In this document: positions 1 to 64,000 of the stretch, piece by piece
Position numbering within the stretch: the stretch's first letter is position 1
Layout: each line of letters begins with the position of its first letter
Origin: an uncultured Oscillospiraceae bacterium
Lineage (GTDB): Bacteria; Bacillota; Clostridia; Oscillospirales; Oscillospiraceae
Direction of reading: 5' to 3'
DNA length: 64,000 nt
NCBI GenBank assembly: GCA_947588955.1
Contig: CANPYX010000004.1
Span: 6,421-70,420, forward strand
Program-made: the position numbers and the translations under genes
The notes under the pieces: generated by a model
The model's database searches: none
Seen by the model: the letters and a program-made list of their open reading frames with translations, nothing else
What the model was told of the DNA's origin: nothing

Positions 1-180
1 ACAGAGAGCAGACCGTTTGTTGAGAGAGTGGAAAACGGAGACCTTATCGCAAAAACAAGGGTTTTCAGGGAAAACTCAATGCCGAGGATATACGAGCTGA
101 TCAGACGTTACGGCAGGGGACGGGAAGTCTGGGTTTTCCATTCGCGCAGAGAGGCAGACGAATTTTTGGAGACTCTCTGA
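1..180 (+). CDS. hypothetical protein, 3' end only
   Basis: Frame 1 is open from base 1 to TGA at 178-180. No family recognised. Confidence 0.3.
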   Translation, partial: TESRPFVERVENGDLIAKTRVFRENSMPRIYELIRRYGRGREVWVFHSRREADEFLETL

Positions 181-215
181 CGAGTTCATTATACCCCAAG
201 GAGGGGAATGACACC

Positions 216-668
216 ATGGACAGAAAAGCGGGAAATGCCATTCAAAGGGCGCGGATCGGTAGCGGTTTGACGCAGGAAGCACTGGCGGAGCGGACGGGGT
301 ACTCTCCCGACTCGGTGAGGGCATGGGAGAGCGGGGCAAGGACGTGCCCTCTGGACGCGCTGGACATGCTCAGCACCGCGCTGTCGGCGCCGTGGCTCAC
401 AGGGGTGTACCTGCGGGAGCACTCCTCGGCGCTGGATGAGCTCATTCCGGACATCAGGATAGGCCGGCCGCTGTCTGAGGCCGCGGCGGAGTACATATCG
501 CGGGTGCTGGATCTGGTCGACGGCAGATTTGACCGGAAGCTCCTGCGGCTTGTCGCCGACGGCAAGATAGACGGTAAGGAGTCGGAGATCTTTGAGGAGA
601 TCCTGGACATGGGGTCGAAGACAATCAAGGCTTATTTTGAGATGCGGTTCGCCGCGAGAAAGGAGTAG
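216..668 (+). CDS. XRE-family helix-turn-helix transcriptional regulator
   Basis: N-terminal HTH_3-like segment IQRARIGSGLTQEALAERTGYSPDSVRAWESG. AAGGAGGGG lies upstream of the ATG. Confidence 0.8.
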   Translation: MDRKAGNAIQRARIGSGLTQEALAERTGYSPDSVRAWESGARTCPLDALDMLSTALSAPWLTGVYLREHSSALDELIPDIRIGRPLSEAAAEYISRVLDLVDGRFDRKLLRLVADGKIDGKESEIFEEILDMGSKTIKAYFEMRFAARKE

Positions 669-671
669 ACA

Positions 672-887
672 ATGGAAAAGCCCGATTATTACGCGCATTT
701 ACAGCTGCTCTATGACCACTTCGGTCGAGAGACTGTATTTGTGCCTCTGAATCAGGCGGCGAAATTCCTGCACAAGGACCCGCGGACCTTAGAGGCGGAT
801 CAGACCTTCCCCATCAAGAAAATGGGACGCCGCGCAACCCTCAAAAACGTGTCGCTGATTTCGCTGGCACGATGGATGAGCGCGTGA
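672..887 (+). CDS. small putative DNA-binding protein (Xis/AlpA-like HTH, weak)
   Basis: ATG 3 nt after the upstream stop. Segment VPLNQAAKFLHKDPRTL resembles excisionase-type HTH. Confidence 0.45.
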   Translation: MEKPDYYAHLQLLYDHFGRETVFVPLNQAAKFLHKDPRTLEADQTFPIKKMGRRATLKNVSLISLARWMSA

Positions 888-992
888 GGGGCGCGTGGTA
901 TAGCTCATGAGGACAGAAAAAGCCCCCTGCCGGCGGGGTACGCCGACAAGGGGCGCGTGGTATAAACCACGAGGACAGGTGTATTATACCAC
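888..992. promoter_or_regulatory. operator-like repeats: two 29-bp direct repeats plus an inverted GTGGTATA half-site
   Basis: GGGGCGCGTGGTATAGCTCATGAGGACAG at 888-916 and GGGGCGCGTGGTATAAACCACGAGGACAG at 950-978 (25/29 identical). TATACCAC in inverted orientation at 979-992. Lies just upstream of an RHH gene. Confidence 0.5.
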
Positions 993-1022
993 GGCGGATC
1001 TGATTTTGCAAGGGGGGAAACT

Positions 1023-1211
1023 GTGAAAAATTCAAATGACAAAGTACAGACCGGTCTCCGCATTCCTGTGGAAAGATACGAGGAGCTCCTCGCCCTTGCG
1101 GACACAGTGGGGGTATCGATCAACTCCCTTATGCTGATGTTGATAGACCTGGGGCTCAGTGCCAGGAACAATGCTGCGCTTATTCCTCCGGAACGGAAAT
1201 CGGGCCGTTGA
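1023..1211 (+). CDS. ribbon-helix-helix (CopG/Arc-like) protein
   Basis: KVQTGLRIPVERYEELLALADTVGVSINSLMLMLI fits an RHH beta-alpha-alpha pattern. GTG start. Confidence 0.55.
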   Translation: MKNSNDKVQTGLRIPVERYEELLALADTVGVSINSLMLMLIDLGLSARNNAALIPPERKSGR

Positions 1212-1362
1212 CCGCCTCGTACTCCTGAATATATTTCTGCAAAGCGTACTCGACAAGATTGTTCAGAGACCGATGCTCCTGATTTGCCAGGACGCGTGAC
1301 TTCTCGTAGGTCATTTCGTCGAGACGAAGACCGGTTTGAATTTTACTCGTTGCCATATGCAA
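1180..1362 (-). CDS. ribbon-helix-helix (CopG/Arc-like) protein
   Basis: SKIQTGLRLDEMTYEKSRVLANQEHRSLNNLVEYAL. Shares the QTGLR motif with 1023..1211. AAGGAG RBS. Its 3' end overlaps the convergent RHH gene by 32 nt. Confidence 0.6.
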   Translation of the reverse strand: MHMATSKIQTGLRLDEMTYEKSRVLANQEHRSLNNLVEYALQKYIQEYEAVNGPISVPEE

Positions 1363-1370
1363 TCACTCCT

Positions 1371-1433
1371 TTAGCATTATGTTAGCATTTTTTCTATTGA
1401 CTTTCTACAAACATAGTGCTAACATGGTGCTAA
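1371..1433. promoter_or_regulatory. divergent control region: TTAGCA x2 / TGCTAA x2 operator-like hexamers overlapping a TTGACT-17-TAACAT promoter
   Basis: TTAGCA at 1371 and 1382; TGCTAA at 1418 and 1428. -35 TTGACT at 1397-1402, 17-nt spacer, -10 TAACAT at 1420-1425, facing the + strand gene at 1443. Confidence 0.45.
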
Positions 1434-1442
1434 CAGCAAAAA

Positions 1443-1706
1443 ATGAAAGAGGAGATTGCAATTATGGACAAATCGAATCTCATTGACGTGGCGGAGCTTA
1501 TTCAGGGCGAGATCAGCGACGTGCTTCTTGCCGGGGTGATGGTGGGCGACTGCCTGGAGGACGAGCTGCGCTTTGGGCGAACGGAGTACAGGGATTACAC
1601 GAGGTACGCTCTGGCGGGGCTGCGCGTCCTTCACAACGAGCTTGAGCGTATCCACGGGGAGCTCACGGCGGGGATCGACGCCGAATTTGAAAAACGAAAG
1701 GGGTAA
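1443..1706 (+). CDS. hypothetical phage protein
   Basis: ORF with GAAAGAGGAG near the start. Acidic and helical. No family recognised. Confidence 0.5.
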   Translation: MKEEIAIMDKSNLIDVAELIQGEISDVLLAGVMVGDCLEDELRFGRTEYRDYTRYALAGLRVLHNELERIHGELTAGIDAEFEKRKG

Positions 1707-1710
1707 AGCC

Positions 1711-2064
1711 ATGAGGACAGTGATAAACGTTCAATTTGGGCTTGCGCGAAAGGTCGGCCTTGACGCAGCTGTTTTCACAACTTTCATCAAGGAAACAGCG
1801 GAAGAACGGCTACGGGTTAAAAAGCGGGCTTCTCCAGGGGCAGCCGTGGAGGTCGTGGTCGTGAGCGGAATGGTTTACATTCCGTTCACTGCCGAAGACC
1901 TTTCAAAGGAACTGCCATTTTGGACAAAAAAACAGATTCGCAGAGTAGTGCAGGAGGCGCTGAACGCCAATCTGATCAAAACTGATAATTTTAACATTGA
2001 CCCGAGAAATCGCCGTTTGTGGTATGCCGTGGTCCCGGACGTACTTGGGGATGGAGAGTGCTGA
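1711..2064 (+). CDS. hypothetical phage protein (possible winged-helix)
   Basis: Internal ATG at 1711, 5 nt after the upstream stop. The 5' extension in the ORF track overlaps the previous gene. Confidence 0.5.
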   Translation: MRTVINVQFGLARKVGLDAAVFTTFIKETAEERLRVKKRASPGAAVEVVVVSGMVYIPFTAEDLSKELPFWTKKQIRRVVQEALNANLIKTDNFNIDPRNRRLWYAVVPDVLGDGEC

Positions 2065-2065
2065 C

Positions 2066-2908
2066 ATGGAATATAGGGGTTCATTCTTCGCGTCTACTCC
2101 TGCTACCGTTCGTCATGATAAAACTCTTCCGGGGGATGCCAAGCAGCTTTATACGGAAATTTCATCGCTTTGGAATGCGGAAGGGTATTGCTGGGCTACA
2201 AATTCATATTTTGCCGAGATTTTTGGAGTTTCAGAGCGGACAATAAGCCGATGGGTAGCGGCTCTTGAAAAAAGGGGGTATATCCGAACTGAGCAAGCCC
2301 CTTCCGGACGTGGCTCAGAGCGGCGCATCTTTATAGGCGTCTTATTCCCTGAATCTGAAGAGGTAGACAAAAATGTCGAGGTCGACAAAAGTGGCGAGGA
2401 GGAGGTAGACAAAAATGTCTATCTCCCGAAAGGTAATATATTAAATCTTAATAATAATAAACAAGAAATAGAAGAAAAAGAAATAAAAAAGAAAAAGAAA
2501 ACCGCGCCGAAGGAGCTGGACGAGGAAACCAAGGAGCTGCTCCGCGGGTATGTGGGCGACGACGGGGAGCTTCGGTTAAAGCTGGCGGACATGATAATTG
2601 CCCGCAATGAACGCGGCGCCGTCAACTCCCACAGGGCTGTCAAGGCACTGCTCAACCTGTTGGACAAGTATTCCGAGGGCAACAGGGCCCTCAAGCTGGA
2701 GCTGCTGGAAAGGGCAATCGCCAGCGGGTGGCAGACGGTATATCCCCTGAAACCGTGGGAGGCAGCGGCGATCCTGTCGGACATTGAAACCACGCCCGCA
2801 GGGTCAGGCCGATTCCAATCCGCGCAGGACAGCGGGGAGAGGATAATCCGGCCGGAGGATTCGCCGTGGTACCGGTACAAGAAGGAGCAGGAAAATGGCA
2901 AAGTCTGA
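2066..2908 (+). CDS. replication organizer-like protein with N-terminal HTH (DnaD/phage replisome organizer-like)
   Basis: NSYFAEIFGVSERTISRWVAALEKRGYI HTH. Sits directly upstream of a DnaB helicase. Contains iterons and an AT-rich tract. Confidence 0.6.
   Translation: MEYRGSFFASTPATVRHDKTLPGDAKQLYTEISSLWNAEGYCWATNSYFAEIFGVSERTISRWVAALEKRGYIRTEQAPSGRGSERRIFIGVLFPESEEVDKNVEVDKSGEEEVDKNVYLPKGNILNLNNNKQEIEEKEIKKKKKTAPKELDEETKELLRGYVGDDGELRLKLADMIIARNERGAVNSHRAVKALLNLLDKYSEGNRALKLELLERAIASGWQTVYPLKPWEAAAILSDIETTPAGSGRFQSAQDSGERIIRPEDSPWYRYKKEQENGKV
2360..2501. other. putative phage origin: three 18-bp iterons plus a ~70-bp AT-rich tract inside the organizer gene
   Basis: GAGGTAGACAAAAATGTC at 2360 and 2402, with degenerate GAGGTCGACAAAAGTGGC at 2378. 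A strongly AT-rich run at 2431-2501 in an otherwise GC-rich genome. Confidence 0.5.
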
Positions 2909-4277
2909 ATTCGGCGCGTCGGACATAGAGGCGGGGATCCTGGGCGGGATCCTGGTGTGGCCGGAGCACGCGGGCGAGGCGGTGTCGATGCTGAGCCCCG
3001 AGGATTTCGGCGACAGCGTCCACAGGCAGATATACGGCGTTATACTCTCCATGTACCTCAGCGATGAGCCCATAAACACCGTGACGGTCATGGAAAAGCT
3101 GGGACCTAAGGACCGGTGGGAGGACCGCCTGTTCGCCATCGTGGACAAGGGCAACGCCCAGGTAGGATATTACTGCCGGCTCATTTTGGAGCGGAACAAG
3201 CTGACGAAGGTTCAAACCCTGGCGCTTCACATCGCCCAGGCCGCCACGCTGGAGGAGGCGCAGCCGCTCATCAGCGAGCTCATCGGCATTGAGTGCAGCG
3301 TGCGGGGCTCCGAGCCCTCCACACTGCTGGAGCTGGTGCATGAGTACGTGGAGGACCGGCAAAAGGGCGTTCCACCGCCGGAATATCTGGATCTGGGCAT
3401 GGAGTTTTTGAACAAGACGCTGATGGTGGAGAGCGGAGACATGGTCCTCATCGGCGCGCAGCCCTCGGTGGGCAAGACGGCGCTGGCGCTTCGGCTGGCT
3501 ATGAAGGTCTCGGAGACGAAGCGCGTGGGCTTTTTCAGCCTGGAGACCGGGAAGAAAAAGCTCACCCACCGGTCGATATCCACTTACACCGGCGTCTCCC
3601 TTAAGGACATCAAACTGTGCAGGACGAGCGATTCGGACCTGTCGAAGATCGTCGGCATGGGCATGGAGCTGGGCAATTTGGAGAGGAAGGGATCCCTGTC
3701 CATCCACCGTATGCGCGGCGCCACAGTCAAGGACATCCAGGCGCTTACGCTGAGGTACCGGTACGAGGTCATTTTCGTGGACTACATACAGCTGATACGC
3801 TCCTACGGTCGGAGCCGGTACGAGGAGGTCACCAACATCTCCATGGATCTCCGAAACATCTCACCCAACGAGGGGCACGGAGTTACCATTTTCGCGTTGG
3901 CTCAGACGCACCGCTCCGAGAAGCTGAGCGGGAAGCCCATTCCTCCGGACCTGGACTCACTGAAGGAGAGCGGACAGCTGGAGGCGGACGCCGACGTGGT
4001 CATGCTCCTTTACCGGGCAAACGAGTCGGACAAATACTCGCCCAGGGTGTTGAAGGTCGCCAAGAACAAGGAGGGCGAGCTGGGGGAGTGTATGCTGGAC
4101 TTCGACGGCGCCTGCCAGAGGTTCACGGAGATGTCGCCGCAGCGCGTGGCGGCATGGAGGGAGATCAACGCCAAGTATGAGGCGAAAAAGAGAGCCGAGA
4201 AGAAGGCGGCAAAGGCCGGCGGCGACCAGATGGGAATGGTCGAGATAGTCGAGCCGGATCCCGATTTGCCGTTTTAA
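2895..4277 (+). CDS. dnaB: replicative DNA helicase (DnaB family)
   Basis: DnaB N-domain-like start (ILGGILVWPEHAGEAV). Walker A GAQPSVGKTALAL. RecA-like C-domain. Confidence 0.9.
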   Translation: MAKSEFGASDIEAGILGGILVWPEHAGEAVSMLSPEDFGDSVHRQIYGVILSMYLSDEPINTVTVMEKLGPKDRWEDRLFAIVDKGNAQVGYYCRLILERNKLTKVQTLALHIAQAATLEEAQPLISELIGIECSVRGSEPSTLLELVHEYVEDRQKGVPPPEYLDLGMEFLNKTLMVESGDMVLIGAQPSVGKTALALRLAMKVSETKRVGFFSLETGKKKLTHRSISTYTGVSLKDIKLCRTSDSDLSKIVGMGMELGNLERKGSLSIHRMRGATVKDIQALTLRYRYEVIFVDYIQLIRSYGRSRYEEVTNISMDLRNISPNEGHGVTIFALAQTHRSEKLSGKPIPPDLDSLKESGQLEADADVVMLLYRANESDKYSPRVLKVAKNKEGELGECMLDFDGACQRFTEMSPQRVAAWREINAKYEAKKRAEKKAAKAGGDQMGMVEIVEPDPDLPF

Positions 4278-4281
4278 GGAG

Positions 4282-4500
4282 GTGCCGGACATGCTGACAA
4301 AAACACGCTGTCTCGACCTTTTGCGGGGCGAGATACGCAGATATGAGGCGATGGCGCGGCTGGCGCCTACTGAGTGGCAGCGCAGCGACTACATCGAGCT
4401 CGCCCAGGCTCTCACCGAGGCCGCGGCAGCTCTGAGAGGAAGGAGGGGAAGCTTTTGGTCAAGGTTGGCGACAAGGTACGCTTTGTTCCGGGAGGACTGA
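4282..4500 (+). CDS. hypothetical phage protein
   Basis: ORF with GGAGG upstream. No family recognised. Confidence 0.4.
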   Translation: MPDMLTKTRCLDLLRGEIRRYEAMARLAPTEWQRSDYIELAQALTEAAAALRGRRGSFWSRLATRYALFRED

Positions 4501-4637
4501 CGGACAGCGGGCACGAGGTCAGCCGCCGGGCGGTGACCGGCACGGTGAGCTGGGTCAACGAGGCACACCGCACCTACGGCGTGGAAGCCGAGCTGGGCAG
4601 CCGCGGGTACAGATACCGCGAGACGTTCAAATTTTAA
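4455..4637 (+). CDS. hypothetical phage protein
   Basis: TTG at 4455 preceded by GGAAGGAGGGG. The longer track ORF from 4374 has an Arg/Gly-rich, noncoding-looking N-terminus. Confidence 0.35.
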   Translation: MVKVGDKVRFVPGGLTDSGHEVSRRAVTGTVSWVNEAHRTYGVEAELGSRGYRYRETFKF

Positions 4638-4656
4638 GACATCGAGGAGGTAAACC

Positions 4657-5433
4657 ATGAGGACAATAGCGATCATGAATCTCAAGGGCGGGGTGGCAAA
4701 GACTACCACCACGGTGAACGTGGCGGCGATCCTCGCCCGGGACCACAAAAAGCGGGTGCTGGTGGTGGACGCCGACAGCCAGTGCAACACGACGGAATTT
4801 TTCGGCGCGGACCCAGAGTGCGGAAACCTGGCGCGGGCGCTGAAAAGCTCCTGGGGCGGGGAGCTCTTCGCGGTACAGCAGATACAGCGGACGGACCGGG
4901 ACGGAGTGGACATCCTGCCGGGGAGCGAGGAGCTCATGGACCTGGGGCTTTCGGGTGTGGAGGACAAGGCGGTGGACGCGGAGATCCTGCGGAAGCTGGT
5001 GCGCGAGCTGGAGGTTGTGGACAGATACGACTTCTGCCTCGTCGACTGCCCGCCGGCGTTCAACGCCGCCAGCGCCGCGGCGCTGCTGGCGGCAGGGGAG
5101 GTGCTTATACCCATAAAGCTGGACGCCTTCTCCCTTCGCGGCATGACCAACCTCATGCGGCAGATATACAACATGCAGGAGATAAACCCCGCACTGGAGC
5201 TTTTGGGCTTTTTGCCCACCATGTGGTACCCGTGCCGCTATACGCACGACGCCGAAGAAACGCTCCGGGACGGCGGGTATACGGTGCTCCCTCACATCCG
5301 GCGGACGGACAAGGCGGACGCCATGACCTTTGACCAGCGGCCGCTGATAGAGACGAGCCCCCGCTGTGCCGCGGCGGTGGATTACCGCCGGCTTGTGCGG
5401 GAGCTTTTGAAGGGAGGCGGCGGGAATGGCTGA
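4657..5433 (+). CDS. parA: ParA/Soj-family partition ATPase
   Basis: Deviant Walker A MNLKGGVAKTTTT. ParA-like length and motifs. GAGGAGG RBS. Confidence 0.9.
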   Translation: MRTIAIMNLKGGVAKTTTTVNVAAILARDHKKRVLVVDADSQCNTTEFFGADPECGNLARALKSSWGGELFAVQQIQRTDRDGVDILPGSEELMDLGLSGVEDKAVDAEILRKLVRELEVVDRYDFCLVDCPPAFNAASAAALLAAGEVLIPIKLDAFSLRGMTNLMRQIYNMQEINPALELLGFLPTMWYPCRYTHDAEETLRDGGYTVLPHIRRTDKADAMTFDQRPLIETSPRCAAAVDYRRLVRELLKGGGGNG

Positions 5434-7069
5434 GACGAAGGGCTTTAATCTCGCCAAGGCGCTGGGCAGCGTGTCCAAATCGGACACCGAGCGGATCGAG
5501 CGCATAGACATCGACCGGCTGGGCGACGACCCGAAAAATTTCTACTCCCTCTCGGACCTGGACTCCCTCGCGGAGAACATCGAGCTGGTGGGGCTCCAGC
5601 AGCCGTTGCGGGTCCGCCCCGACAGGGAGGCGCACGGGTATTACATAATCGTCTCAGGTCACCGGTGCCGGGCGGCGATCCAAAAGCTTGTGGACGACGG
5701 CAGGGAGGACCTGCGGCAGATCCCCTGCATCGTGGAGCAGCCGGCAGAGTCCGAGGCTATGCAGGAGCTTCGGCTCATCTTCGCCAATTCCGGCACCCGT
5801 AAGCTCACGGACCCGGAGATCGCCGCCCAAGCGGACAGGGTGCAGGAGCTCCTATACAGGCTCAAGGAGGAGGGCTACGATTTCCCCGGACGTATGCGGG
5901 ACCATGTGGCGGAGGCGTGCCAGGTGAGCCGGTCGAAGCTTGCGCGGCTAAAAGTTATCGAAATGGGCCTGCGTGGAGAACTGCACCAGCGGTGGCAGGA
6001 GGGCAAAATCAATGAGTCTGCCGCGTATGCCTTGGCGAGGATGCCGGAGGATATTCAACACCGTATCCTCACCGCCTGCCGCGGCAAGGTCCCGGACGGC
6101 AACACGCTGGAGCGGGTGGTCAAAGCCTATGATGGCGGTATGCGGTGGGGGACCGATGGCGGGCTTACATGCCCTGACGGGAAAGCCTGCACTTACGCCA
6201 ACGGTTTCCTCCGGACTTTCATTGATTCCCCCTGGCGAGAGTGTGACGGGTCCCGGTGCTGTATCACCTGCCGCTATGGACCTCGCGGAGATTACAACTC
6301 CTGCGACCGGATGTGCTCAAAAGCAAAGGCTGTCCGAAAAGACATGATAAAAAAGGAAAGGTCCAAAGAGAAGCGCGCGCAGGAAAAACGGACAACCGCG
6401 GCGCAGCGGGGCACAGTCCCCAACGCCCGCAGGGTCCTGAGAGCCATAGACGCGGCGGGGCTCGCGGATGATGTACGGATACCGTGGGTGTATAGCAATC
6501 AGTTTCCGGTGTCGGTCATTCGCAAGTGGGCGGACGGCGACTTTTCCGAGGGCTGGTACGATCATTACATATCTCCTCTTCTCGGCGTGGAATCCCTTAG
6601 CCGTGCGCTTGATGCGGCAAAGCTCCTCAAGTGCTCCGCCGACTATCTGCTGGGGCTCACCGATGAGCTCCACCCGGTCGGCGCGCCGACGGGGTATGTC
6701 ACGGACCGGGACCCGGACGGACCGACTGAGGCGATGGTGCTGATGGATTTCCATCTCAACAGACCTTACCGCACCACGGCGGAGTGGGACGGGCAGGCGT
6801 GGCTGTCCGGCGGACAAGTCCTGCCAGACATGGTGCTTGGCTGGTACCCGATCCCAAAGACACCGGACATACCGGAGGAGCCGGAGGAAACGGACTCCGA
6901 TGTCCCTGAAGACATCAACGATTACGGCTTGTGCTCCACCGGATTTTCTCCCACCGGTGCGTGCGGCGCCGCGGCAGCCTGCGGCGAGATATATAACTGC
7001 TGCTCCCAATGTGATGCGGACTGCAATACCAGATGCGGGTGGATCCCCGAGGAGGAAAAACATGAGTAA
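5426..7069 (+). CDS. parB: ParB/Srx-domain protein with long Cys-rich C-terminal extension
   Basis: ParB N-domain motifs GLQQPLRVRP and IIVSGHRCRAA. Overlaps the parA stop. C-terminal half has an XRE-like ADYLLGLTDE segment and Cys clusters. Confidence 0.8.
   Translation: MAETKGFNLAKALGSVSKSDTERIERIDIDRLGDDPKNFYSLSDLDSLAENIELVGLQQPLRVRPDREAHGYYIIVSGHRCRAAIQKLVDDGREDLRQIPCIVEQPAESEAMQELRLIFANSGTRKLTDPEIAAQADRVQELLYRLKEEGYDFPGRMRDHVAEACQVSRSKLARLKVIEMGLRGELHQRWQEGKINESAAYALARMPEDIQHRILTACRGKVPDGNTLERVVKAYDGGMRWGTDGGLTCPDGKACTYANGFLRTFIDSPWRECDGSRCCITCRYGPRGDYNSCDRMCSKAKAVRKDMIKKERSKEKRAQEKRTTAAQRGTVPNARRVLRAIDAAGLADDVRIPWVYSNQFPVSVIRKWADGDFSEGWYDHYISPLLGVESLSRALDAAKLLKCSADYLLGLTDELHPVGAPTGYVTDRDPDGPTEAMVLMDFHLNRPYRTTAEWDGQAWLSGGQVLPDMVLGWYPIPKTPDIPEEPEETDSDVPEDINDYGLCSTGFSPTGACGAAAACGEIYNCCSQCDADCNTRCGWIPEEEKHE
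5471..5487. repeat. 17-bp palindrome family, degenerate copy GTGTCCAAATCGGACAC
   Basis: Read directly. Lies 45 nt into parB, in frame as VSKSDT. Confidence 0.85.
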
Positions 7070-7412
7070 TAGCATCCCTGAAAATGAGCGCGCATTTATG
7101 TCCGCGGAGCTCGGCAAGCTGCTGCGGGAACAGGAGACCACCGTCTCGGTGACCCTGCCCGGCGGCTCCCTTGAGCCGGTAATAAGGACGAATATGCTCG
7201 ACAGTGACATCCGGACGCTCCTTATGCCGGTCGTCATGTCCATTGGCTTAAAGACAGCGTTCGTCGATATGTTCCCGCTTTTAGCGCCCGAATCGATACA
7301 CGGAAGCATTGATGAATACACGGAGATCATCCGCCAGGATTTGCATAACGCAAGTGACAGGTATCTCGCCGAGGCGGGGAAGAAGGAGGCGGACGATGGA
7401 AAGACTGACTGA
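7062..7412 (+). CDS. hypothetical phage protein
   Basis: ATG at 7062 with GGAGGAAAAAC upstream; overlaps the parB stop. Confidence 0.45.
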   Translation: MSNSIPENERAFMSAELGKLLREQETTVSVTLPGGSLEPVIRTNMLDSDIRTLLMPVVMSIGLKTAFVDMFPLLAPESIHGSIDEYTEIIRQDLHNASDRYLAEAGKKEADDGKTD

Positions 7413-7608
7413 ACGGAGCTGGAGGGAGATGTCTCCGGATGAGTGCGGGGCGCGCCTTTGCAGGTGCCGGTCGGCGGACATCTGCGCCGGATGCCGTGTG
7501 CCCAGGCTGTACGCCAGGCTCGCGGTCTATGAGGACTCAGGTCTGGATCCCGACGCCCTGCGCGTCCTCAGTCCGGCGAAGGTGAAACGGAGGAGGGCTC
7601 GGAGATGA
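7396..7608 (+). CDS. hypothetical small Cys-containing phage protein
   Basis: ATG at 7396 after GAAGGAGG. CxCx5CxxC cluster. Confidence 0.4.
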   Translation: MERLTERSWREMSPDECGARLCRCRSADICAGCRVPRLYARLAVYEDSGLDPDALRVLSPAKVKRRRARR

Positions 7609-7862
7609 AGATCAAGATAACCGGCGGCAGAGCCGGCTGTTCAGCGCGCGGGAGTGCTGATTCGGATGAGCTTCTTTACGCGATTGAGCTTTTGGTCCGT
7701 GTCTTCGCCACGTCCGCCCGTCAGATAGGAGCACAGGAGGATGTTATCTTTGCCGCCTGTTGCTCCGCGGCTGCGAACGGATTTGCCGAAAACCCCACCG
7801 CAACCGGCTCGTTTGTGCTCACCGACCTGAGCAAGATGGGAGGGACAGGGAATGAAAAATGA
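7605..7862 (+). CDS. hypothetical phage protein
   Basis: ATGA overlap with the upstream gene. Confidence 0.4.
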   Translation: MKIKITGGRAGCSARGSADSDELLYAIELLVRVFATSARQIGAQEDVIFAACCSAAANGFAENPTATGSFVLTDLSKMGGTGNEK

Positions 7863-8283
7863 AGAGGCTTTGAGGGTCATCGAGACAAAGCTGGCGTGCT
7901 TGAGCCGGGACCTTGAGCTCTGCTCCCTGGACACCTGCAAAACCTGCGATTATTTCGTCGGCCGTGATCTCAAAGAGGCTCTCCAAGTGGCCGCGAAGGT
8001 TTTGCGGGAGGTTGTAGATGCGGAATTACCGGAAAAAGACAGCTTTGAGTATGTGAGGAATGTTCGGGTGAGTAAGCAGCTCGCATGGCACTTAAAGCCT
8101 TATCGGGGTTGCCCGCGGGGATCTATGGGTCCATCCGGCAGCACATCCGCCGTTGAGATTCTGCGCAACGCAAAGCAGTATGTTATTGCCGGACGTGACG
8201 ATAGGTTTGTCTGCATCCCTGAATGGGATTATGCGGCGTGCCTGAAGGCGCTGGAGAATGGGCAGGAGGCGGCGGAGAAATGA
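7852..8283 (+). CDS. hypothetical phage protein
   Basis: ORF overlapping its neighbours in operon fashion. Confidence 0.5.
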   Translation: MKNEEALRVIETKLACLSRDLELCSLDTCKTCDYFVGRDLKEALQVAAKVLREVVDAELPEKDSFEYVRNVRVSKQLAWHLKPYRGCPRGSMGPSGSTSAVEILRNAKQYVIAGRDDRFVCIPEWDYAACLKALENGQEAAEK

Positions 8284-9080
8284 GGATTTTGCCGATACTT
8301 TTCAACACCGAGATGGTCCGGGCGCTGCTGGAGGGGCGGAAGACGGTGACGCGACGGGTGATAAGATATACCGCCGGCGATGTATATAAAGCCGCGTGTT
8401 TTGAGGGAAGATGGGTCGAGGGGATGAACCACGATGACCCACCCCCAAGCGTGGTCGAATGGTACTGTAAGAATTATAAAAGCCCTCCATACGAGCCCGG
8501 AGATATTCTGTACGTCAGGGAGACGTGGAGAATTCGGTCAGCGCACCGCTTTGAGGCGGACGCTAAAATTGAGTATAAGGCCGGCGGTCCAATCACAACT
8601 GTCCAATTCCCCGGAAGATGCAGTGATTCCCATGTTAGAAAAGAGTATGACGACTTTATAAATAAGTGGATGGCTGATCCTGAATGGCGGCCCTCCATCC
8701 ATATGCCGAAGGAGGCCGCACGGATTTTTCTCCGGGTCAAGGCTGTGCGGGTGGAGCGGTTGCAGGACAGCTTCTTCGCACCCATAAGCCCGATTTTTGC
8801 AATGCAGGCAGAGGGAATGGACATAGGAGACTACTGCCGAGAGTGCATAGCGACTTACGGGAATCCGTGCTGCGTCGACACTGTCGATGAGGATGGATCA
8901 AAATTATACGGCGGCGAATGCGGAATACTTGATGAAGTCAGGGAAAATTATGCCGAGCTTTGGGATAGTACCGCCAAAAAAGCGGACCGGGACAAGTACG
9001 GCTGGCGCGCCGACCCCTGGGTGTGGGTCATTGAGTTTGAGCGGGTGGAGAACCCGGAGCTTTTGGAGGTGAGGAAATGA
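8280..9080 (+). CDS. ASCH-like domain phage protein (tentative)
   Basis: ATGA-coupled start at 8280. N-terminus ILPILFNTEMVRALLEGRKTVTRR resembles the ASCH-type motif. Confidence 0.45.
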   Translation: MRILPILFNTEMVRALLEGRKTVTRRVIRYTAGDVYKAACFEGRWVEGMNHDDPPPSVVEWYCKNYKSPPYEPGDILYVRETWRIRSAHRFEADAKIEYKAGGPITTVQFPGRCSDSHVRKEYDDFINKWMADPEWRPSIHMPKEAARIFLRVKAVRVERLQDSFFAPISPIFAMQAEGMDIGDYCRECIATYGNPCCVDTVDEDGSKLYGGECGILDEVRENYAELWDSTAKKADRDKYGWRADPWVWVIEFERVENPELLEVRK

Positions 9081-9703
9081 AATTCTGGGACCCGGCGACG
9101 GGGAAAGTGTTCAAGAACATCTGTGAAGCGAGGGGAAAATTTTGCTTATCTGGCAACAAATGCTCGACCTGTGAGTTCGAAAATTGCGTGAAATTCTCGC
9201 AGGAGCACCCCGCCGAAGCCGCCCGCTTGATGGGCTACGAGGTAATTGAGGATACACCAACTAAGGAGGACGACATGGATAAACAGGAAAAGCCCTTGAG
9301 CGAGTGGACGCTCCGGGAAGCGAAACGGTACTGTGTTGCTTTTAGAGAGACGGTAGACGATAGTGACGTTTGCGAGGAGACGGATGGATGCGTCCTCCGG
9401 GAGAAGGGTATCTGCAAGAAGGCCAATAGGTGGCCTCACCTGTGGGACCTGAACAGCCTCACGGAGCCGGAAATCGCCATCATGCAGGCGATGGGGGCAA
9501 AGTGGGTGAGCAGGGATGAGAACCGCTACGACGGGAGCGTTGACCTTTGGATGGAGAAGCCTTTGTATGGCGATGGTATGTATAACAATACCTGTGAAAA
9601 CGGGCTGGCAGCTACTATTCATAATTCGGCTCTTTTCACCTCCGTCCACCCCGGCGAGTGTATAGAAGTTGAGGAATGTATGGGGGCGGGGGATGGACAG
9701 TGA
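9077..9703 (+). CDS. hypothetical phage protein
   Basis: ATGA-coupled ORF with an N-terminal CxxC. Confidence 0.5.
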   Translation: MKFWDPATGKVFKNICEARGKFCLSGNKCSTCEFENCVKFSQEHPAEAARLMGYEVIEDTPTKEDDMDKQEKPLSEWTLREAKRYCVAFRETVDDSDVCEETDGCVLREKGICKKANRWPHLWDLNSLTEPEIAIMQAMGAKWVSRDENRYDGSVDLWMEKPLYGDGMYNNTCENGLAATIHNSALFTSVHPGECIEVEECMGAGDGQ

Positions 9704-10151
9704 ATTTTGCGGCGGGTGCGTTTACAAGCGAGGGTTCGGGGCGGACGCGTCCTGCGACTACATAGGGGTCACCGGAAGACCGCGTCCGTGTCCGGGCGGG
9801 CGCGGGTGTACGGTGAAGACTTTGGAAGGAGATGAAGCGAAAATGCCGAGGCAGGTGACATTTGACGAGGAGAGGGCGCTGGCATTGCACGGCGAGGGCA
9901 GGTCCGACGGGGAGATCGCCGACGCCGTGGGCGCCTCCCGCACCGCCATATCATCGTGGCGGAACAGGAGGGGGCTCGCGCGGAACATGCCGCCGCTGAA
10001 ATCGGGCACGCGCCCGGAGGTGACGGTGGAGATACCTCCGGGACTGCGAAGCGCCGCCCGGAGGGAGGCGCCATCCGGTTCCGGCGGGAAGGACGAGACG
10101 AATACAGATAATTCCAGCGGGGGGGGTAGGCGAGATGGCAGCGCCGCATAG
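9693..10151 (+). CDS. phage protein with Cys-rich N-terminus and HTH
   Basis: CGGCVYK..C..C..C cluster, then RSDGEIADAVGASRTAISSWRNRRGL HTH. Start chosen at the ATG overlapping the upstream stop. Confidence 0.5.
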   Translation: MDSEFCGGCVYKRGFGADASCDYIGVTGRPRPCPGGRGCTVKTLEGDEAKMPRQVTFDEERALALHGEGRSDGEIADAVGASRTAISSWRNRRGLARNMPPLKSGTRPEVTVEIPPGLRSAARREAPSGSGGKDETNTDNSSGGGRRDGSAA

Positions 10152-10431
10152 TATTACAAGCTCCGGCTCCTTGCCGCCTCCGCCGGCTCCTGAGCATACC
10201 GCGCCGGCTCCGAAGCCAAAGAAGACGCCGGCGAAGAGAAGCCCGGAGGGGAGCCTGGAGGCGCTTCGCCGACTGTTAAAGGCTGCCGGGGCGGTGACGC
10301 TGGAGCTCAACGTCGGGAGCTGCAGCGTCCGTGTCCAGGCGGAGAGTCTGGAGCAGCTGGGCGCCGTCGCCGGATTCCTGGGCGCCATCACCGGCGTGTC
10401 CGATTCGGACACGGGAGGCGGCGTGAGATGA
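10135..10431 (+). CDS. hypothetical phage protein
   Basis: Operon-style overlaps. Carries a palindrome copy near its 3' end. Confidence 0.4.
   Translation: MAAPHSITSSGSLPPPPAPEHTAPAPKPKKTPAKRSPEGSLEALRRLLKAAGAVTLELNVGSCSVRVQAESLEQLGAVAGFLGAITGVSDSDTGGGVR
10396..10412. repeat. 17-bp palindrome GTGTCCGATTCGGACAC (perfect)
   Basis: Read directly; in frame as VSDSDT. Confidence 0.9.
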
Positions 10432-10613
10432 AGACCGCGGCATCCGGTCACGGTCGGCTCATCGACGCGGGGGCGCTGGCGGAGAGGATCCGGGCGCTTG
10501 AATATCTCAGCCGGCGGGACAAGGAGCTTTTTATCTCCGAGGTGCTGGCGGAGCCGGCGGTGGAGACGCGGGAGCCCGCGCCGGGGAAGACGGGAAAAAA
10601 GAAAAAATCGTGA
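10428..10613 (+). CDS. hypothetical phage protein
   Basis: ATGA-coupled small ORF. Confidence 0.4.
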   Translation: MKTAASGHGRLIDAGALAERIRALEYLSRRDKELFISEVLAEPAVETREPAPGKTGKKKKS

Positions 10614-10632
10614 GAGGCGAGAGACCTGAAGT

Positions 10633-10669
10633 CCACAGCCCGATTTTCGAAGGGAGAATTGGGCTGTGG
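10633..10669 (+). other. hairpin CCACAGCCC-N19-GGGCTGTGG overlapping the Rep-like gene start
   Basis: 9-bp perfect stem. The left arm and flank, GAAGTCCACAGCCC, recur at 11652-11665 (GAAGCCCACAGCCC). Confidence 0.7.
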
Positions 10670-11412
10670 CAAAATTCAGAAAAATAGTTGAGGCGGGACC
10701 GCTGGTGGTGGAGACCATATATCCGGCGCCGAATCCCAGGGACACGCCGGAGGTCAGGGCCGGGAAGAAGCGGCTCAGCTCCCAGGCGCAGCAGCGGATG
10801 AATCAGATCTACGCCTGGCAGAAGCTTGAGCTCCTCATCGCCGCCAACTTCCGTCAGCGGGACCTGTGGGTGACGCTCACCTATGACGACGGGCACCTTC
10901 CGGGGAGCCGCGGAGAGGCGGTGCGGCGGTTCAACGCTTTTATCCGACGGCTGCGAAAGGCGCGCGGACGGCATGGGCAGGTGCTCAGGTACATATACTG
11001 CACCGAGGGCAGACACGGCGACGGGCGATTCCACCACCACCTGCTCATCAACGCCACAGGCGACGACTTCCGGCAGCTCGCCGGACTCTGGGGCAACGGG
11101 CAGGTGGACATCAGGCGGTTCCGCGTCGACAAGGAGAAGAACTACGAGACGCTTGCCAAGTACATGTGCAAGGAGCAGCGGGACAAGCCGGGGCAACGGC
11201 TCTGGTCGGGGTCGAAGAACCTGGCGCGGCCGCGGGCGGAGTGCTTCAGGGTGCCGGACGACACGCCGCTGGATATGCCCAGGGGCGCCACGCCGTTGGC
11301 GGAGGCCAGCGAGCGGAACAGCTACGGGGTATTCAAATATATAAAATATCTCATGCCCGGATGGGAGCACGGTGCCGCCGCGCCCAGATCCAGGCGGAGG
11401 CGGAAAAAATAA
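10666..11412 (+). CDS. HUH-superfamily rolling-circle Rep-like protein
   Basis: HUH-like GRFHHHLLIN and Tyr motif NYETLAKYMCKE, comparable to the YxxKY motif of phiX/Microviridae-type Reps. GTG start. Confidence 0.6.
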   Translation: MAKFRKIVEAGPLVVETIYPAPNPRDTPEVRAGKKRLSSQAQQRMNQIYAWQKLELLIAANFRQRDLWVTLTYDDGHLPGSRGEAVRRFNAFIRRLRKARGRHGQVLRYIYCTEGRHGDGRFHHHLLINATGDDFRQLAGLWGNGQVDIRRFRVDKEKNYETLAKYMCKEQRDKPGQRLWSGSKNLARPRAECFRVPDDTPLDMPRGATPLAEASERNSYGVFKYIKYLMPGWEHGAAAPRSRRRRKK

Positions 11413-11478
11413 AAGACGGCTTTTTATTTTTTCTGACTTGGGGGGTATATTAACTTTTGGGAAAGATGGTGAAAAGGG

Positions 11479-11670
11479 TTGCAAACTACGGAAAAACGTG
11501 ATACACTACGGATAGAGAACGGTTGGCTCGTTTGCGAGTGCGGCGCCCGGCTCCTCAGGGTGGACCCGGACACATCGGCGGCAAACCTTGAGGTCTACTG
11601 CCGAAGGTGCAAGCGTAAGCGAAAGGTGAATATCTCCAGAGGCGAGAGGCTTGAAGCCCACAGCCCATGA
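11479..11670 (+). CDS. cysteine-rich KTR-like zinc-ribbon protein
   Basis: CECG...CRRCKRK pairs (CxC-x24-CxxC). TTG start. Confidence 0.5.
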   Translation: MQTTEKRDTLRIENGWLVCECGARLLRVDPDTSAANLEVYCRRCKRKRKVNISRGERLEAHSP

Positions 11671-11708
11671 CTACGCAGAACGCGTAATCATCGGCTGTGG
11701 GCTTTTTT
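11656..11708 (+). terminator. long hairpin plus T-tract (intrinsic terminator-like)
   Basis: GCCCACAGCC ... GGCTGTGGGC followed by TTTTTT. Inner TACGC/GCGTA pairing. Confidence 0.65.
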
Positions 11709-12036
11709 GTTTGCGGCGAAGGGGGTAAGCGGAATCGGCTTTTACGACAGCCGCGCATGGCGTAAGCTGCGCCGTGAGGTGATGGCGTATGACAACAACG
11801 AGTGCCAGTATTGCAAGGCTCGGCACCGCCACACGCGCGGGGAGCTGGTGCATCATGAGTTCCACCTGGATACGTACCCGCAGTACGGTCTGATGATGTG
11901 GGTCGAGGATCCTGCGACTGGTGAGCTGAAGCGTAACCTGGTGACGGTGTGCAAGGCGTGTCATGAGACGGTTTGCCACCCGGAGCGGGTGCGGAAGTTT
12001 GAGTGCAAGGTGCCGCTGACGCCGGAACGGTGGTGA
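11707..12036 (+). CDS. HNH endonuclease (phage packaging-associated)
   Basis: ECQYCK...HH...CKACH HNH/zinc motif. Position immediately upstream of the terminase genes. Confidence 0.85.
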   Translation: MFAAKGVSGIGFYDSRAWRKLRREVMAYDNNECQYCKARHRHTRGELVHHEFHLDTYPQYGLMMWVEDPATGELKRNLVTVCKACHETVCHPERVRKFECKVPLTPERW

Positions 12037-12144
12037 TACACCCCCCGGGTGCGAGAATCGCGTTTTAACCCACCGCGGCCCACTCGGTGCATGCCCAAGA
12101 CAAGAGAGGGCGGGACGCGGATGCGCGGTGCGGGAGACGTGCGC

Positions 12145-12192
12145 GGGCGCGAACGGGGGCGCGAACGGGGGCGCGAACGGGGGCGCGAACGG
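12145..12192. repeat. 4 x 12-bp perfect tandem repeat GGGCGCGAACGG
   Basis: Read directly. Lies between the HNH and TerS genes. Confidence 0.9.
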
Positions 12193-12203
12193 GCGCATAA
12201 TGC

Positions 12204-12932
12204 GTGAGCGTGACGCGGGAAAATGCTTTTTCGGGAGGTAGTTCGATGTGCTTTTGTGCAGACAACGGAGAAAGGACGGCGGAGACCAGGGTGCGCGGTC
12301 CGGATCGGGCTGAGGCGAGCGCGGATCTCCGATCCTGCGGGGCGGAGACCGGTGAGCGGGTGACGGCGGAAGATATTCGCGTGGCGGAAGGCGGAGCCGG
12401 GGCGCTGGCTGGCGGGGAGCCGGCGGGCGCGAAAGGCGGACCGGCGGATGGAGAGGCTGAGAACGGCGCTGCGGGCGCGGAAGGCGGAGCCGGGGCATTG
12501 GATGACGGAGAGACGCCGGGCGCGGATGAACGGGAGCCGGTGGGAGCTGATGAAGGTGGGGAGCTGGGGAAGAAAAAACGGGAGAAGAGGACGAAGGCTG
12601 AGAAAAAGCCGGGGTCCGCCTCCCGACCGTCCGAGGCGGACATCCGGCTCGCGCTAAAGTCGCAGCTCTCCGCCAAGGGTCTCACCGCCGGCCATTACAC
12701 GGATATGCTTGAGGACTACATGAGCCTGTATAGGACAAAAAAAGCCCTCATCTCGGACATCAGGTCACGCGGGACGAAGGTGATGGTCTATATGGCAAAC
12801 GGCACCGGCAACCTGAAGACCAACGACTCCGTGGCGGATCTGCTGAAAGTCAACGGGCAAATGCTCCGTATCCTGGATACGCTGGGGATCTCGGCGGAGG
12901 GCGGAGCGTACCTGTGCGACGACCGTCTCTGA
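12204..12932 (+). CDS. terminase small subunit (P27-like), start uncertain
   Basis: C-terminal half YTDMLEDYMSLYRTKKALISDIRSRG...NDSVADLLKVNGQMLRILDTLG resembles P27-family TerS. N-terminal ~120 aa is low-complexity Gly/Ala/Glu. Confidence 0.65.
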   Translation: MSVTRENAFSGGSSMCFCADNGERTAETRVRGPDRAEASADLRSCGAETGERVTAEDIRVAEGGAGALAGGEPAGAKGGPADGEAENGAAGAEGGAGALDDGETPGADEREPVGADEGGELGKKKREKRTKAEKKPGSASRPSEADIRLALKSQLSAKGLTAGHYTDMLEDYMSLYRTKKALISDIRSRGTKVMVYMANGTGNLKTNDSVADLLKVNGQMLRILDTLGISAEGGAYLCDDRL

Positions 12933-12944
12933 TCTTTGCCGGAG

Positions 12945-12961
12945 GTGTCCGATTCGGACAC
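12945..12961. repeat. 17-bp palindrome GTGTCCGATTCGGACAC (perfect)
   Basis: Read directly. Intergenic, 13 nt after the TerS stop. Confidence 0.9.
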
Positions 12962-13257
12962 AAATCAAACGGCCCTTTCTCCCGGCACTGCCGGGTGATG
13001 GGCGTCTCGGCGACGGGCTTCTGCCTCTTTTCCCGCCGCCGTGACGATAGATGCGCTGCCAGCGCGGCGATATGACGCGCAGTACCGCGGAACACAAGTT
13101 AGGCAAATCGCTATGTTCCGAAAATTTGCCGGCGGGGGAGGGACCCGCACAGCGCCAGTCGAGCCATGTTTCCGGTTATGGGCGGATGTCAGCGGCAACC
13201 GGTGGCGGCCCGGAAAGACGGGCAATATGTCGATTCGGCTCAGAGGTGAGAGTTGGG

Positions 13258-14913
13258 ATGGAGACGGGGTGCGGGTATATTGACGGGTACGCGGAGAAGC
13301 TGAGGAGCGGGGAGGTGCCGGCGAGCAGGGAGATGCTCCAGGCGATGGACCTCATAGAGCGCAGGCTTTCGGAGCCGGGCGTCACGGTGGACGCCGCCAG
13401 GACGGAGCGGGCGCGGGAGCTCATCGAAAAATACTTCCGCATGGAGCTTTTGGATTGGGAGCTCTTTGTCCTGGCTCTGGTACACTGCTACTACCCCGAC
13501 GACACCCTGGTATTTACGGAATTTCTCATCGTCATGGGCCGCGGGAACGGAAAAAACGGGTTTATCTCGGCTCTTGCATGGTACCTCACCACCCCGGACC
13601 ACGGCATAAACGGGTACAACGTGGACATAATCGCCAACAGCGAGGAGCAGGCGAGGACGTCCTTCGACGACGTATATGAGATGCTGGGGGACAACTGGGG
13701 CAAGCTCCAGGGGTTTTACAGCCGGACGAAGGAGGAGATCGTTTCCCTCAGGACCAGAAGCTACATCCGGTTCAACACCTCCAATGCCCGCACAAAGGAC
13801 GGCAAACGCTCCGCCTGCCTCATCTTCGACGAGGAGCATGAGTACGAATCCGACGAGAACATCAGGGTGTTCCGGTCGGGCTTCGGAAAACGGCGCCACT
13901 GCCGGATATTCAAGATAACCACCAACGGGTACGTGCGCGACGGCGTGCTGGACAGCGATCTCGCCCTGGCAAAATCCGTGCTGGACGGGGAGGTACCCGA
14001 TAGCCGCATGTGTCCGCTCATCTACAAGGTGGACGGCGAGGAAGATGTGCAAAACCCGAAAACGTGGGTGAAGGCAAACCCGTCGCTGCCGTATTTCCCC
14101 ACGCTCCGGGTGGAGATGGCGCAGGAGTTTTCGGAGCTGCCCCACTCAAAGACAGTGGAGCTGGATTTTTATACAAAGCGCATGAACCTGCCGCGCTCGG
14201 ACATGGAGATAGCGGTGACGGATTGGGCGAACATCATCGCCACCAAATCACCCATTCCCCAGGGGCTTGCCGGGCTTGTATGCACCGTGGGCATAGATTA
14301 CGCCTCCATGCGGGACTTCGCCTCGGTGGACTTCCACTTCCGCGTGGGAGACGATCGCTTTGACTTCGGGCACTCCTGGCTGTGCCTCAGGTCCCCGGAC
14401 CTGTCCAGGATCAAGGCGCCGTGGAGGGAGTGGGCCGACAGGGGGCTGCTGACGCCGGTGGACGACGCGGAGATCTCGCCGTATCTGCTGACGAATTATA
14501 TAGCCCTCACCGCTGCCGATTATTTCGTCACAAAAATCGCCCTGGACAACTTCAGGTACGCGCTGATGAAGAACGCCCTCCGGGACATAGGCTTTGACCC
14601 GAAGGCGGGGAACGTGTACCTGGTCCGTCCCTCGGACATAATGAAGGTCCAGCCGGTAATAGACAGCTGCTTCAACAAGCGGCTCTTCACCTGGGGCGAA
14701 AATCCCCTCCTGCGCTGGGCCACCAATAACACGAAGCTGGTGCGCTCAGGACGGCGGGAGGGGACTGACACGGGGAATTATTATTACGCAAAAATCGAGG
14801 GCAAGAGCAGGAAGACCGACCCCTTTATGGCGCTGGCCGCGGCGATGTGCATAGAGGAGGAAAATGAGGGCTTTGTCGGCGGCGCGCCGGACATGAGCGT
14901 CATATCGGCTTAA
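13258..14913 (+). CDS. terminase large subunit
   Basis: Terminase_1-like Walker A region MGRGNGKNGFISAL and acidic IFDEEHE motif. Start taken at ATG 13258 (GAGGTGAG upstream). Confidence 0.9.
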   Translation: METGCGYIDGYAEKLRSGEVPASREMLQAMDLIERRLSEPGVTVDAARTERARELIEKYFRMELLDWELFVLALVHCYYPDDTLVFTEFLIVMGRGNGKNGFISALAWYLTTPDHGINGYNVDIIANSEEQARTSFDDVYEMLGDNWGKLQGFYSRTKEEIVSLRTRSYIRFNTSNARTKDGKRSACLIFDEEHEYESDENIRVFRSGFGKRRHCRIFKITTNGYVRDGVLDSDLALAKSVLDGEVPDSRMCPLIYKVDGEEDVQNPKTWVKANPSLPYFPTLRVEMAQEFSELPHSKTVELDFYTKRMNLPRSDMEIAVTDWANIIATKSPIPQGLAGLVCTVGIDYASMRDFASVDFHFRVGDDRFDFGHSWLCLRSPDLSRIKAPWREWADRGLLTPVDDAEISPYLLTNYIALTAADYFVTKIALDNFRYALMKNALRDIGFDPKAGNVYLVRPSDIMKVQPVIDSCFNKRLFTWGENPLLRWATNNTKLVRSGRREGTDTGNYYYAKIEGKSRKTDPFMALAAAMCIEEENEGFVGGAPDMSVISA

Positions 14914-15128
14914 CCGCCGGACTGATCCTTGGGCTTGCGCCAGTTTTTGTACTCGCCCGTGGTGACGCGGGCGTCCGCGGGCCAGGGAGCGCCGGCGGGG
15001 ATCACCCACTGCTTTCCGATTTTTACGGCGCCGGGGATCCTGCCGTCGGCAAGGAGCCTGCGGAGCCTGCCGGTGTCCTTCCCGTGCTTCGCCGCGTACT
15101 CGGAGGCGGAGAGATATTCACCTTCCAC
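14910..15128 (-). CDS. excisionase-family/MerR-like HTH DNA-binding protein (reverse-strand moron)
   Basis: LSASEYAAKHGKDTGRLRRLLADGRIPGAVKIGKQWVIP. GTG start. Convergent 4-nt overlap with the TerL stop. Confidence 0.6.
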   Translation of the reverse strand: MEGEYLSASEYAAKHGKDTGRLRRLLADGRIPGAVKIGKQWVIPAGAPWPADARVTTGEYKNWRKPKDQSGG

Positions 15129-15291
15129 GTCTGCTTTTCACCTCCTTCACCACATCAAGCACCAGGACGCAGCCTGTAAGCCCCGCCGTCACCCAATAGG
15201 GCCAGGTGAAGCCGTGGAGAACGCAATAGACTGTGTTCGTGGCAAAAATGATGTAAATTACCGCACTTTTTGATGAAAACATCTTGCGCAT
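15118..15291 (-). CDS. small membrane protein (57 aa, below ORF-track cutoff)
   Basis: Manual translation: MRKMFSSKSAVIYIIFATNTVYCVLHGFTWPYWVTAGLTGCVLVLDVVKEVKSRRGR. Two hydrophobic spans. Overlaps the downstream HTH gene start. Confidence 0.4.
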   Translation of the reverse strand: MRKMFSSKSAVIYIIFATNTVYCVLHGFTWPYWVTAGLTGCVLVLDVVKEVKSRRGR

Positions 15292-15312
15292 TTCATGCCG
15301 GCGCGTTATAAT
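15284..15312 (+). promoter_or_regulatory. candidate antisense promoter TTGCGC-17-TATAAT
   Basis: Hexamers at 15284-15289 and 15307-15312. Would transcribe antisense to the 41-codon ORF. Confidence 0.3.
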
Positions 15313-15349
15313 ATTGTCAGGGTCGGGGGAGGTTTCCCTCCCCCTCCTG

Positions 15350-15475
15350 TCAGCCCTTGAGAATCGTGTAGATGACGAAGACTATATCGGCAATTCCGGC
15401 GAGAATCGTTATAATAGCTTGCGCATCGTTTAAGCGATTTCTTTGGGGCTTTTTCTTTTTACGCGTCGTTATCAC
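15350..15475 (-). CDS. possible 41-codon hydrophobic peptide (start codon unclear)
   Basis: Manual translation: (V)ITTRKKKKPQRNRLNDAQAIITILAGIADIVFVIYTILKG. AAGGAGG immediately abuts the GTG, so initiation is uncertain. Confidence 0.2.
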   Translation of the reverse strand: MITTRKKKKPQRNRLNDAQAIITILAGIADIVFVIYTILKG

Positions 15476-15489
15476 CTCCTTACAAGTAC

Positions 15490-15518
15490 ATAATAACACG
15501 ATGTCGTGAATTTGTCAA
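15490..15518 (-). promoter_or_regulatory. near-consensus sigma-A-type promoter TTGACA-17-TATTAT driving the reverse-strand cassette
   Basis: On the - strand: TTGACA (15518-15513), 17-nt spacer, TATTAT (15495-15490). A/T tract upstream. Confidence 0.6.
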
Positions 15519-15573
15519 GAGGTTTTTTGAAAAAAATCAAAAAAAATTTTTAGAGCCGAGAGTCATTAAGACC

Positions 15574-15623
15574 ACAGGCCTGATACCGGACGGAAGGTCC
15601 GGGGTCAGGCCTGTTTTTCTTTT
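15574..15623 (+). terminator. intrinsic terminator-like hairpin plus T-run just upstream of the portal gene
   Basis: ACAGGCCTGATACCGG...CCGGGGTCAGGCCTGT followed by TTTTTCTTTT. Confidence 0.65.
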
Positions 15624-15630
15624 AGGGGGG

Positions 15631-16800
15631 TTGTCAGTGGCGTTTGAGTTTTTTAAGCGGCTGTTCAGCGGAGGGGACAAGCCCGAGGCGGTGACGGCGG
15701 AGGAGTTTTTTGACCTCTATTCGGACACGTATATCCGGGAGCTCGCCTTCCACGCCTGCGTCAGCTTCATCGCCAACGCCGTCTCAAAGTGCGAGTTCAA
15801 GACCTACCGCGAGGGACAGCCGGTGAAGGGACCGGAATATTACCTTTGGAACGTGGAGCCGAACCAGAACCAGTGCAGCTCCGCCTTCTTCCACTCGCTG
15901 CTCCTGCGGCTCTACCGGGACAACGAGGCGTTGGTGGTGGAGCACAACTCCCGCCTTTACGTCGCCGACAGCTACGACAGGGAGGAGTACACGCTGTACC
16001 CCGACCTCTTCAGGCAGGTGACGGTGGGGAGCTTCACCTTCTCCCGCACCTTTGGAGGCGATGAGGTGATGTACTTTAGGCTCAACGACCAGGACGTCAA
16101 CCGTATACTCCGGGGGCTTTACACCTCCTACAGCAAGCTCATCACCTACGGCATGAAGGCGTACCAGCAGTCGCGGGGCACAAAGGGCACGCTGGAGCTG
16201 GACATGACCATGCGGGGGACCAAGGATTTCAACGACCGCTTCAACGCCATAAGGAATGAGGACTTCCGAAAATTCGTGGAGGCGGATAACGGGATCCTGC
16301 CCCTGTTCAAGGGGATGAAATTTCAGGAGCTTGCCCACAAGACCTACACCAGCGACACCACCAGGGACATCCGCGCTCTCATCGACGACGTGACGGATTT
16401 CACCGCCAGGGGCTTTGGGATCCCCGCGCAAATAGTCAACGGCACCGTCCAGGACGTCGATTCGGCGGTGGAGCAAGCACTGACCTTCTGCGTCGACCCG
16501 CTGGCGGACATGCTGCAGGAGGAGATCAACCGCAAGAGGTACGGGCGGGACGCCTACCTCAAGGGAAATTACATCGCCATCGACACCGGCGCCATAAAGC
16601 ACGTCAACGTTCTGGACGTCGCCGCCGATGTGGATAAGCTGGTATCCTCCGGCGTCATGTGCGTCAACGACGTCCGCGGGATACTGGGTATGCCGCTCAT
16701 AAACGAGCCCTGGGCCTGGGCGCACTTTATGACAAAGAATTACGCCGATATTGAGAAGCTTCTCGAGGCAATGAAGGGAGGTGAAACGAAAGATGAGTGA
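15631..16800 (+). CDS. phage portal protein (HK97 family)
   Basis: Size, position after TerL, and portal-like sequence. TTG/GTG start. Confidence 0.85.
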   Translation: MSVAFEFFKRLFSGGDKPEAVTAEEFFDLYSDTYIRELAFHACVSFIANAVSKCEFKTYREGQPVKGPEYYLWNVEPNQNQCSSAFFHSLLLRLYRDNEALVVEHNSRLYVADSYDREEYTLYPDLFRQVTVGSFTFSRTFGGDEVMYFRLNDQDVNRILRGLYTSYSKLITYGMKAYQQSRGTKGTLELDMTMRGTKDFNDRFNAIRNEDFRKFVEADNGILPLFKGMKFQELAHKTYTSDTTRDIRALIDDVTDFTARGFGIPAQIVNGTVQDVDSAVEQALTFCVDPLADMLQEEINRKRYGRDAYLKGNYIAIDTGAIKHVNVLDVAADVDKLVSSGVMCVNDVRGILGMPLINEPWAWAHFMTKNYADIEKLLEAMKGGETKDE

Positions 16801-17563
16801 CAGCGGAAGACCCGCCCGTTACTGGAGCATGGTTCAGGACGCCGGCTCCAGGGAGGCGGACATATACATCTTCGGGGATATAACCTCCTGGCCGTGGCTG
16901 GAGAGCGACGTGTCGAGCTACGGGCTCGCCTCCGAGATCCAGAGGATCGACGCCGACGAGATACGCGTACACATCAACAGCTACGGCGGCGAGGTCGCCG
17001 AGGGCCTTGCCATCATGAACACGCTGATGAGCCACCCGGCGCACGTCACCACCATCGTGGACGGCTTCGCGTGCAGCGCCGCCAGCGTCATCCTGATGGC
17101 GGGGGAGCGGAGGATAGCCCAAAGCTGCTCAAACGTCCTGGTCCACCACGCCAGCACCTTCATCGCCGGCAACGCCGCGCGGCTGCGCGCCGAGGCGGAG
17201 GACCTGGACACCATAACGGAGCAGTCGGTGACCGCCTATGTCTCCAGGACCGGCAGGAGCCGGGAGGAAATCGTGGCGCTCATGGACGAGGACAGGTTCA
17301 TGGGACCGGAGGAGGCGCTTGAATGGGGCTTCGTCACGGAGATCCGCGACCTTTTCGGCAGGGACTCTCCCACCCAGTCCGTGAGGGAGACGGTTGCGAG
17401 GCTCCTCACCGCCGGAGGGCGGCGGGGTCCCGGAGCGCCCGGGGAGAAGGAGAGCGTGTCCAAACCGGACACGCCACAGGAGAAGGAGGGTGTGTCCGAA
17501 TCGGACACGCCGTGGAAAACAGCGACAGCGCAATTCCTTGACGCGCTGAGCGTCAAAAAATGA
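16781..17563 (+). CDS. prohead maturation protease (ClpP family)
   Basis: INSYGGEVAEGLAIMNTLMSH...GFACSAASVILMAG ClpP-like motifs. An alternative ATG at 16793 overlaps the portal stop. Confidence 0.9.
   Translation: MKRKMSDSGRPARYWSMVQDAGSREADIYIFGDITSWPWLESDVSSYGLASEIQRIDADEIRVHINSYGGEVAEGLAIMNTLMSHPAHVTTIVDGFACSAASVILMAGERRIAQSCSNVLVHHASTFIAGNAARLRAEAEDLDTITEQSVTAYVSRTGRSREEIVALMDEDRFMGPEEALEWGFVTEIRDLFGRDSPTQSVRETVARLLTAGGRRGPGAPGEKESVSKPDTPQEKEGVSESDTPWKTATAQFLDALSVKK
17456..17472. repeat. 17-bp palindrome family, degenerate copy GTGTCCAAACCGGACAC
   Basis: Read directly. In the protease C-terminal tail (VSKPDT). Confidence 0.8.
17492..17508. repeat. 17-bp palindrome GTGTCCGAATCGGACAC (perfect)
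   Basis: Read directly. In the protease C-terminal tail (VSESDT), 36 nt after the previous copy. Confidence 0.9.
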
Positions 17564-17579
17564 AAGGAGATTTTTAATT

Positions 17580-18752
17580 ATGAGAAACCTTGATCAGCGC
17601 CAGAAGAACAGAAACGACATACTTCAGCGCATGGCTGACGCGGTGAGAAACAACGACCAGGACGCCTTCGCCCAGGCCTTCGGCGACCTGGCGGGGGACA
17701 TCGAGGAGAGTCTGCGGGACGACTTCCGTGAGCATGTGTCCGCCCAGGACGCGGCGGTCCTCGCCTCCCGCGGGCACAGGTCCCTCACCTCCGACGAGAG
17801 GACCTTCTACACCCAGCTCACCGCCGCCATGCGTGAGGAGGGAGACCCCAGACAGGCCCTCACCAACGTGAACACGGTGTTCCCCGAGACGGTCATCGAC
17901 CAGATCTTCGACGACCTCAGGTCCAACCACCCGCTTTTGGGCGCCATCAACTTCCAGAACACCAAGACGCTCATAAAGATCCTCCTCTCCACCACCGGCG
18001 GCACCGCCAAGTGGGGCGAGCTGGGGGCGGAGGTAAACAGCGAGCTCTCCGCGGACTTTACCGAGGTGGATCTGACCCTCGCGCAGCTCACCGCCTTCAT
18101 CCCCGTGCCCAGGTACATCCTGGATCTGGGACCGGAGTGGATGGACAGGTACGTGAGGGAGCTGCTCAGCGAGGCCATCGCTGTGGGGCTCGAAACGGGG
18201 ATAGTCTCCGGCGACGGGGACAAACAGCCCATCGGCATGATCATGAAGCTCACCGGAGCCCTCGACGGAAAGCACTCCGTCAAGGAGACCGTGACCGTTA
18301 CGGACCTGAGCCCCACCACCTACGGCACGCTGCTGGACACCCTCTCCCAGGGGCCCAACGACAAGCGCCGGGCGGTGAACCGCGTGCTGCTTGTGGTCAA
18401 CCCCAGCGACTACTTCACCAAGGTGTTCCCCGCCACCACGGTGCGCTCCGCCGACGGCACCTACAACAGCGACGTCTTCCCGTTCCCCACCACGGTCATC
18501 CAGTCCGTCGCCGTGGAGAAGGGCAAGGCGGTGATGGGGCTCCCTGAGAGGTACTTCATGGGGATCGGCGCCGGCAGCGGCGGCGGGAGGATCGAGTACT
18601 CCGATCACTTCCAGTTCTTGAAGCGCAACAGGGTGTACCTCGTATACCTGTACGGCTACGGCAAGCCCATGGACGACAACGCCTTCCTGTACCTGGACAT
18701 CTCCGGTCTCAAGCCCACGAACCTGAAGGTAGAGGTAGTCGAAAACCCTTGA
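17580..18752 (+). CDS. major capsid protein (HK97 family)
   Basis: Helical N-terminal delta-like region, then HK97-like body. Position after the protease. Confidence 0.9.
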   Translation: MRNLDQRQKNRNDILQRMADAVRNNDQDAFAQAFGDLAGDIEESLRDDFREHVSAQDAAVLASRGHRSLTSDERTFYTQLTAAMREEGDPRQALTNVNTVFPETVIDQIFDDLRSNHPLLGAINFQNTKTLIKILLSTTGGTAKWGELGAEVNSELSADFTEVDLTLAQLTAFIPVPRYILDLGPEWMDRYVRELLSEAIAVGLETGIVSGDGDKQPIGMIMKLTGALDGKHSVKETVTVTDLSPTTYGTLLDTLSQGPNDKRRAVNRVLLVVNPSDYFTKVFPATTVRSADGTYNSDVFPFPTTVIQSVAVEKGKAVMGLPERYFMGIGAGSGGGRIEYSDHFQFLKRNRVYLVYLYGYGKPMDDNAFLYLDISGLKPTNLKVEVVENP

Positions 18753-19147
18753 GCGGGCCTGACCGGGTAAGCGTTCCCGGGCAGGGTCAGGCCCTTGATT
18801 ATCTGGGCGGGAAGCTCGTGTCGGAGCTCATCGGTCCCGACTGCGCCGTTGAATGGAACGGGGTGGACGGGAAGGTAACCGGAACCATCAAGAAGGTGAC
18901 GGATTTTACGGCATTCTCCGCAAAGGAGAAGGACGGACATTTCTTCCCCATCGATCTGGCGGAAGCCTATGAGGGACTGCCCATAACCGTTGACAACGGC
19001 AATGGGAAGCCGAAGACGGAGAAGGATCGCCACTGGACCTTAAGGGTGGAAAACATCAAGGGGGACCGTGTGACTTTCTCCACAGGCGGAGAGACCATAG
19101 CGACCCTTGACCTCTCCGGCGCAACTCTGGAGGGCGCCGATGGATGA
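18749..19147 (+). CDS. hypothetical head-module protein (start uncertain)
   Basis: ORF after the capsid gene. Its 5' end lies in the hairpin, and it has no internal Met. Confidence 0.4.
   Translation: MSGPDRVSVPGQGQALDYLGGKLVSELIGPDCAVEWNGVDGKVTGTIKKVTDFTAFSAKEKDGHFFPIDLAEAYEGLPITVDNGNGKPKTEKDRHWTLRVENIKGDRVTFSTGGETIATLDLSGATLEGADG
18755..18794 (+). terminator. strong hairpin right after the capsid gene (partial terminator or RNA stabiliser)
   Basis: GGGCCTGACCGGG...CCCGGGCAGGGTCAGGCCC. Weak T tail (TTGATTAT). Confidence 0.45.
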
Positions 19148-19442
19148 GGAGCTGCTGGCGGCGGTGAGGAACTACCTGGACATCACCTGGGAGGATGAGG
19201 CGTCGGACGTAAAGCTCCGGGGCATTATCCGGCGGGGGATAACTTACCTCAACCGGCGCTACGGCGGGGAGCCGGACTACGGCGAGGGCTCCCGCGGGCG
19301 CGAGCTCCTTTTTGAATACGCCAGATACGCCCGCGCCAACGCCCTGGCGGACTTCGGGGAGGACTTCCTGACGGAGCTCAACGACTTCCACGGCGACGGG
19401 GAGGTGTCCCGCTTTGAAAGCGAATATCCAGAGCTTTGCTGA
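19140..19442 (+). CDS. head-tail connector protein (gp6-like)
   Basis: LLAAVRNYLDITWEDEASDVKLRGIIRRGITYLNRRYG is typical of Phage_connect_1. ATG overlaps the upstream stop. Confidence 0.7.
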   Translation: MDEELLAAVRNYLDITWEDEASDVKLRGIIRRGITYLNRRYGGEPDYGEGSRGRELLFEYARYARANALADFGEDFLTELNDFHGDGEVSRFESEYPELC

Positions 19443-19764
19443 CGGCATTGTCCGCCTGCACTCACAGGATAACGCCCAGAGTCCCGGAAACGCCCCTGAG
19501 GGCCGTTTGACGCTTGAGTATACCCTCAGATACGACGAGAGGACGGTGGGCGTCAGAAGGCACTACGAGGCGCTCAGAGCGGGGGACAGGGTGGACCTGG
19601 TACTCAGGTGCCAGCGGGTCCCGCTGGCGGCGGCTCTGACGGTGGCGGTACCTAACGACGGGCTCCAGTACAGGGTGGCGCTTATACAGTACCCCAAGGA
19701 GACGGAGCCGGAATGCATGGATCTGACGCTGAGGCGGGTGGAAACGGATTATGAGCTGGGATGA
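19414..19764 (+). CDS. head-tail adaptor / head closure protein
   Basis: Size, position, and SPP1 gp16-like pattern. Confidence 0.55.
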   Translation: MKANIQSFADGIVRLHSQDNAQSPGNAPEGRLTLEYTLRYDERTVGVRRHYEALRAGDRVDLVLRCQRVPLAAALTVAVPNDGLQYRVALIQYPKETEPECMDLTLRRVETDYELG

Positions 19765-20506
19765 GACCATCAAGGGCGCGCTGCTGTCGGCGACCGGCAG
19801 CGTGTGGCGCTATGAGGCGGACAGGACAAAGTCTCCGCCCTACGTGGTATGGGCGGAGACGGAGGAGCGTGAGATCTCTCTTTCGGAGGGCGCGCCGCCC
19901 GTGAAGCTCATGACAGGGCGCGCCGACCTCTTCACCAGGGACAGGAACGGGGAGAAGCTCCTGACGGAGATCCCCGCCGCCCTGGGGCGCGTGTGCTCCT
20001 GCCGGCTTGTCCTCACGGAGAACATGGATGACATGAAGCTTCTCCACTGCCGGTGGGAGTGGAGGATATTCACCGGAGAGGGTCTTTCGGATACGGTCAC
20101 GCTTTACACCGCGGAGATAGAGGTGGACCCGGAAACCTACACCGACAGGGCGGTGAACAACGTCACTGTCCTGCGGGGCGTGCAGCTGAAGGTGAAGCGC
20201 GGCGCCGAAAGGTCAGGGAACGGGTACTCGGACGGGGACAGGGCGGAGCTTTTTATCCCCCTTTCCGGCGGCGTGGGAAGCCCGAAGACGTATACCCCCC
20301 CTCCCCTTTATGAGAGGGCGCTGAACAGGAGCCTTTTCTGGACGGTCTTCCCCGGCGCGAGGTGTTTTTTCCTTCCGGGGGAGATCTCGGAGCCGGACGC
20401 CAGGCTCCAGGACCTTGCAGTAAAATACGGAGAGGTCTTCACGGTCACCGCCGCCGAGACGGTGACTGAGCAGGGCGCGGAGTTTTTGAAGGTCCGGGGG
20501 GTGTGA
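19751..20506 (+). CDS. hypothetical head-tail joining module protein
   Basis: Operon-coupled ORF. No firm family. Confidence 0.5.
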   Translation: MSWDETIKGALLSATGSVWRYEADRTKSPPYVVWAETEEREISLSEGAPPVKLMTGRADLFTRDRNGEKLLTEIPAALGRVCSCRLVLTENMDDMKLLHCRWEWRIFTGEGLSDTVTLYTAEIEVDPETYTDRAVNNVTVLRGVQLKVKRGAERSGNGYSDGDRAELFIPLSGGVGSPKTYTPPPLYERALNRSLFWTVFPGARCFFLPGEISEPDARLQDLAVKYGEVFTVTAAETVTEQGAEFLKVRGV

Positions 20507-20509
20507 GCG

Positions 20510-20920
20510 GTGTATTTCAGAGCTTCGATAACCGGGTGGAAGATACCCGCAAAGCTCCAGAAGGTGGCGGATGAGACCGCCTGTGTGCTCGCCGCCCAAG
20601 CCGCGGAGGACATGAGGGACTACGTGCCCTACCGGTCGGGGCGCCTGTGGAACGGCACAAAGGTCAAATCCAGGTACATTCGCTGGCCGGGACCCTACGC
20701 GGCGATGCTGTACAGGGGGAACGTCATGGTGGACACCGGTACCCTCAGCCCGTTCGCAAGGAAGGGCGCGTCAAAGGAATCCACCTCCAGGCCGCTGCGC
20801 TTCAGGCTGTCGCCGCACCCCAAGGCCCAGTCCTACTGGTTCCTGGCGGCGCGGAGGGACAACCTGAGAAAATGGACGCAGATCGCGGACAGGGATCTGA
20901 AAAGGAGGCTGAACAGATAG
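20510..20920 (+). CDS. HK97 gp10-like / minor capsid-type protein (tentative)
   Basis: AEDMRDYVPYRSGRLWNGT motif. GTG start. Confidence 0.45.
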   Translation: MYFRASITGWKIPAKLQKVADETACVLAAQAAEDMRDYVPYRSGRLWNGTKVKSRYIRWPGPYAAMLYRGNVMVDTGTLSPFARKGASKESTSRPLRFRLSPHPKAQSYWFLAARRDNLRKWTQIADRDLKRRLNR

Positions 20921-20923
20921 CCG

Positions 20924-21382
20924 ATGGATACGGCAGCAAATGAAAAGCCCAGGGTGCTTGTGAGCGCCGAGGAGGAGCGGACCGTGGAGCGGCAGGTCAT
21001 GGTGTGGCTCAGCTCCCTGCCGGAGCTGCAGGGGGAGAAGCTCGCCTTTGAGTCGCTGGATGAGGGCGTGCCCGGCATCGCCGTATTTTCCGGCGAGGGG
21101 GCCTACATCACGGAGCCGGACATACTCGGCGGGCACAAGGCGATTTACCCGTTTTCGGTGGTGAGGCGGATAATCCCCGGAGACAGCCCGGACATGAGGC
21201 TTGACGCGGTGGCGTTCCTCAACGGCCTCGGCGACCGTGTCATGCGGTCGGCTCCGGAGCTGGGGGAGCGGATCAGCAGCGTCAGGGTGAAGCCCACCAC
21301 CAGAGGACATTACGCCGGCAGCGACGGCGGCGCCGGCGAGGACTACGAAATAAAATTCGATCTTACATACGAGGTGGATTAA
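20924..21382 (+). CDS. hypothetical tail completion-type protein
   Basis: Position before the major tail gene. Confidence 0.4.
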   Translation: MDTAANEKPRVLVSAEEERTVERQVMVWLSSLPELQGEKLAFESLDEGVPGIAVFSGEGAYITEPDILGGHKAIYPFSVVRRIIPGDSPDMRLDAVAFLNGLGDRVMRSAPELGERISSVRVKPTTRGHYAGSDGGAGEDYEIKFDLTYEVD

Positions 21383-21383
21383 A

Positions 21384-21941
21384 ATGCCAAGAAAAAAGTT
21401 TCATATCGTTACCCCTGAGGGCGAGAATCCAGAGCGCCACACCTATGTCGTTTTGGGAAACGCCGCGACGTATGAGGCACCCGAGTGGCACCCCATGGGT
21501 AAGAAGGTGACGGACTCTTCGGCTGAGAACGACTTCAGCTCCGAGGACATCCGTGACATCCTGGGCGGGGTCTACGGGGAGCCCAAGAACCCCATCATCA
21601 AGCAGAGCTTTGACGGCTGCCGCATCGACTCCGGAGACAAGTACCAGGCGAAGCTGGTGGATCTCCACATCGTCGACAACAACTACCGCGCCCTGGCGAA
21701 CCAGGACCTCCTGCGCCTGCACACGTACCTGGAGGACGACGAGGGCAACTGCTTTGCCGAGCGGTACCCCTCAAGCCAGGTGCTCCCCAAGTCCCTGGGC
21801 GGCGAGGGCGGCGGACCTCTCACCATGCCCACGGAGGTCACCTTCGGCGGCATAAGGGAGCCGGGGACCTGCAAGGTCACCGTAGACGAGGGCGGAAAAA
21901 AGAGCTATGAGTTCACCCCCGGCATCAAGGAGGCAGAATAA
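21384..21941 (+). CDS. putative major tail protein
   Basis: Position upstream of the chaperone pair and tape measure. 185 aa. Confidence 0.55.
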   Translation: MPRKKFHIVTPEGENPERHTYVVLGNAATYEAPEWHPMGKKVTDSSAENDFSSEDIRDILGGVYGEPKNPIIKQSFDGCRIDSGDKYQAKLVDLHIVDNNYRALANQDLLRLHTYLEDDEGNCFAERYPSSQVLPKSLGGEGGGPLTMPTEVTFGGIREPGTCKVTVDEGGKKSYEFTPGIKEAE

Positions 21942-21943
21942 CC

Positions 21944-22399
21944 GTGGATGAGCTGAATTTTGCTCTGGGCGTGAGGGAATTCAAGGTGAACGGCGGCAGG
22001 ACCCTCTCATTCAACCCCTCGGACGAGGGCTTTTTGGAGCTCCTTTACGGGCTCCTCGCCAAGCTGGACGACCTGGTAAAGGAGCGGGACGAGAAGGCGA
22101 AAAAGGCCGGCGAAAACTGGTCGAAGCGATTTGAATACTCAAGGTCCTGCGACGAGAGGATGCGCCGTGCCGTGGACGAGGTCTTCGGGGAGGGCTTTTC
22201 CGCCCAGGTCTTCGGCGCAGTGCGGCTCACCGCGGCGGCAGACGGGCTCTCGGTCGTGGAAAACCTCATCTGGGCCGTGGTGGAGCAGATGGACGAGGAC
22301 CTGAAGGCGAACCTTGCCCGCCGCAGCGAGAGGGTGAGGTACTACACCGAGAAGTACAGATCCCGCATCGCCGCCGCCGGAGGATCTCCGGCACCATGA
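21944..22399 (+). CDS. putative tail assembly chaperone
   Basis: Acidic 151-aa ORF between the major tail gene and the tape measure. GTG start. Confidence 0.5.
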   Translation: MDELNFALGVREFKVNGGRTLSFNPSDEGFLELLYGLLAKLDDLVKERDEKAKKAGENWSKRFEYSRSCDERMRRAVDEVFGEGFSAQVFGAVRLTAAADGLSVVENLIWAVVEQMDEDLKANLARRSERVRYYTEKYRSRIAAAGGSPAP

Positions 22400-22938
22400 A
22401 TTACGACCTGCCGGAGTCGGTGCGCGTGGGCCGCCGTGATTACGCCATCTTCAGCGACTTCCGGGCGGCGCTGGATATTGAGACAGCCCTGGCGGATCCG
22501 GTGCTGGACGACAGGGACAGGGCCTACATGGTCCTGCTCCTGTTTTACAGGGACCTTGACGCAATGCCGCCGGAGGATTACCCAGAGGCGCTGGAGCGGG
22601 TCAAGTGGTTTTTGCGCGGCGGGGAGGACGAGACCGCCCCACAGCCGCGCGTCATGGACTGGGATCAGGACTTCCCTCTCATCGTCTCCGCCCTTTACCC
22701 CATTCTGGGCGCCGACATACGGGGAATGGCGCATCTGCACTGGTGGACGCTGCTCTCGGCGCTTTCGGACGCCAAGGACTGCGTCTTTACCCAGGTGGTC
22801 GCCATCCGCGACAAGCAGCTGAGGGGCAAGGAGCTGGACAAATTCGAGTGCGAGTTTTTGCGGCGAAATGCCTCCATCGTAGAGCTCAAGACAAAATACA
22901 CGCAGGCGGACGAGCGGATATTCTCCAAGTATATCTGA
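22396..22938 (+). CDS. Gp15-like tail assembly protein
   Basis: DYAIFSDFRAALDIETALADPVLDDRDRAYMVLLLFY resembles the Phage_Gp15 family. ATGA-coupled. Confidence 0.55.
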   Translation: MNYDLPESVRVGRRDYAIFSDFRAALDIETALADPVLDDRDRAYMVLLLFYRDLDAMPPEDYPEALERVKWFLRGGEDETAPQPRVMDWDQDFPLIVSALYPILGADIRGMAHLHWWTLLSALSDAKDCVFTQVVAIRDKQLRGKELDKFECEFLRRNASIVELKTKYTQADERIFSKYI

Positions 22939-22964
22939 CGGCGCCTTAAAGGGGCGGTGATTTT

Positions 22965-25259
22965 ATGGCGAAAAACGGAAGCGTCAATATTTCAGTTAAT
23001 ATGGAAACGGACAAGGCAGAGCGGGACCTGGCGGAGTTGAAGGCGAAAATCGAGGAAACAAAGCGGAAGATCGCCTCCGACGAGAGCGCCCGGGACGACC
23101 TCAAGGCAGAGGCGCAGACGGCGAAGGATGAGGCGCTGCGGATAGAACGCCTCATGGAGCCGCTTCAGCAAAAGCTGGCAAAGCTCAGAGCTGACGCGGA
23201 GCTGGCGGGGATTAAGCATCCGTACGGCGAGGCGGAGCTGGTCTCTCAGATAAAGGCGCTCGAGGAGCCTCTCAAGGCGCAAGACAAGCTCGTTGAAAAG
23301 CTCTACTCGGAGTATGACAAGGTTTCAGCCAGAATCGAGTCTGGCAAAGTAAAGCTTGAGGGTATGACAGCACAGGCGGGAGAGATGGAGGCGGCGATTG
23401 ACCGCGCCAACTCCCCGGCGGGGCGGCTCAAGCGTTCCTTTATGGATTCGGAGAAGGGCTCCGCACGGCTGTTGGACAGAATCAAGCAGCTTGCCATGAG
23501 CGCGCTGGTGTTTTCCGTGATGACACGGGGTCTCAACGCCTTGCGCGACTGGATCGGGCAGGTGTTGGAAACAAACGAGGACGCCCAGGCGTCCTTCGCG
23601 CGGCTCAGGGGCGCGCTGCTGACTCTGGCGCAGCCCATCGTGGAGCTGGTGGTGCCGGCGCTCACGGCGCTGGCGAACATCCTGACGGTGATCGTGACAA
23701 ATGCCGCGGCGCTGCTCTCGGCGCTTTTCGGCTCCACGCTGGACCAGTCCAGGGCGGCTGCCGAGGGGCTTTACGAGGAGACCGAGGCCATCGAGGGCGT
23801 GGGCGCCGCGGCAAAGAAGGCAGGGAAGAGTCTGGCGAGCTTCGACGAAATAGACCGGCTGGGAGACGGCGCCAATTCCGGCGGCGCGGGAGAGAACGCG
23901 CAGCAGAAGGCTCCGGATTTCTCCCTGGACGCCGGTATTTCCGACAGGCTCAAGGACATAGCGGACCTGGTAATGCTCATAGGCGCGGGGCTGGCGCTGT
24001 GGAAAATCAGCGGTATGCTCCCGGGTGTGCTGGGGCAGGTCTCCACCGTACTCGCCGGAATATTTTTGACGGTGGGCGGGCTGCTCCTCGCCTGGCACGG
24101 GCTCTCGGACGCCTGGGAGAACGGCGTCAACTGGGGCAACCTAATCGAATCCATAGCCGGCGTCGCCGCTGCCGCCGCGGGGCTGTATCTGCTCTTCGGC
24201 AATATCGGAGCGGGTATAGGGCTCATTGTGGGCGGGATCGCGCTGCTGGTGACGGCTTTCCACGACGCCATGGAGAACGGTTGGAACCTTCAAAACACGC
24301 TTATGGCCATTGCCGGCATAATGGCGACCGGACTGGGAATCGGCCTCATCACCGGCTCCATGATCCCACTGCTCATCGCGGGGATCGCCGCGCTTTTACT
24401 GGCGCTGACAGTCGCCACCGGACACGGCGGGGAGCTCATCGAGGGGATCCGGCAGATCCTTCAGGGGTTCCGCGACTTCTTCGTGGGCATTTTCACCCTT
24501 GACGTGCAGCTTGCCATCCAGGGCATGGAGCAGATAATCGACGGGCTGAGAACGGCGGTCTTCGCCGTTATAGGCGGCATACGGGACTCCTTCAACTCGT
24601 TTTTGGACTGGCTGGACGAAAAAACCGGCGGAAAGCTCCACGGGATAATCGAATTTGTGCGGGACCTTTTCAACAATGTGCTTTTTGAGTCCATACGGGT
24701 GAATCTGAGCAATCTCATAGACGCGCTGAAGCAGATCCTCAACGGCTTTATTGAGTTTATCACAGGGGTGTTCACCGGCGACTGGGATCTCGCCTGGCAG
24801 GGCGTCAAGGACATCTTCAAGGGCATTTTCAACGGTATCATTTCCCTGTTTGAAAGCTCGATAAATTTCATTGTCCGCGGGCTCAACTGGATAATTTCGC
24901 AAATCAACAAAATCAGCATCGACGTGCCCGACTGGGTGCCGTTTGCCGGCGGTCAATCCTGGGGACCAAGCATCCCGTCCGTGCCTTACGCGAGCCTGCC
25001 CAGGCTTGCCCAGGGCGCGGTGCTGCCGCCCAACAAGCCGTTCGCGGCGATAGTGGGCGAGCAGCACCGCGGGACCAACGTGGAGGCGCCGCTGGAGACC
25101 ATAAAGCGTGCCCTGGCGGAGGTCATGCGCGACGGCCGGTCGAGCGGAGGCGTCACGACGTTCATCCTCCAGCTCGATGGGACGGAGGTCAGACGGTGGG
25201 TGTTCGACGCCTACAACGAGGAAAAGGCGAGGCGCGGTCCGAATCTGTCGGAGGGATAA
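22965..25259 (+). CDS. tail tape measure protein
   Basis: 764 aa with an N-terminal coiled coil and central Gly/Ala/Ile-rich membrane-like segments. Canonical position. Confidence 0.85.
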   Translation: MAKNGSVNISVNMETDKAERDLAELKAKIEETKRKIASDESARDDLKAEAQTAKDEALRIERLMEPLQQKLAKLRADAELAGIKHPYGEAELVSQIKALEEPLKAQDKLVEKLYSEYDKVSARIESGKVKLEGMTAQAGEMEAAIDRANSPAGRLKRSFMDSEKGSARLLDRIKQLAMSALVFSVMTRGLNALRDWIGQVLETNEDAQASFARLRGALLTLAQPIVELVVPALTALANILTVIVTNAAALLSALFGSTLDQSRAAAEGLYEETEAIEGVGAAAKKAGKSLASFDEIDRLGDGANSGGAGENAQQKAPDFSLDAGISDRLKDIADLVMLIGAGLALWKISGMLPGVLGQVSTVLAGIFLTVGGLLLAWHGLSDAWENGVNWGNLIESIAGVAAAAAGLYLLFGNIGAGIGLIVGGIALLVTAFHDAMENGWNLQNTLMAIAGIMATGLGIGLITGSMIPLLIAGIAALLLALTVATGHGGELIEGIRQILQGFRDFFVGIFTLDVQLAIQGMEQIIDGLRTAVFAVIGGIRDSFNSFLDWLDEKTGGKLHGIIEFVRDLFNNVLFESIRVNLSNLIDALKQILNGFIEFITGVFTGDWDLAWQGVKDIFKGIFNGIISLFESSINFIVRGLNWIISQINKISIDVPDWVPFAGGQSWGPSIPSVPYASLPRLAQGAVLPPNKPFAAIVGEQHRGTNVEAPLETIKRALAEVMRDGRSSGGVTTFILQLDGTEVRRWVFDAYNEEKARRGPNLSEG

Positions 25260-25260
25260 G

Positions 25261-25659
25261 ATGGATTATATAAAGCTCAACGGTATCTCCTTTGACACGG
25301 AGGTCGCCATATCCGCGTACAAACGGACGCTGAACGTGGTACACGGGGACAACGCCGGGCGGGTGATGTCGGGGAAGATGATCCTGGACCCCATCGCCGC
25401 CTACTACGGCAGGAACGTCACGGTATTCCGGCGCGGGAACAACTACAAGGGGCTCGACGACTTCTGGGATTTCCTCGCCGCCCACATCCTGGACGACCAG
25501 GGCGTGCTCCTTGAGGCGGCGGACGGTCAGACCACCGTATCAATGCGGTGCTACTACTCCTCCGCGGAGCAGGATCTTGAGTCCGTGGACGGGGGTATCA
25601 ATTACTGGGGACCCATCTCCGTCAACTTTATCCCTATCGATCCGCAGGTGACGCCATGA
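25261..25659 (+). CDS. putative distal tail protein (small)
   Basis: ATG at 25261, 2 nt after the tape measure stop. The 5' extension in the ORF track overlaps the tape measure gene. Confidence 0.5.
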   Translation: MDYIKLNGISFDTEVAISAYKRTLNVVHGDNAGRVMSGKMILDPIAAYYGRNVTVFRRGNNYKGLDDFWDFLAAHILDDQGVLLEAADGQTTVSMRCYYSSAEQDLESVDGGINYWGPISVNFIPIDPQVTP

Positions 25660-33595: not shown

Positions 33596-33973
33596 ATGAA
33601 GGACAGAATCCCTACTTATCCCAACCGGGTGCGGCTTGTGCCGGTGCCGGGAAGGGACGGGTATTATGACGTGGAGCGCGCGGACGAGCCGACCCAGGAG
33701 GGGACGAAGCTCAACAAGGCGACGCTCCTCACCGATGAGACGGCGGCGGCTGTGAAGGCGGCGCGTCCGGGCTTTTCGGGGGAGGTGGACACCGTCAACG
33801 ATGCTCTGGCGGCACTGGCGCTGGGAGGCGTGAGCGCGGGGGCGTCGGAGCCCGGTGACAAGTCCGGGCTGTGGGTGGACACCTCCAACGGCGCCGGCAA
33901 GGGCGTGCTGAAATATTACGACACGGCGCTGGGCAAGTGGACGCCGGTGTGGTCGGTCTGGGGGGTAAAGTGA
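33596..33973 (+). CDS. short tail fibre-like protein
   Basis: N-terminus IPTYPNRVRLVPVPGRDGYYDVERADEPTQEGTKLNKATLL is typical of Firmicutes phage fibre N-termini. Confidence 0.6.
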   Translation: MKDRIPTYPNRVRLVPVPGRDGYYDVERADEPTQEGTKLNKATLLTDETAAAVKAARPGFSGEVDTVNDALAALALGGVSAGASEPGDKSGLWVDTSNGAGKGVLKYYDTALGKWTPVWSVWGVK

Positions 33974-33974
33974 G

Positions 33975-34973
33975 ATGGCGGAGAGCTACAACACCTTTTC
34001 CCCGGACCGCGTCAGAGCCCTGAAGGACGCCGCCAGAGCGGAGGTAAAGCGCAGGAAGGGGTACGGTTCGCTCTCCGAGGACACGGGCTACGGCTACGCC
34101 CAGAGGGGCAAGACGGTGGACTACTCCTCGGAGAAGTTCGAATTCGACGTTCAGCCCGCCCCGGGGGAGGGGATAACCGTGGACCACGGGGAGAAGACCG
34201 TGGACATACTGCTGAAAATAGCGGAGCACGGGGATCTCACCCATGCCGCAGCAGGAGAGCCCATCCCCTCGGACTTCACCGAGGAGCTTATAACCTATGT
34301 CAACACCCTGGCGGGGGAGAGCATGACGGGGACGGTCACCAGCTGCCACGGGGCATGTACGGGGCTGTGCGTGGGCACCTGCTCCGACGGGTGCTCCGGC
34401 TGCACGGGGTCGGGCGCGTCGAACACCGGAGGATACGGCTGCAACGGGTGCTCCGCCGCCTGCGGTAACTCCTGCGGCACAAGCTGCGGGGAGGGCTGCA
34501 GCGGGAAATGCAACTGGACCTGTGAGATTCAATGCTCCGTAGACTGCTCGGGCTATTGTCATCAGACATGCAAGTCGGGGTGTATCGGCGATTGTCGATA
34601 CGAATGCGGCGGAACCGAGAAGGGTACGCCGTCAAACTGCAGCAACTCCTGTCAGACGGCCTGCTATTACACCTGCGCCATTGACTGCCAGGGCAACTGC
34701 CGGACGGGGTGCGCGAGCTGCGACTACGGCTGTGACGGCTTCTGCTGGGGCGCTTGTATGGGCGGCTGCCTCAACGGGTGCGGCGAGTGCGAGGGCTGCG
34801 CGGGGTGCTCCGGGTGCGGCGGAGGCTGCTCCGGGCGCTGTTACGGCGGCTGCGACACCGCCTGTCTGGGGTGCTCGGGGAATTGCGAGGGCAGGTGCCT
34901 CAATTCCTGCTTCTCCACCTGCTCCGACACCTGCTACGGCAGCTGCAATGGCACGGCGGACACCGTACAGTGA
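33975..34973 (+). CDS. CXXX-repeat hyper-cysteine protein 2 (putative radical SAM target)
   Basis: Paralog of 28901..29989. Same N-domain (GYGSLS..DTGY, HGEKTV..LLKIAEHG, LITYVNTLAGESMTGT.TSCHGACTGLC). 49 Cys (my count), mostly CxxxC. ATG 2 nt after the fibre stop. Confidence 0.8.
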   Translation: MAESYNTFSPDRVRALKDAARAEVKRRKGYGSLSEDTGYGYAQRGKTVDYSSEKFEFDVQPAPGEGITVDHGEKTVDILLKIAEHGDLTHAAAGEPIPSDFTEELITYVNTLAGESMTGTVTSCHGACTGLCVGTCSDGCSGCTGSGASNTGGYGCNGCSAACGNSCGTSCGEGCSGKCNWTCEIQCSVDCSGYCHQTCKSGCIGDCRYECGGTEKGTPSNCSNSCQTACYYTCAIDCQGNCRTGCASCDYGCDGFCWGACMGGCLNGCGECEGCAGCSGCGGGCSGRCYGGCDTACLGCSGNCEGRCLNSCFSTCSDTCYGSCNGTADTVQ

Positions 34974-35068
34974 CGCGGGATACCCCCCCACCCCTTTCGG
35001 ATACGCCGGAAGGGAAGGACATTTTCGGGGGAATGTCTTAAAAAATCGGAAAATATTTTTTCGGGAAG

Positions 35069-35305
35069 GTGAGCGATTTGGACTGGACAAGCATTATTGT
35101 GGCGGTGGTGACCGGGGGGATGGCGTTTTTGGGGGTGCTGGTGTCGAACCGGAAGACCGGGGCGCTGATCGCCTACCGGCTCCAACAGCTGGAGGCGAAG
35201 GTGGACAAGCACAACCATTTCGCAGAGCGGATGCCGGTGATTGAGGAGCAGATCAAGGTGGCGAACCACCGGATTGAGGACCTGGAGAGGAGAGCAGACG
35301 GATGA
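35069..35305 (+). CDS. holin-like protein (BhlA/UviB-like architecture)
   Basis: N-terminal TM (IIVAVVTGGMAFLGVLV) followed by a coiled coil. Directly upstream of, and ATGA-coupled to, the amidase. GTG start. Confidence 0.55.
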   Translation: MSDLDWTSIIVAVVTGGMAFLGVLVSNRKTGALIAYRLQQLEAKVDKHNHFAERMPVIEEQIKVANHRIEDLERRADG

Positions 35306-36105
35306 ACCTCTTGAAGTGCCTCCTCGTCAACAACGACTGCTATAAGGCGGCGCAGAGGATAAAGCCGCGGGGCGTTATGGTGCACTCCACGGGGTGCGAC
35401 AACCCGAATCTCAGGCGGTACGTGCAGCCTGTGGCGGGGCAGGAGGGGTACGGGGAGCTCATAGCCCTGCTGGGGAAGAACACGGCGGGGAACCACTGGA
35501 ACAGGCACATAGAGAACCCAAAGGAGCGAAAGTGCGTCCACGCGTTTATCGGGAAGTCGGCGGACGGGTCGGTTGCCGCCGTGCAGACCTTGCCGTGGGA
35601 TATAAACGGCTGTCACTGCGGCGGGGCGGCGAACGGCACGCACATAGGCTTTGAGATTTGCGAGGACAAGCTGGAGGACTTTGAGTACTTCAAGGCCACA
35701 TACCGCGCGGCGGTGGAGCTGACGGCGTATCTGTGCGGGCTCTACGGGCTGGACCCGCTGGCGCCGGGGGTGGTCATCGGTCACGGGGAGGGGTACAAGC
35801 TGGGTATTGCCTCAAGCCGGAGCGTGAAGCGGGACCCATGGTTCGGGCCGTTCGGGTACTCAATGGACGGGTTCAGGCAGGACGTAAAAGATTTTATGGG
35901 AGATGAGGATATGCTTACAGGCGAGGAAATTTTTAGACGGCTTAATGAATACCTGGCGGGCTTGCCCGCACCGGATTGGGCGCAGGAGGAGCTCCAGGAG
36001 GCGGTGGATATGGGTATTACCGACGGGACGAATCCCATGGTGCTCATGCCCAGATACCAGGGGTGGATACTGTCCAAACGGGCGACTCAAATGGGGCAGA
36101 AATGA
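35302..36105 (+). CDS. N-acetylmuramoyl-L-alanine amidase (endolysin, Amidase_2/PGRP type)
   Basis: GVMVHSTG...HAFIGK...CHCGGAANGTHIGFEICED motifs. Confidence 0.85.
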   Translation: MNLLKCLLVNNDCYKAAQRIKPRGVMVHSTGCDNPNLRRYVQPVAGQEGYGELIALLGKNTAGNHWNRHIENPKERKCVHAFIGKSADGSVAAVQTLPWDINGCHCGGAANGTHIGFEICEDKLEDFEYFKATYRAAVELTAYLCGLYGLDPLAPGVVIGHGEGYKLGIASSRSVKRDPWFGPFGYSMDGFRQDVKDFMGDEDMLTGEEIFRRLNEYLAGLPAPDWAQEELQEAVDMGITDGTNPMVLMPRYQGWILSKRATQMGQK

Positions 36106-36362
36106 AGGGAAAGCATGAGACGGAAACAAAGAAGACCGTCTTTGCGGACGTGGTTATCGCGGTGTGCGTGGTGGTGGCGGTACTGGTCACGGGGTGCGTG
36201 ATTTACGAGTACCACCGACTGGACACGGTGATGCCGCCGGGGGTCATCTCAGCCCTCTTCGCCTTCTGGGGCGGCGAGCTGCTGATTGTGGCGCTGAGGC
36301 AGATATTCGGCTCGGACGTGGTTACTAAGACGAAAAATAATAATATAGGGGGATCTATTTAA
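36102..36362 (+). CDS. small membrane protein (lysis-module accessory)
   Basis: ATGA overlap with the amidase. Two hydrophobic spans. Confidence 0.5.
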   Translation: MKGKHETETKKTVFADVVIAVCVVVAVLVTGCVIYEYHRLDTVMPPGVISALFAFWGGELLIVALRQIFGSDVVTKTKNNNIGGSI

Positions 36363-36539
36363 ATGCTTGAGAAAATTTGCGACCGGCTTTTGACGGTCAA
36401 GTCCATTGTGACGATAATCCTCACCGCGGTTTTCGCGGTGCTGGTGATACGCGGCACGCTGCCGTCAGAGTTCATGACGGTGTACGCGTCGGTGCTGGCG
36501 TTTTACTTTGGGATTCAGTCGACGAAGAAGGAGGAGTAA
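36363..36539 (+). CDS. small membrane protein (58 aa, below ORF-track cutoff)
   Basis: Manual translation: MLEKICDRLLTVKSIVTIILTAVFAVLVIRGTLPSEFMTVYASVLAFYFGIQSTKKEE. Confidence 0.4.
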   Translation: MLEKICDRLLTVKSIVTIILTAVFAVLVIRGTLPSEFMTVYASVLAFYFGIQSTKKEE

Positions 36540-36629
36540 GGAGGTCCGCAGGTCGTGAATGTGCGTACTTATAAAACGTTTGCAATATAAGTACACGCGG
36601 GAGAAAAACAGAAGTACCGTTTTTCCTCG

Positions 36630-36646
36630 TTCGAACCCTCAAGGAG
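36630..36646. repeat. 17-nt duplicate of the tRNA-Ser T-arm region (att-like remnant)
   Basis: TTCGAACCCTCAAGGAG here versus TTCGAACCCTCGAGGAG at 36787-36803. Same orientation, one mismatch. Confidence 0.6.
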
Positions 36647-36726
36647 AGACCTCTTTATACACGATTTTTACACGATTTTTTCGCCGTTTCGTACCTTATG
36701 ACACCATACCCCAACACAAAGAAAAT

Positions 36727-36761
36727 GCCTGGAATTGCTGACTTTTTCAGCATTTCCAGGC
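36727..36761. terminator. bidirectional hairpin terminator between the prophage end and the tRNA
   Basis: GCCTGGAATTGCTGA-loop-TCAGCATTTCCAGGC with T-rich flanks on both strands. Confidence 0.55.
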
Positions 36762-36773
36762 GTTTTCAAATAA

Positions 36774-36862
36774 CGGAGAAGGAGGGATTCGAACCCTCGA
36801 GGAGCTTTTGACCCCTACACGATTTCCAATCGTGCGCGCTCGACCGGGCTACGCGACTTCTC
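36774..36862 (-). tRNA. tRNA-Ser (anticodon GGA), long variable arm, no encoded CCA
   Basis: Manual fold: acceptor GGAGAAG/CTTCTCC; anticodon stem CACGA/TCGTG with loop TTGGAAA; variable arm; T-arm GAGGG-TTCGAAT-CCCTC. Confidence 0.85.
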
Positions 36863-36981
36863 CATCGTAAGCGGTTGAGTGTTCTTATTCAAGCTTAGCT
36901 ATTATAGTGTATTTGCGCGGGCTTGTCAAGACCTTTTTTCAGCCGCCCCGGAATTTTTTCTCCGGGGCGGCAAAAGAGGCG

Positions 36982-38925
36982 TCAGCAGAGCTTGTAGCCG
37001 GCGGGGATGCAGTCGTCAAGCATGAGCAGGTGGAGCTTTTCCTCTCCGTTCTCCTCTCGGACGGCGGAGATGAGCATTCCGTTGGATTCAAGCCCCATCA
37101 TCTTGCGGGTGGGGAGGTTGAGGATCGCCACCACCGTCTTGCCCACCAGATCCTCAGGCTTATAAAATTTGGCTATGCCTGAAAGTATCTGCCGGGGCGT
37201 GCCGGAGCCGTCGTCCAGTGTGAAGCGCAGGAGCCTTTCGGACTTCTTCACGTTCTCGCAGGACAGGACCTTGCACACGCGCATGTCGCACCTGGCAAAC
37301 TCGTCGATGGTCACATCGGGGAGCACCGGGTCGGACTTGGACGCAGGATTTTTCGCGGCGTAGAAATCCTCGATTTCCTTTGCCTTCTTCGTGGGGTCAA
37401 TGCGGGCAAAAAGTATCTCGGGAGCGCCTATTTTGTGCCCCTCGGGTATGGCGCCGAAGACGGAAAGGCTGTCCCAATCGGAGACGGGCAGGTCCAGCTG
37501 GCGGAAAATCCTCTCCGCCGTATCGGGAAGGAAGTGCTTCAGCAGCGCCGCGGCTATGCGCACGGACTCCAGGAGGTTATAAAGCACTGCCTCAAGGCGC
37601 GGCTTTGTCTCCTCGCTCCGCCCCAGCACCCAGGGCTGAGTCTCGTCCACGTACTTGTTGGCGCGGCGCAGGAGGGTGAATATCTCGTCGATGGCGTCCG
37701 CCACGTGCAGGGTGTCCATCTTCTCGGCGCACTTTTTGGGAGTGGCGAGGGCGAGGTCGATGAGCTCACTGTCCACCGGCTCGGACACGCGGTTCGTGCC
37801 GACGACGCCGTTAAAATACTTGTTCGTCATGGTCACGGTGCGGTTCACCAAATTGCCCAGGATGTTGGCAAGATCGGAGTTTATCCGCTCAATGATAAGG
37901 TCGTGGCTCATGGTCCCGTCGGAGGCGAAGGGCATCTCGTGGAGCACGTAATAGCGCACAGCGTCCACGCCGTAGAGGTCCACCAGGTCGTCGGCGTAAA
38001 GCACGTTGCCCTTGGATTTTGACATCTTCCCGTCGCTCATCAAAAGCCAGGGGTGACCGAAGACCTGCTTTGGCAGAGGCTCGCCCAGCGCCATGAGGAA
38101 CGCCGGCCAGTAGAGGGTGTGGAACCGCAGAATGTCCTTTCCGATGAGGTGGACGTCCGCCGGCCAGTATTTTTTGTACTTCTCCCCGTCCTCGCCCATG
38201 GGCTCAAGTCCGGGGAAGGTGGCGTAGTTGAAAAGCGCGTCCAGCCAGACGTAAATCACGTGCCTCGGGTCCTCCCGCACGGGGATACCCCAGGTGAAGC
38301 TGGTGCGGGAGATACAAAGGTCCTGGAGCCCCGGCTTTAGGAAGTTGTTTATCATCTCGTTGCGCCGCGCCTCTGGCTGGATGAACTCCGGGTGCTCCTG
38401 GATGTGGCGCATAAGGGGCTCGGTGTACTTTGAGAGGCGGAAGAAATACGCCTCCTCCTCCGCCCACTTCACCTCCCGCCCGCAGTCCGGGCACTTGTGG
38501 TCCACAAGCTGGCTCTCGGTCCAGAAGGACTCGCAGGGCGTGCAGTACCAGCCCTCGTACTTTGACTTGTAGATGTCGCCGGACTCCAAAAAGCGGGTGA
38601 AGATCTCCTGGATCTTCCGCTCGTGCTCCGGGTCCGTGGTGCGCACGAACCTGTCATAGCTTGTGTTCATCAGGTCCCATATGCGCTTTATCTCCCCGGA
38701 GGTGCCGTCCACGAACTGCTGAGGCGTCAAGCCTGCCGCCTCCGCCTTCTCCTGTATCTTCTGCCCGTGCTCGTCGGTGCCGGTCTGGAAGTACACGTCG
38801 TACCCCTCCATTCGCTTGAACCGGCAAATGGCGTCCGCAAGAACTATCTCATAGGTGTTCCCGATGTGCGGCTTGCCGGACGCGTAGGCGATGGCGGTGG
38901 AAAGATAAAATGGTCCCTTGTTCAT
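36982..38925 (-). CDS. metG: methionine--tRNA ligase
   Basis: HIGN (HIGH-type) motif, KMSKS motif, and a C-terminal tRNA-binding domain. Confidence 0.95.
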   Translation of the reverse strand: MNKGPFYLSTAIAYASGKPHIGNTYEIVLADAICRFKRMEGYDVYFQTGTDEHGQKIQEKAEAAGLTPQQFVDGTSGEIKRIWDLMNTSYDRFVRTTDPEHERKIQEIFTRFLESGDIYKSKYEGWYCTPCESFWTESQLVDHKCPDCGREVKWAEEEAYFFRLSKYTEPLMRHIQEHPEFIQPEARRNEMINNFLKPGLQDLCISRTSFTWGIPVREDPRHVIYVWLDALFNYATFPGLEPMGEDGEKYKKYWPADVHLIGKDILRFHTLYWPAFLMALGEPLPKQVFGHPWLLMSDGKMSKSKGNVLYADDLVDLYGVDAVRYYVLHEMPFASDGTMSHDLIIERINSDLANILGNLVNRTVTMTNKYFNGVVGTNRVSEPVDSELIDLALATPKKCAEKMDTLHVADAIDEIFTLLRRANKYVDETQPWVLGRSEETKPRLEAVLYNLLESVRIAAALLKHFLPDTAERIFRQLDLPVSDWDSLSVFGAIPEGHKIGAPEILFARIDPTKKAKEIEDFYAAKNPASKSDPVLPDVTIDEFARCDMRVCKVLSCENVKKSERLLRFTLDDGSGTPRQILSGIAKFYKPEDLVGKTVVAILNLPTRKMMGLESNGMLISAVREENGEEKLHLLMLDDCIPAGYKLC

Positions 38926-38996
38926 GTGTGTACCTCCTGAATGTTTGTCTCATAATTTTAGCACAGGGCGCGGGGAAAATGCAATCAATTTGCGGT

Positions 38997-39548
38997 TTAC
39001 AGCTTCAAAATCATCATGTACTCGTTGAGAAGCGTCCCGTCCTCAAGCCGAACGGCGTCGGGGAGCACGGCGCGGACGCGAAAGCCCATCTTCTCATAGA
39101 GCGCCCTGGCTCTGGCGTTGCCCTCAAAACAGGAAAGCTCCAGCTGTGTGACGCCCTCGCGAGATCCTGCCAGCTCTATCATGGCGCGGAACATGGCCGT
39201 GCCGATACCAAGTCCCCAAAACCGGCGCTGAATGGCGATGCCGACGCCGCCCCGGTGACGTGTCTTGAGGCTTGTCTGAAAAACCATATCGCATGACCCG
39301 GCAAGCACCTCGTCCACAAAGCAGCTGAGCAGCAGCTTGTGGGGGGACGAGCCGTACTCCTGGATAAAGCGGCGCTCTTCCTCAAGGGTGACGGCGGCGG
39401 CCTCCTCCGGGGTGAGGTTGAGATAGGGCGTCTCGCCCACGCAGACGCGGTAATTTTCCAAAAACGCCTCGGCGTCCCCGGATGCGGGACAGCGCAGAAC
39501 CGCCTCCCGCCCGTCCCTCAGGCGGAAGGGGATGGGGTCGGTGAGCAT
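38997..39548 (-). CDS. GNAT-family N-acetyltransferase
   Basis: QRRFWGLGIGTAMF acetyl-CoA-binding motif. Confidence 0.8.
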   Translation of the reverse strand: MLTDPIPFRLRDGREAVLRCPASGDAEAFLENYRVCVGETPYLNLTPEEAAAVTLEEERRFIQEYGSSPHKLLLSCFVDEVLAGSCDMVFQTSLKTRHRGGVGIAIQRRFWGLGIGTAMFRAMIELAGSREGVTQLELSCFEGNARARALYEKMGFRVRAVLPDAVRLEDGTLLNEYMMILKL

Positions 39549-39550
39549 AC

Positions 39551-39907
39551 TCAGCCCATCCTCTCGCCCAGCTTGGCGCCGCCCAGGATGTGGAAGTGCA
39601 GATGCGGCACGGACTGACAGGCGTCGGGTCCGCAGTTGGAGATGACCCGATAGCCGCCCTCCAGCCCCTCGTCAGCCGCGATTCGGGCGATGACGGAGAA
39701 AATGTGCCCCACCACAGCCTCGTTACGGCTGTTTACCTCTGAAACGGCTTTGATGTGCTCCTTGGGCACCACCAGGATGTGAGTCGGCGCCTGAGGATTT
39801 ATGTCCCGAAAGGCGAAGCAGAGGTCGTCCTCGTAGACCTTGGCAGAGGGTATCTCGCCCTTTATGATTTTGCAAAAAAGGCAGTTTTCATCGTAATTTA
39901 CAGACAT
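39551..39907 (-). CDS. HIT-family (histidine triad) protein
   Basis: VPHLHFHILGG triad motif. Confidence 0.9.
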   Translation of the reverse strand: MSVNYDENCLFCKIIKGEIPSAKVYEDDLCFAFRDINPQAPTHILVVPKEHIKAVSEVNSRNEAVVGHIFSVIARIAADEGLEGGYRVISNCGPDACQSVPHLHFHILGGAKLGERMG

Positions 39908-39923
39908 TTTTATTCTCCTTCCG

Positions 39924-40256
39924 TCAGCTGTGCTCCGGCACCACCGCGAAGAACCGGAGGGGCTTTTCGCTCTCGTTTCTCAGGCTGTGCGTGTGTCCCT
40001 CTGGGCAGTAGCTCACGTCGCCGGGACGTAAAAGCTCCCGCTCCCCGTCGCATACCATCACGCCCTCGCCCTCTAAGACGTAGACGATCTCGCTTGACCC
40101 CTCATGGGTGTGCAGTCCGATATGCGCTCCGGGGTAGAGCACGGCTGTCATTATCTTGTTGTTCTCATCGGTGAACATACGGGGCTCAAAAAGACCTGAA
40201 CCGCCCTTGAAGCCCTCAATGCGCTGCTCAGGGACAGCGGAAAAGTCAATTTTCAT
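39924..40256 (-). CDS. cupin-domain protein
   Basis: GxHxHxxxxE-like HTHEGSSEIVYVLEG and a second cupin motif. Confidence 0.75.
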   Translation of the reverse strand: MKIDFSAVPEQRIEGFKGGSGLFEPRMFTDENNKIMTAVLYPGAHIGLHTHEGSSEIVYVLEGEGVMVCDGERELLRPGDVSYCPEGHTHSLRNESEKPLRFFAVVPEHS

Positions 40257-40265
40257 TGTCCCGCC

Positions 40266-42932
<2,667 letters not shown>

Positions 42933-43021
42933 GTGTCTGTTGTTCTCCTTAGAATTATTTGTCAAATTGGGAATTTTATAATTAACTGATTTAGTATTCA
43001 GAAGTCCCTTTTGGGACAAGC

Positions 43022-44704
43022 TTATCCCCCGTAATTAGACGAATTTACGAATTTCTGGAACGCCTGGTAGGTCTCAAAGAAGCTGTGGACGCCGTTTTTG
43101 CCCAGGGCGTAGTAATAGTAGTCCGTGCTCGCCGGCGACAGAGCCGCCCTGATGGAGGCGATACCGGGGTTGGAAATGGGTCCCGCGGGGAGACCGGGGT
43201 AGAGGTAGGTGTTGTAGGGGCTGTCGTAGGAGGTGGAGAAGGGCTCCTTGGTGTCCTGTATTGCGTAGTATATCGTAGCGTCTATCTGCAAAAGCCCGTT
43301 TGTGCCCTGCCTGTCCGGGTGCTCCAGACGGTTGTATATGACCGAGGCTATCTTGTCACGCTCGGAGTCCGAGCCGGCCTCCTTCTCGATCATGGAGGCG
43401 ATTATCAGTATTTGCCTGCGGGTGTAGCCCAGGGACTCCGCCATGCGGTCAAAGTCGTCCTCCCACTTTTTTTGGAAGTTCACCAAAAAGCGCCTTATGA
43501 CGCTGTCCGGGTCGTCGTCGATATAGAACTCATAGGTGTCGGGGAAAAGGTATCCCTCAAGCCTCTTGGGGTCGCCGAGGGTGGATTTGTCCAGGAAATC
43601 ATAGTCAAAATCCGTGTTGCTCAGGGAATCTAAGAGCTCATCCCTTTCGCAGACATTGTTCTCCACCATCAAGTCAACTATTTGGGTTATGGAGTAGCCC
43701 TCAGGGATGGTGAGCGTCACGGTGTCCCGCTTGCCGCTCTTGGGGTTCATGCCGTGTATAAGAGCCCGGTAGTCGTAATTCATGTTCAGAGTGTAGGTCC
43801 CCGCCTGCACCTTGGTGTCCGCGTGGGAGATGTCGGAAAAGAGCTTGAAAAGCCACTTGTAGCGGATGAGTCCCTTGCTCAGGAGCTCGTCAGCCACCTT
43901 GTCGATGTCCGCGACGTTGACGGTGACCTCCGTGACGCTGCCGTCGTCCTCCTCCTGTTCACGGACCTCCTCGTGGAATATGCTCTTGGGAAGCGTGACC
44001 TCCACGGGCACGTCGCCGCCGTCAAAGCCCAGCACGTCCGTCGCCCACATCCAGCCGACGCACGCCAGAACGACGCTCACCGAAAGCACAAAGAGGAAGA
44101 GAAGTATACCCGAAAGACAGCCGGTGCGCTTGGTGCGCCCGCGCCTCACCGCTTTCTCGTTGACGTCGGCGTACTCGGAGTCGAAGTCAAACTCCACCTC
44201 AAAATTGTCGGGCGACGGCGACTTTTCGGACCGGGGGCGCTTATTCGCGGCGTCGGCGGGCCGGCGCGCCTGCGCGCCGCCCTCCGGCTTCGGCTGCTGC
44301 CGGCTTTGGGGCTGCGGCTGACTTTGGGGTTTAGGTTGATTTTGGGGTTTTGCCTGGGACGCGGAGCTTTCCGCGGGCCGCGTTTTGGGCGGCTCGCTTG
44401 AGGACCTTTCGGGCTTGGGAGCCTCCCGCTTTACGTCGCCGGTGTCTGCCGCGGGCTTTTCCCGCTTTTGCCCGTCCGGGCTTACGTATTCGATCTTAAA
44501 GCCCTCAGAGAGCCCGGTCCCCTCCGGCTTTTTTTCCTCAGCCGGGGGAGCGCTTCGTGGCGACGGGGCAGGGGAGGGGGGCTGGGCGGGCGGAGCTTTG
44601 GCGTCCTGCCGCTTCTCCGCCGCGCCGTCGGGCGTGTCGGGCATGTCGACCTTGAAGTCCTCGCCCATTAGCTCCTTCCAGAATTCGTCTTTGCTGCCTG
44701 ACAT
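43022..44704 (-). CDS. mltG: endolytic transglycosylase MltG (YceG-like) with long disordered N-terminus
   Basis: C-terminal YceG motifs (ASMIEKEA, SPYNTY..GLP.GPI.NPG). Start at MSGSKDEF with AAGGAGG RBS. Confidence 0.85.
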   Translation of the reverse strand: MSGSKDEFWKELMGEDFKVDMPDTPDGAAEKRQDAKAPPAQPPSPAPSPRSAPPAEEKKPEGTGLSEGFKIEYVSPDGQKREKPAADTGDVKREAPKPERSSSEPPKTRPAESSASQAKPQNQPKPQSQPQPQSRQQPKPEGGAQARRPADAANKRPRSEKSPSPDNFEVEFDFDSEYADVNEKAVRRGRTKRTGCLSGILLFLFVLSVSVVLACVGWMWATDVLGFDGGDVPVEVTLPKSIFHEEVREQEEDDGSVTEVTVNVADIDKVADELLSKGLIRYKWLFKLFSDISHADTKVQAGTYTLNMNYDYRALIHGMNPKSGKRDTVTLTIPEGYSITQIVDLMVENNVCERDELLDSLSNTDFDYDFLDKSTLGDPKRLEGYLFPDTYEFYIDDDPDSVIRRFLVNFQKKWEDDFDRMAESLGYTRRQILIIASMIEKEAGSDSERDKIASVIYNRLEHPDRQGTNGLLQIDATIYYAIQDTKEPFSTSYDSPYNTYLYPGLPAGPISNPGIASIRAALSPASTDYYYYALGKNGVHSFFETYQAFQKFVNSSNYGG

Positions 44705-44856
44705 GATAACCTCCTTGTGGGAAGTGACACCGCCGCCCTTGGCCGCATAGAATGAGCCAGATGACGGCGAAGTCATCAAGTGTCCCGCCGAAACGCGCGC
44801 GGCGCGGACAAAAACCATCTTAAAATGCCGGCGCGTCGGCGGAATGGAGTAAAATT

Positions 44857-44994
44857 ATGAATTGCTTTGGCGGTAACAATTGTCTGTGGATCATCCTCAT
44901 CATCATCGTCCTGTGCTGCTGCTGCGGCAACGGCAACGGCTGCGGCAACGACTGCGGCTGCGGCAATGGCAATGGCTGCGGCTGTGGCTGCTGA
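44857..44994 (+). CDS. 45-aa Cys/Gly/Asn-rich small membrane-anchored peptide
   Basis: Manual translation: MNCFGGNNCLWIILIIIVLCCCCGNGNGCGNDCGCGNGNGCGCGC. GGAG lies 7 nt upstream. Below the ORF-track cutoff. Confidence 0.45.
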   Translation: MNCFGGNNCLWIILIIIVLCCCCGNGNGCGNDCGCGNGNGCGCGC

Positions 44995-45002
44995 CGTCGT
45001 CG

Positions 45003-45238
45003 CGGAAGTCGCTTAACCTCGCCGCGAGGCATTCGCCAAAGGCGCCTGCCTCACGGCTCAGGCGCGGACTTCGCTCCTCCTCTCCCCACGCAAGCTCCGC
45101 TTGTGTGGGGACCCCAATGGCGAAAGCCGCTTAACCTCGCCGCGAGGCATTCGCCAAAGGCGCCTGCCTCACGGCTCAGGCGCGGACTTCGCTCCTCCTT
45201 CCCCCGCGCAAGCTCCGCTTGTGCGGGGACCCCGGAGC
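45003..45238. repeat. 2 x ~118-bp tandem direct repeat with internal hairpins
   Basis: GCTTAACCTCGCCGCGAGGCATTCGCCAAAGGCGCCTGCCTCACGGCTCAGGCGCGGACTTCGCTCCTCC... at 45011 and again at 45129, with few mismatches. Confidence 0.85.
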
Positions 45239-45268
45239 AAGCTACCGGATGCCCCCCTTATTGGGGGG

Positions 45269-45811
45269 CTATCCCACTAAGACCATATCCACGTTTACAT
45301 CATGGTCGTCGGTGGGGAGGTCGGGGAAAAGGGAGACGGAGCGGGCCACGGCGACCTTAACTCCACGGGTCTTGGGGAGGTATCTGTCGTAGTATCCCCC
45401 GCCTCTGCCAAGCCTTTTGCCCTCCGGGGTAAAGGCGGCTCCGGGGACCAGGATGAGGTCAAATTCCTCCGGCTCCATAAGCGGGCAGGCTTCGGCGGGT
45501 TCGGGTATCCCGTAGGGTCCGGGGACAAGCCGGGACAGCGAGGTTATCCTCCGCGCCTCCATGACGCCGGCGCCGGTTATCCTCGGCAGCGCCACGGCCT
45601 TTCCCGACGCCAGCGCCGATTCAATGACGGGACGCGTGTCCGGCTCCGCGCCGACGCCCAGGTAGAGAAACACCTTCTCCGCCCGCGAAAGCTCCGGCAG
45701 GGCAAGAAGCTTCTCCACAAGGGCGCGCCCGCTCTCCTCAAGCTGCCGCGCCGTGAGCGCGCGCTCCCTTTGGCGGACAAGCCCTCTCAGCTCAGCCTTG
45801 GTAAAAGTCAT
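45269..45811 (-). CDS. 5-formyltetrahydrofolate cyclo-ligase
   Basis: MTHFS-like length and GRGGGYYDRYL motif. Confidence 0.85.
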   Translation of the reverse strand: MTFTKAELRGLVRQRERALTARQLEESGRALVEKLLALPELSRAEKVFLYLGVGAEPDTRPVIESALASGKAVALPRITGAGVMEARRITSLSRLVPGPYGIPEPAEACPLMEPEEFDLILVPGAAFTPEGKRLGRGGGYYDRYLPKTRGVKVAVARSVSLFPDLPTDDHDVNVDMVLVG

Positions 45812-46346
45812 ACCTAATGGCGTCCGCCACCTTTTTCGCGGCGTCGGCGCCGCGAAGCTCCTTCACCAGGGCGAGGGCAAAATCCCAGGCGGTGCCGGCG
45901 GAGCGGGAGGTTATCACGTTCCCGTCCACCACTGCCCGCACGCCCGCCTTCACCCGCGCGCCGGTGAGCCCGTCCTCCATTCCGGGGTAGCACACCGCCG
46001 CCCGGTCCTCCAATATCCCCAGCATCGCCAGGACCGTGGGTCCCGCGCATATGGCGGCGACCTTTTTTCCCGCGCTGTAAGCCCTTCTGACGGCGTCCAG
46101 CGCCTCGGGGCTTGACTTTATGTTGTTCACGCCCCGAAGCCCTCCGGGGACCACCAGAGCCTCACAGCCGGAGGCGTCGATGTCCGCGAGAGCTATGTCG
46201 GCGGTCACGGTGAGCCCGTGGCTCGCCGTCACGGTCATTCCCGTGACGCCCACGTACTGCACCGGCACCCCAGCCCTTCTCAGGGCGTCGCCGGGGGCTA
46301 TGGCCTCCACGTCCTCAAATCCGTCTGCAAGGAGAATGTATACCAT
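45792..46346 (-). CDS. DJ-1/PfpI-family protein
   Basis: MVYILLADGFEDVEA...AAICAGP nucleophile elbow. The upstream part of the 388-aa track ORF is Arg/Gly-rich junk. Confidence 0.85.
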   Translation of the reverse strand: MVYILLADGFEDVEAIAPGDALRRAGVPVQYVGVTGMTVTASHGLTVTADIALADIDASGCEALVVPGGLRGVNNIKSSPEALDAVRRAYSAGKKVAAICAGPTVLAMLGILEDRAAVCYPGMEDGLTGARVKAGVRAVVDGNVITSRSAGTAWDFALALVKELRGADAAKKVADAIRYDFYQG

Positions 46347-46363
46347 TGAAAAAACCTCTTTCC

Positions 46364-47104
46364 TTATTTTCCCTTGAGCTTTTCGCCCAGCACACATATC
46401 ATGAACTGCGGGAGCTTCATCATCCGCCCTATGCGCCGGGGCTCCTTCATGAGCCTGTAAAGCCACTCCAGGTTCATTTTCTGCCACCTCTCCGGCGCGC
46501 GTTGGACGACGCCGGCGTACACGTCCAGGGAGCCGCCCAGCCCCGCCATGAGGCGGACGTTGAGCTTTTCCCGGTTTTCCGCCATCCAAAGCTCCTGCTT
46601 CGGCGCGCCCAGGCACACCAGCAAAAGGTCGGGGGAGGCGGCGTTTATCTTTTCGATCACCGCGCCGTCGTCCTTGAAGTAGCCGTCGTTCACTCCGGCG
46701 ATGACAAGGCCGGGGAACTCGCCGGCGAGCCTTTTGCCCGCCGCCTCCGCCACTCCGGGTTTGGCGCCCAGGAGAAAGACGCTCTTTCCCGCCTTTGCCA
46801 TCTCGCCGAAAAGCCTCAGCGCCCAGTCCGCGCCGGGCACCTTTTCCCTGAGGGGCGTACCGAGTATTTTTGCCCCGTAGATCACGCCTATCCCGTCGGG
46901 CAGGACCATGGACGCGCCGTTGACGGCGCTTTTCACGTCCTCGCGTTCCGCGCAGCACATGACTATCTCCGGATTGGGCGTCACAACGTATTCGCCCCTG
47001 CCGGAGGACAAAAGCTCCATCCCCCGCGCCACGGCCTCGTCCATTGTCACATTGTCAAATCCGACCCCCAGCACCTCAACGCGCATAAGCTCACCTCGAT
47101 ACAT
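46364..47104 (-). CDS. WecB/TagA/CpsF-family glycosyltransferase
   Basis: Family-typical VVTPNPEI...LPDGIG...FLLGA...EW..R pattern. Confidence 0.85.
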   Translation of the reverse strand: MYRGELMRVEVLGVGFDNVTMDEAVARGMELLSSGRGEYVVTPNPEIVMCCAEREDVKSAVNGASMVLPDGIGVIYGAKILGTPLREKVPGADWALRLFGEMAKAGKSVFLLGAKPGVAEAAGKRLAGEFPGLVIAGVNDGYFKDDGAVIEKINAASPDLLLVCLGAPKQELWMAENREKLNVRLMAGLGGSLDVYAGVVQRAPERWQKMNLEWLYRLMKEPRRIGRMMKLPQFMICVLGEKLKGK

Positions 47105-47239
47105 TATAAACTACACTATTTTACCACAGGCGGAGCAAAAGTCAAGGCGGATAAAGTGAATATTAACCGTTCCGGGGCGAAATAAAAACGGACCTGTGAA
47201 AACGGAGCGGGCGGCTCAGGTTTCACAGGTCCGTGGGAG

Positions 47240-48601
47240 CTATTTTTTGTCCTCGGCGCGCTCCTCTCCCTCCGGCTCGGAGGGGGGCTCGGTGGGCGCG
47301 CCGCCTTCGGCGGGCTTTTCGGGCTCCGGCGGAGCCTCGCCCTTTGTTTCCGAGGCCGCGGAGTGGTATGTGGGCTCCAGGGTCTCCGGGTCCACGTACT
47401 CAAGCCCGCGGTAGAAGTCCGTCCCCTCAGGCAGCGCCTTGCGGCGCAGGCGGCGGTTGTTGAGGCGGCGGAACAGGTTGTAGAGTATGGTGGTCACGGG
47501 CACCCCTATGACCATGCCCAGTATTCCGAAGAGGCCGCCGAAGAAGAGTATGGCGAACATTATCCAAAAGCCCGAAAGCCCAGTGCGGGAGGAGTGTATC
47601 TTGGGCTTGAGGATCTGGCCGTCTATCTGCTGGAGCACCAGGGTGAAGATGACGAAGATAAGCGCCTTTGTGGGGTTTTCCAGAAGTATCAGGAGCGTCG
47701 AGGGTATGGCGCCGATGAAGGGTCCGAAGACGGGGATGAGGTTTGTTATGCCCACGATTATGGACACCAGCACCGCGTAGGGCATACCCATTATGGTCAT
47801 GAAGATATAGTTTATGACGCCAACTATCAGGGAGTCGATGACTGTGCCCACTATGTAGTTGCCGAAGGCGTCGTTTATGAAGTCCAGCTCGCCCATTATG
47901 ACGTTGGAGGTCTTGACGTTGAAGACGGAGTAGACGGCCTTTTTCGCCTGAGCCGCGAAGGTCTCCTTGTTGTACATGACGTACACGGAGATGACGACGC
48001 CTATGAACAAATCGATTATGGTGCCGACCACGGATATGACCCCGCCGGTGATGCTGGTGAGAATGGTGCCCAGCTGTGAAAGGACGTTGTTTTCAAGCCA
48101 GCCCACTATCTTGTCGGAGATGGTGTTCAGCCATTTGACGGCGACCTGCTCCCAGTCCTGCCCGTCAAAGGAACTCTCCAGCCACTCCTTGGCTATGTTC
48201 AGGTAGTTTTCGGAATTGGATACTATCTTGACAACGCTGGAATAGAGCTCCGGAAGCACTATGGCGAGGAGCCCGAAAATAAGCCCCAGGAACACCAGCA
48301 GCGTCACGATTATGGAGAATATCCGCGCCGCCTTTTTCGCCTTCACCGGGCTCTTTTTAAAGAGCTTTGGCGTCAGCTTCAAAAAGACGCGGGTCTCGAA
48401 TATGTTGAGCACCTTGTTGAGGAGATAGGCGATGCAAAAGCCGTAGATAACCGGCATGAGCGCCGATACGATGAGGCGCAGTATCCGCCTGAAGCCGTTC
48501 CAGGTGTTAAGGACCCAGAAGAAGGCTATGCTCGCCACCACCACGCAAAAGGCGGTGACGCCCCAATAGAGGTACTTTTTATCCCACTTGAAATTTTTCA
48601 T
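47240..48601 (-). CDS. AI-2E family transporter (PerM-like permease)
   Basis: Multi-TM protein with AI-2E-like motifs. Start at MKNFKWDKK (GGGGGAG RBS). Confidence 0.85.
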   Translation of the reverse strand: MKNFKWDKKYLYWGVTAFCVVVASIAFFWVLNTWNGFRRILRLIVSALMPVIYGFCIAYLLNKVLNIFETRVFLKLTPKLFKKSPVKAKKAARIFSIIVTLLVFLGLIFGLLAIVLPELYSSVVKIVSNSENYLNIAKEWLESSFDGQDWEQVAVKWLNTISDKIVGWLENNVLSQLGTILTSITGGVISVVGTIIDLFIGVVISVYVMYNKETFAAQAKKAVYSVFNVKTSNVIMGELDFINDAFGNYIVGTVIDSLIVGVINYIFMTIMGMPYAVLVSIIVGITNLIPVFGPFIGAIPSTLLILLENPTKALIFVIFTLVLQQIDGQILKPKIHSSRTGLSGFWIMFAILFFGGLFGILGMVIGVPVTTILYNLFRRLNNRRLRRKALPEGTDFYRGLEYVDPETLEPTYHSAASETKGEAPPEPEKPAEGGAPTEPPSEPEGEERAEDKK

Positions 48602-48656
48602 ATGCTCCCCCTTGCCCCTCCCTGCGGGCATCGCGGCGCCTGCCGCGGATGAAGGC

Positions 48657-48902
48657 TCAAAGCGGCAGCTCCCGGTACATGGACGCCGCGTCGTCCTTTC
48701 GGACGGTCTCCTGGGTGGAGGTGACCTCCACACGGACCTTTTTCGCCCCGAAGGACATCTCGATTATATCCCCGACCTTTATCTCCTTGGAGGGCTTTGC
48801 CACGGTCCCGTTGACGGTGACCCTGCCGCCGTCGGCTGCCTGCGCGGCGACGGTGCGGCGCTTTATAAGCCGGGAGACCTTCAGGTATTTGTCCAGTCTC
48901 AT
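48657..48902 (-). CDS. S4-domain RNA-binding protein (YabO/Hsp15-like)
   Basis: MRLDKYLKVSRLIKRRTVA S4 motif. GGAGGAA RBS. Confidence 0.8.
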   Translation of the reverse strand: MRLDKYLKVSRLIKRRTVAAQAADGGRVTVNGTVAKPSKEIKVGDIIEMSFGAKKVRVEVTSTQETVRKDDAASMYRELPL

Positions 48903-48944
48903 GCTTGTTCCTCCGAAATCAAATGGCGTCAGTGACGCGCGACC

Positions 48945-48990
48945 GGCAAAAAATGCCAAAAATGCGATTTTGCCCGGAGAAACCGGGCAA
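48945..48990 (-). terminator. hairpin plus T-run downstream of hup
   Basis: On the - strand: TTGCCCGG-TTTCT-CCGGGCAA followed by a T-rich tract. Confidence 0.5.
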
Positions 48991-49054
48991 AGTCCCGGAG
49001 GCCGCCGGAAAGGGGCCCCCGGTTTTTTCAGTTGGATTACTGTTTTATAAGGAA

Positions 49055-49330
49055 TTACTCGGCGATGGTGTCCTTGAGAGCCTTGCCGGCCTTGAACTGG
49101 GGAATACGGGTGGCGGGAATGCTGATCTCCTGCTTGGTCTGGGGGTTGCGGCCGATGCGGGCGGCGCGCTCCTTGACCTCAAAAGCGCCGAAGCCCACCA
49201 GGGTGACCTTGTCGCCGGCCTTGAGAGCCTCAACGATGGAGTCCACAACGGCGTTGACGGCCTTGTCGGAATCCTTCTTGGAGAGACCTGTTTTCTCAGC
49301 GACCACGCTGATAAGTTCTGTCTTGTTCAT
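49055..49330 (-). CDS. hup: DNA-binding protein HU
   Basis: MNKTELI...[20 protein letters not shown] canonical HU sequence. Confidence 0.95.
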
Positions 49331-49399
49331 AATTGTTTTTTCCTCCTGAGTTTTCCCTTTCGGGAAATGTATTTATATCTTAAAGGGTCTTGCGGCCCT

Positions 49400-50188
49400 T
49401 TAAATCGATTTGACCTCCTCCCAGAGCTTGTCAAGCTCCGAGAGGTCCAGCTCCTCCGGCTTTTTCCCGCGGCTTGCAGCCAAAGCCTCCATTTTGGAAA
49501 AGCGGGAGATGAACTTATCGCAGGCGCTCCGAAGCGCCTCCTCCGGGTCCGCCTTCAAAAAGCGGGCGACGTTCACGCAGGAGAAGAGCAGGTCCCCCAG
49601 CTCCTCGCACGCGCCGGAGCCTGAGGCGACGGCATCGCGCAGCTCCGCTGCCTCCTCGTCTATTTTATCCAGCGCGCCGGCGATTGAATCCCAATCGAAC
49701 CCGGCTTTCGCGGCTTTTTTCTGGATCTTTTCCGCCCGCCAAAGCGCCGGCAGGCTCTTGGCCACGCTCTCCAGGGAGCTGGTGACCGTCGCCTGGTGCT
49801 TTTCCACGCGCTTAATTTTGTCCCAGTTTTGCAAAACCTCGGCGGAATCGGCGACGGACACGTCACCGAAAACGTGGGGGTGGCGCAAAATGAGCTTTTT
49901 GCAAACCCCGTCCGCCACGGCGTCCAGGTCATAGCGGCCCGCGTCCTCCTCTAAGCTTGCATGGAACACCACCTGGAGCAGCACGTCCCCCAGCTCCTCC
50001 CTGAGGTGCTCAGGACTGCCCTCGTCGATGGCCTCCACCACCTCGTAGACCTCCTCGATGAACTCCCGCCTTATGGACTCGTGGGTCTGCTCCCTGTCCC
50101 AGGGACAGCCCCCCTCGCCCCGGAGTATCTTAACGATGTGTCTCAAATCTGACACATCATAGGTGGTTTTGTATTCAAAATCTATCAT
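49400..50188 (-). CDS. mazG: MazG nucleoside triphosphate pyrophosphohydrolase
   Basis: Tandem MazG domains (EEVYEVVEAIDE, ELGDVLLQV; second EEAAEL...ELGDLLF). Confidence 0.9.
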   Translation of the reverse strand: MIDFEYKTTYDVSDLRHIVKILRGEGGCPWDREQTHESIRREFIEEVYEVVEAIDEGSPEHLREELGDVLLQVVFHASLEEDAGRYDLDAVADGVCKKLILRHPHVFGDVSVADSAEVLQNWDKIKRVEKHQATVTSSLESVAKSLPALWRAEKIQKKAAKAGFDWDSIAGALDKIDEEAAELRDAVASGSGACEELGDLLFSCVNVARFLKADPEEALRSACDKFISRFSKMEALAASRGKKPEELDLSELDKLWEEVKSI

Positions 50189-50232
50189 ATTTTCTCCTCG
50201 GTTGCAAGTAAAAAATGAATAAATCCGTGACT

Positions 50233-51849
50233 TTAGCTCAATTTCAGCAATTTCGCCAGTTTATTACCCTTCGGAAGGAGCAAAATGTCCTCCTTTGTCA
50301 CCGCCCGCAGGGCGATTATCAGCACCGCGTAGACCAAAACGGCGATTATGACCGCCAGCGCCAGGCAGATAATTCCTGCCAGCCTGCCGCCGCCCAACAG
50401 GGGAAGAAGGTATTTTTCGGAAAGCCCGTAAACCCCCCAGGCGGCGCCGCCCATCAAAAGCGCGCACACCAGCGGGCGGAAGGTTATCTTGAAATAGTTG
50501 GGCCGCTCCGGAAGCTTCACCGTCAAAAATATGACGTTGAGGGCGGTTATCACCATGTAGCACACTATGGTCCCGATGGGGGCGCCCAGTATGTTTATCC
50601 TCGGATCGCCCACCAGGATGTAGTTCACCGCAACCTTGAATATCCCGCCCACGGGCATCGACAGCAGCGCCAGCCACTCAAAGCCCGACGCCTGCAAAAT
50701 GCCGTTGGTGATGATGTAGGTGCAGACGAACCAGGAGGCTATGCCCAAAAGCGACAGGAGCACGGGGCCGTTTTCGTTGGAGCCGGGGAAGAACACGTTG
50801 AAGATGGGCGTTGACAACACCGCCAGACCCACGGCGGCGGGCATCCCCAAAAGGTTCGTGAGCTTCATGCTGGACTCCATGGTGCTCTGGGACTGTTCCC
50901 GTTGACCCGACGCCACGGCACCGGCGATGACGGGCACCACCGCCATGGAGATGGGTGTTATGAAGCTGGTGGGGAGGGTGAAGAGCGTCACGCCCTTGGA
51001 GTAGACGCCCCAGAGCGTGTCCACCGTCTCCTGGGCAAAGCCCGCGGAGCTCAAAAGCCGCTCCCTGATGAAGTGGGTGTCGATGAGGTTGAAGAAGTTG
51101 AGCACCGAGGCGCTCACGGTGATGGGTATGCTGACCTTCAGTATCTTGCCCAGCGTCGCCATACATGAGTCGGGTTTGTCAAGATTCAGCGTCATTGGCG
51201 CGCGGCGGGCTATCCTTCTGCACAGCCCCCACACCACGGGCACGTCCAGTGTTATCCCGATGGTGACGCCCACAATGGCTCCCGCGGCGATGGTCGCCAC
51301 GTCCGAGCCGATGCTCTTGAGGTACCAGGCGATGGCGAGCCCGAAAATCAGCTTGCACATGACCTCGATTATCTGGCTTATGGCTGTGGGGAGCATTTCG
51401 CTGTGCCCCTGGGCGTAGCCCCGCTGTACCGCCAGTATGCACCCGAAGAAGACGGCGGGGGCGAGGAGCCGCACCCCCAGAACCACCTCCGGGTCCTTCA
51501 TGAACTCCGCAAGCTCCGGCGCCCAGAACACCATGGCGGCGGAGCCGGCGAGCCCTATTATCCCGAAGGACACCAGCGCCACACGGTAGTACCGCCGCGC
51601 CTGCATGGGGCGTGAGGTGGCCCGCGCCTCGGATATGAGCCGGGATATGGCCATGGGTATGCCCGCCGTGGTGACTATGAGAATGAGGCTATATATGTTG
51701 TAGGTGACGTTGAAGTGCCCCGTTCCCGCGTCCCCCAGGAGGTTGAAAAGGGGTATCTTGTATATCGCGCCAACAACCTTGGTGAGGGCGACGGCGGCGG
51801 CGAGTATCGCCGCTCCGGTGAGGTAATTTGCTTTTTTGGGTTCAGCCAA
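50233..51849 (-). CDS. MOP-superfamily flippase (YabM/SpoVB/MurJ-like)
   Basis: ~14 TM protein. N-terminus KANYLTGAAILAAAVALTKVVGAIYKIPL. Synteny with mazG-S4 as in Bacillus yabM-yabN-yabO. TTG start proposed. Confidence 0.8.
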   Translation of the reverse strand: MAEPKKANYLTGAAILAAAVALTKVVGAIYKIPLFNLLGDAGTGHFNVTYNIYSLILIVTTAGIPMAISRLISEARATSRPMQARRYYRVALVSFGIIGLAGSAAMVFWAPELAEFMKDPEVVLGVRLLAPAVFFGCILAVQRGYAQGHSEMLPTAISQIIEVMCKLIFGLAIAWYLKSIGSDVATIAAGAIVGVTIGITLDVPVVWGLCRRIARRAPMTLNLDKPDSCMATLGKILKVSIPITVSASVLNFFNLIDTHFIRERLLSSAGFAQETVDTLWGVYSKGVTLFTLPTSFITPISMAVVPVIAGAVASGQREQSQSTMESSMKLTNLLGMPAAVGLAVLSTPIFNVFFPGSNENGPVLLSLLGIASWFVCTYIITNGILQASGFEWLALLSMPVGGIFKVAVNYILVGDPRINILGAPIGTIVCYMVITALNVIFLTVKLPERPNYFKITFRPLVCALLMGGAAWGVYGLSEKYLLPLLGGGRLAGIICLALAVIIAVLVYAVLIIALRAVTKEDILLLPKGNKLAKLLKLS

Positions 51850-52077
51850 TGGGATCGTCCTCTCAATAAAGTGGGGCAAAGCCGGAAAAGCCCCCTGTCC
51901 AAATCTATTCACGTCCACGCCATTTTACACCGTAACCGGGCGAAAATCAAGGGCGCAAATAAATATCGCGCCCATAACCTGTAAAAATTATATAAAAATT
52001 ACACGCCTTTCCCTGTTTTTTGCAGTTATGTAACCCGCCGGGGGCGGTCCACGGGGCTGCGGCGTTTACATAAGCCT

Positions 52078-52107
52078 TGTGGAAAACTCTGTGGAAAATG
52101 TGTAAAA
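52078..52107. promoter_or_regulatory. cluster of three DnaA-box-like 9-mers
   Basis: TGTGGAAAA, TGTGGAAAA and TGTGTAAAA at 52078, 52090 and 52099 (8/9, 8/9 and 7/9 matches to TGTGGATAA). Confidence 0.4.
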
Positions 52108-52200
52108 CCCCGTGTTTCAAGGGAATTTTTCCGCCTTCGGGGGGTGTGGGAAACGTGAGGACAGACGAAATATGTCGAATTTGCCGGATAACGGGTTTTG

Positions 52201-53199
52201 TCAACCTTGCCTCTCCCGGCGCAGGCGGCGGATGTCGGTCCCCTCAAATTTTACCAGGCTGTACTCCCCGGTGAGGCGCGACATTATCGCCGGAGTGTAT
52301 CGGCTTTGGAGGTCCGGGAAGGAGAGGTTCGAGCTTATCACCGTCTTTTTCCCCCCTGTGAGGCGTGAGTTTATGAGCGTGTACAGGGCGCTCACCGTGG
52401 GCGCCGTTGGGTACTCGGTGCCCAGGTCGTCGAGTATCAGAAGGTCGCAGCTCTCAAGCCGCCTTATCTCCCCGCGCAGCTCCTCGATGTCGCCCCTGCC
52501 GAAGCGTTCCGCGTCGTATTTTGAAAGCGCGCTCACCGCCGTCTCGTAGACCACCGAGAAGCCGCGCTGGGCGACGGTCCTGGCGATGCAGGCGGAGAGG
52601 AAGGTCTTCCCCAGCCCCGGCGCGCCGGAGAGGAAGAGGTTGGGGGAGGTGTCCGGCGAGAACCTGGTGGCGTAGATGAGGCACGTCTCGTAGGCCGTCT
52701 CCATTATCCTCCTGGGCGACATGCCCGTGGCGGGGTCGGGCTCCGTGGAGTAGTAGCCTAAGTCAAAGCTGTCAAATGTCTCCTCGCCCAGCTTCAAAAG
52801 GGCCGAGAGCTCCTTTGCCTGCTGAGCCCTGTATATGTCCATGAGGCAGTGGCATATGTCCGTCCCCAGGCTTCCCGTGTCCCGGCAGTCGGGGCACATG
52901 TATTTGTCGTCCAGGTAGTCCAGGGGCAGACCCATGCGGGCAAGCTCCAGCCCCCGCCGCTCCTGGAGGTCCAAATTCTCCTCACGGACGGACTCAATCA
53001 CCTCCCTGGCGTCCCCGCCGCCGATAGCGGCGCCGATGGCGGATACCATCGTCTCGTGTATCCTCCTGTCTATCTCCCGTATCCTGGGGTTCCTGGCGTA
53101 TACCTCCTGACGCCTGCGCTCGGCCTCCGCCTCGTTTTCCCGGCGGCGGCGGGCAAGCTCGTCCCTGGCCTTCGCCAGAAGCTTTCCGTCAAGGCTCAT
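52201..53199 (-). CDS. DnaC/DnaI-like helicase loader ATPase
   Basis: Walker A GAPGLGKTFLS, LLILDDLG Walker B, and an N-terminal zinc-binding CPDCRDTG. Confidence 0.85.
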   Translation of the reverse strand: MSLDGKLLAKARDELARRRRENEAEAERRRQEVYARNPRIREIDRRIHETMVSAIGAAIGGGDAREVIESVREENLDLQERRGLELARMGLPLDYLDDKYMCPDCRDTGSLGTDICHCLMDIYRAQQAKELSALLKLGEETFDSFDLGYYSTEPDPATGMSPRRIMETAYETCLIYATRFSPDTSPNLFLSGAPGLGKTFLSACIARTVAQRGFSVVYETAVSALSKYDAERFGRGDIEELRGEIRRLESCDLLILDDLGTEYPTAPTVSALYTLINSRLTGGKKTVISSNLSFPDLQSRYTPAIMSRLTGEYSLVKFEGTDIRRLRRERQG

Positions 53200-54182
53200 T
53201 TGCTCTCCCCCTTCAGCTTTCTCAGCGTCTCCTGCATCTGCTCATATTCCCTGGCGGTGGTGCGCCCGCCGCCCCCGGCCTTGCTTTGGGACTTGGGGGC
53301 GCGTATCTGCGCCGGCGCGTCGCCCGCCTCTATCTCCTTCGCGGTGTGGAGCCCCTTGGAGTGCCAGCTTTGGAGTATGGAGTCCATGTACCGCCAGGTG
53401 AGCCGCCCGGTCTTTACCACCGTCCTGTCGTAGGCTATCGCCACGGCGTCCCGGTCAAAGCCCATCTGCGCCCACGCGTCCAGATATTTCCGCTCCGTCA
53501 CGGAAAGCGCCCTGCCGCTTATGCCGATGGCCCCGGCAAGCTCCCGCTCCCCCTCGTTTATGGCGCTCCGGCGCTTCATGTACTCCTCCGCCGCCTCGCA
53601 GGAGAAGACCCCCTCCCGCTCCCAGGCGTAGGCCTCCTTCTCGATGTACCGCATGGAGGGCCGCCGCCCCGGACCTGAGCGCCCTTCGTACTCGCTGACG
53701 CACCAGCCAACCAGCGTCATTATCACCTCCGGCGGCAGGCGCAGGTAGTCGTATATCCCGAAAAGCGTGCGCAGGTTCTCCGAGGAGAGCGTCGTCCCCA
53801 GCGCCTTTTGCACCTCGTCCACCAGCGCGGGGAAAGTCCCGCCGTTTTTGACCTCCCGCTCTATGTCCTCGGCGGTGTAGGAGGGCATCTCCTCGCTCCG
53901 CTCCGGCGCCGCCGGCGCCCTTTTGTCCCGCCGGGATACAAGCCCCAGCCTTTCAAGGACGTCCATCGCGCCCTCCACCTGGGCGGGGCTCCTGTGTATG
54001 GCGGCGGAGGCGTCATTCGGCTCGAACCTGCCGCCGCAGGTGAGGATATATATGTACAGCAGCGCCGCGTCCCCGCTTGCGCCGCCCAGGAGCCTCGCCG
54101 CCGCGTCCCTGGACATGGTAATGCTCCCCACCTCCGGCAGCACATACTCTCCCGCCATATTCTCCCCTCCCTCCGGTGACAA
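53196..54182 (-). CDS. DnaD-domain replication initiation protein
   Basis: DnaD/DnaB-type repeat domains. Translationally coupled to the loader gene. Confidence 0.75.
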   Translation of the reverse strand: MSPEGGENMAGEYVLPEVGSITMSRDAAARLLGGASGDAALLYIYILTCGGRFEPNDASAAIHRSPAQVEGAMDVLERLGLVSRRDKRAPAAPERSEEMPSYTAEDIEREVKNGGTFPALVDEVQKALGTTLSSENLRTLFGIYDYLRLPPEVIMTLVGWCVSEYEGRSGPGRRPSMRYIEKEAYAWEREGVFSCEAAEEYMKRRSAINEGERELAGAIGISGRALSVTERKYLDAWAQMGFDRDAVAIAYDRTVVKTGRLTWRYMDSILQSWHSKGLHTAKEIEAGDAPAQIRAPKSQSKAGGGGRTTAREYEQMQETLRKLKGESK

Positions 54183-54188
54183 AATAAT

Positions 54189-54223
54189 CTGCTATAACAT
54201 CCGTGCTGCGGATATTATAGCAG
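54189..54223. repeat. hairpin CTGCTATAACATCCG-N5-CGGATATTATAGCAG
   Basis: Shares the 14-mer CGGATATTATAGCA with 57406-57419. Confidence 0.7.
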
Positions 54224-54265
54224 ATAATTTCCTTTAATACAACACCCTTTGCCCTTTTTTGACGC

Positions 54266-55150
54266 TTACTGGGTGGTGCCCATATTGACGCTGTAAAATG
54301 TCTCCCTGTACCCCTCTCCGACCCATATGGTCACCGGCACAAAGGACGAGGAGCCAAGATTCGCCAAAATTGTGTAGTACCCGTCGATCACCGTCCCTAT
54401 TGATTTTAGCCCGAACTGGTCGAGGAACCTGTCGGCCTCAAGGATATAGTTTATCTCGTGGGAGGCGGCGGAAAAGCTGCCGTCAGGCGCGGGGTCATTT
54501 CCCACGGCGGCGGAGGAGGGGTAGCCGTCGGCCTCTTCCTTCTCGCCCATGGCGCCTGGGGACGCCTCCTGGGCGGGACCGTACTGCTGGTCCCTCTCGC
54601 TGGGAGCCGTGGGGCCGTACTCCGGGTCCACCTCCGGCCAGCGGACGCCCTGCGCCGCCATGAGCTTCTCCGCCTCCCCGTAGCCGTAGGGGTAGCACGC
54701 CAGACGGTAGCCCAGAAGCTTCCCCGTCTCGTCGTCCACAAGCGCCCGTATCTTTGAATAGCTGTCCTCCAGCGCCACCTCCCAGACCACGATGGAGGAC
54801 CCGTCGAACCCCACGTAAAGCACCGGCTCCGTCCGGGATACGTCGTAGCCCGCGCTGCCGTTGCCCATCTCGGCGATGTATTTGGATACGTTTTTCGCCG
54901 CCGTCTCCCCGTCAAGCTCCCTGCCGGATTTGAGCGGCACCCTCGCCGCCGTCTCCGTCCCCACCAGCTTGAGCTTTTCCGCGTCCGAAAGCTCCGACAC
55001 CAGCTTCAGCTCCACCTCCTCCACGTCCACCGTCTCCACCCGCTTCGACACCGCCGCGTCCCGGAGCGACAGCACCGTTCCCGGAAGGAGGAACCCGGCG
55101 GCGCATATGAGCCCGCAGACGGCGGAGCTTATTACAGCGTTTTTGTTCAT
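54266..55150 (-). CDS. hypothetical secreted/membrane-anchored protein
   Basis: N-terminal hydrophobic signal/anchor. Overlaps the kinase gene stop (operon). Confidence 0.6.
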   Translation of the reverse strand: MNKNAVISSAVCGLICAAGFLLPGTVLSLRDAAVSKRVETVDVEEVELKLVSELSDAEKLKLVGTETAARVPLKSGRELDGETAAKNVSKYIAEMGNGSAGYDVSRTEPVLYVGFDGSSIVVWEVALEDSYSKIRALVDDETGKLLGYRLACYPYGYGEAEKLMAAQGVRWPEVDPEYGPTAPSERDQQYGPAQEASPGAMGEKEEADGYPSSAAVGNDPAPDGSFSAASHEINYILEADRFLDQFGLKSIGTVIDGYYTILANLGSSSFVPVTIWVGEGYRETFYSVNMGTTQ

Positions 55151-56532
55151 GCCCGCCCTCCGTTCAGCGTCGCCGTTATGCTCGTACCCCGCCCCTCAAC
55201 GCTTCGTATTTTAAGTTCCCCGGAGTGCAGTCGCGCTATCTCGTCGCACAGCGCCAGCCCCAGGCCCACGCCGCCCTGGGCGCGGGAGCGGGACTTGTCC
55301 ACCCGGTAAAAAGCCTCGGTTATCCTGGCAAGCTCCTTTTCCGGTATCCCCCGCCCGTTGTCGGTGACGGATATGGCGCAGCCGGTCTCCGTCATCTCGG
55401 ATATTATGAATATCGCCCCGCCGTTGTCCATCGCCTTCCTTGCGTTGTCGATGAGGTTTATGAGCAGTGACTTCGTAAGGTCCGGCTCCAGCATACACCG
55501 CCCCTCCGCGGCGCGGTAGCGCAGTGTCACACCCGCCTTTGTCAGGTTCGGCCTCATCACCCTCACCACCCCGGCGATTATCACGGCGGGGGAGGCCACC
55601 GTCAGCTCAAAGTCCCTCTTTTTCAGCATGAGAAGGTCCAAAAGCTTTATGGACAGTGACTCCAGCCTCCTGCCCTCGGAAAAGATGTAGTTTGCCGCCT
55701 CCTGCTCCTCCTCTGGGGAGAGCATACGCCGCCTTATAAGGTCCGCGTAGCCGATTATGCTGGTCATGGGCGTTTTCAGCTCGTGGGCAAAGGAGCCCAT
55801 GAACTCCGTCTGGCGGCGGGCGTTCTCCTGGAGCTCCCCGATGTTCGCCTCCAGCCTGTCCGCCATGGCGTTGAACTCGTGGCTCAGCGCCTCCACCTCG
55901 TCGCCGGAGCGCACGTCCGCCCGGCTGCCCAGCTCCCCGGCGGCTATTTGCCGCGAGGCGTAGGTCAGCCTTGAAAGCGGGCGGGTGAGGAACGCCGCCA
56001 TGAGCCACGACCCCGCCGCCCCCAGTATCACCGTCAGCACCAGGAGCCTCCGGTAGGTGGAAAGCTGCGTGTCCCGCAGGGCGTATACCTCGGATATGTC
56101 CCGCACCAGGTATAGCGACAGCTTCTCCCCGTTCACCGTCAGCGCCCCGGAGATCTGCAAGAGCTTCGGGTCGCCCCTCCCCGAAAGGCTCACGGCGCAG
56201 ACGCCCGACTCCGTGTACCGCTCCTCCGGCGTGAGCCCCGAACGGTATATGGGGTCCCTCTCGCCCCTGAGCAGCACCCCGTCCCACAGGTCCCCGCCCC
56301 GCTTTTCCAAAAGCGACAGTGTGTCCACTATGTCCTCAAGCCCCATCTGGGAGCCTAAGGAGTTTGCCAGCTGCAGCGTGCTCTGCACGGAGTAGTACGC
56401 CCCCAGCGCCGAATCCCTCTCCGTCTCAAGGGAGGCGTCAAAGGAGGCGGATATGAGCAGGCTCCCGCATATGCCGAAAATGAGGGCGAGAAGCGTCATC
56501 GCCCCCAGCGTCATCTTAAGTCTCAGCTTCAT
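55147..56532 (-). CDS. sensor histidine kinase
   Basis: TM-HAMP-HisKA (SFAHELKTP) and HATPase (NARKAM...DNGRGIP...GLGLAL). Start at MKLRLK, overlapping the regulator stop. Confidence 0.9.
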   Translation of the reverse strand: MKLRLKMTLGAMTLLALIFGICGSLLISASFDASLETERDSALGAYYSVQSTLQLANSLGSQMGLEDIVDTLSLLEKRGGDLWDGVLLRGERDPIYRSGLTPEERYTESGVCAVSLSGRGDPKLLQISGALTVNGEKLSLYLVRDISEVYALRDTQLSTYRRLLVLTVILGAAGSWLMAAFLTRPLSRLTYASRQIAAGELGSRADVRSGDEVEALSHEFNAMADRLEANIGELQENARRQTEFMGSFAHELKTPMTSIIGYADLIRRRMLSPEEEQEAANYIFSEGRRLESLSIKLLDLLMLKKRDFELTVASPAVIIAGVVRVMRPNLTKAGVTLRYRAAEGRCMLEPDLTKSLLINLIDNARKAMDNGGAIFIISEMTETGCAISVTDNGRGIPEKELARITEAFYRVDKSRSRAQGGVGLGLALCDEIARLHSGELKIRSVEGRGTSITATLNGGRA

Positions 56533-57188
56533 GAATCGGCCTCCAGCCGGTAGCCAACCTTGTGGACGGAAACGAGCCTGTCCTCCCAGCCTACCTTCCG
56601 GCGGAGCCTCTGGATGTGCAGGTCCACGGTGCGGCTGCCCTCGTTGTAGTCCCCGCCCCACACCCGCTCGTATATCGTCTCCCGGTACAGCGCCGCGCCC
56701 GGATTGCGGGCGAAAAGCAGGAGCAGGTTATATTCCTTGTTCGTCAGCGGTATCTCCTCCCCGTCCCGCGTCACCTTCATGGAGCGTGTGTCGATGGCGA
56801 GCCCCCCGATCTCAATGACGCTGGCAAGCTTGTTGTAGCGCCTCAGCACCACCTCCACCCGCGCCAGGAGCTCCACTATCTCAAAGGGCTTCACTATGTA
56901 GTCCTCCGCCCCTATCTTCAGCCCGTGGACCCTGTCGGCTATGTCCCCCTTTGCCGTGAGGAATATGACCGGCACCCCCAGCGGCCTTATGTAGTCCATA
57001 AGCTCAAATCCCGTGGCGCCGGGGAGCATTATGTCCAGGAGAATGAGGTCAAACGTCTCCTGCTCCAGCCTGTCCGCCGCCGCCAGCCCGTCATATACGC
57101 AGGTGCACGAGTACCCCGCTTTACTGAGGCTCATCTTCAAAAGATTCGCTATCGGCCGCTCGTCGTCAACTATAAGTATACGGATCAT
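56529..57188 (-). CDS. OmpR-family response regulator
   Basis: Receiver domain (ILIVDDE...DLILLDIMLPG) plus a winged-helix output domain. Confidence 0.95.
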   Translation of the reverse strand: MIRILIVDDERPIANLLKMSLSKAGYSCTCVYDGLAAADRLEQETFDLILLDIMLPGATGFELMDYIRPLGVPVIFLTAKGDIADRVHGLKIGAEDYIVKPFEIVELLARVEVVLRRYNKLASVIEIGGLAIDTRSMKVTRDGEEIPLTNKEYNLLLLFARNPGAALYRETIYERVWGGDYNEGSRTVDLHIQRLRRKVGWEDRLVSVHKVGYRLEADS

Positions 57189-57390
57189 AAAAATCCTCTC
57201 CCCGCTTTTATACTCCCGCCATCTTACATCACGTTTGTATCAATTCGGCATAATCCGACAAAAAACGCCGCCTTGAATTTTCAGCTGATATGATGTATCA
57301 TTATAGCACAAAATCTCTGATTTTGAGCTATATTCGCCATGTTTTTCGGTTCCCGGCGAAGCCGGGGAGAAAAACGGCTTGAAATCAAAT

Positions 57391-57419
57391 ATAATATCCG
57401 CCGTGCGGATATTATAGCA
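57391..57419. repeat. hairpin ATAATATCCG-N5-CGGATATTAT(AGCA)
   Basis: Second copy of the element at 54189-54223. Confidence 0.7.
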
Positions 57420-57451
57420 TAAAACATTTGAAAAAAAGAAGTGGTTGTTTT

Positions 57452-58303
57452 ATGAAATCAAAACGCCCCACCGTGGCCCTGATGTACGACTTCGACAAGA
57501 CCCTGTGTACCAAGGATATGCAGGAGTACAGCTTTATCCCCAACGTGAACATGACCGCGAAGGAGTTCTGGGACGAGTCCAACACCCTGGCCGCCGAGCG
57601 GAAGATGGACGGCATACTGGCGTATATGTACGTCATGCTGGACAAGGCCCGCGCCGCGAAAAAATCCATCCGCCGGGAGAGCTTTGTGAGGCTGGGGGAG
57701 GACCTGGAGTTTTTCCCCGGCGTGGAGAGCTGGTTTGACAGGATCACCGCCTTCGGCAAATCCCAGGGCGTGGACGTGAAGCACTTCATAATCTCCTCAG
57801 GCCTCCGGGAGATCATCGAGGGCTCCGGCATATTCAAATACTTCACCGAGGTCTTCGCCTGCGAATTTCTCTACGACGTGGACGGCGTCGCCGTCTGGCC
57901 CAAAAACGTGGTCAACTACACCACCAAGACCCAGTTCCTCTTTCGCATAAACAAGGGCGTTTTGGACCTGAGCGACGACCGAACCCTCAACGAGTTCACC
58001 CCCGAGGACGAGCGCCCCGTCCCCTTCCGCAACATGATCTACATAGCCGACGGCAAGACCGACGTGCCCTGCATGAAGCTCGTCCGCGTAAACGGCGGCT
58101 GCTCCATAGCCGTCCACCCAAGGGGCAAAAGGGACACCGCCGCGGAGCTTTTGCGCGACGGCAGGGCGGACTTCATGCTCCCCGCCGACTACTCCGAGGG
58201 CGGCGAGCTGGAAAAGACCGTCTTTTCCGTCATACAAAAAATGGCGGTGACCGACGCCCTCAAGCGCCGCTCCGCCGCCCAGCTGGAGAAGATAAAAAGA
58301 TGA
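57452..58303 (+). CDS. HAD-like hydrolase family protein
   Basis: YDFDKTL (DxDxT-like) motif I and YIADGKTDVP motif. Confidence 0.7.
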   Translation: MKSKRPTVALMYDFDKTLCTKDMQEYSFIPNVNMTAKEFWDESNTLAAERKMDGILAYMYVMLDKARAAKKSIRRESFVRLGEDLEFFPGVESWFDRITAFGKSQGVDVKHFIISSGLREIIEGSGIFKYFTEVFACEFLYDVDGVAVWPKNVVNYTTKTQFLFRINKGVLDLSDDRTLNEFTPEDERPVPFRNMIYIADGKTDVPCMKLVRVNGGCSIAVHPRGKRDTAAELLRDGRADFMLPADYSEGGELEKTVFSVIQKMAVTDALKRRSAAQLEKIKR

Positions 58304-58572
58304 AATACCTCCTTGCCGCCTACCTCATAATAATAAACATATCCGCCTTCGCCCTCTACGCCGCAGATAAGCGCCGGGCGCGGCTCCGTATGTGGCGCAT
58401 CCCTGAGTCCACCCTGCTCGCCGTCTCGTTTTTCGGCGGCTCCATAGGCGCGCTTTTCGGTATGCACCTTCTCCGCCACAAGACGAAGCACCCCAAATTC
58501 TACATCCTCGTCCCCGTATCCCTGATTCTTGACGCCGCCGTTTTTTCATACGTTTTTTGGCGTATTTCGTAA
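58300..58572 (+). CDS. DUF1294 membrane protein
   Basis: ADKRRA...WRIPE..L......GG.GA..GM...RHKT.H.KF pattern. Confidence 0.8.
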   Translation: MKYLLAAYLIIINISAFALYAADKRRARLRMWRIPESTLLAVSFFGGSIGALFGMHLLRHKTKHPKFYILVPVSLILDAAVFSYVFWRIS

Positions 58573-58589
58573 AAACTCCAAAAAAACTC

Positions 58590-58620
58590 TTGACTGTAAA
58601 GTCCCTTTATACTGTATTGT
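58590..58620 (+). promoter_or_regulatory. MerR-type promoter with 19-bp spacer (TTGACT-19-TATTGT) containing an imperfect dyad
   Basis: Hexamers at 58590 and 58615. The spacer ACTGTAAAGTCCCTTTATACTGT is partly palindromic. Lies upstream of the MerR gene. Confidence 0.45.
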
Positions 58621-58644
58621 CGGTGGTGAAAGGGGGACATTTAT

Positions 58645-60075
58645 ATGACCGTAAACGAGGTTGAGACCCGCACCGGGCTTGACCGGGCGACCGTCCGCTA
58701 CTACGAGTCCCAGGGGCTCGTCTCTCCCGCGCGCGAGCCCAACGGCTACCGGAGCTACTCCGAGGCGGACGTCCAAAAGCTCCAAAAGGTCAGGCTCCTG
58801 CGGGCGCTGGATTTTTCCATCGAGGACATAAGGTCCATGGACGCGGACGGCAGCGACTTTCCCGACCGCCTGCGCGCCAGGATCAGGAGCCTTGAGGCAA
58901 AGAGCGACAGCATAGAGGACGCAAAGCGCGTCATAGCCAAAATGCTTGACGACAGGGCGCAGTACGGCACACTGAAGAGCGAGGCGTACCTCGCCGCCCT
59001 CACTGAGCGCAGCCCGGCGCTGCCGGAGCCTGACCCGCGCCCCGGGCCCAAGCCGGGGCCGGAGGACAGCGCCGTACCCGTCTCCCCCTGGAGGCGCTTT
59101 TTCGCCCGCTGGTTCGACAGGACCCTCTGCTCCATCCTCATGACCTGGCTCGTGCTGGGCGTCCTTCACATTCCGTGGGAGGACAATTTCCTGATGGAGG
59201 TAATGTTTAATTACATCCTGCCCATCTGCGCCGTCATCCTTCTGGAGCCCCTGGCGCTTTGTACCCTGGGCGCCACGCCCGGAAAGCTCCTTCTGGGGCT
59301 TCGTGTCCGCGCCAACGACGGCAGGCGCCTCAATTTCGGAACCGCCTTCCGCCGCACGTGCGGCGTACTGGGGGCGGGGGAGGGGCTGTTTGTACCGCTC
59401 CTCAGTCTCTGGCGCAACTTGGCCTCCTACCGTGACTTAAAAGCCGGGGAGACCCTCTATTGGGAGTACGACAGCCGCGTGGAGGCGAAGCGCGGCATCG
59501 CCTGGTATCACTGCACAGCCTTTATCGCCGCCGTTGCCGTGTCCGCCAATGTTGCCGCCATTGTGGTCTCCATCCCATATATGACCAAAAACCGTGGCGC
59601 GCTCACCCCCGGTGAGCTTGCGGAAAACGTAAACGCCGGCGGCAGTATATACGGCTGGGTCCTCACGGAGGACGGCGGCTGGGAGCGCTCCGGGCGCGTC
59701 CCCACATATGACGGCAGCTCCGAATACTGGAGCTGGGAGCCGGCTGATGTGGACCTCACCGTGGAAAACGGCAGGGTCACGGGCCTGAGCTACCGCGCCT
59801 ACGGCAACACCAACGCCAACTATTACCGCATCGGGACCGGTTACGATATGGCGATAATCCTGAGGCTCGCCAAAAGCCTCGTCTGCGCCGACAGAAGGGA
59901 GTTTAGGACCGTCTCCGCCGTCGACTCCTTCACCTCGGAGCTCGACTACGTCCCGGACCCGGAAAAGCCCACCGTGGTCACCCGCGGTCCCTGGACCGTC
60001 ACTGTCACGTTTACCGTCAACAGGTACGACCCCACATACCCCTTTGAGCTCACCCTTACCGTGGAGCACGCGTAG
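58645..60075 (+). CDS. MerR-family regulator fused to an RDD-type membrane domain and a C-terminal extracytoplasmic domain
   Basis: N-terminus VNEVETRTGLDRATVRYYESQGLV (MerR HTH). WRRFFARWFDR plus TM segments (RDD-like). Confidence 0.75.
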   Translation: MTVNEVETRTGLDRATVRYYESQGLVSPAREPNGYRSYSEADVQKLQKVRLLRALDFSIEDIRSMDADGSDFPDRLRARIRSLEAKSDSIEDAKRVIAKMLDDRAQYGTLKSEAYLAALTERSPALPEPDPRPGPKPGPEDSAVPVSPWRRFFARWFDRTLCSILMTWLVLGVLHIPWEDNFLMEVMFNYILPICAVILLEPLALCTLGATPGKLLLGLRVRANDGRRLNFGTAFRRTCGVLGAGEGLFVPLLSLWRNLASYRDLKAGETLYWEYDSRVEAKRGIAWYHCTAFIAAVAVSANVAAIVVSIPYMTKNRGALTPGELAENVNAGGSIYGWVLTEDGGWERSGRVPTYDGSSEYWSWEPADVDLTVENGRVTGLSYRAYGNTNANYYRIGTGYDMAIILRLAKSLVCADRREFRTVSAVDSFTSELDYVPDPEKPTVVTRGPWTVTVTFTVNRYDPTYPFELTLTVEHA

Positions 60076-60089
60076 GAGCTCCCGTCAGC

Positions 60090-61460
60090 TCACACCGCCA
60101 GCGTCCCGCTGTCGGATTCCAGCAGAAGAAGTATCTGCTCCTCCATGCCGGTTTCGGCGTTCACGTACACCATCACGTGCCTTCCGTCCCCCACCTCACA
60201 GGTGTACTCCTCGCAAAGCACCTCGTTTTTCCCCGCCGTGGGTATGAGCGCGGGGCGGTGGGACTTCACCGTGAGCGCCGGGGAGAGTTTTCCCGCCGCG
60301 CCTTCCGGGTCGGGCAGGGGAGCGCCGAGCTCCCGCCGCGCGTGGTTCATAACGTACCCCTTCGCCTCCATCCCCACCACCTCGCCGGTGTCCAGCGCCA
60401 CGGTCACCTTTATGAGGTCCGGGTAGCATATCACCCCGTCCTGCTCAAAGGCAAAGCTTGCCACAAGCTCGCCGGCGGAGGCGTCGCTGTACGTGGGCGT
60501 CATGTTCTCATAGCCGTGGCTCTCCAAAAACGCCGCCGCCGTCCTCACGGCCTCCTCCGCCGTCATGTCCCCCTCGGAGGACTCGCGGGCTGTGCCGAAG
60601 TAGAATATTTTCCCGCCCGCGCGCGTCACCTCCACGGTCCGCACCTCGTTGGCGTGCTGGCAGGAGAACACGTAAACGGGCACGTTCCCCTCCCGGAACG
60701 CGCGAAGCTCCAGCCTCTCGGACTGCGCACCCAAAAAGTCCGCCGCCGCTTTTTTCGCGCCGTCCTCGTCCACATCAGCCTCCCCCTCCAAGAGCCTGGG
60801 GGAGGCGTTTTCAATGTGCGCGGAGAATGGCCCGTCGTAGACGAGTGTGGGCATCTCCGGCGTCTCAGTCTCCATCGCCTTGAAGGAGGCGGCAAAGCCC
60901 GTGCCGGATACGCTCTCCTCCGCACCCTCCACCGTCTCCTCCGCCGTCTCCAGCTCGCGGGTGGAGACGTCCCCGGCTATGAGCCTGGCGGACAGCTCGG
61001 AAAGGGCGGCGGACACCTGCTCAGCGCCCTTTGAAAACGTTTCCAAGGCCTGCCGCTCCTCCTCCGAAAGGGCCTCTCCCTTGGCGGCGGAGCGGGAGAG
61101 GAACAGCATATAGTCCCCCGCCTTTGCCAAAAACGCCGCCGTGTGCTCCAGCTCAATGTTCCCGTAGGGTAAGGACGATATGGCCTGGGACGCCGCCGCG
61201 CAGTTGGCGTAGCCCTGGGCGCATACGGAGCTCACCATGCAGGGCGACGCGGCGCAGACCGCCTTTTTGAGCGTGGAATCCAGCTCCCCCACCGCCGAGG
61301 CAAGCTCGGTAAAGGCGTGGTCATAGCCCGTGTCCACCGCACGCGAAAGCTTCGAATTTTCACGCCTCGCCGAGACGAGGAACTGCCCCATCACCAGCAC
61401 CGCCGCCAGGGAGTAGATGATTATAAGCCTTCCGGCCTTTTTTGAATACATAAAAAACAC
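60090..61460 (-). CDS. germination protein YpeB-like (PepSY domains)
   Basis: N-terminal anchor, YpeB-like N-domain, and C-terminal PepSY-like repeats. Confidence 0.7.
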   Translation of the reverse strand: MFFMYSKKAGRLIIIYSLAAVLVMGQFLVSARRENSKLSRAVDTGYDHAFTELASAVGELDSTLKKAVCAASPCMVSSVCAQGYANCAAASQAISSLPYGNIELEHTAAFLAKAGDYMLFLSRSAAKGEALSEEERQALETFSKGAEQVSAALSELSARLIAGDVSTRELETAEETVEGAEESVSGTGFAASFKAMETETPEMPTLVYDGPFSAHIENASPRLLEGEADVDEDGAKKAAADFLGAQSERLELRAFREGNVPVYVFSCQHANEVRTVEVTRAGGKIFYFGTARESSEGDMTAEEAVRTAAAFLESHGYENMTPTYSDASAGELVASFAFEQDGVICYPDLIKVTVALDTGEVVGMEAKGYVMNHARRELGAPLPDPEGAAGKLSPALTVKSHRPALIPTAGKNEVLCEEYTCEVGDGRHVMVYVNAETGMEEQILLLLESDSGTLAV

Positions 61461-61599
61461 CCCTTTTGACCTTAGCTTCGGTCCAAAAGGGGCGTTTTAC
61501 CCGGTGTAAATTATGGAGTTCACAAAAAATTAACTAAATTTAATTAATTTTTCTTGACAAATGAAGCCTTCTGTGGTATAATGCCATCGTAGGGGAAAA

Positions 61600-63084
61600 T
61601 CAGTTGTTCTCCAGAGCGAATTTTATCCTGCGGAGGGACTCGTCCCTCCCCAATATCCTCGCGATCTCCACAGCCCCGCCGGGAGTTACGGCGCGGCCTG
61701 TGAGGGCGACGCGCAGCGGCCACATGATCCTGGCGTTCTTCACGCCCTCGGCTTCTGCCATATTTGTCAAAGCGGCCAGAATGTGTTCGTCGTCCCAATC
61801 GGTCAGCCCCTCCAGCACCGGGTAGAGCCCTTTCAGCGTCTCCAGGGAGCCGGGGATGTCGGTCTTGGATTTTTTGTGGATAAAAAGCTCGGGGGAGTAG
61901 TCCGGGAGCGCGTCGAAGAAATCCACCTTTTCGGGTATCTCCGTGAGCCTCTCCGTCCTCTGCTGTAATAGCGCCGCTATCTGAGCCGGGTCTATCGCCG
62001 GGCTCTTGACGGTCTGCCTTATATAGGGCGTGGCGGCGGCGGCAAATTCCTCCGGGCTCATGGCGCGCAGGTACTCGGCGTTGAAGTAGGTGAGCTTGTT
62101 CATGTCAAAGACCGCCGGCGACTTGGATACGCCGTGGATGTCGAAAATCTGCGCAAGCTCGGAAAGGGAATATATCTCCCTCTCGCCCCCCGGCGACCAG
62201 CCCAGAAGCGCCACGTAGTTCACCACGGCGGGTGTGAGGTAGCCCGCGGCGATGAGGTCCTCGTAGCTGGGGTCCCCGTGGCGCTTTGACATCTTGCGCG
62301 CGGCGCCCGTCTCGCTGTCCGTGACCATCACGGAGGAGCAGTGGACGTATGTGGGCACCTCCCAGCCGAAGCTGCGGTACAAAAGGTTATATTTGGGAGC
62401 GGAGCTTAAATACTCGGCGCCTCTCACAACGTGCGTGATTCCCATTAAATGGTCGTCAATGACGTTTGCGAAGTTGTAGGTGGGCAGTCCGTCGGATTTT
62501 ATGAGTATCTGGTCCTCCAGCTCCTTGTTTTCCACGGTTATGTCCCCGTAGACGGCGTCGTGGAAGGTGGTGGAGCCCTCGCGGGGCATTTTCTGCCTTA
62601 TGACGTAGCTCTCTCCGGCTTTTGCCCGCTCGTCCGCCTCCTCGCGGCTCAGGGAGCGGCAGGGGTCGTCGGTCTTTTCAAAGCCGCCCTCCCCGTCGGA
62701 GTCGTCCTTCCCGCAAAAGCACCTGTACGCCCCGCCCTTTTCAATCAGCAGCTCCGCGTACTCCTTATAAAACCCCCGGCGCTCCGTCTGGATGTACGGT
62801 CCCACGGGTCCGCCCACGTCGGGTCCCTCGTCGTGGTCGAGCCCGCACTCGGCAAGGGTCCGGTAGATGACGTCCACCGCCCCCTCCACAAGCCTTCCCT
62901 GGTCCGTATCCTCTATCCGGAGAATGAATTTTCCCCCGGCGTGGCGCGCTATGAGCCAGGTGTACAGCGCGGTGCGCAGATTTCCCACGTGCATATACCC
63001 CGTGGGGCTGGGAGCGAACCTTGTCCGCACCCCGCCGTGAGGTATGCGCTTTTCCATATCCTCAAGCCATTTCAAATCAGGCAT
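61600..63084 (-). CDS. gltX: glutamate--tRNA ligase
   Basis: RTRFAPSPTGYMHVGNLRTAL (HIGH-type) and KMSKRHG (KMSKS) motifs. Confidence 0.95.
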   Translation of the reverse strand: MPDLKWLEDMEKRIPHGGVRTRFAPSPTGYMHVGNLRTALYTWLIARHAGGKFILRIEDTDQGRLVEGAVDVIYRTLAECGLDHDEGPDVGGPVGPYIQTERRGFYKEYAELLIEKGGAYRCFCGKDDSDGEGGFEKTDDPCRSLSREEADERAKAGESYVIRQKMPREGSTTFHDAVYGDITVENKELEDQILIKSDGLPTYNFANVIDDHLMGITHVVRGAEYLSSAPKYNLLYRSFGWEVPTYVHCSSVMVTDSETGAARKMSKRHGDPSYEDLIAAGYLTPAVVNYVALLGWSPGGEREIYSLSELAQIFDIHGVSKSPAVFDMNKLTYFNAEYLRAMSPEEFAAAATPYIRQTVKSPAIDPAQIAALLQQRTERLTEIPEKVDFFDALPDYSPELFIHKKSKTDIPGSLETLKGLYPVLEGLTDWDDEHILAALTNMAEAEGVKNARIMWPLRVALTGRAVTPGGAVEIARILGRDESLRRIKFALENN

Positions 63085-63167
63085 ATCCTACCTCCAAAAG
63101 TGTTGATGGAGATAATATAGCTTATTTTGATTTAAATTTCAAGACATATGTGTTATAATCACCGTAT

Positions 63168-64000
63168 ATGCGCTTTTATTTCGCCCCGCGGCAAGGCAGG
63201 GGCGCGTTTTGGCGCGGATTTTACCGAAGGGAGGCGGCGGAGACGGAGCTTTTAAACTCAATAGAAACGCTTGCCGGGGCGGCGGGGATCATCACCGGCA
63301 TAACGCGCCTTGTCCTGCCGGTGCTGGCGGCTGTGGTCGTCCTCCGGTGCGCCGTCTCCATGCTCTCCGGAAAGCCGGAGCGGGAGGTCTGGGGGTGGCT
63401 GACGCTCCCACGGGGGACTAAAATAGAGCTGGAAAACTGGGAAAACATCGTGGGCAGGTCCGCCTCCGCCGACGCGCGGCTCGACTACCGCTCCGTATCC
63501 CGCACCCACGCCGCCCTGACCCGCGACCCACAGGGAAGCTGGCTGGTGCAGGACCTTCGCTCAAAGGACGGGACCGCCGTGCGCGGCAGGAAAATAAAGG
63601 GTCCCACGCCCGTACATTCCGGGGATACCGTCACCTTCGGAGGGGTGAGCGCCGTCTTCACCGCCTCGACGGTGAAGGACGAGAAGGCCCAGGCGCAGGC
63701 GAGGCCGAAGCCGGGGGTGAGGATACGCCCCGGCGCGACCTTGATACTCCTTACGGAATTCATACTTCTTTTGGGGATACAGTACACCGCCGCGGCGGGG
63801 GAGGAGCTTGAGCCCGCCGTACCGGGGGCGTTTCTGGCGCTTATAGTCCTCCTCTGGGCGGTCTACGCCGTGACACGGGGGCTCCACCGCACGGGCTTTG
63901 AGGTGGAGACGCTGGCGTTTTTCCTCACCTCCATAGGCTTCGGCGTCTGCGCGACCTCTGACCCCGCGGCGCTTTGGAAGCAGCTTTTGTGCCTCGTTTT
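63168..64000 (+). CDS. FHA-domain protein fused to FtsW/RodA/SpoVE-family N-terminus (partial; runs off the window; start uncertain)
   Basis: Not in the ORF track because there is no stop in the window. Manual frame: ...NIVGRSASADARLDYRSVSRTHAALTRDPQGSWLVQDLRSKDGTAVRG (FHA), then TM segments. TGTTATAAT extended -10 at 63151. Confidence 0.65.
   Translation, partial: MRFYFAPRQGRGAFWRGFYRREAAETELLNSIETLAGAAGIITGITRLVLPVLAAVVVLRCAVSMLSGKPEREVWGWLTLPRGTKIELENWENIVGRSASADARLDYRSVSRTHAALTRDPQGSWLVQDLRSKDGTAVRGRKIKGPTPVHSGDTVTFGGVSAVFTASTVKDEKAQAQARPKPGVRIRPGATLILLTEFILLLGIQYTAAAGEELEPAVPGAFLALIVLLWAVYAVTRGLHRTGFEVETLAFFLTSIGFGVCATSDPAALWKQLLCLV

Follow-up and report, generated by a model that had tools for sequence, protein, structure and literature searches.

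A rolling-circle Rep gene in an Oscillospiraceae prophage probably lies between two of the three sites of an RNA control signal linked to a small zinc-ribbon protein

Results

Genes and sites at the locus

The window, by which we mean the whole stretch of 64,000 nucleotides that was analyzed, comes from an uncultured Oscillospiraceae bacterium and carries a prophage with a theta-type replication module, in which a DnaD/O-like protein (1997–2908), DnaB (2895–4277), ParA (4657–5433), and ParB (5426–7069) are encoded. The presence of such a module (organizer, DnaB) had been recognized in an earlier note on this DNA, and the four genes confirm it. Further downstream is a 1.07-kb unit containing a Rep gene and a small zinc-ribbon gene, KTR, and then come the genes for HNH, TerS, TerL, and the portal protein. 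The features are as follows.

10613–10669, + strand: site 1, with the box AGAGGCGAGAG at 10613–10623, then P1, then P2
10666–11412, + strand: Rep, HUH rolling-circle protein of 248 aa with a GTG start (PF23343, phrog_3584)
11421–11454, + strand: candidate nick site or double-strand origin for Rep, a motif in the AT-rich Rep-KTR spacer
11479–11670, + strand: KTR, zinc ribbon of 63 aa, divergent Cys_rich_KTR (PF14205)
11638–11710, + strand: site 2, with the box at 11638–11648, P1, terminator P2, and a U-run, at the KTR stop and before HNH-TerS-TerL
11707–12036, + strand: HNH, downstream of the site 2 terminator
12204–12932, + strand: TerS, downstream of the same terminator
13051–14913, + strand: TerL, downstream of the same terminator
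15552–15619, + strand: site 3, with the box AGAGCCGAGAG, P1, terminator P2 (15574–15614), and a U-run, before the portal gene

Relatives of Rep were found in at least 499 IMG/VR phage contigs, and in most of 105 related loci, drawn from genomes and IMG/VR, the Rep-KTR slot lies between the DnaB/ParB genes and HNH/terminase. A blastn search with 9000–13500 against 50,697 phage records gave no match. The Rep-KTR pair is also present in a 7.6-kb satellite-like island (L070), in which no clear instance of the box-P1-P2 element was seen. The 1.07-kb unit is best explained as a fixed module of a temperate siphophage lineage, placed at the junction of early genes (DnaD/DnaB/ParAB) and late genes (HNH-TerS-TerL-portal). 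Among the HNH, TerS, and TerL genes (11707–14913), only one promoter-like site was detected, at 13253–13281 within TerL, and the scan found none between the site 2 terminator and HNH. DNA sites for an activator of the phage P2 Ogr type were considered and dropped, as there is no space for a promoter before HNH.

Rep and a candidate origin in the spacer

Rep matches PF23343 (REP_ORF2-G2P) with 59.4 bits (cut-off, 27.8) and phrog_3584 with an E value of 1.2e-56 over residues 3–214, and its Pfam and PHROG profile matches are to Rep families only, not to Y1/Y2 transposase families. Motifs 1 to 3 occur in the expected order: TLTY at residues 70–73 (motif 1, uTLT), RFHHHLLIN at 121–129 (motif 2, HUH; R121-x-H123-H124-H125), and YETLAKYMCKE at 160–170 (motif 3, catalytic Tyr; Y160...A164-x-Y166-x-x-K169-E170). 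Residues T72, E114, R121, H123, H125, Y166, K169, and E170 are invariant among 16 aligned homologues, and H123, H125, Y166, K169, and E170 are at least 95% conserved in 26 homologues. Identity to the Reps of phage Cormatin and of PhiS63/phiSM101 is about 31–35%, and Microviridae Reps are distant relatives by tblastn. The likeness of the HUH and Tyr motifs to those of rolling-circle initiators, pointed out earlier, is thus upheld by the profile matches and the conserved motifs, and, judged by these, the protein is a genuine HUH Rep that looks catalytically intact. With an intact-looking Rep next to a complete theta module and immediately ahead of HNH-terminase, the earlier proposal of a second replication device at this position is plausible, the device being a rolling-circle initiator.

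Motifs 1 to 3, including AKY..K, are shared with the Reps of phiX174 (gpA), pC194, and phage P2 (gpA), the last of which is a precedent for the use of an HUH Rep by a tailed phage. Unlike those Reps, the one described here belongs to a temperate siphophage of about 36 kb that has a full DnaD/DnaB/ParAB module. As in phiX174 and pC194, a T-rich, CTTG-containing candidate nick region adjoins the Rep gene. It consists of a T-run, CTGACTTG (11433–11440), and then TATATTAAC (11446–11454), and resembles both the phiX174 origin, CAACTTG/ATATTAATAAC, and the pC194 nick region, TTCTTATCTTGATAATAAGGG, from which it differs by an insert of 6–8 nt between CTTG and ATATTA. In 21 of 26 loci, a loose pattern for this motif, with a background rate of 0.08 per 200 nt, has a match close to the stop codon of Rep; in 17 of the 26 the match lies 15–50 nt downstream of that codon. 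The CTTG motif could instead be a promoter element; we regard a sigma-70 promoter as unlikely, since CTTG is only 6–8 nt from TATATT and the conserved bases would fall in the promoter spacer. Rep is a predicted nickase of the phiX174/pC194 type that would probably nick the conserved T-rich CTGACTTG...TATATTAAC motif just past its own stop codon, and nicking there would start sigma-mode replication running rightwards into the packaging genes.

KTR is a divergent PF14205 zinc ribbon

The four Cys residues of KTR (C19/C21/C41/C44) are all invariant, the first knuckle being CxC and not CxxC, and the protein has a basic tail, KRKRK. Its PF14205 score of 19.9 bits is under the cut-off of 25.5 and covers profile positions 3–42 only, which marks a divergent subfamily; a PF14205 match at E ≤ 0.01 was obtained for each of the 18 aligned relatives (best E value, 1.4e-13), and among 120 listed database relatives the family is assigned to nearly all. 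It is present in 87 of 301 sampled genomes of the Oscillospiraceae. The AlphaFold2 model is an all-beta ribbon (pLDDT 72) of generic zinc-ribbon fold, for which a Foldseek search of the PDB returned nothing below an E value of 1; a search of PDB sequences returned nothing below 0.1. Comparison with Mu Com by hhalign gave a weak similarity (probability 58.9%, E value 9.4e-5) over 32 columns in which both zinc knuckles are aligned, and no match to Pfam Com was obtained among the 18 relatives scanned at E ≤ 0.01. KTR also matched phrog_6417, "translational regulator," with an E value of 0.043, and the homologous small gene of Cormatin was given this same annotation by its authors.

Three copies of a box-plus-hairpin element

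The two hairpins that bracket the Rep-KTR pair had been described in the earlier note as related, with nearly identical 5′ arms and flanks. The relatedness stands, although the start positions it gave were off by one base. The shared 5′ flank and arm are TGAAGTCCACAGCCC at 10627–10641 and TGAAGCCCACAGCCC at 11652–11666, and the similarity extends over 29 nt (26/29, AGAGGCGAGAGaCcTGAAGtCCACAGCCC) inside a 45-nt repeat with 78% identity and a spacing of 1025 nt. A degenerate 28-mer pattern had three matches in the 2.56-Mb genome, all on one strand and within 5 kb, and the reversed-pattern control had none; the repeat is therefore beyond chance. The third match is an additional copy, site 3. Each copy begins with a box of the form AGAGsCGAGAG, continues with P1, a mini-hairpin of 3 bp that covaries, and is completed by P2, a long hairpin.

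In site 1, P1 pairs 10623–10625 with 10631–10633 around the loop CUGAA, and the P2 arms are 10633–10648 and 10654–10669 (MFE of −35.9 kcal/mol with flanks; z −8.1). The Rep Shine-Dalgarno sequence, AAGGGAG, is in the P2 loop, the GTG start codon (10666–10668) is in the P2 3′ arm, and no T-run follows. In site 2, P1 pairs 11648–11650 with 11656–11658 around the loop UUGAA, and its 3′ half is reused in the base of P2, whose arms are 11654–11676 and 11682–11704 (z −7.3), followed by TTTTTTG. The last 11 codons of KTR form the box, P1, and 5′ arm of this site, and the KTR stop codon (11668–11670) lies within P2. In site 3, P1 pairs 15562–15564 with 15570–15572 around the loop AUUAA, and the portal ribosome-binding site and start (15631) are directly 3′ of the element. 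Sites 2 and 3 have a GC-rich stem and then a U-run on the sense strand, whereas site 1 lacks the U-run, and P2 of sites 2 and 3 is a predicted intrinsic (Rho-independent) terminator. Both terminators were missed by a consensus terminator scan because of its loop-size rule and were found by a second, purpose-written scan. A search of Rfam 15 over 9000–17000 at E ≤ 5 returned microRNA noise only and no matching family. A cos or TerS-binding site and an integron attC-like site were also considered and dropped.

Distribution of the element and the question of mobility

A model of the element, R1, was searched across 38 genomes of the genus. It matched only in the 8 Rep-KTR carriers, always on the Rep strand, with three sites per prophage (six in G313, which has two prophages). 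G325 has four, the extra copy having been brought by an inserted gene, and the two most divergent prophages, G294 and G303, gave one weak match each. Within IMG/VR loci totaling 836 kb, 56 of 56 element matches were on the Rep strand. Clear extra sites in those loci are few (L092, L160, L169, and L136), and a 29-mer self-match for extra sites gave the + strand little advantage over the − strand (best scores of 22 and 19, respectively). Site 2 is the widespread site, and sites 1 and 3 are confined to some lineages.

One interpretation of flanking repeats is that the unit is a present or recent mobile or hitchhiking Rep-KTR cassette, which would excise as a 1025-bp circle via the 29-nt direct repeats and insert at terminator-like phage sites, site 3 being an empty target or a footprint. 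The 26/29 repeats would fit this idea, as would the homology to five other prophages, which starts exactly at 10612–10614 and ends at 11707–11722, coinciding with the repeats, and beyond which the left flanks are unrelated; the left copy also co-varies with the right one within an element, and the pair occurs in the satellite-like island. The 2.56-Mb genome, however, has one Rep and one KTR. The position of the pair is kept in most of the 26 genome loci examined, and also in the isolated Flavonifractor phage Cormatin. The 30 Rep-less genomes of the genus contained no R1 match and no solo or empty site, nor did three prophages with similar HNH-TerS genes but without Rep (L054–L056) contain solo or empty sites. 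Moreover, every one of the clade's six relatives has site 3 at its TerL/portal junction, the left copy (site 1) is absent from most lineages, and the protein matches Rep families, not Y1 transposases. In the absence of extra copies and of solo sites, a freely moving element is rejected, and we consider the cassette as a whole very improbable. The earlier reading of the hairpins as subterminal ends of an HUH-mobilized, autonomous or hitchhiking element is therefore not sustained; a fixed context without independent copies is close to what the earlier note itself had named as evidence against it.

Selection on the structure and sequence of the element

In the alignment of P1, 66 of 66 cells pair. 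Pair 12/20 is represented by all four Watson-Crick types (CG, UA, GC, and AU) and pair 13/19 by three (CG, UA, and AU). Cells changed on both sides numbered 20, against 5.0 in shuffles, with none of 500 shuffles reaching 20, and covariation was 0.81 against at most 0.21 for slid partners; these values apply to a helix of only 3 bp that was defined from the same sequences. The compensatory changes point to selection on structure. The sense strand folds better in 25 of 29 hairpins, with a mean ddG of −7 kcal/mol and 117 G.U pairs versus 16. The site 1 layout, with P1 followed by P2 over the Rep start, is kept with compensatory changes in six prophages and also in L067, L092, L160, and L169.

The site 2 box is read in differing KTR frames across phages, as RGERLEAHSP in the window and as EARALEATAQ in L058, and at sites 1 and 3 it lies outside coding sequence. 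The pattern is that of a box conserved at the nucleic-acid level. Its type co-varies between the sites of one phage: L077 has GAGCCTGAGCC... at both terminators, and L052 and L060 have GCGGGAGTCC at both ends of the unit.

The signal accompanies KTR rather than Rep

In four loci without Rep (L172, L174, L177, and L178), KTR is followed by a GAG/GCC-rich box, a terminator, and the late genes. Furthermore, when 24 canonical PF14205 genes were taken from other contexts, 23 had AAAGAGCCAGACGCAmAGACGCAGAGCC and a hairpin at their end, nearly always with a T-run after it, and the motif is retained even past an earlier ORF stop. Since KTR genes without Rep still have a 3′ box and terminator, the signal is tied to KTR, not to Rep. 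Rep may nevertheless be a co-factor of the RNA signal, given how tightly Rep and KTR are linked in phages.

This distribution bears on the possibility that the box-plus-hairpin sites are acted on by Rep at the DNA level, either as a double-strand origin accompanied by termination sites or secondary sites, or as sso-like priming hairpins on the displaced + strand. Rep looks competent for catalysis, folding of a displaced + strand would match the strand specificity of the sites, and the homology block of the unit is bounded by sites 1 and 2. In addition, many HUH Rep origins, such as those of CRESS-DNA viruses and rolling-circle plasmids, pair direct repeats (iterons) with a hairpin. However, the same box-plus-terminator architecture is present 3′ of KTR genes that have no Rep, and the P2 loops contain no conserved nick motif and are completely different between sites. 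The U-runs at sites 2 and 3, placed exactly before ribosome-binding sites, also speak against DNA-level sites, and a separate, widely conserved phiX/pC194-like CTTG motif adjoins Rep. This CTTG...TATATTA spacer is more likely than the hairpins to be the Rep origin. The suggestion in the earlier note that the hairpins form a dso/termination pair is disfavored on both grounds, and we judge DNA-level Rep sites to be improbable.

Alternatively, the hairpins might be ordinary cis signals that have no dedicated trans factor, with sites 2 and 3 acting as leaky or translation-coupled terminators, site 1 as a translational-coupling hairpin, and the box and P1 persisting mainly as a patch of recombination homology in mosaic phages. 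That mosaic boundaries coincide with the sites agrees with this explanation, as does the fact that stop codons of upstream ORFs abut or overlap the elements, overlap of a terminator with a stop codon being common in general. We think that it is unlikely, if less so than action by Rep, because it accounts poorly for the compensatory changes in P1, the co-variation of the box between distant sites of one phage, the restriction of the element to KTR-carrying genomes among the 38 of the genus, and a family-wide nucleotide conservation that continues beyond early stop codons.

Discussion

The two hairpins around Rep probably belong to an RNA control signal that the phage carries three times, and they are probably not the ends of a jumping element. 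The unit is best explained as holding two separate devices, a rolling-circle initiator and an RNA switch. For the switch, the explanation we favor, at somewhat better than an even chance, is that KTR is an RNA binder resembling Mu Com that opens hairpins and thereby switches on both Rep translation and read-through into late genes. KTR would bind the sense-strand RNA at the box and the P1 with its 3 bp and pentaloop. P1 is directly 5′ of the P2 base and would be mutually exclusive with it, so that binding in favor of P1 would weaken P2. At site 1, where P2 would hide the Rep GTG start, translation of Rep would thus be turned on by KTR in the way that mom translation is by Com. In sites 2 and 3, P2 is a predicted intrinsic terminator, and KTR would thus let transcription pass it, to reach HNH-TerS-TerL and, further on, the portal and head genes. 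KTR would be the first to appear, from early transcription, and its action would free Rep and the late genes at the same time. The ribosome that finishes KTR could by itself disturb the site 2 terminator, and the zinc ribbon could bind single-stranded DNA rather than RNA.

Mu Com binds a short hairpin that adjoins a hairpin with the mom GUG start in its stem, and the RNA motif selected for Com consists of GAG(N)2CC in repeated form (PMC6483171). KTR resembles Com, a four-Cys zinc finger of about 62 aa, in being a small four-Cys protein, and site 1 has the layout of the Com target, with a short hairpin 5′ of the start-codon hairpin; the recognition sequence of Com and the proposed one of KTR are both rich in GAG and CC. 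On the other hand, the sequence similarity between KTR and Com is marginal (hhalign probability, 59%), the KTR gene is downstream of the Rep gene that it would regulate, two of the three candidate targets are terminators and not start-codon traps, and the host is a Gram-positive anaerobe.

The lambda N/nut system is comparable in that a conserved single-stranded box (boxA) is followed in the transcript by a small hairpin with a purine-rich pentaloop (boxB), and in the passage of terminators that divide temporal gene classes, as is proposed for KTR. In contrast to nut, each terminator in the KTR phage has its own box and P1, adjoining and overlapping the terminator stem, which suggests that the hairpin is remodeled locally and that RNA polymerase is not altered in a processive way. 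The KTR system shows no similarity to N, Q, or a Nus-binding boxA. An RNA of the HK022 put type was dropped as an explanation, given that the P2 hairpin is itself a terminator here.

A comparable arrangement is that of Cormatin (ON453905), in which ParA is followed at a distance by Rep, the small "translational regulator" gene, HNH, TerS, TerL, and portal, and in which the 3′ end of the KTR homologue has a box and a hairpin of the GCGCCTGAGCC type. In the Clostridium phage PhiS63, too, a small ORF, of 72 aa, comes after Rep. The Cormatin and PhiS63 records carry no annotation of the cis elements, and our literature searches found no description of them or of a Rep-KTR/RNA-signal system. The unit also resembles IS200/IS605, IS91/ISCR, and Helitron elements, in which an HUH gene is bracketed by hairpins with conserved 5′ flanks. 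It differs from them in being single-copy and in a fixed context, with no target-site variation, in encoding a Rep-family protein instead of a Y1/Y2 transposase, and in that the hairpin signal is present as well where there is no HUH gene. Caution is due before hairpins that flank an HUH gene are taken for transposon ends.

To our knowledge, little is known about how late genes are switched on in the temperate phages of gut Clostridia. If the proposed role of KTR is correct, a Com-like switch that acts locally on both termination and translation would join the known timing devices of phages. It would also explain why Rep is found beside a full theta module, since the two would be activated at different times, and it would mean that conserved 3′ RNA elements inflate the apparent protein conservation of the KTR C terminus. 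PF14205, a family of unknown function, gains a concrete candidate role and a defined candidate RNA target. A broader idea, which we offer tentatively and rate at a little under an even chance, is that PF14205 proteins are an unrecognized, widespread class of small RNA-binding regulators in Clostridia, each encoded with its own 3′ box and terminator as target, and that in one large gut-phage lineage the system has come to occupy several sites, with one zinc ribbon that would set the timing of Rep translation as well as of read-through into packaging and head genes.

Rep and KTR at a shared junction

The elements considered here are two genes and a repeated signal made up of a box, a mini-hairpin (P1) and a long hairpin (P2), whose copies we call sites 1, 2 and 3.

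10666-11412, plus strand: Rep ORF, GTG start, 248 aa, containing RFHHHLLIN and YETLAKYMCKE
11479-11670, plus strand: KTR ORF, 63 aa, Cys-rich and basic
15552-15619: site 3, the third copy of the signal, with a strong hairpin and then a T-run, directly upstream of the portal gene

The earlier note had recognized HUH-like and Tyr motifs of the rolling-circle type in the 248-aa ORF, and this is borne out by profile matches and motif conservation. Rep matched PF23343 (REP_ORF2-G2P) with 59.4 bits (cut-off 27.8) and phrog_3584, "replication initiation protein", with an E value of 1.2e-56 over nearly the entire length. By tblastn, Rep shared 25-35% identity with proteins annotated as replication initiators in Clostridium phages PhiS63 and phiSM101, in Flavonifractor phage Cormatin, in Butyrivibrio and Latilactobacillus phages and in many Microviridae. 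Alignments with 26 and 16 homologues showed that the rolling-circle motifs TLTY, R121-x-H123-H124-H125 and Y160...A164-x-Y166-x-x-K169-E170 are kept, with H123, H125, Y166, K169 and E170 invariant in the alignment of 16. Because these motifs are conserved among homologues, Rep looks like an active HUH enzyme. Among 301 genomes sampled from the same bacterial family, 68 contain relatives of Rep, as do at least 499 IMG/VR contigs; the genome of the window has one Rep and one KTR.

The KTR protein of the window scored 19.9 bits against PF14205, under the cut-off of 25.5; all 18 aligned KTR relatives from equivalent loci matched the family, and their four Cys residues are invariant. No solved structure was informative for KTR, and the database sources gave no name to proteins of this type.

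In a survey of 26 loci of this bacterial family, the window included, a KTR-like zinc-ribbon ORF followed Rep in at least 23. In most of these Rep-KTR loci a strong hairpin with a T-run encloses the KTR stop codon, and in most a conserved ribosome-binding site and start of the HNH gene (GGAGGTGAtAGCC) come next. Upstream, about 19 of the surveyed loci have DnaB and/or ParB genes; downstream, TerL could be detected in about 14. Gene order in the isolated phage Cormatin is no different (ParA ... Rep, "translational regulator", HNH, TerS, TerL, portal). In the Clostridium phage PhiS63 (L062, 5986-6947), Rep and the 72-aa ORF behind it are found midway through the early region and not beside the terminase, and late-junction placement is therefore not universal in this Rep family.

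DNA homology to five other prophages of the genus (69-77% identity) begins exactly at 10612-10614 and stops at 11707-11722, with unrelated left flanks, and a sixth prophage, 97% identical, diverges directly after hairpin 2 at the KTR stop. Such sharp edges had raised the suspicion of mobility, and the hairpins had at first been considered as possible termini of a mobile element. A search of other genomes for the unit in different contexts found it at the same junction, small islands excepted, and revealed no empty or solo sites in the genus; we read the edges as mosaic recombination at conserved signals. That the Rep-KTR unit is a mobile cassette is highly improbable, given its single copy, its fixed context, the lack of solo sites and the conservation of site 3. 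The first interpretation is partly supported: Rep is real, but the hairpins are probably not termini.

One of the exceptional islands, 7.6 kb long (L070, 5577-13280; G183:C57), is integrated at tRNA-Leu, and part of the tRNA is repeated at the opposite end. Its genes are those of a tyrosine integrase, an HTH repressor, two Reps (one short, one full), a KTR of 93 aa and a prohead protease fused to a major capsid protein (PF04586 + PF05065). In appearance it is a phage satellite that forms capsids and uses this Rep to replicate. Rep is probably the sole replication initiator there, which would support a true replication role. Tandem Rep copies were also seen in L069, L072 and L080, and L069 and L080 are close to tRNA clusters.

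Anatomy of the three-part signal

Hairpin 1 has arms at 10633-10648 and 10654-10669, and hairpin 2 at 11654-11676 and 11682-11704, followed by TTTTTTG; their folding z scores against shuffled sequence are -8.1 and -7.3, respectively. The earlier note's account of related hairpins around the gene pair was correct save for one-base offsets, and the similarity is longer than its 14-mers: a 29-nt stretch (AGAGGCGAGAGnCnTGAAGnCCACAGCCC) is common to both regions at 26 of 29 positions, within a 45-nt repeat with a spacing of 1025 nt. A degenerate 28-mer pattern, scanned with at most three mismatches, matched the 2.56-Mb genome three times, on a single strand and all inside 5 kb (reversed control, 0). 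In all six clade prophages the three sites lie before Rep, at the KTR stop, and between TerL (or an inserted gene) and the portal operon; sites 1 and 3 are lineage-restricted. In genome G325 a further copy, the fourth, stands just upstream of TerL, behind an inserted gene that is homing-endonuclease-like.

The packaging operon contains inserted genes for related, homing-endonuclease-like "LIDLTGQR[FI]G" proteins at L089 10066-10878 (G325:C125, 270 aa) and L060 12702-13349 (G313:C12, 215 aa), and each gene is directly followed, or overlapped, by a box-P1-terminator copy. In the window, TerL and site 3 are separated by a reverse cassette (14910-15499, minus strand), which codes for an HTH/excisionase-like protein of 72 aa and for two hydrophobic peptides of small size; the relatives lack the cassette, and their site 3 comes soon after TerL.

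An ungapped alignment of 22 sites gave the consensus box (A)GAGsCGrGAG, followed by G-N-Y, a 5-nt loop and R-N'-C, and then the 5' arm of the long hairpin. The mini-helix P1, which is short and was defined from the very sequences used to score its pairing, was paired in 66 of 66 cells; pair 12/20 occurs as CG, UA, GC and AU and pair 13/19 as CG, UA and AU, with 20 double-change cells against 5.0 in shuffles (20 was reached in 0 of 500) and a covariation of 0.81 (at most 0.21 for slid partners). With loci anchored on non-P1 columns, the P1 stems were Watson-Crick in all of types A and C; in type B phages, Cormatin among them, the equivalent stem has 3-4 bp and a loop of 4-6 nt. In minimum-energy folds, the 3' half of P1 doubles as the bottom of P2, so that P1 and the base of P2 are mutually exclusive.

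The sense strand folds the long hairpins better in 25 of 29 cases (mean ddG -7 kcal/mol; 117 G.U pairs vs 16). The structure is therefore that of a single strand, either RNA or the plus strand of DNA, and not a cruciform. At site 2 the reading frame of the box differs between phages, and at sites 1 and 3 the box is non-coding, which argues for conservation at the nucleic-acid level. At site 1, the Rep SD lies within the loop and the GTG start within the 3' arm, a T-run is absent, and compensatory changes are seen (CCACAGCCC/GGGCTGTGG vs CCACGGCCC/GGGCCGTGG). At sites 2 and 3, a T-run is followed at once by the ribosome-binding site of the next gene; no promoter-like site was found between terminator 2 and HNH.

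At the left junctions compared (the window, L035, L037, L038 and L052; window 10428-10613 and equivalent positions in L036-L052), an unrelated ORF upstream ends with its stop codon directly against the start of the site 1 box (for example, ...TCGTGA/GAGG and ...AATAG/AGAGG), which points to selection for a precise junction, or else to coupling with translation termination.

The signal accompanies KTR in sequence comparisons

Among 38 genomes of the genus, a covariance model of box and P1 found matches only in the 8 with Rep-KTR (none in the other 30), and these always lie on the Rep contig and the Rep strand. In IMG/VR loci totalling 836 kb, 56 of 56 matches were on the Rep strand, mostly at the KTR 3' end; a few belonged to site 1, and at least two lay farther downstream. 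The box varies among lineages and agrees between the sites of one phage, as would be expected for a co-evolving trans factor. It is rather unlikely that the sites are passive terminators combined with recombination patches, which would account neither for P1 covariation nor for co-variation of the box between sites, nor for restriction of the signal to genomes with KTR.

KTR genes that lack a Rep are decisive here. Four such loci are phage-type or similar clusters (L172, L174, L177 and L178), and in all four a GAG/GCC-rich box, a terminator and the next ribosome-binding site stand at the gene end. The order at L178 is TerS, KTR, capsid genes, TerL. At L174 (G125:C54) and L177 (G211:C184), KTR heads a cluster adjoining host transporter genes and is followed by a membrane protein of ~100 aa, then by TerL at L174, whereas the contig of L177 stops before that point. 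Such a cluster, with the regulator as its first gene, could represent a defective prophage or be gene-transfer-agent-like.

Canonical PF14205 genes in non-phage contexts, sampled at 24 loci from many genera, have a comparable 3' signal. In 23 of the 24 they end in AAAGAGCCAGACGCAmAGACGCAGAGCC and a hairpin, with a T-run after it in nearly all cases; across these loci (L181-L204) the near-invariant motif continues with (G/A)ATAA before a variable-loop hairpin. The nucleotides are retained even where the ORF ends 16 nt sooner (early stops at L184, L200, L201 and L203), and the "KEPDAKTQSR" end conserved in the Pfam model may therefore reflect an RNA rather than a protein constraint. Neighbours of these genes include ABC transporters, BlaI/BlaR-like pairs and serine recombinases.

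Retention of the 3' signal at Rep-less KTR loci and canonical PF14205 genes indicates that the signal goes with KTR and not with Rep. The alternative that the box-hairpin sites are DNA-level Rep sites is unlikely: it leaves the Rep-less loci unexplained, and variable loops and U-runs are unaccounted for. Rep could still be a co-factor, since Rep and KTR are linked in phages.

A candidate origin for Rep

The AT-rich Rep-KTR spacer contains a motif at a conserved position: a T-run, C(T/A)G(A/C)CTTG, 6-8 nt and (G)TATAT(T/C). Of 26 loci, 21 have a match to a loose version of the pattern close to the Rep stop, and in 17 of these it lies 15-50 nt downstream of the stop, against a background rate of 0.08 per 200 nt, and the motif is found in satellite-like islands too. 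It resembles the phiX174 origin (CAACTTG/ATATTAATAAC) and the pC194 nick region (TTCTTATCTTGATAATAAGGG); the L065 version is TCTTGATAG. We tentatively regard this motif as possibly the better candidate origin for Rep. From a nick at this position, a rolling-circle fork would travel rightwards through the packaging genes, which would complement the theta module (DnaD/O-like, DnaB, ParA and ParB genes).

Discussion

Phage Mu Com is a zinc finger of ~62 aa that binds a short hairpin beside a "translation inhibition structure", a hairpin with the mom GUG start in its stem that is melted by Com binding, and the RNA motif selected by Com is a repeated GAG(N)2CC (PMC6483171). Site 1 has the same layout, a short hairpin beside a start-codon hairpin. 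The sequence similarity of KTR to Com, however, is weak: profile comparison gave a probability of 59%, with both zinc knuckles aligned.

Most likely, the unit joins an RNA switch of the Com-like kind to a rolling-circle initiator; the mechanism of the switch is inferred as a whole from anatomy. KTR would bind box and P1 on the transcript, stabilizing P1 and weakening P2. At site 1 the Rep start codon would be freed in this way; at sites 2 and 3 the terminator would lose the base of its stem next to the U-run, and read-through would become possible. Because translation of KTR from the early transcript would not depend on that of Rep, KTR would act as a timer, with Rep, packaging and head genes released together. 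This reading gives a large protein family, so far without an assigned function, a testable role.

What the first reader, a model, noticed from the sequence alone, without database searches (positions are those of the whole stretch)
33596..34973. Second fibre + CXXX-protein pair, with an 82-bp near-identical DNA block shared between the two Cys genes
A 125-aa fibre-like ORF (33596..33973) is followed 2 nt later by Cys-protein 2, repeating the fibre-then-Cys-protein arrangement at 27241..29989. The two Cys genes share the N-domain architecture. At the DNA level they share an almost identical block, 29204..29285 versus 34290..34371, which encodes LITYVNTLAGESMTGT.TSCHGACTGLC. This block sits exactly at the junction of N-domain and Cys tail. 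Such a conserved junction could be the maturase recognition element and/or a recombination point for swapping Cys tails.
Basis: seen in the sequence. Interest (0 to 1): 0.6.

Follow-up and report, generated by a model that had tools for sequence, protein, structure and literature searches.

The report
Conserved start motif of phage cysteine-repeat proteins
A prophage of a gut anaerobe carries a second "short fibre protein plus cysteine-repeat protein" gene pair, and the near-identical 82-base block the two cysteine genes share encodes the most conserved motif of a large, uncharacterised phage protein family that always sits beside a radical SAM cross-linking enzyme.

Summary
orf125 (33596-33973) is followed after one base by Cys2 (33975-34973, 332 aa, 49 Cys). 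The blocks 29204-29285 and 34290-34371 match at 77/82 bases, against 58% in the preceding 100 codons.

The DNA identity does not need a DNA-level function. The block is 27/28 identical in protein with dN/dS 0.15, against 0.71 in the flanking N-domain. Synonymous identity is not significantly raised (scan permutation p=0.42).

The core S-C-[R/H]-G-A-C-T-G-L-C is the conservation peak of a family of at least 548 protein clusters at 50% identity. Every family locus whose held DNA reached past the Cys gene (14 distinct arrangements) has a TIGR04115-type radical SAM gene within about 3 kb.

The gene just upstream usually ends in LW[IV]DT...KYY...W...VWG, as orf125 and fibre 1 do. A low-GC phage (L005) repeats the two-pair bracketing of the enzyme. 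A sister prophage (L002) keeps only the second pair.

Array length changes and gene splits fall downstream of the block, so it is not the swap point.

Best reading: the block is the fixed start of the Cys array, probably where the enzyme, which lacks a fused recognition domain, engages it. The N-domain probably docks on the fibre's VWG end. The chemistry is untested. An earlier scan report covers Cys1 in this same prophage.

The parts
32844..33506 (+). orf220, the conserved gene preceding orf125 (phrog_18725, function unknown); probable proximal part of the second fibre unit
   Evidence: PHROG hit. Homologs sit directly upstream of orf125 homologs in L002 (97% identity), L024 (43%) and L025 (31%).
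33507..33595 (.). Intergenic cassette (17-bp palindrome GTGTCCGATTCGGACAC plus ATACCCCCACC...TTTTGGGGG), one of several copies that punctuate the module
   Evidence: the repeat finder families D8 and D11. Other copies lie at 27134, 32771 and 34978.
33596..33973 (+). orf125, a short two-module fibre/adaptor protein. N-module is aa 1-~70 (MKDRIPTYPNRV...TVNDAL). C-module is aa ~79-125 (LWVDT..KYYD..W..VWGVK).
   Evidence: N-module family with variable C-termini; P0257 and P0258 end in IWG. (C-module at the end of the gene upstream of Cys genes in 9 other loci).
33975..34286 (+). Cys2 N-domain (aa 1-104), predicted to be a small helical domain and fast-evolving
   Evidence: AF2 with 132 sequences: pLDDT 65.9, helices at 10-26, 69-82 and 103-113. 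No PDB fold match. Terminal branch length 1.3 against 0.12 for Cys1. dN/dS 0.71.
34290..34371 (+). The 82-bp block, which encodes LITYVNTLAGESMTGTVTSCHGACTGLC
   Evidence: 77/82 nt identical to 29204-29285. dN 0.033 and dS 0.22.
34338..34370 (+). Family-wide invariant core T-S-C-H-G-A-C-T-G-L-C (aa 122-132), the first CXXX repeats
   Evidence: Information peak of about 4 bits per column in 132 sequences. C124, C128, G130, C132, C136 and C140 are invariant. H125 occurs only in the two window paralogs; 123 of 132 sequences have R.
34372..34793 (+). Variable CXXX/CXX repeat array of Cys2
   Evidence: Spacing counts. Array interiors change by in-frame indels between near-identical phages (L020/L021, L009/L011).
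34794..34973 (+). Conserved C-terminal ~60 aa of the array (GC.GCSGCGG..CSG.CYG.C ... C[YF]..CS..C[YFW]G.C.GTAD)
   Evidence: Alignment of C-termini from fused forms and from ORF B of split forms.
28901..29989 (+). Cys1, the paralog of Cys2; block copy at 29204-29285
   Evidence: Sister to Cys2 in the N-domain tree with weak support (64/80).
27241..28896 (+). Collagen-like fibre 1, which ends in ...TAKAVWG four nt before Cys1. Its 5' end is frameshifted relative to L002.
   Evidence: Pfam Collagen and PHROG tail-fibre hits. C-terminus. Extra A near 27209 relative to L002.
30530..30955 (+). 141-aa companion ORF, translationally coupled to the rSAM gene
   Evidence: Homologs directly upstream of the rSAM in L002, L005, L009-L011 and L015. 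Similar small ORFs at that position in L018 and L020 were matched by eye only (shared 'W.LDF..G' stretch). No Pfam or NCBIfam match.
30955..32274 (+). Radical SAM/SPASM enzyme, TIGR04115 (CXXX-repeat target family)
   Evidence: 463.7 bits against a cut-off of 350. PapB is next at 163.5. The closest solved structure is CteB (5WGG); CteB residues 1-91 have no counterpart here.

Best explanation
Cys2 and Cys1 are paralogs in a large, unnamed family of phage tail-module proteins. Each has four parts: (i) a helical N-domain of about 105 aa, (ii) a nearly invariant start motif E-x-x-[TE]-G-x-x-S-S-C-[R/H]-G-A-C-T-G-L-C-x-G-x-C-x-x-x-C-x-G-C, (iii) a CXXX/CXX array of variable length, and (iv) a conserved C-terminal section of about 60 aa.

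The 82-bp block is the coding sequence of part (ii). It looks like a DNA repeat only because strong purifying selection on the protein acts on two copies that still share synonymous history in a genome with high GC3.

Proposed mechanism, with inferred steps marked. The phage radical SAM/SPASM enzyme (TIGR04115) lacks the fused N-terminal recognition domain seen in CteB. Alone or with its coupled 141-aa companion, it engages the substrate at this fixed start motif. It then works along the array installing Cys-derived thioether cross-links, giving a redox-insensitive stapled rod (inferred from its PapB/SCIFF-maturase relatives).

The N-domain is not a disposable leader. It docks the rod onto the C-terminal LWxDT...VWG module of the protein encoded just upstream: orf125 for Cys2 and fibre 1 for Cys1 (inferred from strict gene adjacency across many phages). 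On this reading orf220-orf125-Cys2 forms a second, short fibre unit. It is the unit retained with the enzyme in the sister prophage.
For: Family and motif:
- 548 representatives at 50% identity with E<=1e-3.
- The motif is the information peak of 132 aligned sequences.

Selection:
- dN/dS is 0.15 in the block and 0.71 in the flank.
- Same-codon fraction is 0.85 in the block and 0.68 in the flank, against a chance level of 0.44. The difference is not significant.
- L005 paralogs keep the motif with dS 1.26.
- The N-domain tree places Cys1 and Cys2 as sisters with a 10-fold branch asymmetry.
- The rare H125 is shared only by these two of 132 sequences.

Enzyme link:
- TIGR04115 at 463.7 bits against a cut-off of 350.
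- An rSAM lies within about 3 kb of the Cys gene in L002-L013, L015 and L018-L021.
- No counterpart of CteB residues 1-91.

Fibre link:
- The upstream gene ends in ...VWG, sometimes with 2-3 further residues, in window fibre 1, orf125, L005 (both pairs), L006, L009-L011, L018 (a 68-aa ORF), L020 and L024.
- The locus always lies between baseplate or tail genes and the holin/lysin genes.
- L025 has the orf125 N-module with a different C-terminus and no Cys gene.

Capped-array architecture:
- Conserved C-terminal section.
- Interior indels between near-identical phages.

Sister prophage:
- L002 lacks Cys1 but keeps the companion, rSAM, orf220, orf125 and Cys2.
Against: - No chemistry, binding or virion data exist.
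- The Cys tails do not match NCBIfam's target model TIGR04114.
- The companion has no detectable RRE/PqqD signature.
- In split systems the long array is a separate ORF B without the N-domain. Only some ORF B N-termini resemble the motif (L020 MACSCGTACKGLC; L009 and L011 do not). A cis start motif therefore cannot be the only recognition route.
- The N-domain model has only moderate confidence (pLDDT 65.9).
- L007_A, L012, L013 and L015 lack a VWG-ended upstream gene.
- The Cys1-Cys2 sister grouping has weak support (64/80).
Confidence: 0.45

Rival explanations
1. Structural cap only. The motif is the N-terminal cap or nucleation site of the Cys-repeat fold, with the conserved C-terminal 60 aa as the other cap. 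It is conserved for folding or stability and plays no role in enzyme recognition; the rSAM recognises the repeats themselves.
For: - Both ends of the array are conserved while the interior expands and contracts.
- ORF B of split systems lacks the N-domain and often lacks the motif, yet lies in the same operon.
- PapB-type enzymes tolerate wide core variation (PMC12373016).
Against: - The same paper attributes PapB substrate recognition to leader-RRE docking, so some fixed docking element is expected.
- The motif is far more conserved (about 4 bits per column) than the C-terminal section or any other repeat.
- This reading is not exclusive of the best explanation.
Confidence: 0.25
2. Gene-conversion or recombination tract. 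The block was homogenised between two older paralogs by a short conversion event, or it serves as a homology patch for exchanging Cys tails. Its DNA identity would then be the relevant feature.
For: - NG86 dS is 0.22 in the block and 0.78 in the flank.
- By raw identity, the Cys1 N-domain is closer to P0002, L005_A and L001 (63-70%) than to Cys2 (44%), yet the block is 27/28 identical to Cys2. The next best match is 24/28.
- The rare H125 is shared with the same codon, CAC.
- Genome-mates also share C-terminal endings: GTAD in the window and SGETxG in L005.
Against: - The synonymous-site scan is not significant (p=0.42), and the Fisher test gives p=0.16.
- The ML tree does not reject Cys1+Cys2 as sisters. 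The identity ranking is explained by the long Cys2 branch.
- L005 paralogs conserve the motif without DNA homogenisation.
- Observed tail variation and gene splits lie downstream of the block.
- Window Cys2 and L002 Cys2 show no tail swap (both are 332 aa).
Confidence: 0.12
3. The Cys array is a metal-binding, Fe-S-binding or disulfide-rich domain. The neighbouring rSAM acts on another substrate or supplies a different modification, and the motif is a ligand site.
For: - Extreme Cys density (15-17% of the whole protein; 23-25% of the tail) with regular spacing.
- No match to the curated target model TIGR04114.
- No direct evidence of modification.
Against: - The Cys family and the TIGR04115-type rSAM co-occur in all 14 distinct arrangements with enough flanking sequence.
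- The enzyme's nearest characterised relatives are Cys-thioether-forming maturases.
- CXXXC spacing with Gly, Ser and Thr fillers is not a known cluster-binding motif (own knowledge).
- The hosts are strict anaerobes, where disulfides are unlikely (own knowledge).
Confidence: 0.08

Closest known systems
NCBIfam/TIGRFAMs 'CXXX-repeat' system: TIGR04115 (radical SAM peptide maturase, CXXX-repeat target family) with target model TIGR04114
   Same: The rSAM scores 463.7 bits, above the curated cut-off of 350. The adjacent substrates carry long runs of Cys at CXXX spacing.
   Different: The targets here are 332-362-aa proteins with a conserved 105-aa N-domain, placed in a phage tail-fibre module. 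They do not match the 18-position TIGR04114 target model. I found no experimental paper on the system: full-text searches for 'CXXX repeat' with 'radical SAM' found nothing, and 'TIGR04115' appears in only one paper, on a pig gut microbiome.
PapB/freyrasin (ranthipeptide) and CteB/SCIFF thioether maturases
   Same: Same enzyme superfamily (rSAM plus SPASM). PapB is the second-best NCBIfam hit, and CteB (5WGG) is the closest solved structure. Both have Cys-rich substrates with repeated short spacings. In PapB a fixed leader docks the substrate and the core can vary (PMC12373016).
   Different: Scores are far below those families' cut-offs (163.5 against 340; 110 against 425). The enzyme has no counterpart of CteB's first 91 residues. 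The substrate is a large protein rather than a short peptide. There are 49-61 Cys instead of about 6. The context is a phage structural module rather than a RiPP cluster with protease and exporter genes.
Tail-fibre gene followed by a coupled tip, chaperone or adhesin gene (lambda Stf/Tfa, Mu/P2 Tfa, T4-like gp37/gp38) - comparison from my own knowledge
   Same: A gene immediately downstream of the fibre gene and translationally coupled to it, pairing with a conserved fibre C-terminus. T2-type gp38 adhesins also have a repetitive small-residue (Gly-rich) region.
   Different: No sequence or fold similarity was found (Pfam, PHROGs, Foldseek). A dedicated radical SAM enzyme is unprecedented in those systems.

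Membership tests
TIGR04115/TIGR04114 CXXX-repeat rSAM system | The radical SAM/SPASM enzyme scores above the TIGR04115 curated cut-off | tested here: met
   463.7 bits against a cut-off of 350; covers residues 28-395 and profile positions 3-359 of 359.
TIGR04115/TIGR04114 CXXX-repeat rSAM system | The neighbouring target matches the TIGR04114 repeat model (18 positions, cut-off 20 bits) | tested here: not met
   No NCBIfam hit for Cys1, Cys2 or the L009 ORF B even at E<=10. The whole-genome search found none. However, the model rang in no control genome either, so its sensitivity is unknown.
TIGR04115/TIGR04114 CXXX-repeat rSAM system | The target carries tandem Cys at CXXX spacing next to the enzyme gene | tested here: met
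   Cys2: 38 of 48 spacings are CXXXC and 8 are CXXC. Cys1: 34 and 22 of 60. The genes lie 965 nt upstream and 1.7 kb downstream of the rSAM gene.
Ranthipeptide (PapB) / SCIFF (CteB) RiPP systems | The enzyme scores above the family cut-off | tested here: not met
   PapB 163.5 against 340. SCIFF maturase 110 against 425.
Ranthipeptide (PapB) / SCIFF (CteB) RiPP systems | An N-terminal recognition domain (RRE) fused to the enzyme | tested here: not met
   The alignment to CteB (5WGG) starts at chain residue 92 and query residue 22. Only 27 residues precede the first residue matched by the TIGR04115 model. That CteB's first ~90 residues form its RRE is from my own knowledge.
Ranthipeptide (PapB) / SCIFF (CteB) RiPP systems | A short precursor peptide with a disposable leader | tested here: not met
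   The substrates are 332 and 362 aa. The N-domain is conserved across at least 548 clusters and predicted to be helical. Whether it is cleaved off cannot be tested here.
Ranthipeptide (PapB) / SCIFF (CteB) RiPP systems | Cys-derived thioether cross-links are installed | not testable with these tools
   Requires co-expression and mass spectrometry.
Phage tail-fibre plus downstream tip/chaperone gene pairs | The gene lies immediately downstream of a fibre gene, between tail/baseplate genes and the lysis genes | tested here: met
   Gaps of 1-5 nt in the window, L006, L009-L011, L020 and L024. Flanking Baseplate_J, Mu Gp48, tape-measure, holin and amidase genes.
Phage tail-fibre plus downstream tip/chaperone gene pairs | Sequence or fold similarity to known Tfa or gp38 families | tested here: not met
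   No Pfam or NCBIfam hit. The only PHROG hit is phrog_6085 (function unknown). Foldseek against the PDB gave nothing, and BFVD gave only an unnamed family member.
Phage tail-fibre plus downstream tip/chaperone gene pairs | The protein is present in the virion or required for fibre assembly | not testable with these tools
   Requires prophage induction and proteomics or cryo-EM.

The most novel reading that the evidence does not exclude
RiPP-type radical SAM chemistry is used by phages on a virion structural protein. A fibre-tip protein docks through its N-domain onto a conserved VWG fibre end. The invariant SC[R/H]GACTGLC start motif feeds its 200-470-residue CXXX array into a phage-encoded maturase that has no fused recognition domain. 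The product is a thioether-stapled rod whose length evolves by repeat gain and loss. Some phages deploy two such units from one enzyme.
Probability: 0.35. Interest if true: 0.85.

Novelty: new variant of a known kind. Interest (0 to 1): 0.6.

Why it matters
If the reading holds, this is a post-translational cross-linking system for virus particle proteins, built from RiPP enzymology. The substrate is a whole protein with dozens of modification sites. No phage structural protein is known to be matured by a radical SAM enzyme, as far as I know and as far as four full-text searches showed.

The invariant start motif gives a small, concrete handle for experiments: peptide binding, point mutants and minimal substrates. 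The naturally split ORF A forms (140-190 aa, about 11 Cys) are ready-made minimal substrates.

The VWG-end rule links a fibre module to its partner and could help annotate tail fibres of uncultured gut phages. The family is widespread in gut metagenomes but has no name or described function in the libraries searched here. An unidentified accession, PF27846, is precomputed on some homologs, so a recent Pfam entry may exist.

Tried and rejected
- tblastn of orf125 and of the Cys2 N-domain against 50,697 GenBank phage records found no match.
- Pfam, NCBIfam and PHROGs on orf125 and Cys2 gave only phrog_6085 (function unknown).
- PF27846, precomputed on some homologs, is not in the local Pfam copy and could not be identified.
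- I first assumed TIGR04114 was the companion protein. It is the 18-position target model, and it does not match here.
- AF2 with 14 sequences was poor (pLDDT 53.5). With 132 sequences it reached 65.9. Foldseek against the PDB found nothing, and BFVD found only an unnamed homolog.
- phmmer of Cys2 against PDB sequences gave only a chance Cys-rich toxin hit at E 0.096.
- Gene-conversion reading: the identity ranking suggested phylogenetic incongruence. The ML tree explains it by a long Cys2 branch, and the synonymous scan was not significant.
- A search of 399 scored genomes of the same class found only the window's own genome, plus two borderline hits I take to be spurious.
- Literature searches ('CXXX repeat' with 'radical SAM'; TIGR04115; radical SAM with tail fiber, cysteine-rich and prophage; ranthipeptide with phage) found nothing on this system.
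- Rfam on the insert in the L011 rSAM gene found nothing. The insert is an in-frame protein insertion.
Full report
**1. The observation**

ORF listing and sequence confirm a 125-aa ORF at 33596-33973. Its TGA is followed after one base by the ATG of a 332-aa ORF (33975-34973) with 49 Cys. The first Cys gene most plausibly starts at ATG 28901 (362 aa, 61 Cys).

The blocks 29204-29285 and 34290-34371 agree at 77/82 positions. The repeat finder extends this to 116 nt at 84%, the longest repeat shared by the two Cys genes. The 100 aligned codons before the block are only 58% identical, so the block is far beyond chance (binomial 3.6e-13).

**2. Neighbourhood**

The region is the tail-to-lysis end of a prophage. 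In order it holds:
- tape measure, a tail protein (phrog_13879), and collagen-like fibre 1;
- Cys1, a small cassette, and a 141-aa ORF;
- a radical SAM/SPASM enzyme;
- orf101, orf220, orf125 and Cys2;
- a holin-like ORF and an amidase endolysin.

The enzyme is a clear TIGR04115 member ('radical SAM peptide maturase, CXXX-repeat target family'; 463.7 bits against a cut-off of 350). PapB (163.5) and the SCIFF maturase (110) score far below their own cut-offs. Its closest solved relative is CteB (5WGG). The alignment starts at CteB residue 92, and that N-terminal part of CteB is its RRE domain (own knowledge). The phage enzyme therefore has no fused N-terminal recognition domain.

**3. DNA feature or protein feature?**

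I aligned the genes by codon.
- At positions with identical, degenerate amino acids, the same codon is used in 22/26 cases in the block and 30/44 in the preceding N-domain (Fisher p=0.16).
- The chance expectation from the prophage's own codon usage is 0.44.
- A permutation scan for any 26-codon window with at least 22 identical codons gives p=0.42.
- Nei-Gojobori estimates are dN 0.033 and dS 0.22 in the block, and dN 0.56 and dS 0.78 before it.

The block is therefore distinguished by a very low dN (dN/dS 0.15 against 0.71). Its lower dS is suggestive but not robust.

In the low-GC phage L005 the two paralogs conserve the same motif (23/27 aa). Their synonymous sites are saturated there (11/23 same codons, dS 1.26). 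DNA near-identity is thus not a property of the system. Protein conservation is.

**4. The family**

A first word-based search found only two relatives. Pattern scans then recovered 11 viral contigs, 2 metagenome contigs and a sister prophage in an Oscillospiraceae MAG. An exhaustive profile search with a 14-sequence N-domain+junction alignment found 548 representatives at 50% identity (E<=1e-3), of which 310 had E<=1e-10.

In a 132-sequence alignment, C124, C128, G130, C132, C136 and C140 are invariant. The information content peaks at residues 123-132, SC[R/H]GACTGLC, at about 4 bits per column.

The family is rare in reference genomes. Of 399 scored genomes of the class, only the window's own genome matched, apart from two borderline hits. 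It is absent from GenBank phage records.

**5. Architecture**

Full-length members also share a conserved C-terminal section of about 60 aa.

Between near-identical phages the array interior changes by in-frame indels while both ends stay fixed:
- L020 and L021 have identical ORF A, and ORF B is 184 against 150 aa.
- L009 and L011 share 145/152 residues in ORF A, and ORF B is 154 against 207 aa.

In L009, L010, L011 and L020/L021 the gene is naturally split. ORF A holds the N-domain, the motif and about 11 Cys, and ends ...CG[ST]GCA[SG]G.M... It is followed by a stop, a Shine-Dalgarno sequence, an ATG, and a pure Cys-repeat ORF B. L018 also has a short ORF A, but its pure Cys-repeat ORF lies after the rSAM gene rather than directly downstream. 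Many database members are such short forms.

The split point is about 45 residues downstream of the block. Neither splits nor length changes use the block as a joint.

**6. The pairing with a fibre**

The gene just upstream of a Cys gene ends in a shared module, [LI]W[IV]D[TS]..G...KY[YH]....W..V..[AS]VWG. The cases are:
- window fibre 1 (...AKAVWG*) and orf125 (...SVWGVK*);
- L005 fibre A (...ASVWG*) and fibre B (...SSWGADS*);
- L006, L009, L010 (with collagen repeats) and L011;
- L018 (a 68-aa ORF), L020 (two copies of the module) and L024.

Exceptions are L007_A and L013, which have another C-terminal domain, and L012 and L015.

The N-terminal ~70 aa of orf125 belong to a separate module found on small tail-region proteins with varied C-termini. 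In L025 that N-module carries a different C-terminus and no Cys gene follows. The VWG module, not the N-module, therefore tracks the Cys gene.

orf220 homologs precede orf125 homologs in L002, L024 and L025.

L005 repeats the window's full layout: fibre A, Cys A, companion, rSAM, fibre B, Cys B.

The sister prophage L002 (rSAM 96% identical, Cys2 94%) has a different distal fibre 1. It has no Cys1 and no orf101, but it keeps the companion, rSAM, orf220, orf125 and Cys2. The 'second' pair is therefore the one stably associated with the enzyme in this lineage.

**7. History of the two paralogs**

By raw identity, the Cys1 N-domain is closer to P0002, L005_A and L001 (63-70%) than to Cys2 (44%). 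The block, in contrast, is 27/28 identical to Cys2. H125 occurs only in these two of 132 sequences. This looked like a conversion tract.

However, the ML tree of the pre-block N-domain places Cys1 and Cys2 as sisters (support 64/80). The terminal branches are 0.12 for Cys1 and 1.3 for Cys2. The simpler history is a duplication in this lineage followed by fast divergence of the Cys2 N-domain, perhaps adapting to orf125. The motif stayed frozen by selection. An old short conversion cannot be excluded.

**8. Mechanism**

What is shown:
- strict co-occurrence of the family with a TIGR04115-type rSAM in every locus with enough flanking sequence;
- a fixed start motif;
- an array capped at both ends;
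- adjacency to VWG-ended fibre genes.

What is inferred:
- the enzyme, alone or with its conserved coupled companion, engages the start motif and cross-links the array through Cys thioethers, as its PapB and CteB relatives do;
- the N-domain docks on the VWG module.

What weakens the inference:
- there is no match to the TIGR04114 target model;
- the companion has no RRE signature;
- ORF B arrays lack the N-domain, and only some of them resemble the motif.

The N-domain model is helical with moderate confidence (pLDDT 65.9) and has no known fold relative.

**9. Verdict**

The DNA-level and tail-swap ideas are not supported.

An earlier report of this scan covers Cys1 in the same prophage. The new points here are:
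- the family-wide motif;
- the capped-array and split-gene architecture;
- the VWG partner rule;
- the recurrence of the two-pair layout;
- the primacy of the second pair.

Noticed in passing
L011:11773-14112 (and L012, same position): The TIGR04115-type rSAM is 779 aa, with an in-frame insert of about 330 aa inside the SPASM 'NWCGGxGAM' motif. The insert begins CWGAGTPVLT, carries LAGLIDADG-like blocks (LVGRYIGDGW, LEGYISSDGY) and ends ...VSSN before CGG. This looks like an intein with a homing endonuclease. L012 is split at the same residue (aa 283-292).
   Followed up: partly
L014:35-1798, L015:718-1830, L001:324-1340: These Cys-protein genes contain several in-frame TAG codons (6 in L014, 4 in L015, all TAG), both in the N-domain and between repeats. 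The database called P0001 'with_TAG=Q'. These phages probably read TAG as an amino acid.
   Followed up: partly
window 27044-27050 and ~27209: Relative to the sister prophage L002, the window is one base shorter in a short divergent stretch near the 3' end of the tail gene, and has an extra A after codon 4 of fibre 1 (L002 reads MATVPYTSEEFIEIMLAAYARWN). The tail ORF therefore reads through to 27353, and fibre 1 loses its native start. This is either an assembly error or real decay of the first fibre unit.
   Followed up: partly
L002:4289-7092 versus window 28400-30530: In the sister prophage, the distal part of fibre 1 plus Cys1 is replaced by a different fibre C-terminus and two ORFs (301 and 166 aa). 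orf101 (window 32461-32766) is absent there. The swaps are bounded by the repeated intergenic cassettes.
   Followed up: partly
window 27134-27185, 32771-32822, 33528-33579, 34978-34997: A reiterated intergenic cassette (palindrome GTGTCCGAATCGGACAC plus an ATACCCCCACC...TTTTGGGG hairpin) precedes fibre 1, orf220 and orf125 and follows Cys2. Its function is unknown; it may be a terminator or a module boundary.
   Followed up: no
L007:17755-20184: Besides two tandem Cys genes, this phage has a second, distant rSAM (22% identity) followed by a third, divergent hyper-Cys protein (361 aa, 81 Cys, CDxxC/CxC-rich) that lacks the junction motif.
   Followed up: no
L020:6480-7049 versus L021:5906-6373: Two prophages with identical ORF A differ by a 34-residue in-frame deletion inside the ORF B Cys array. 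This is direct evidence of rapid change in repeat number.
   Followed up: yes
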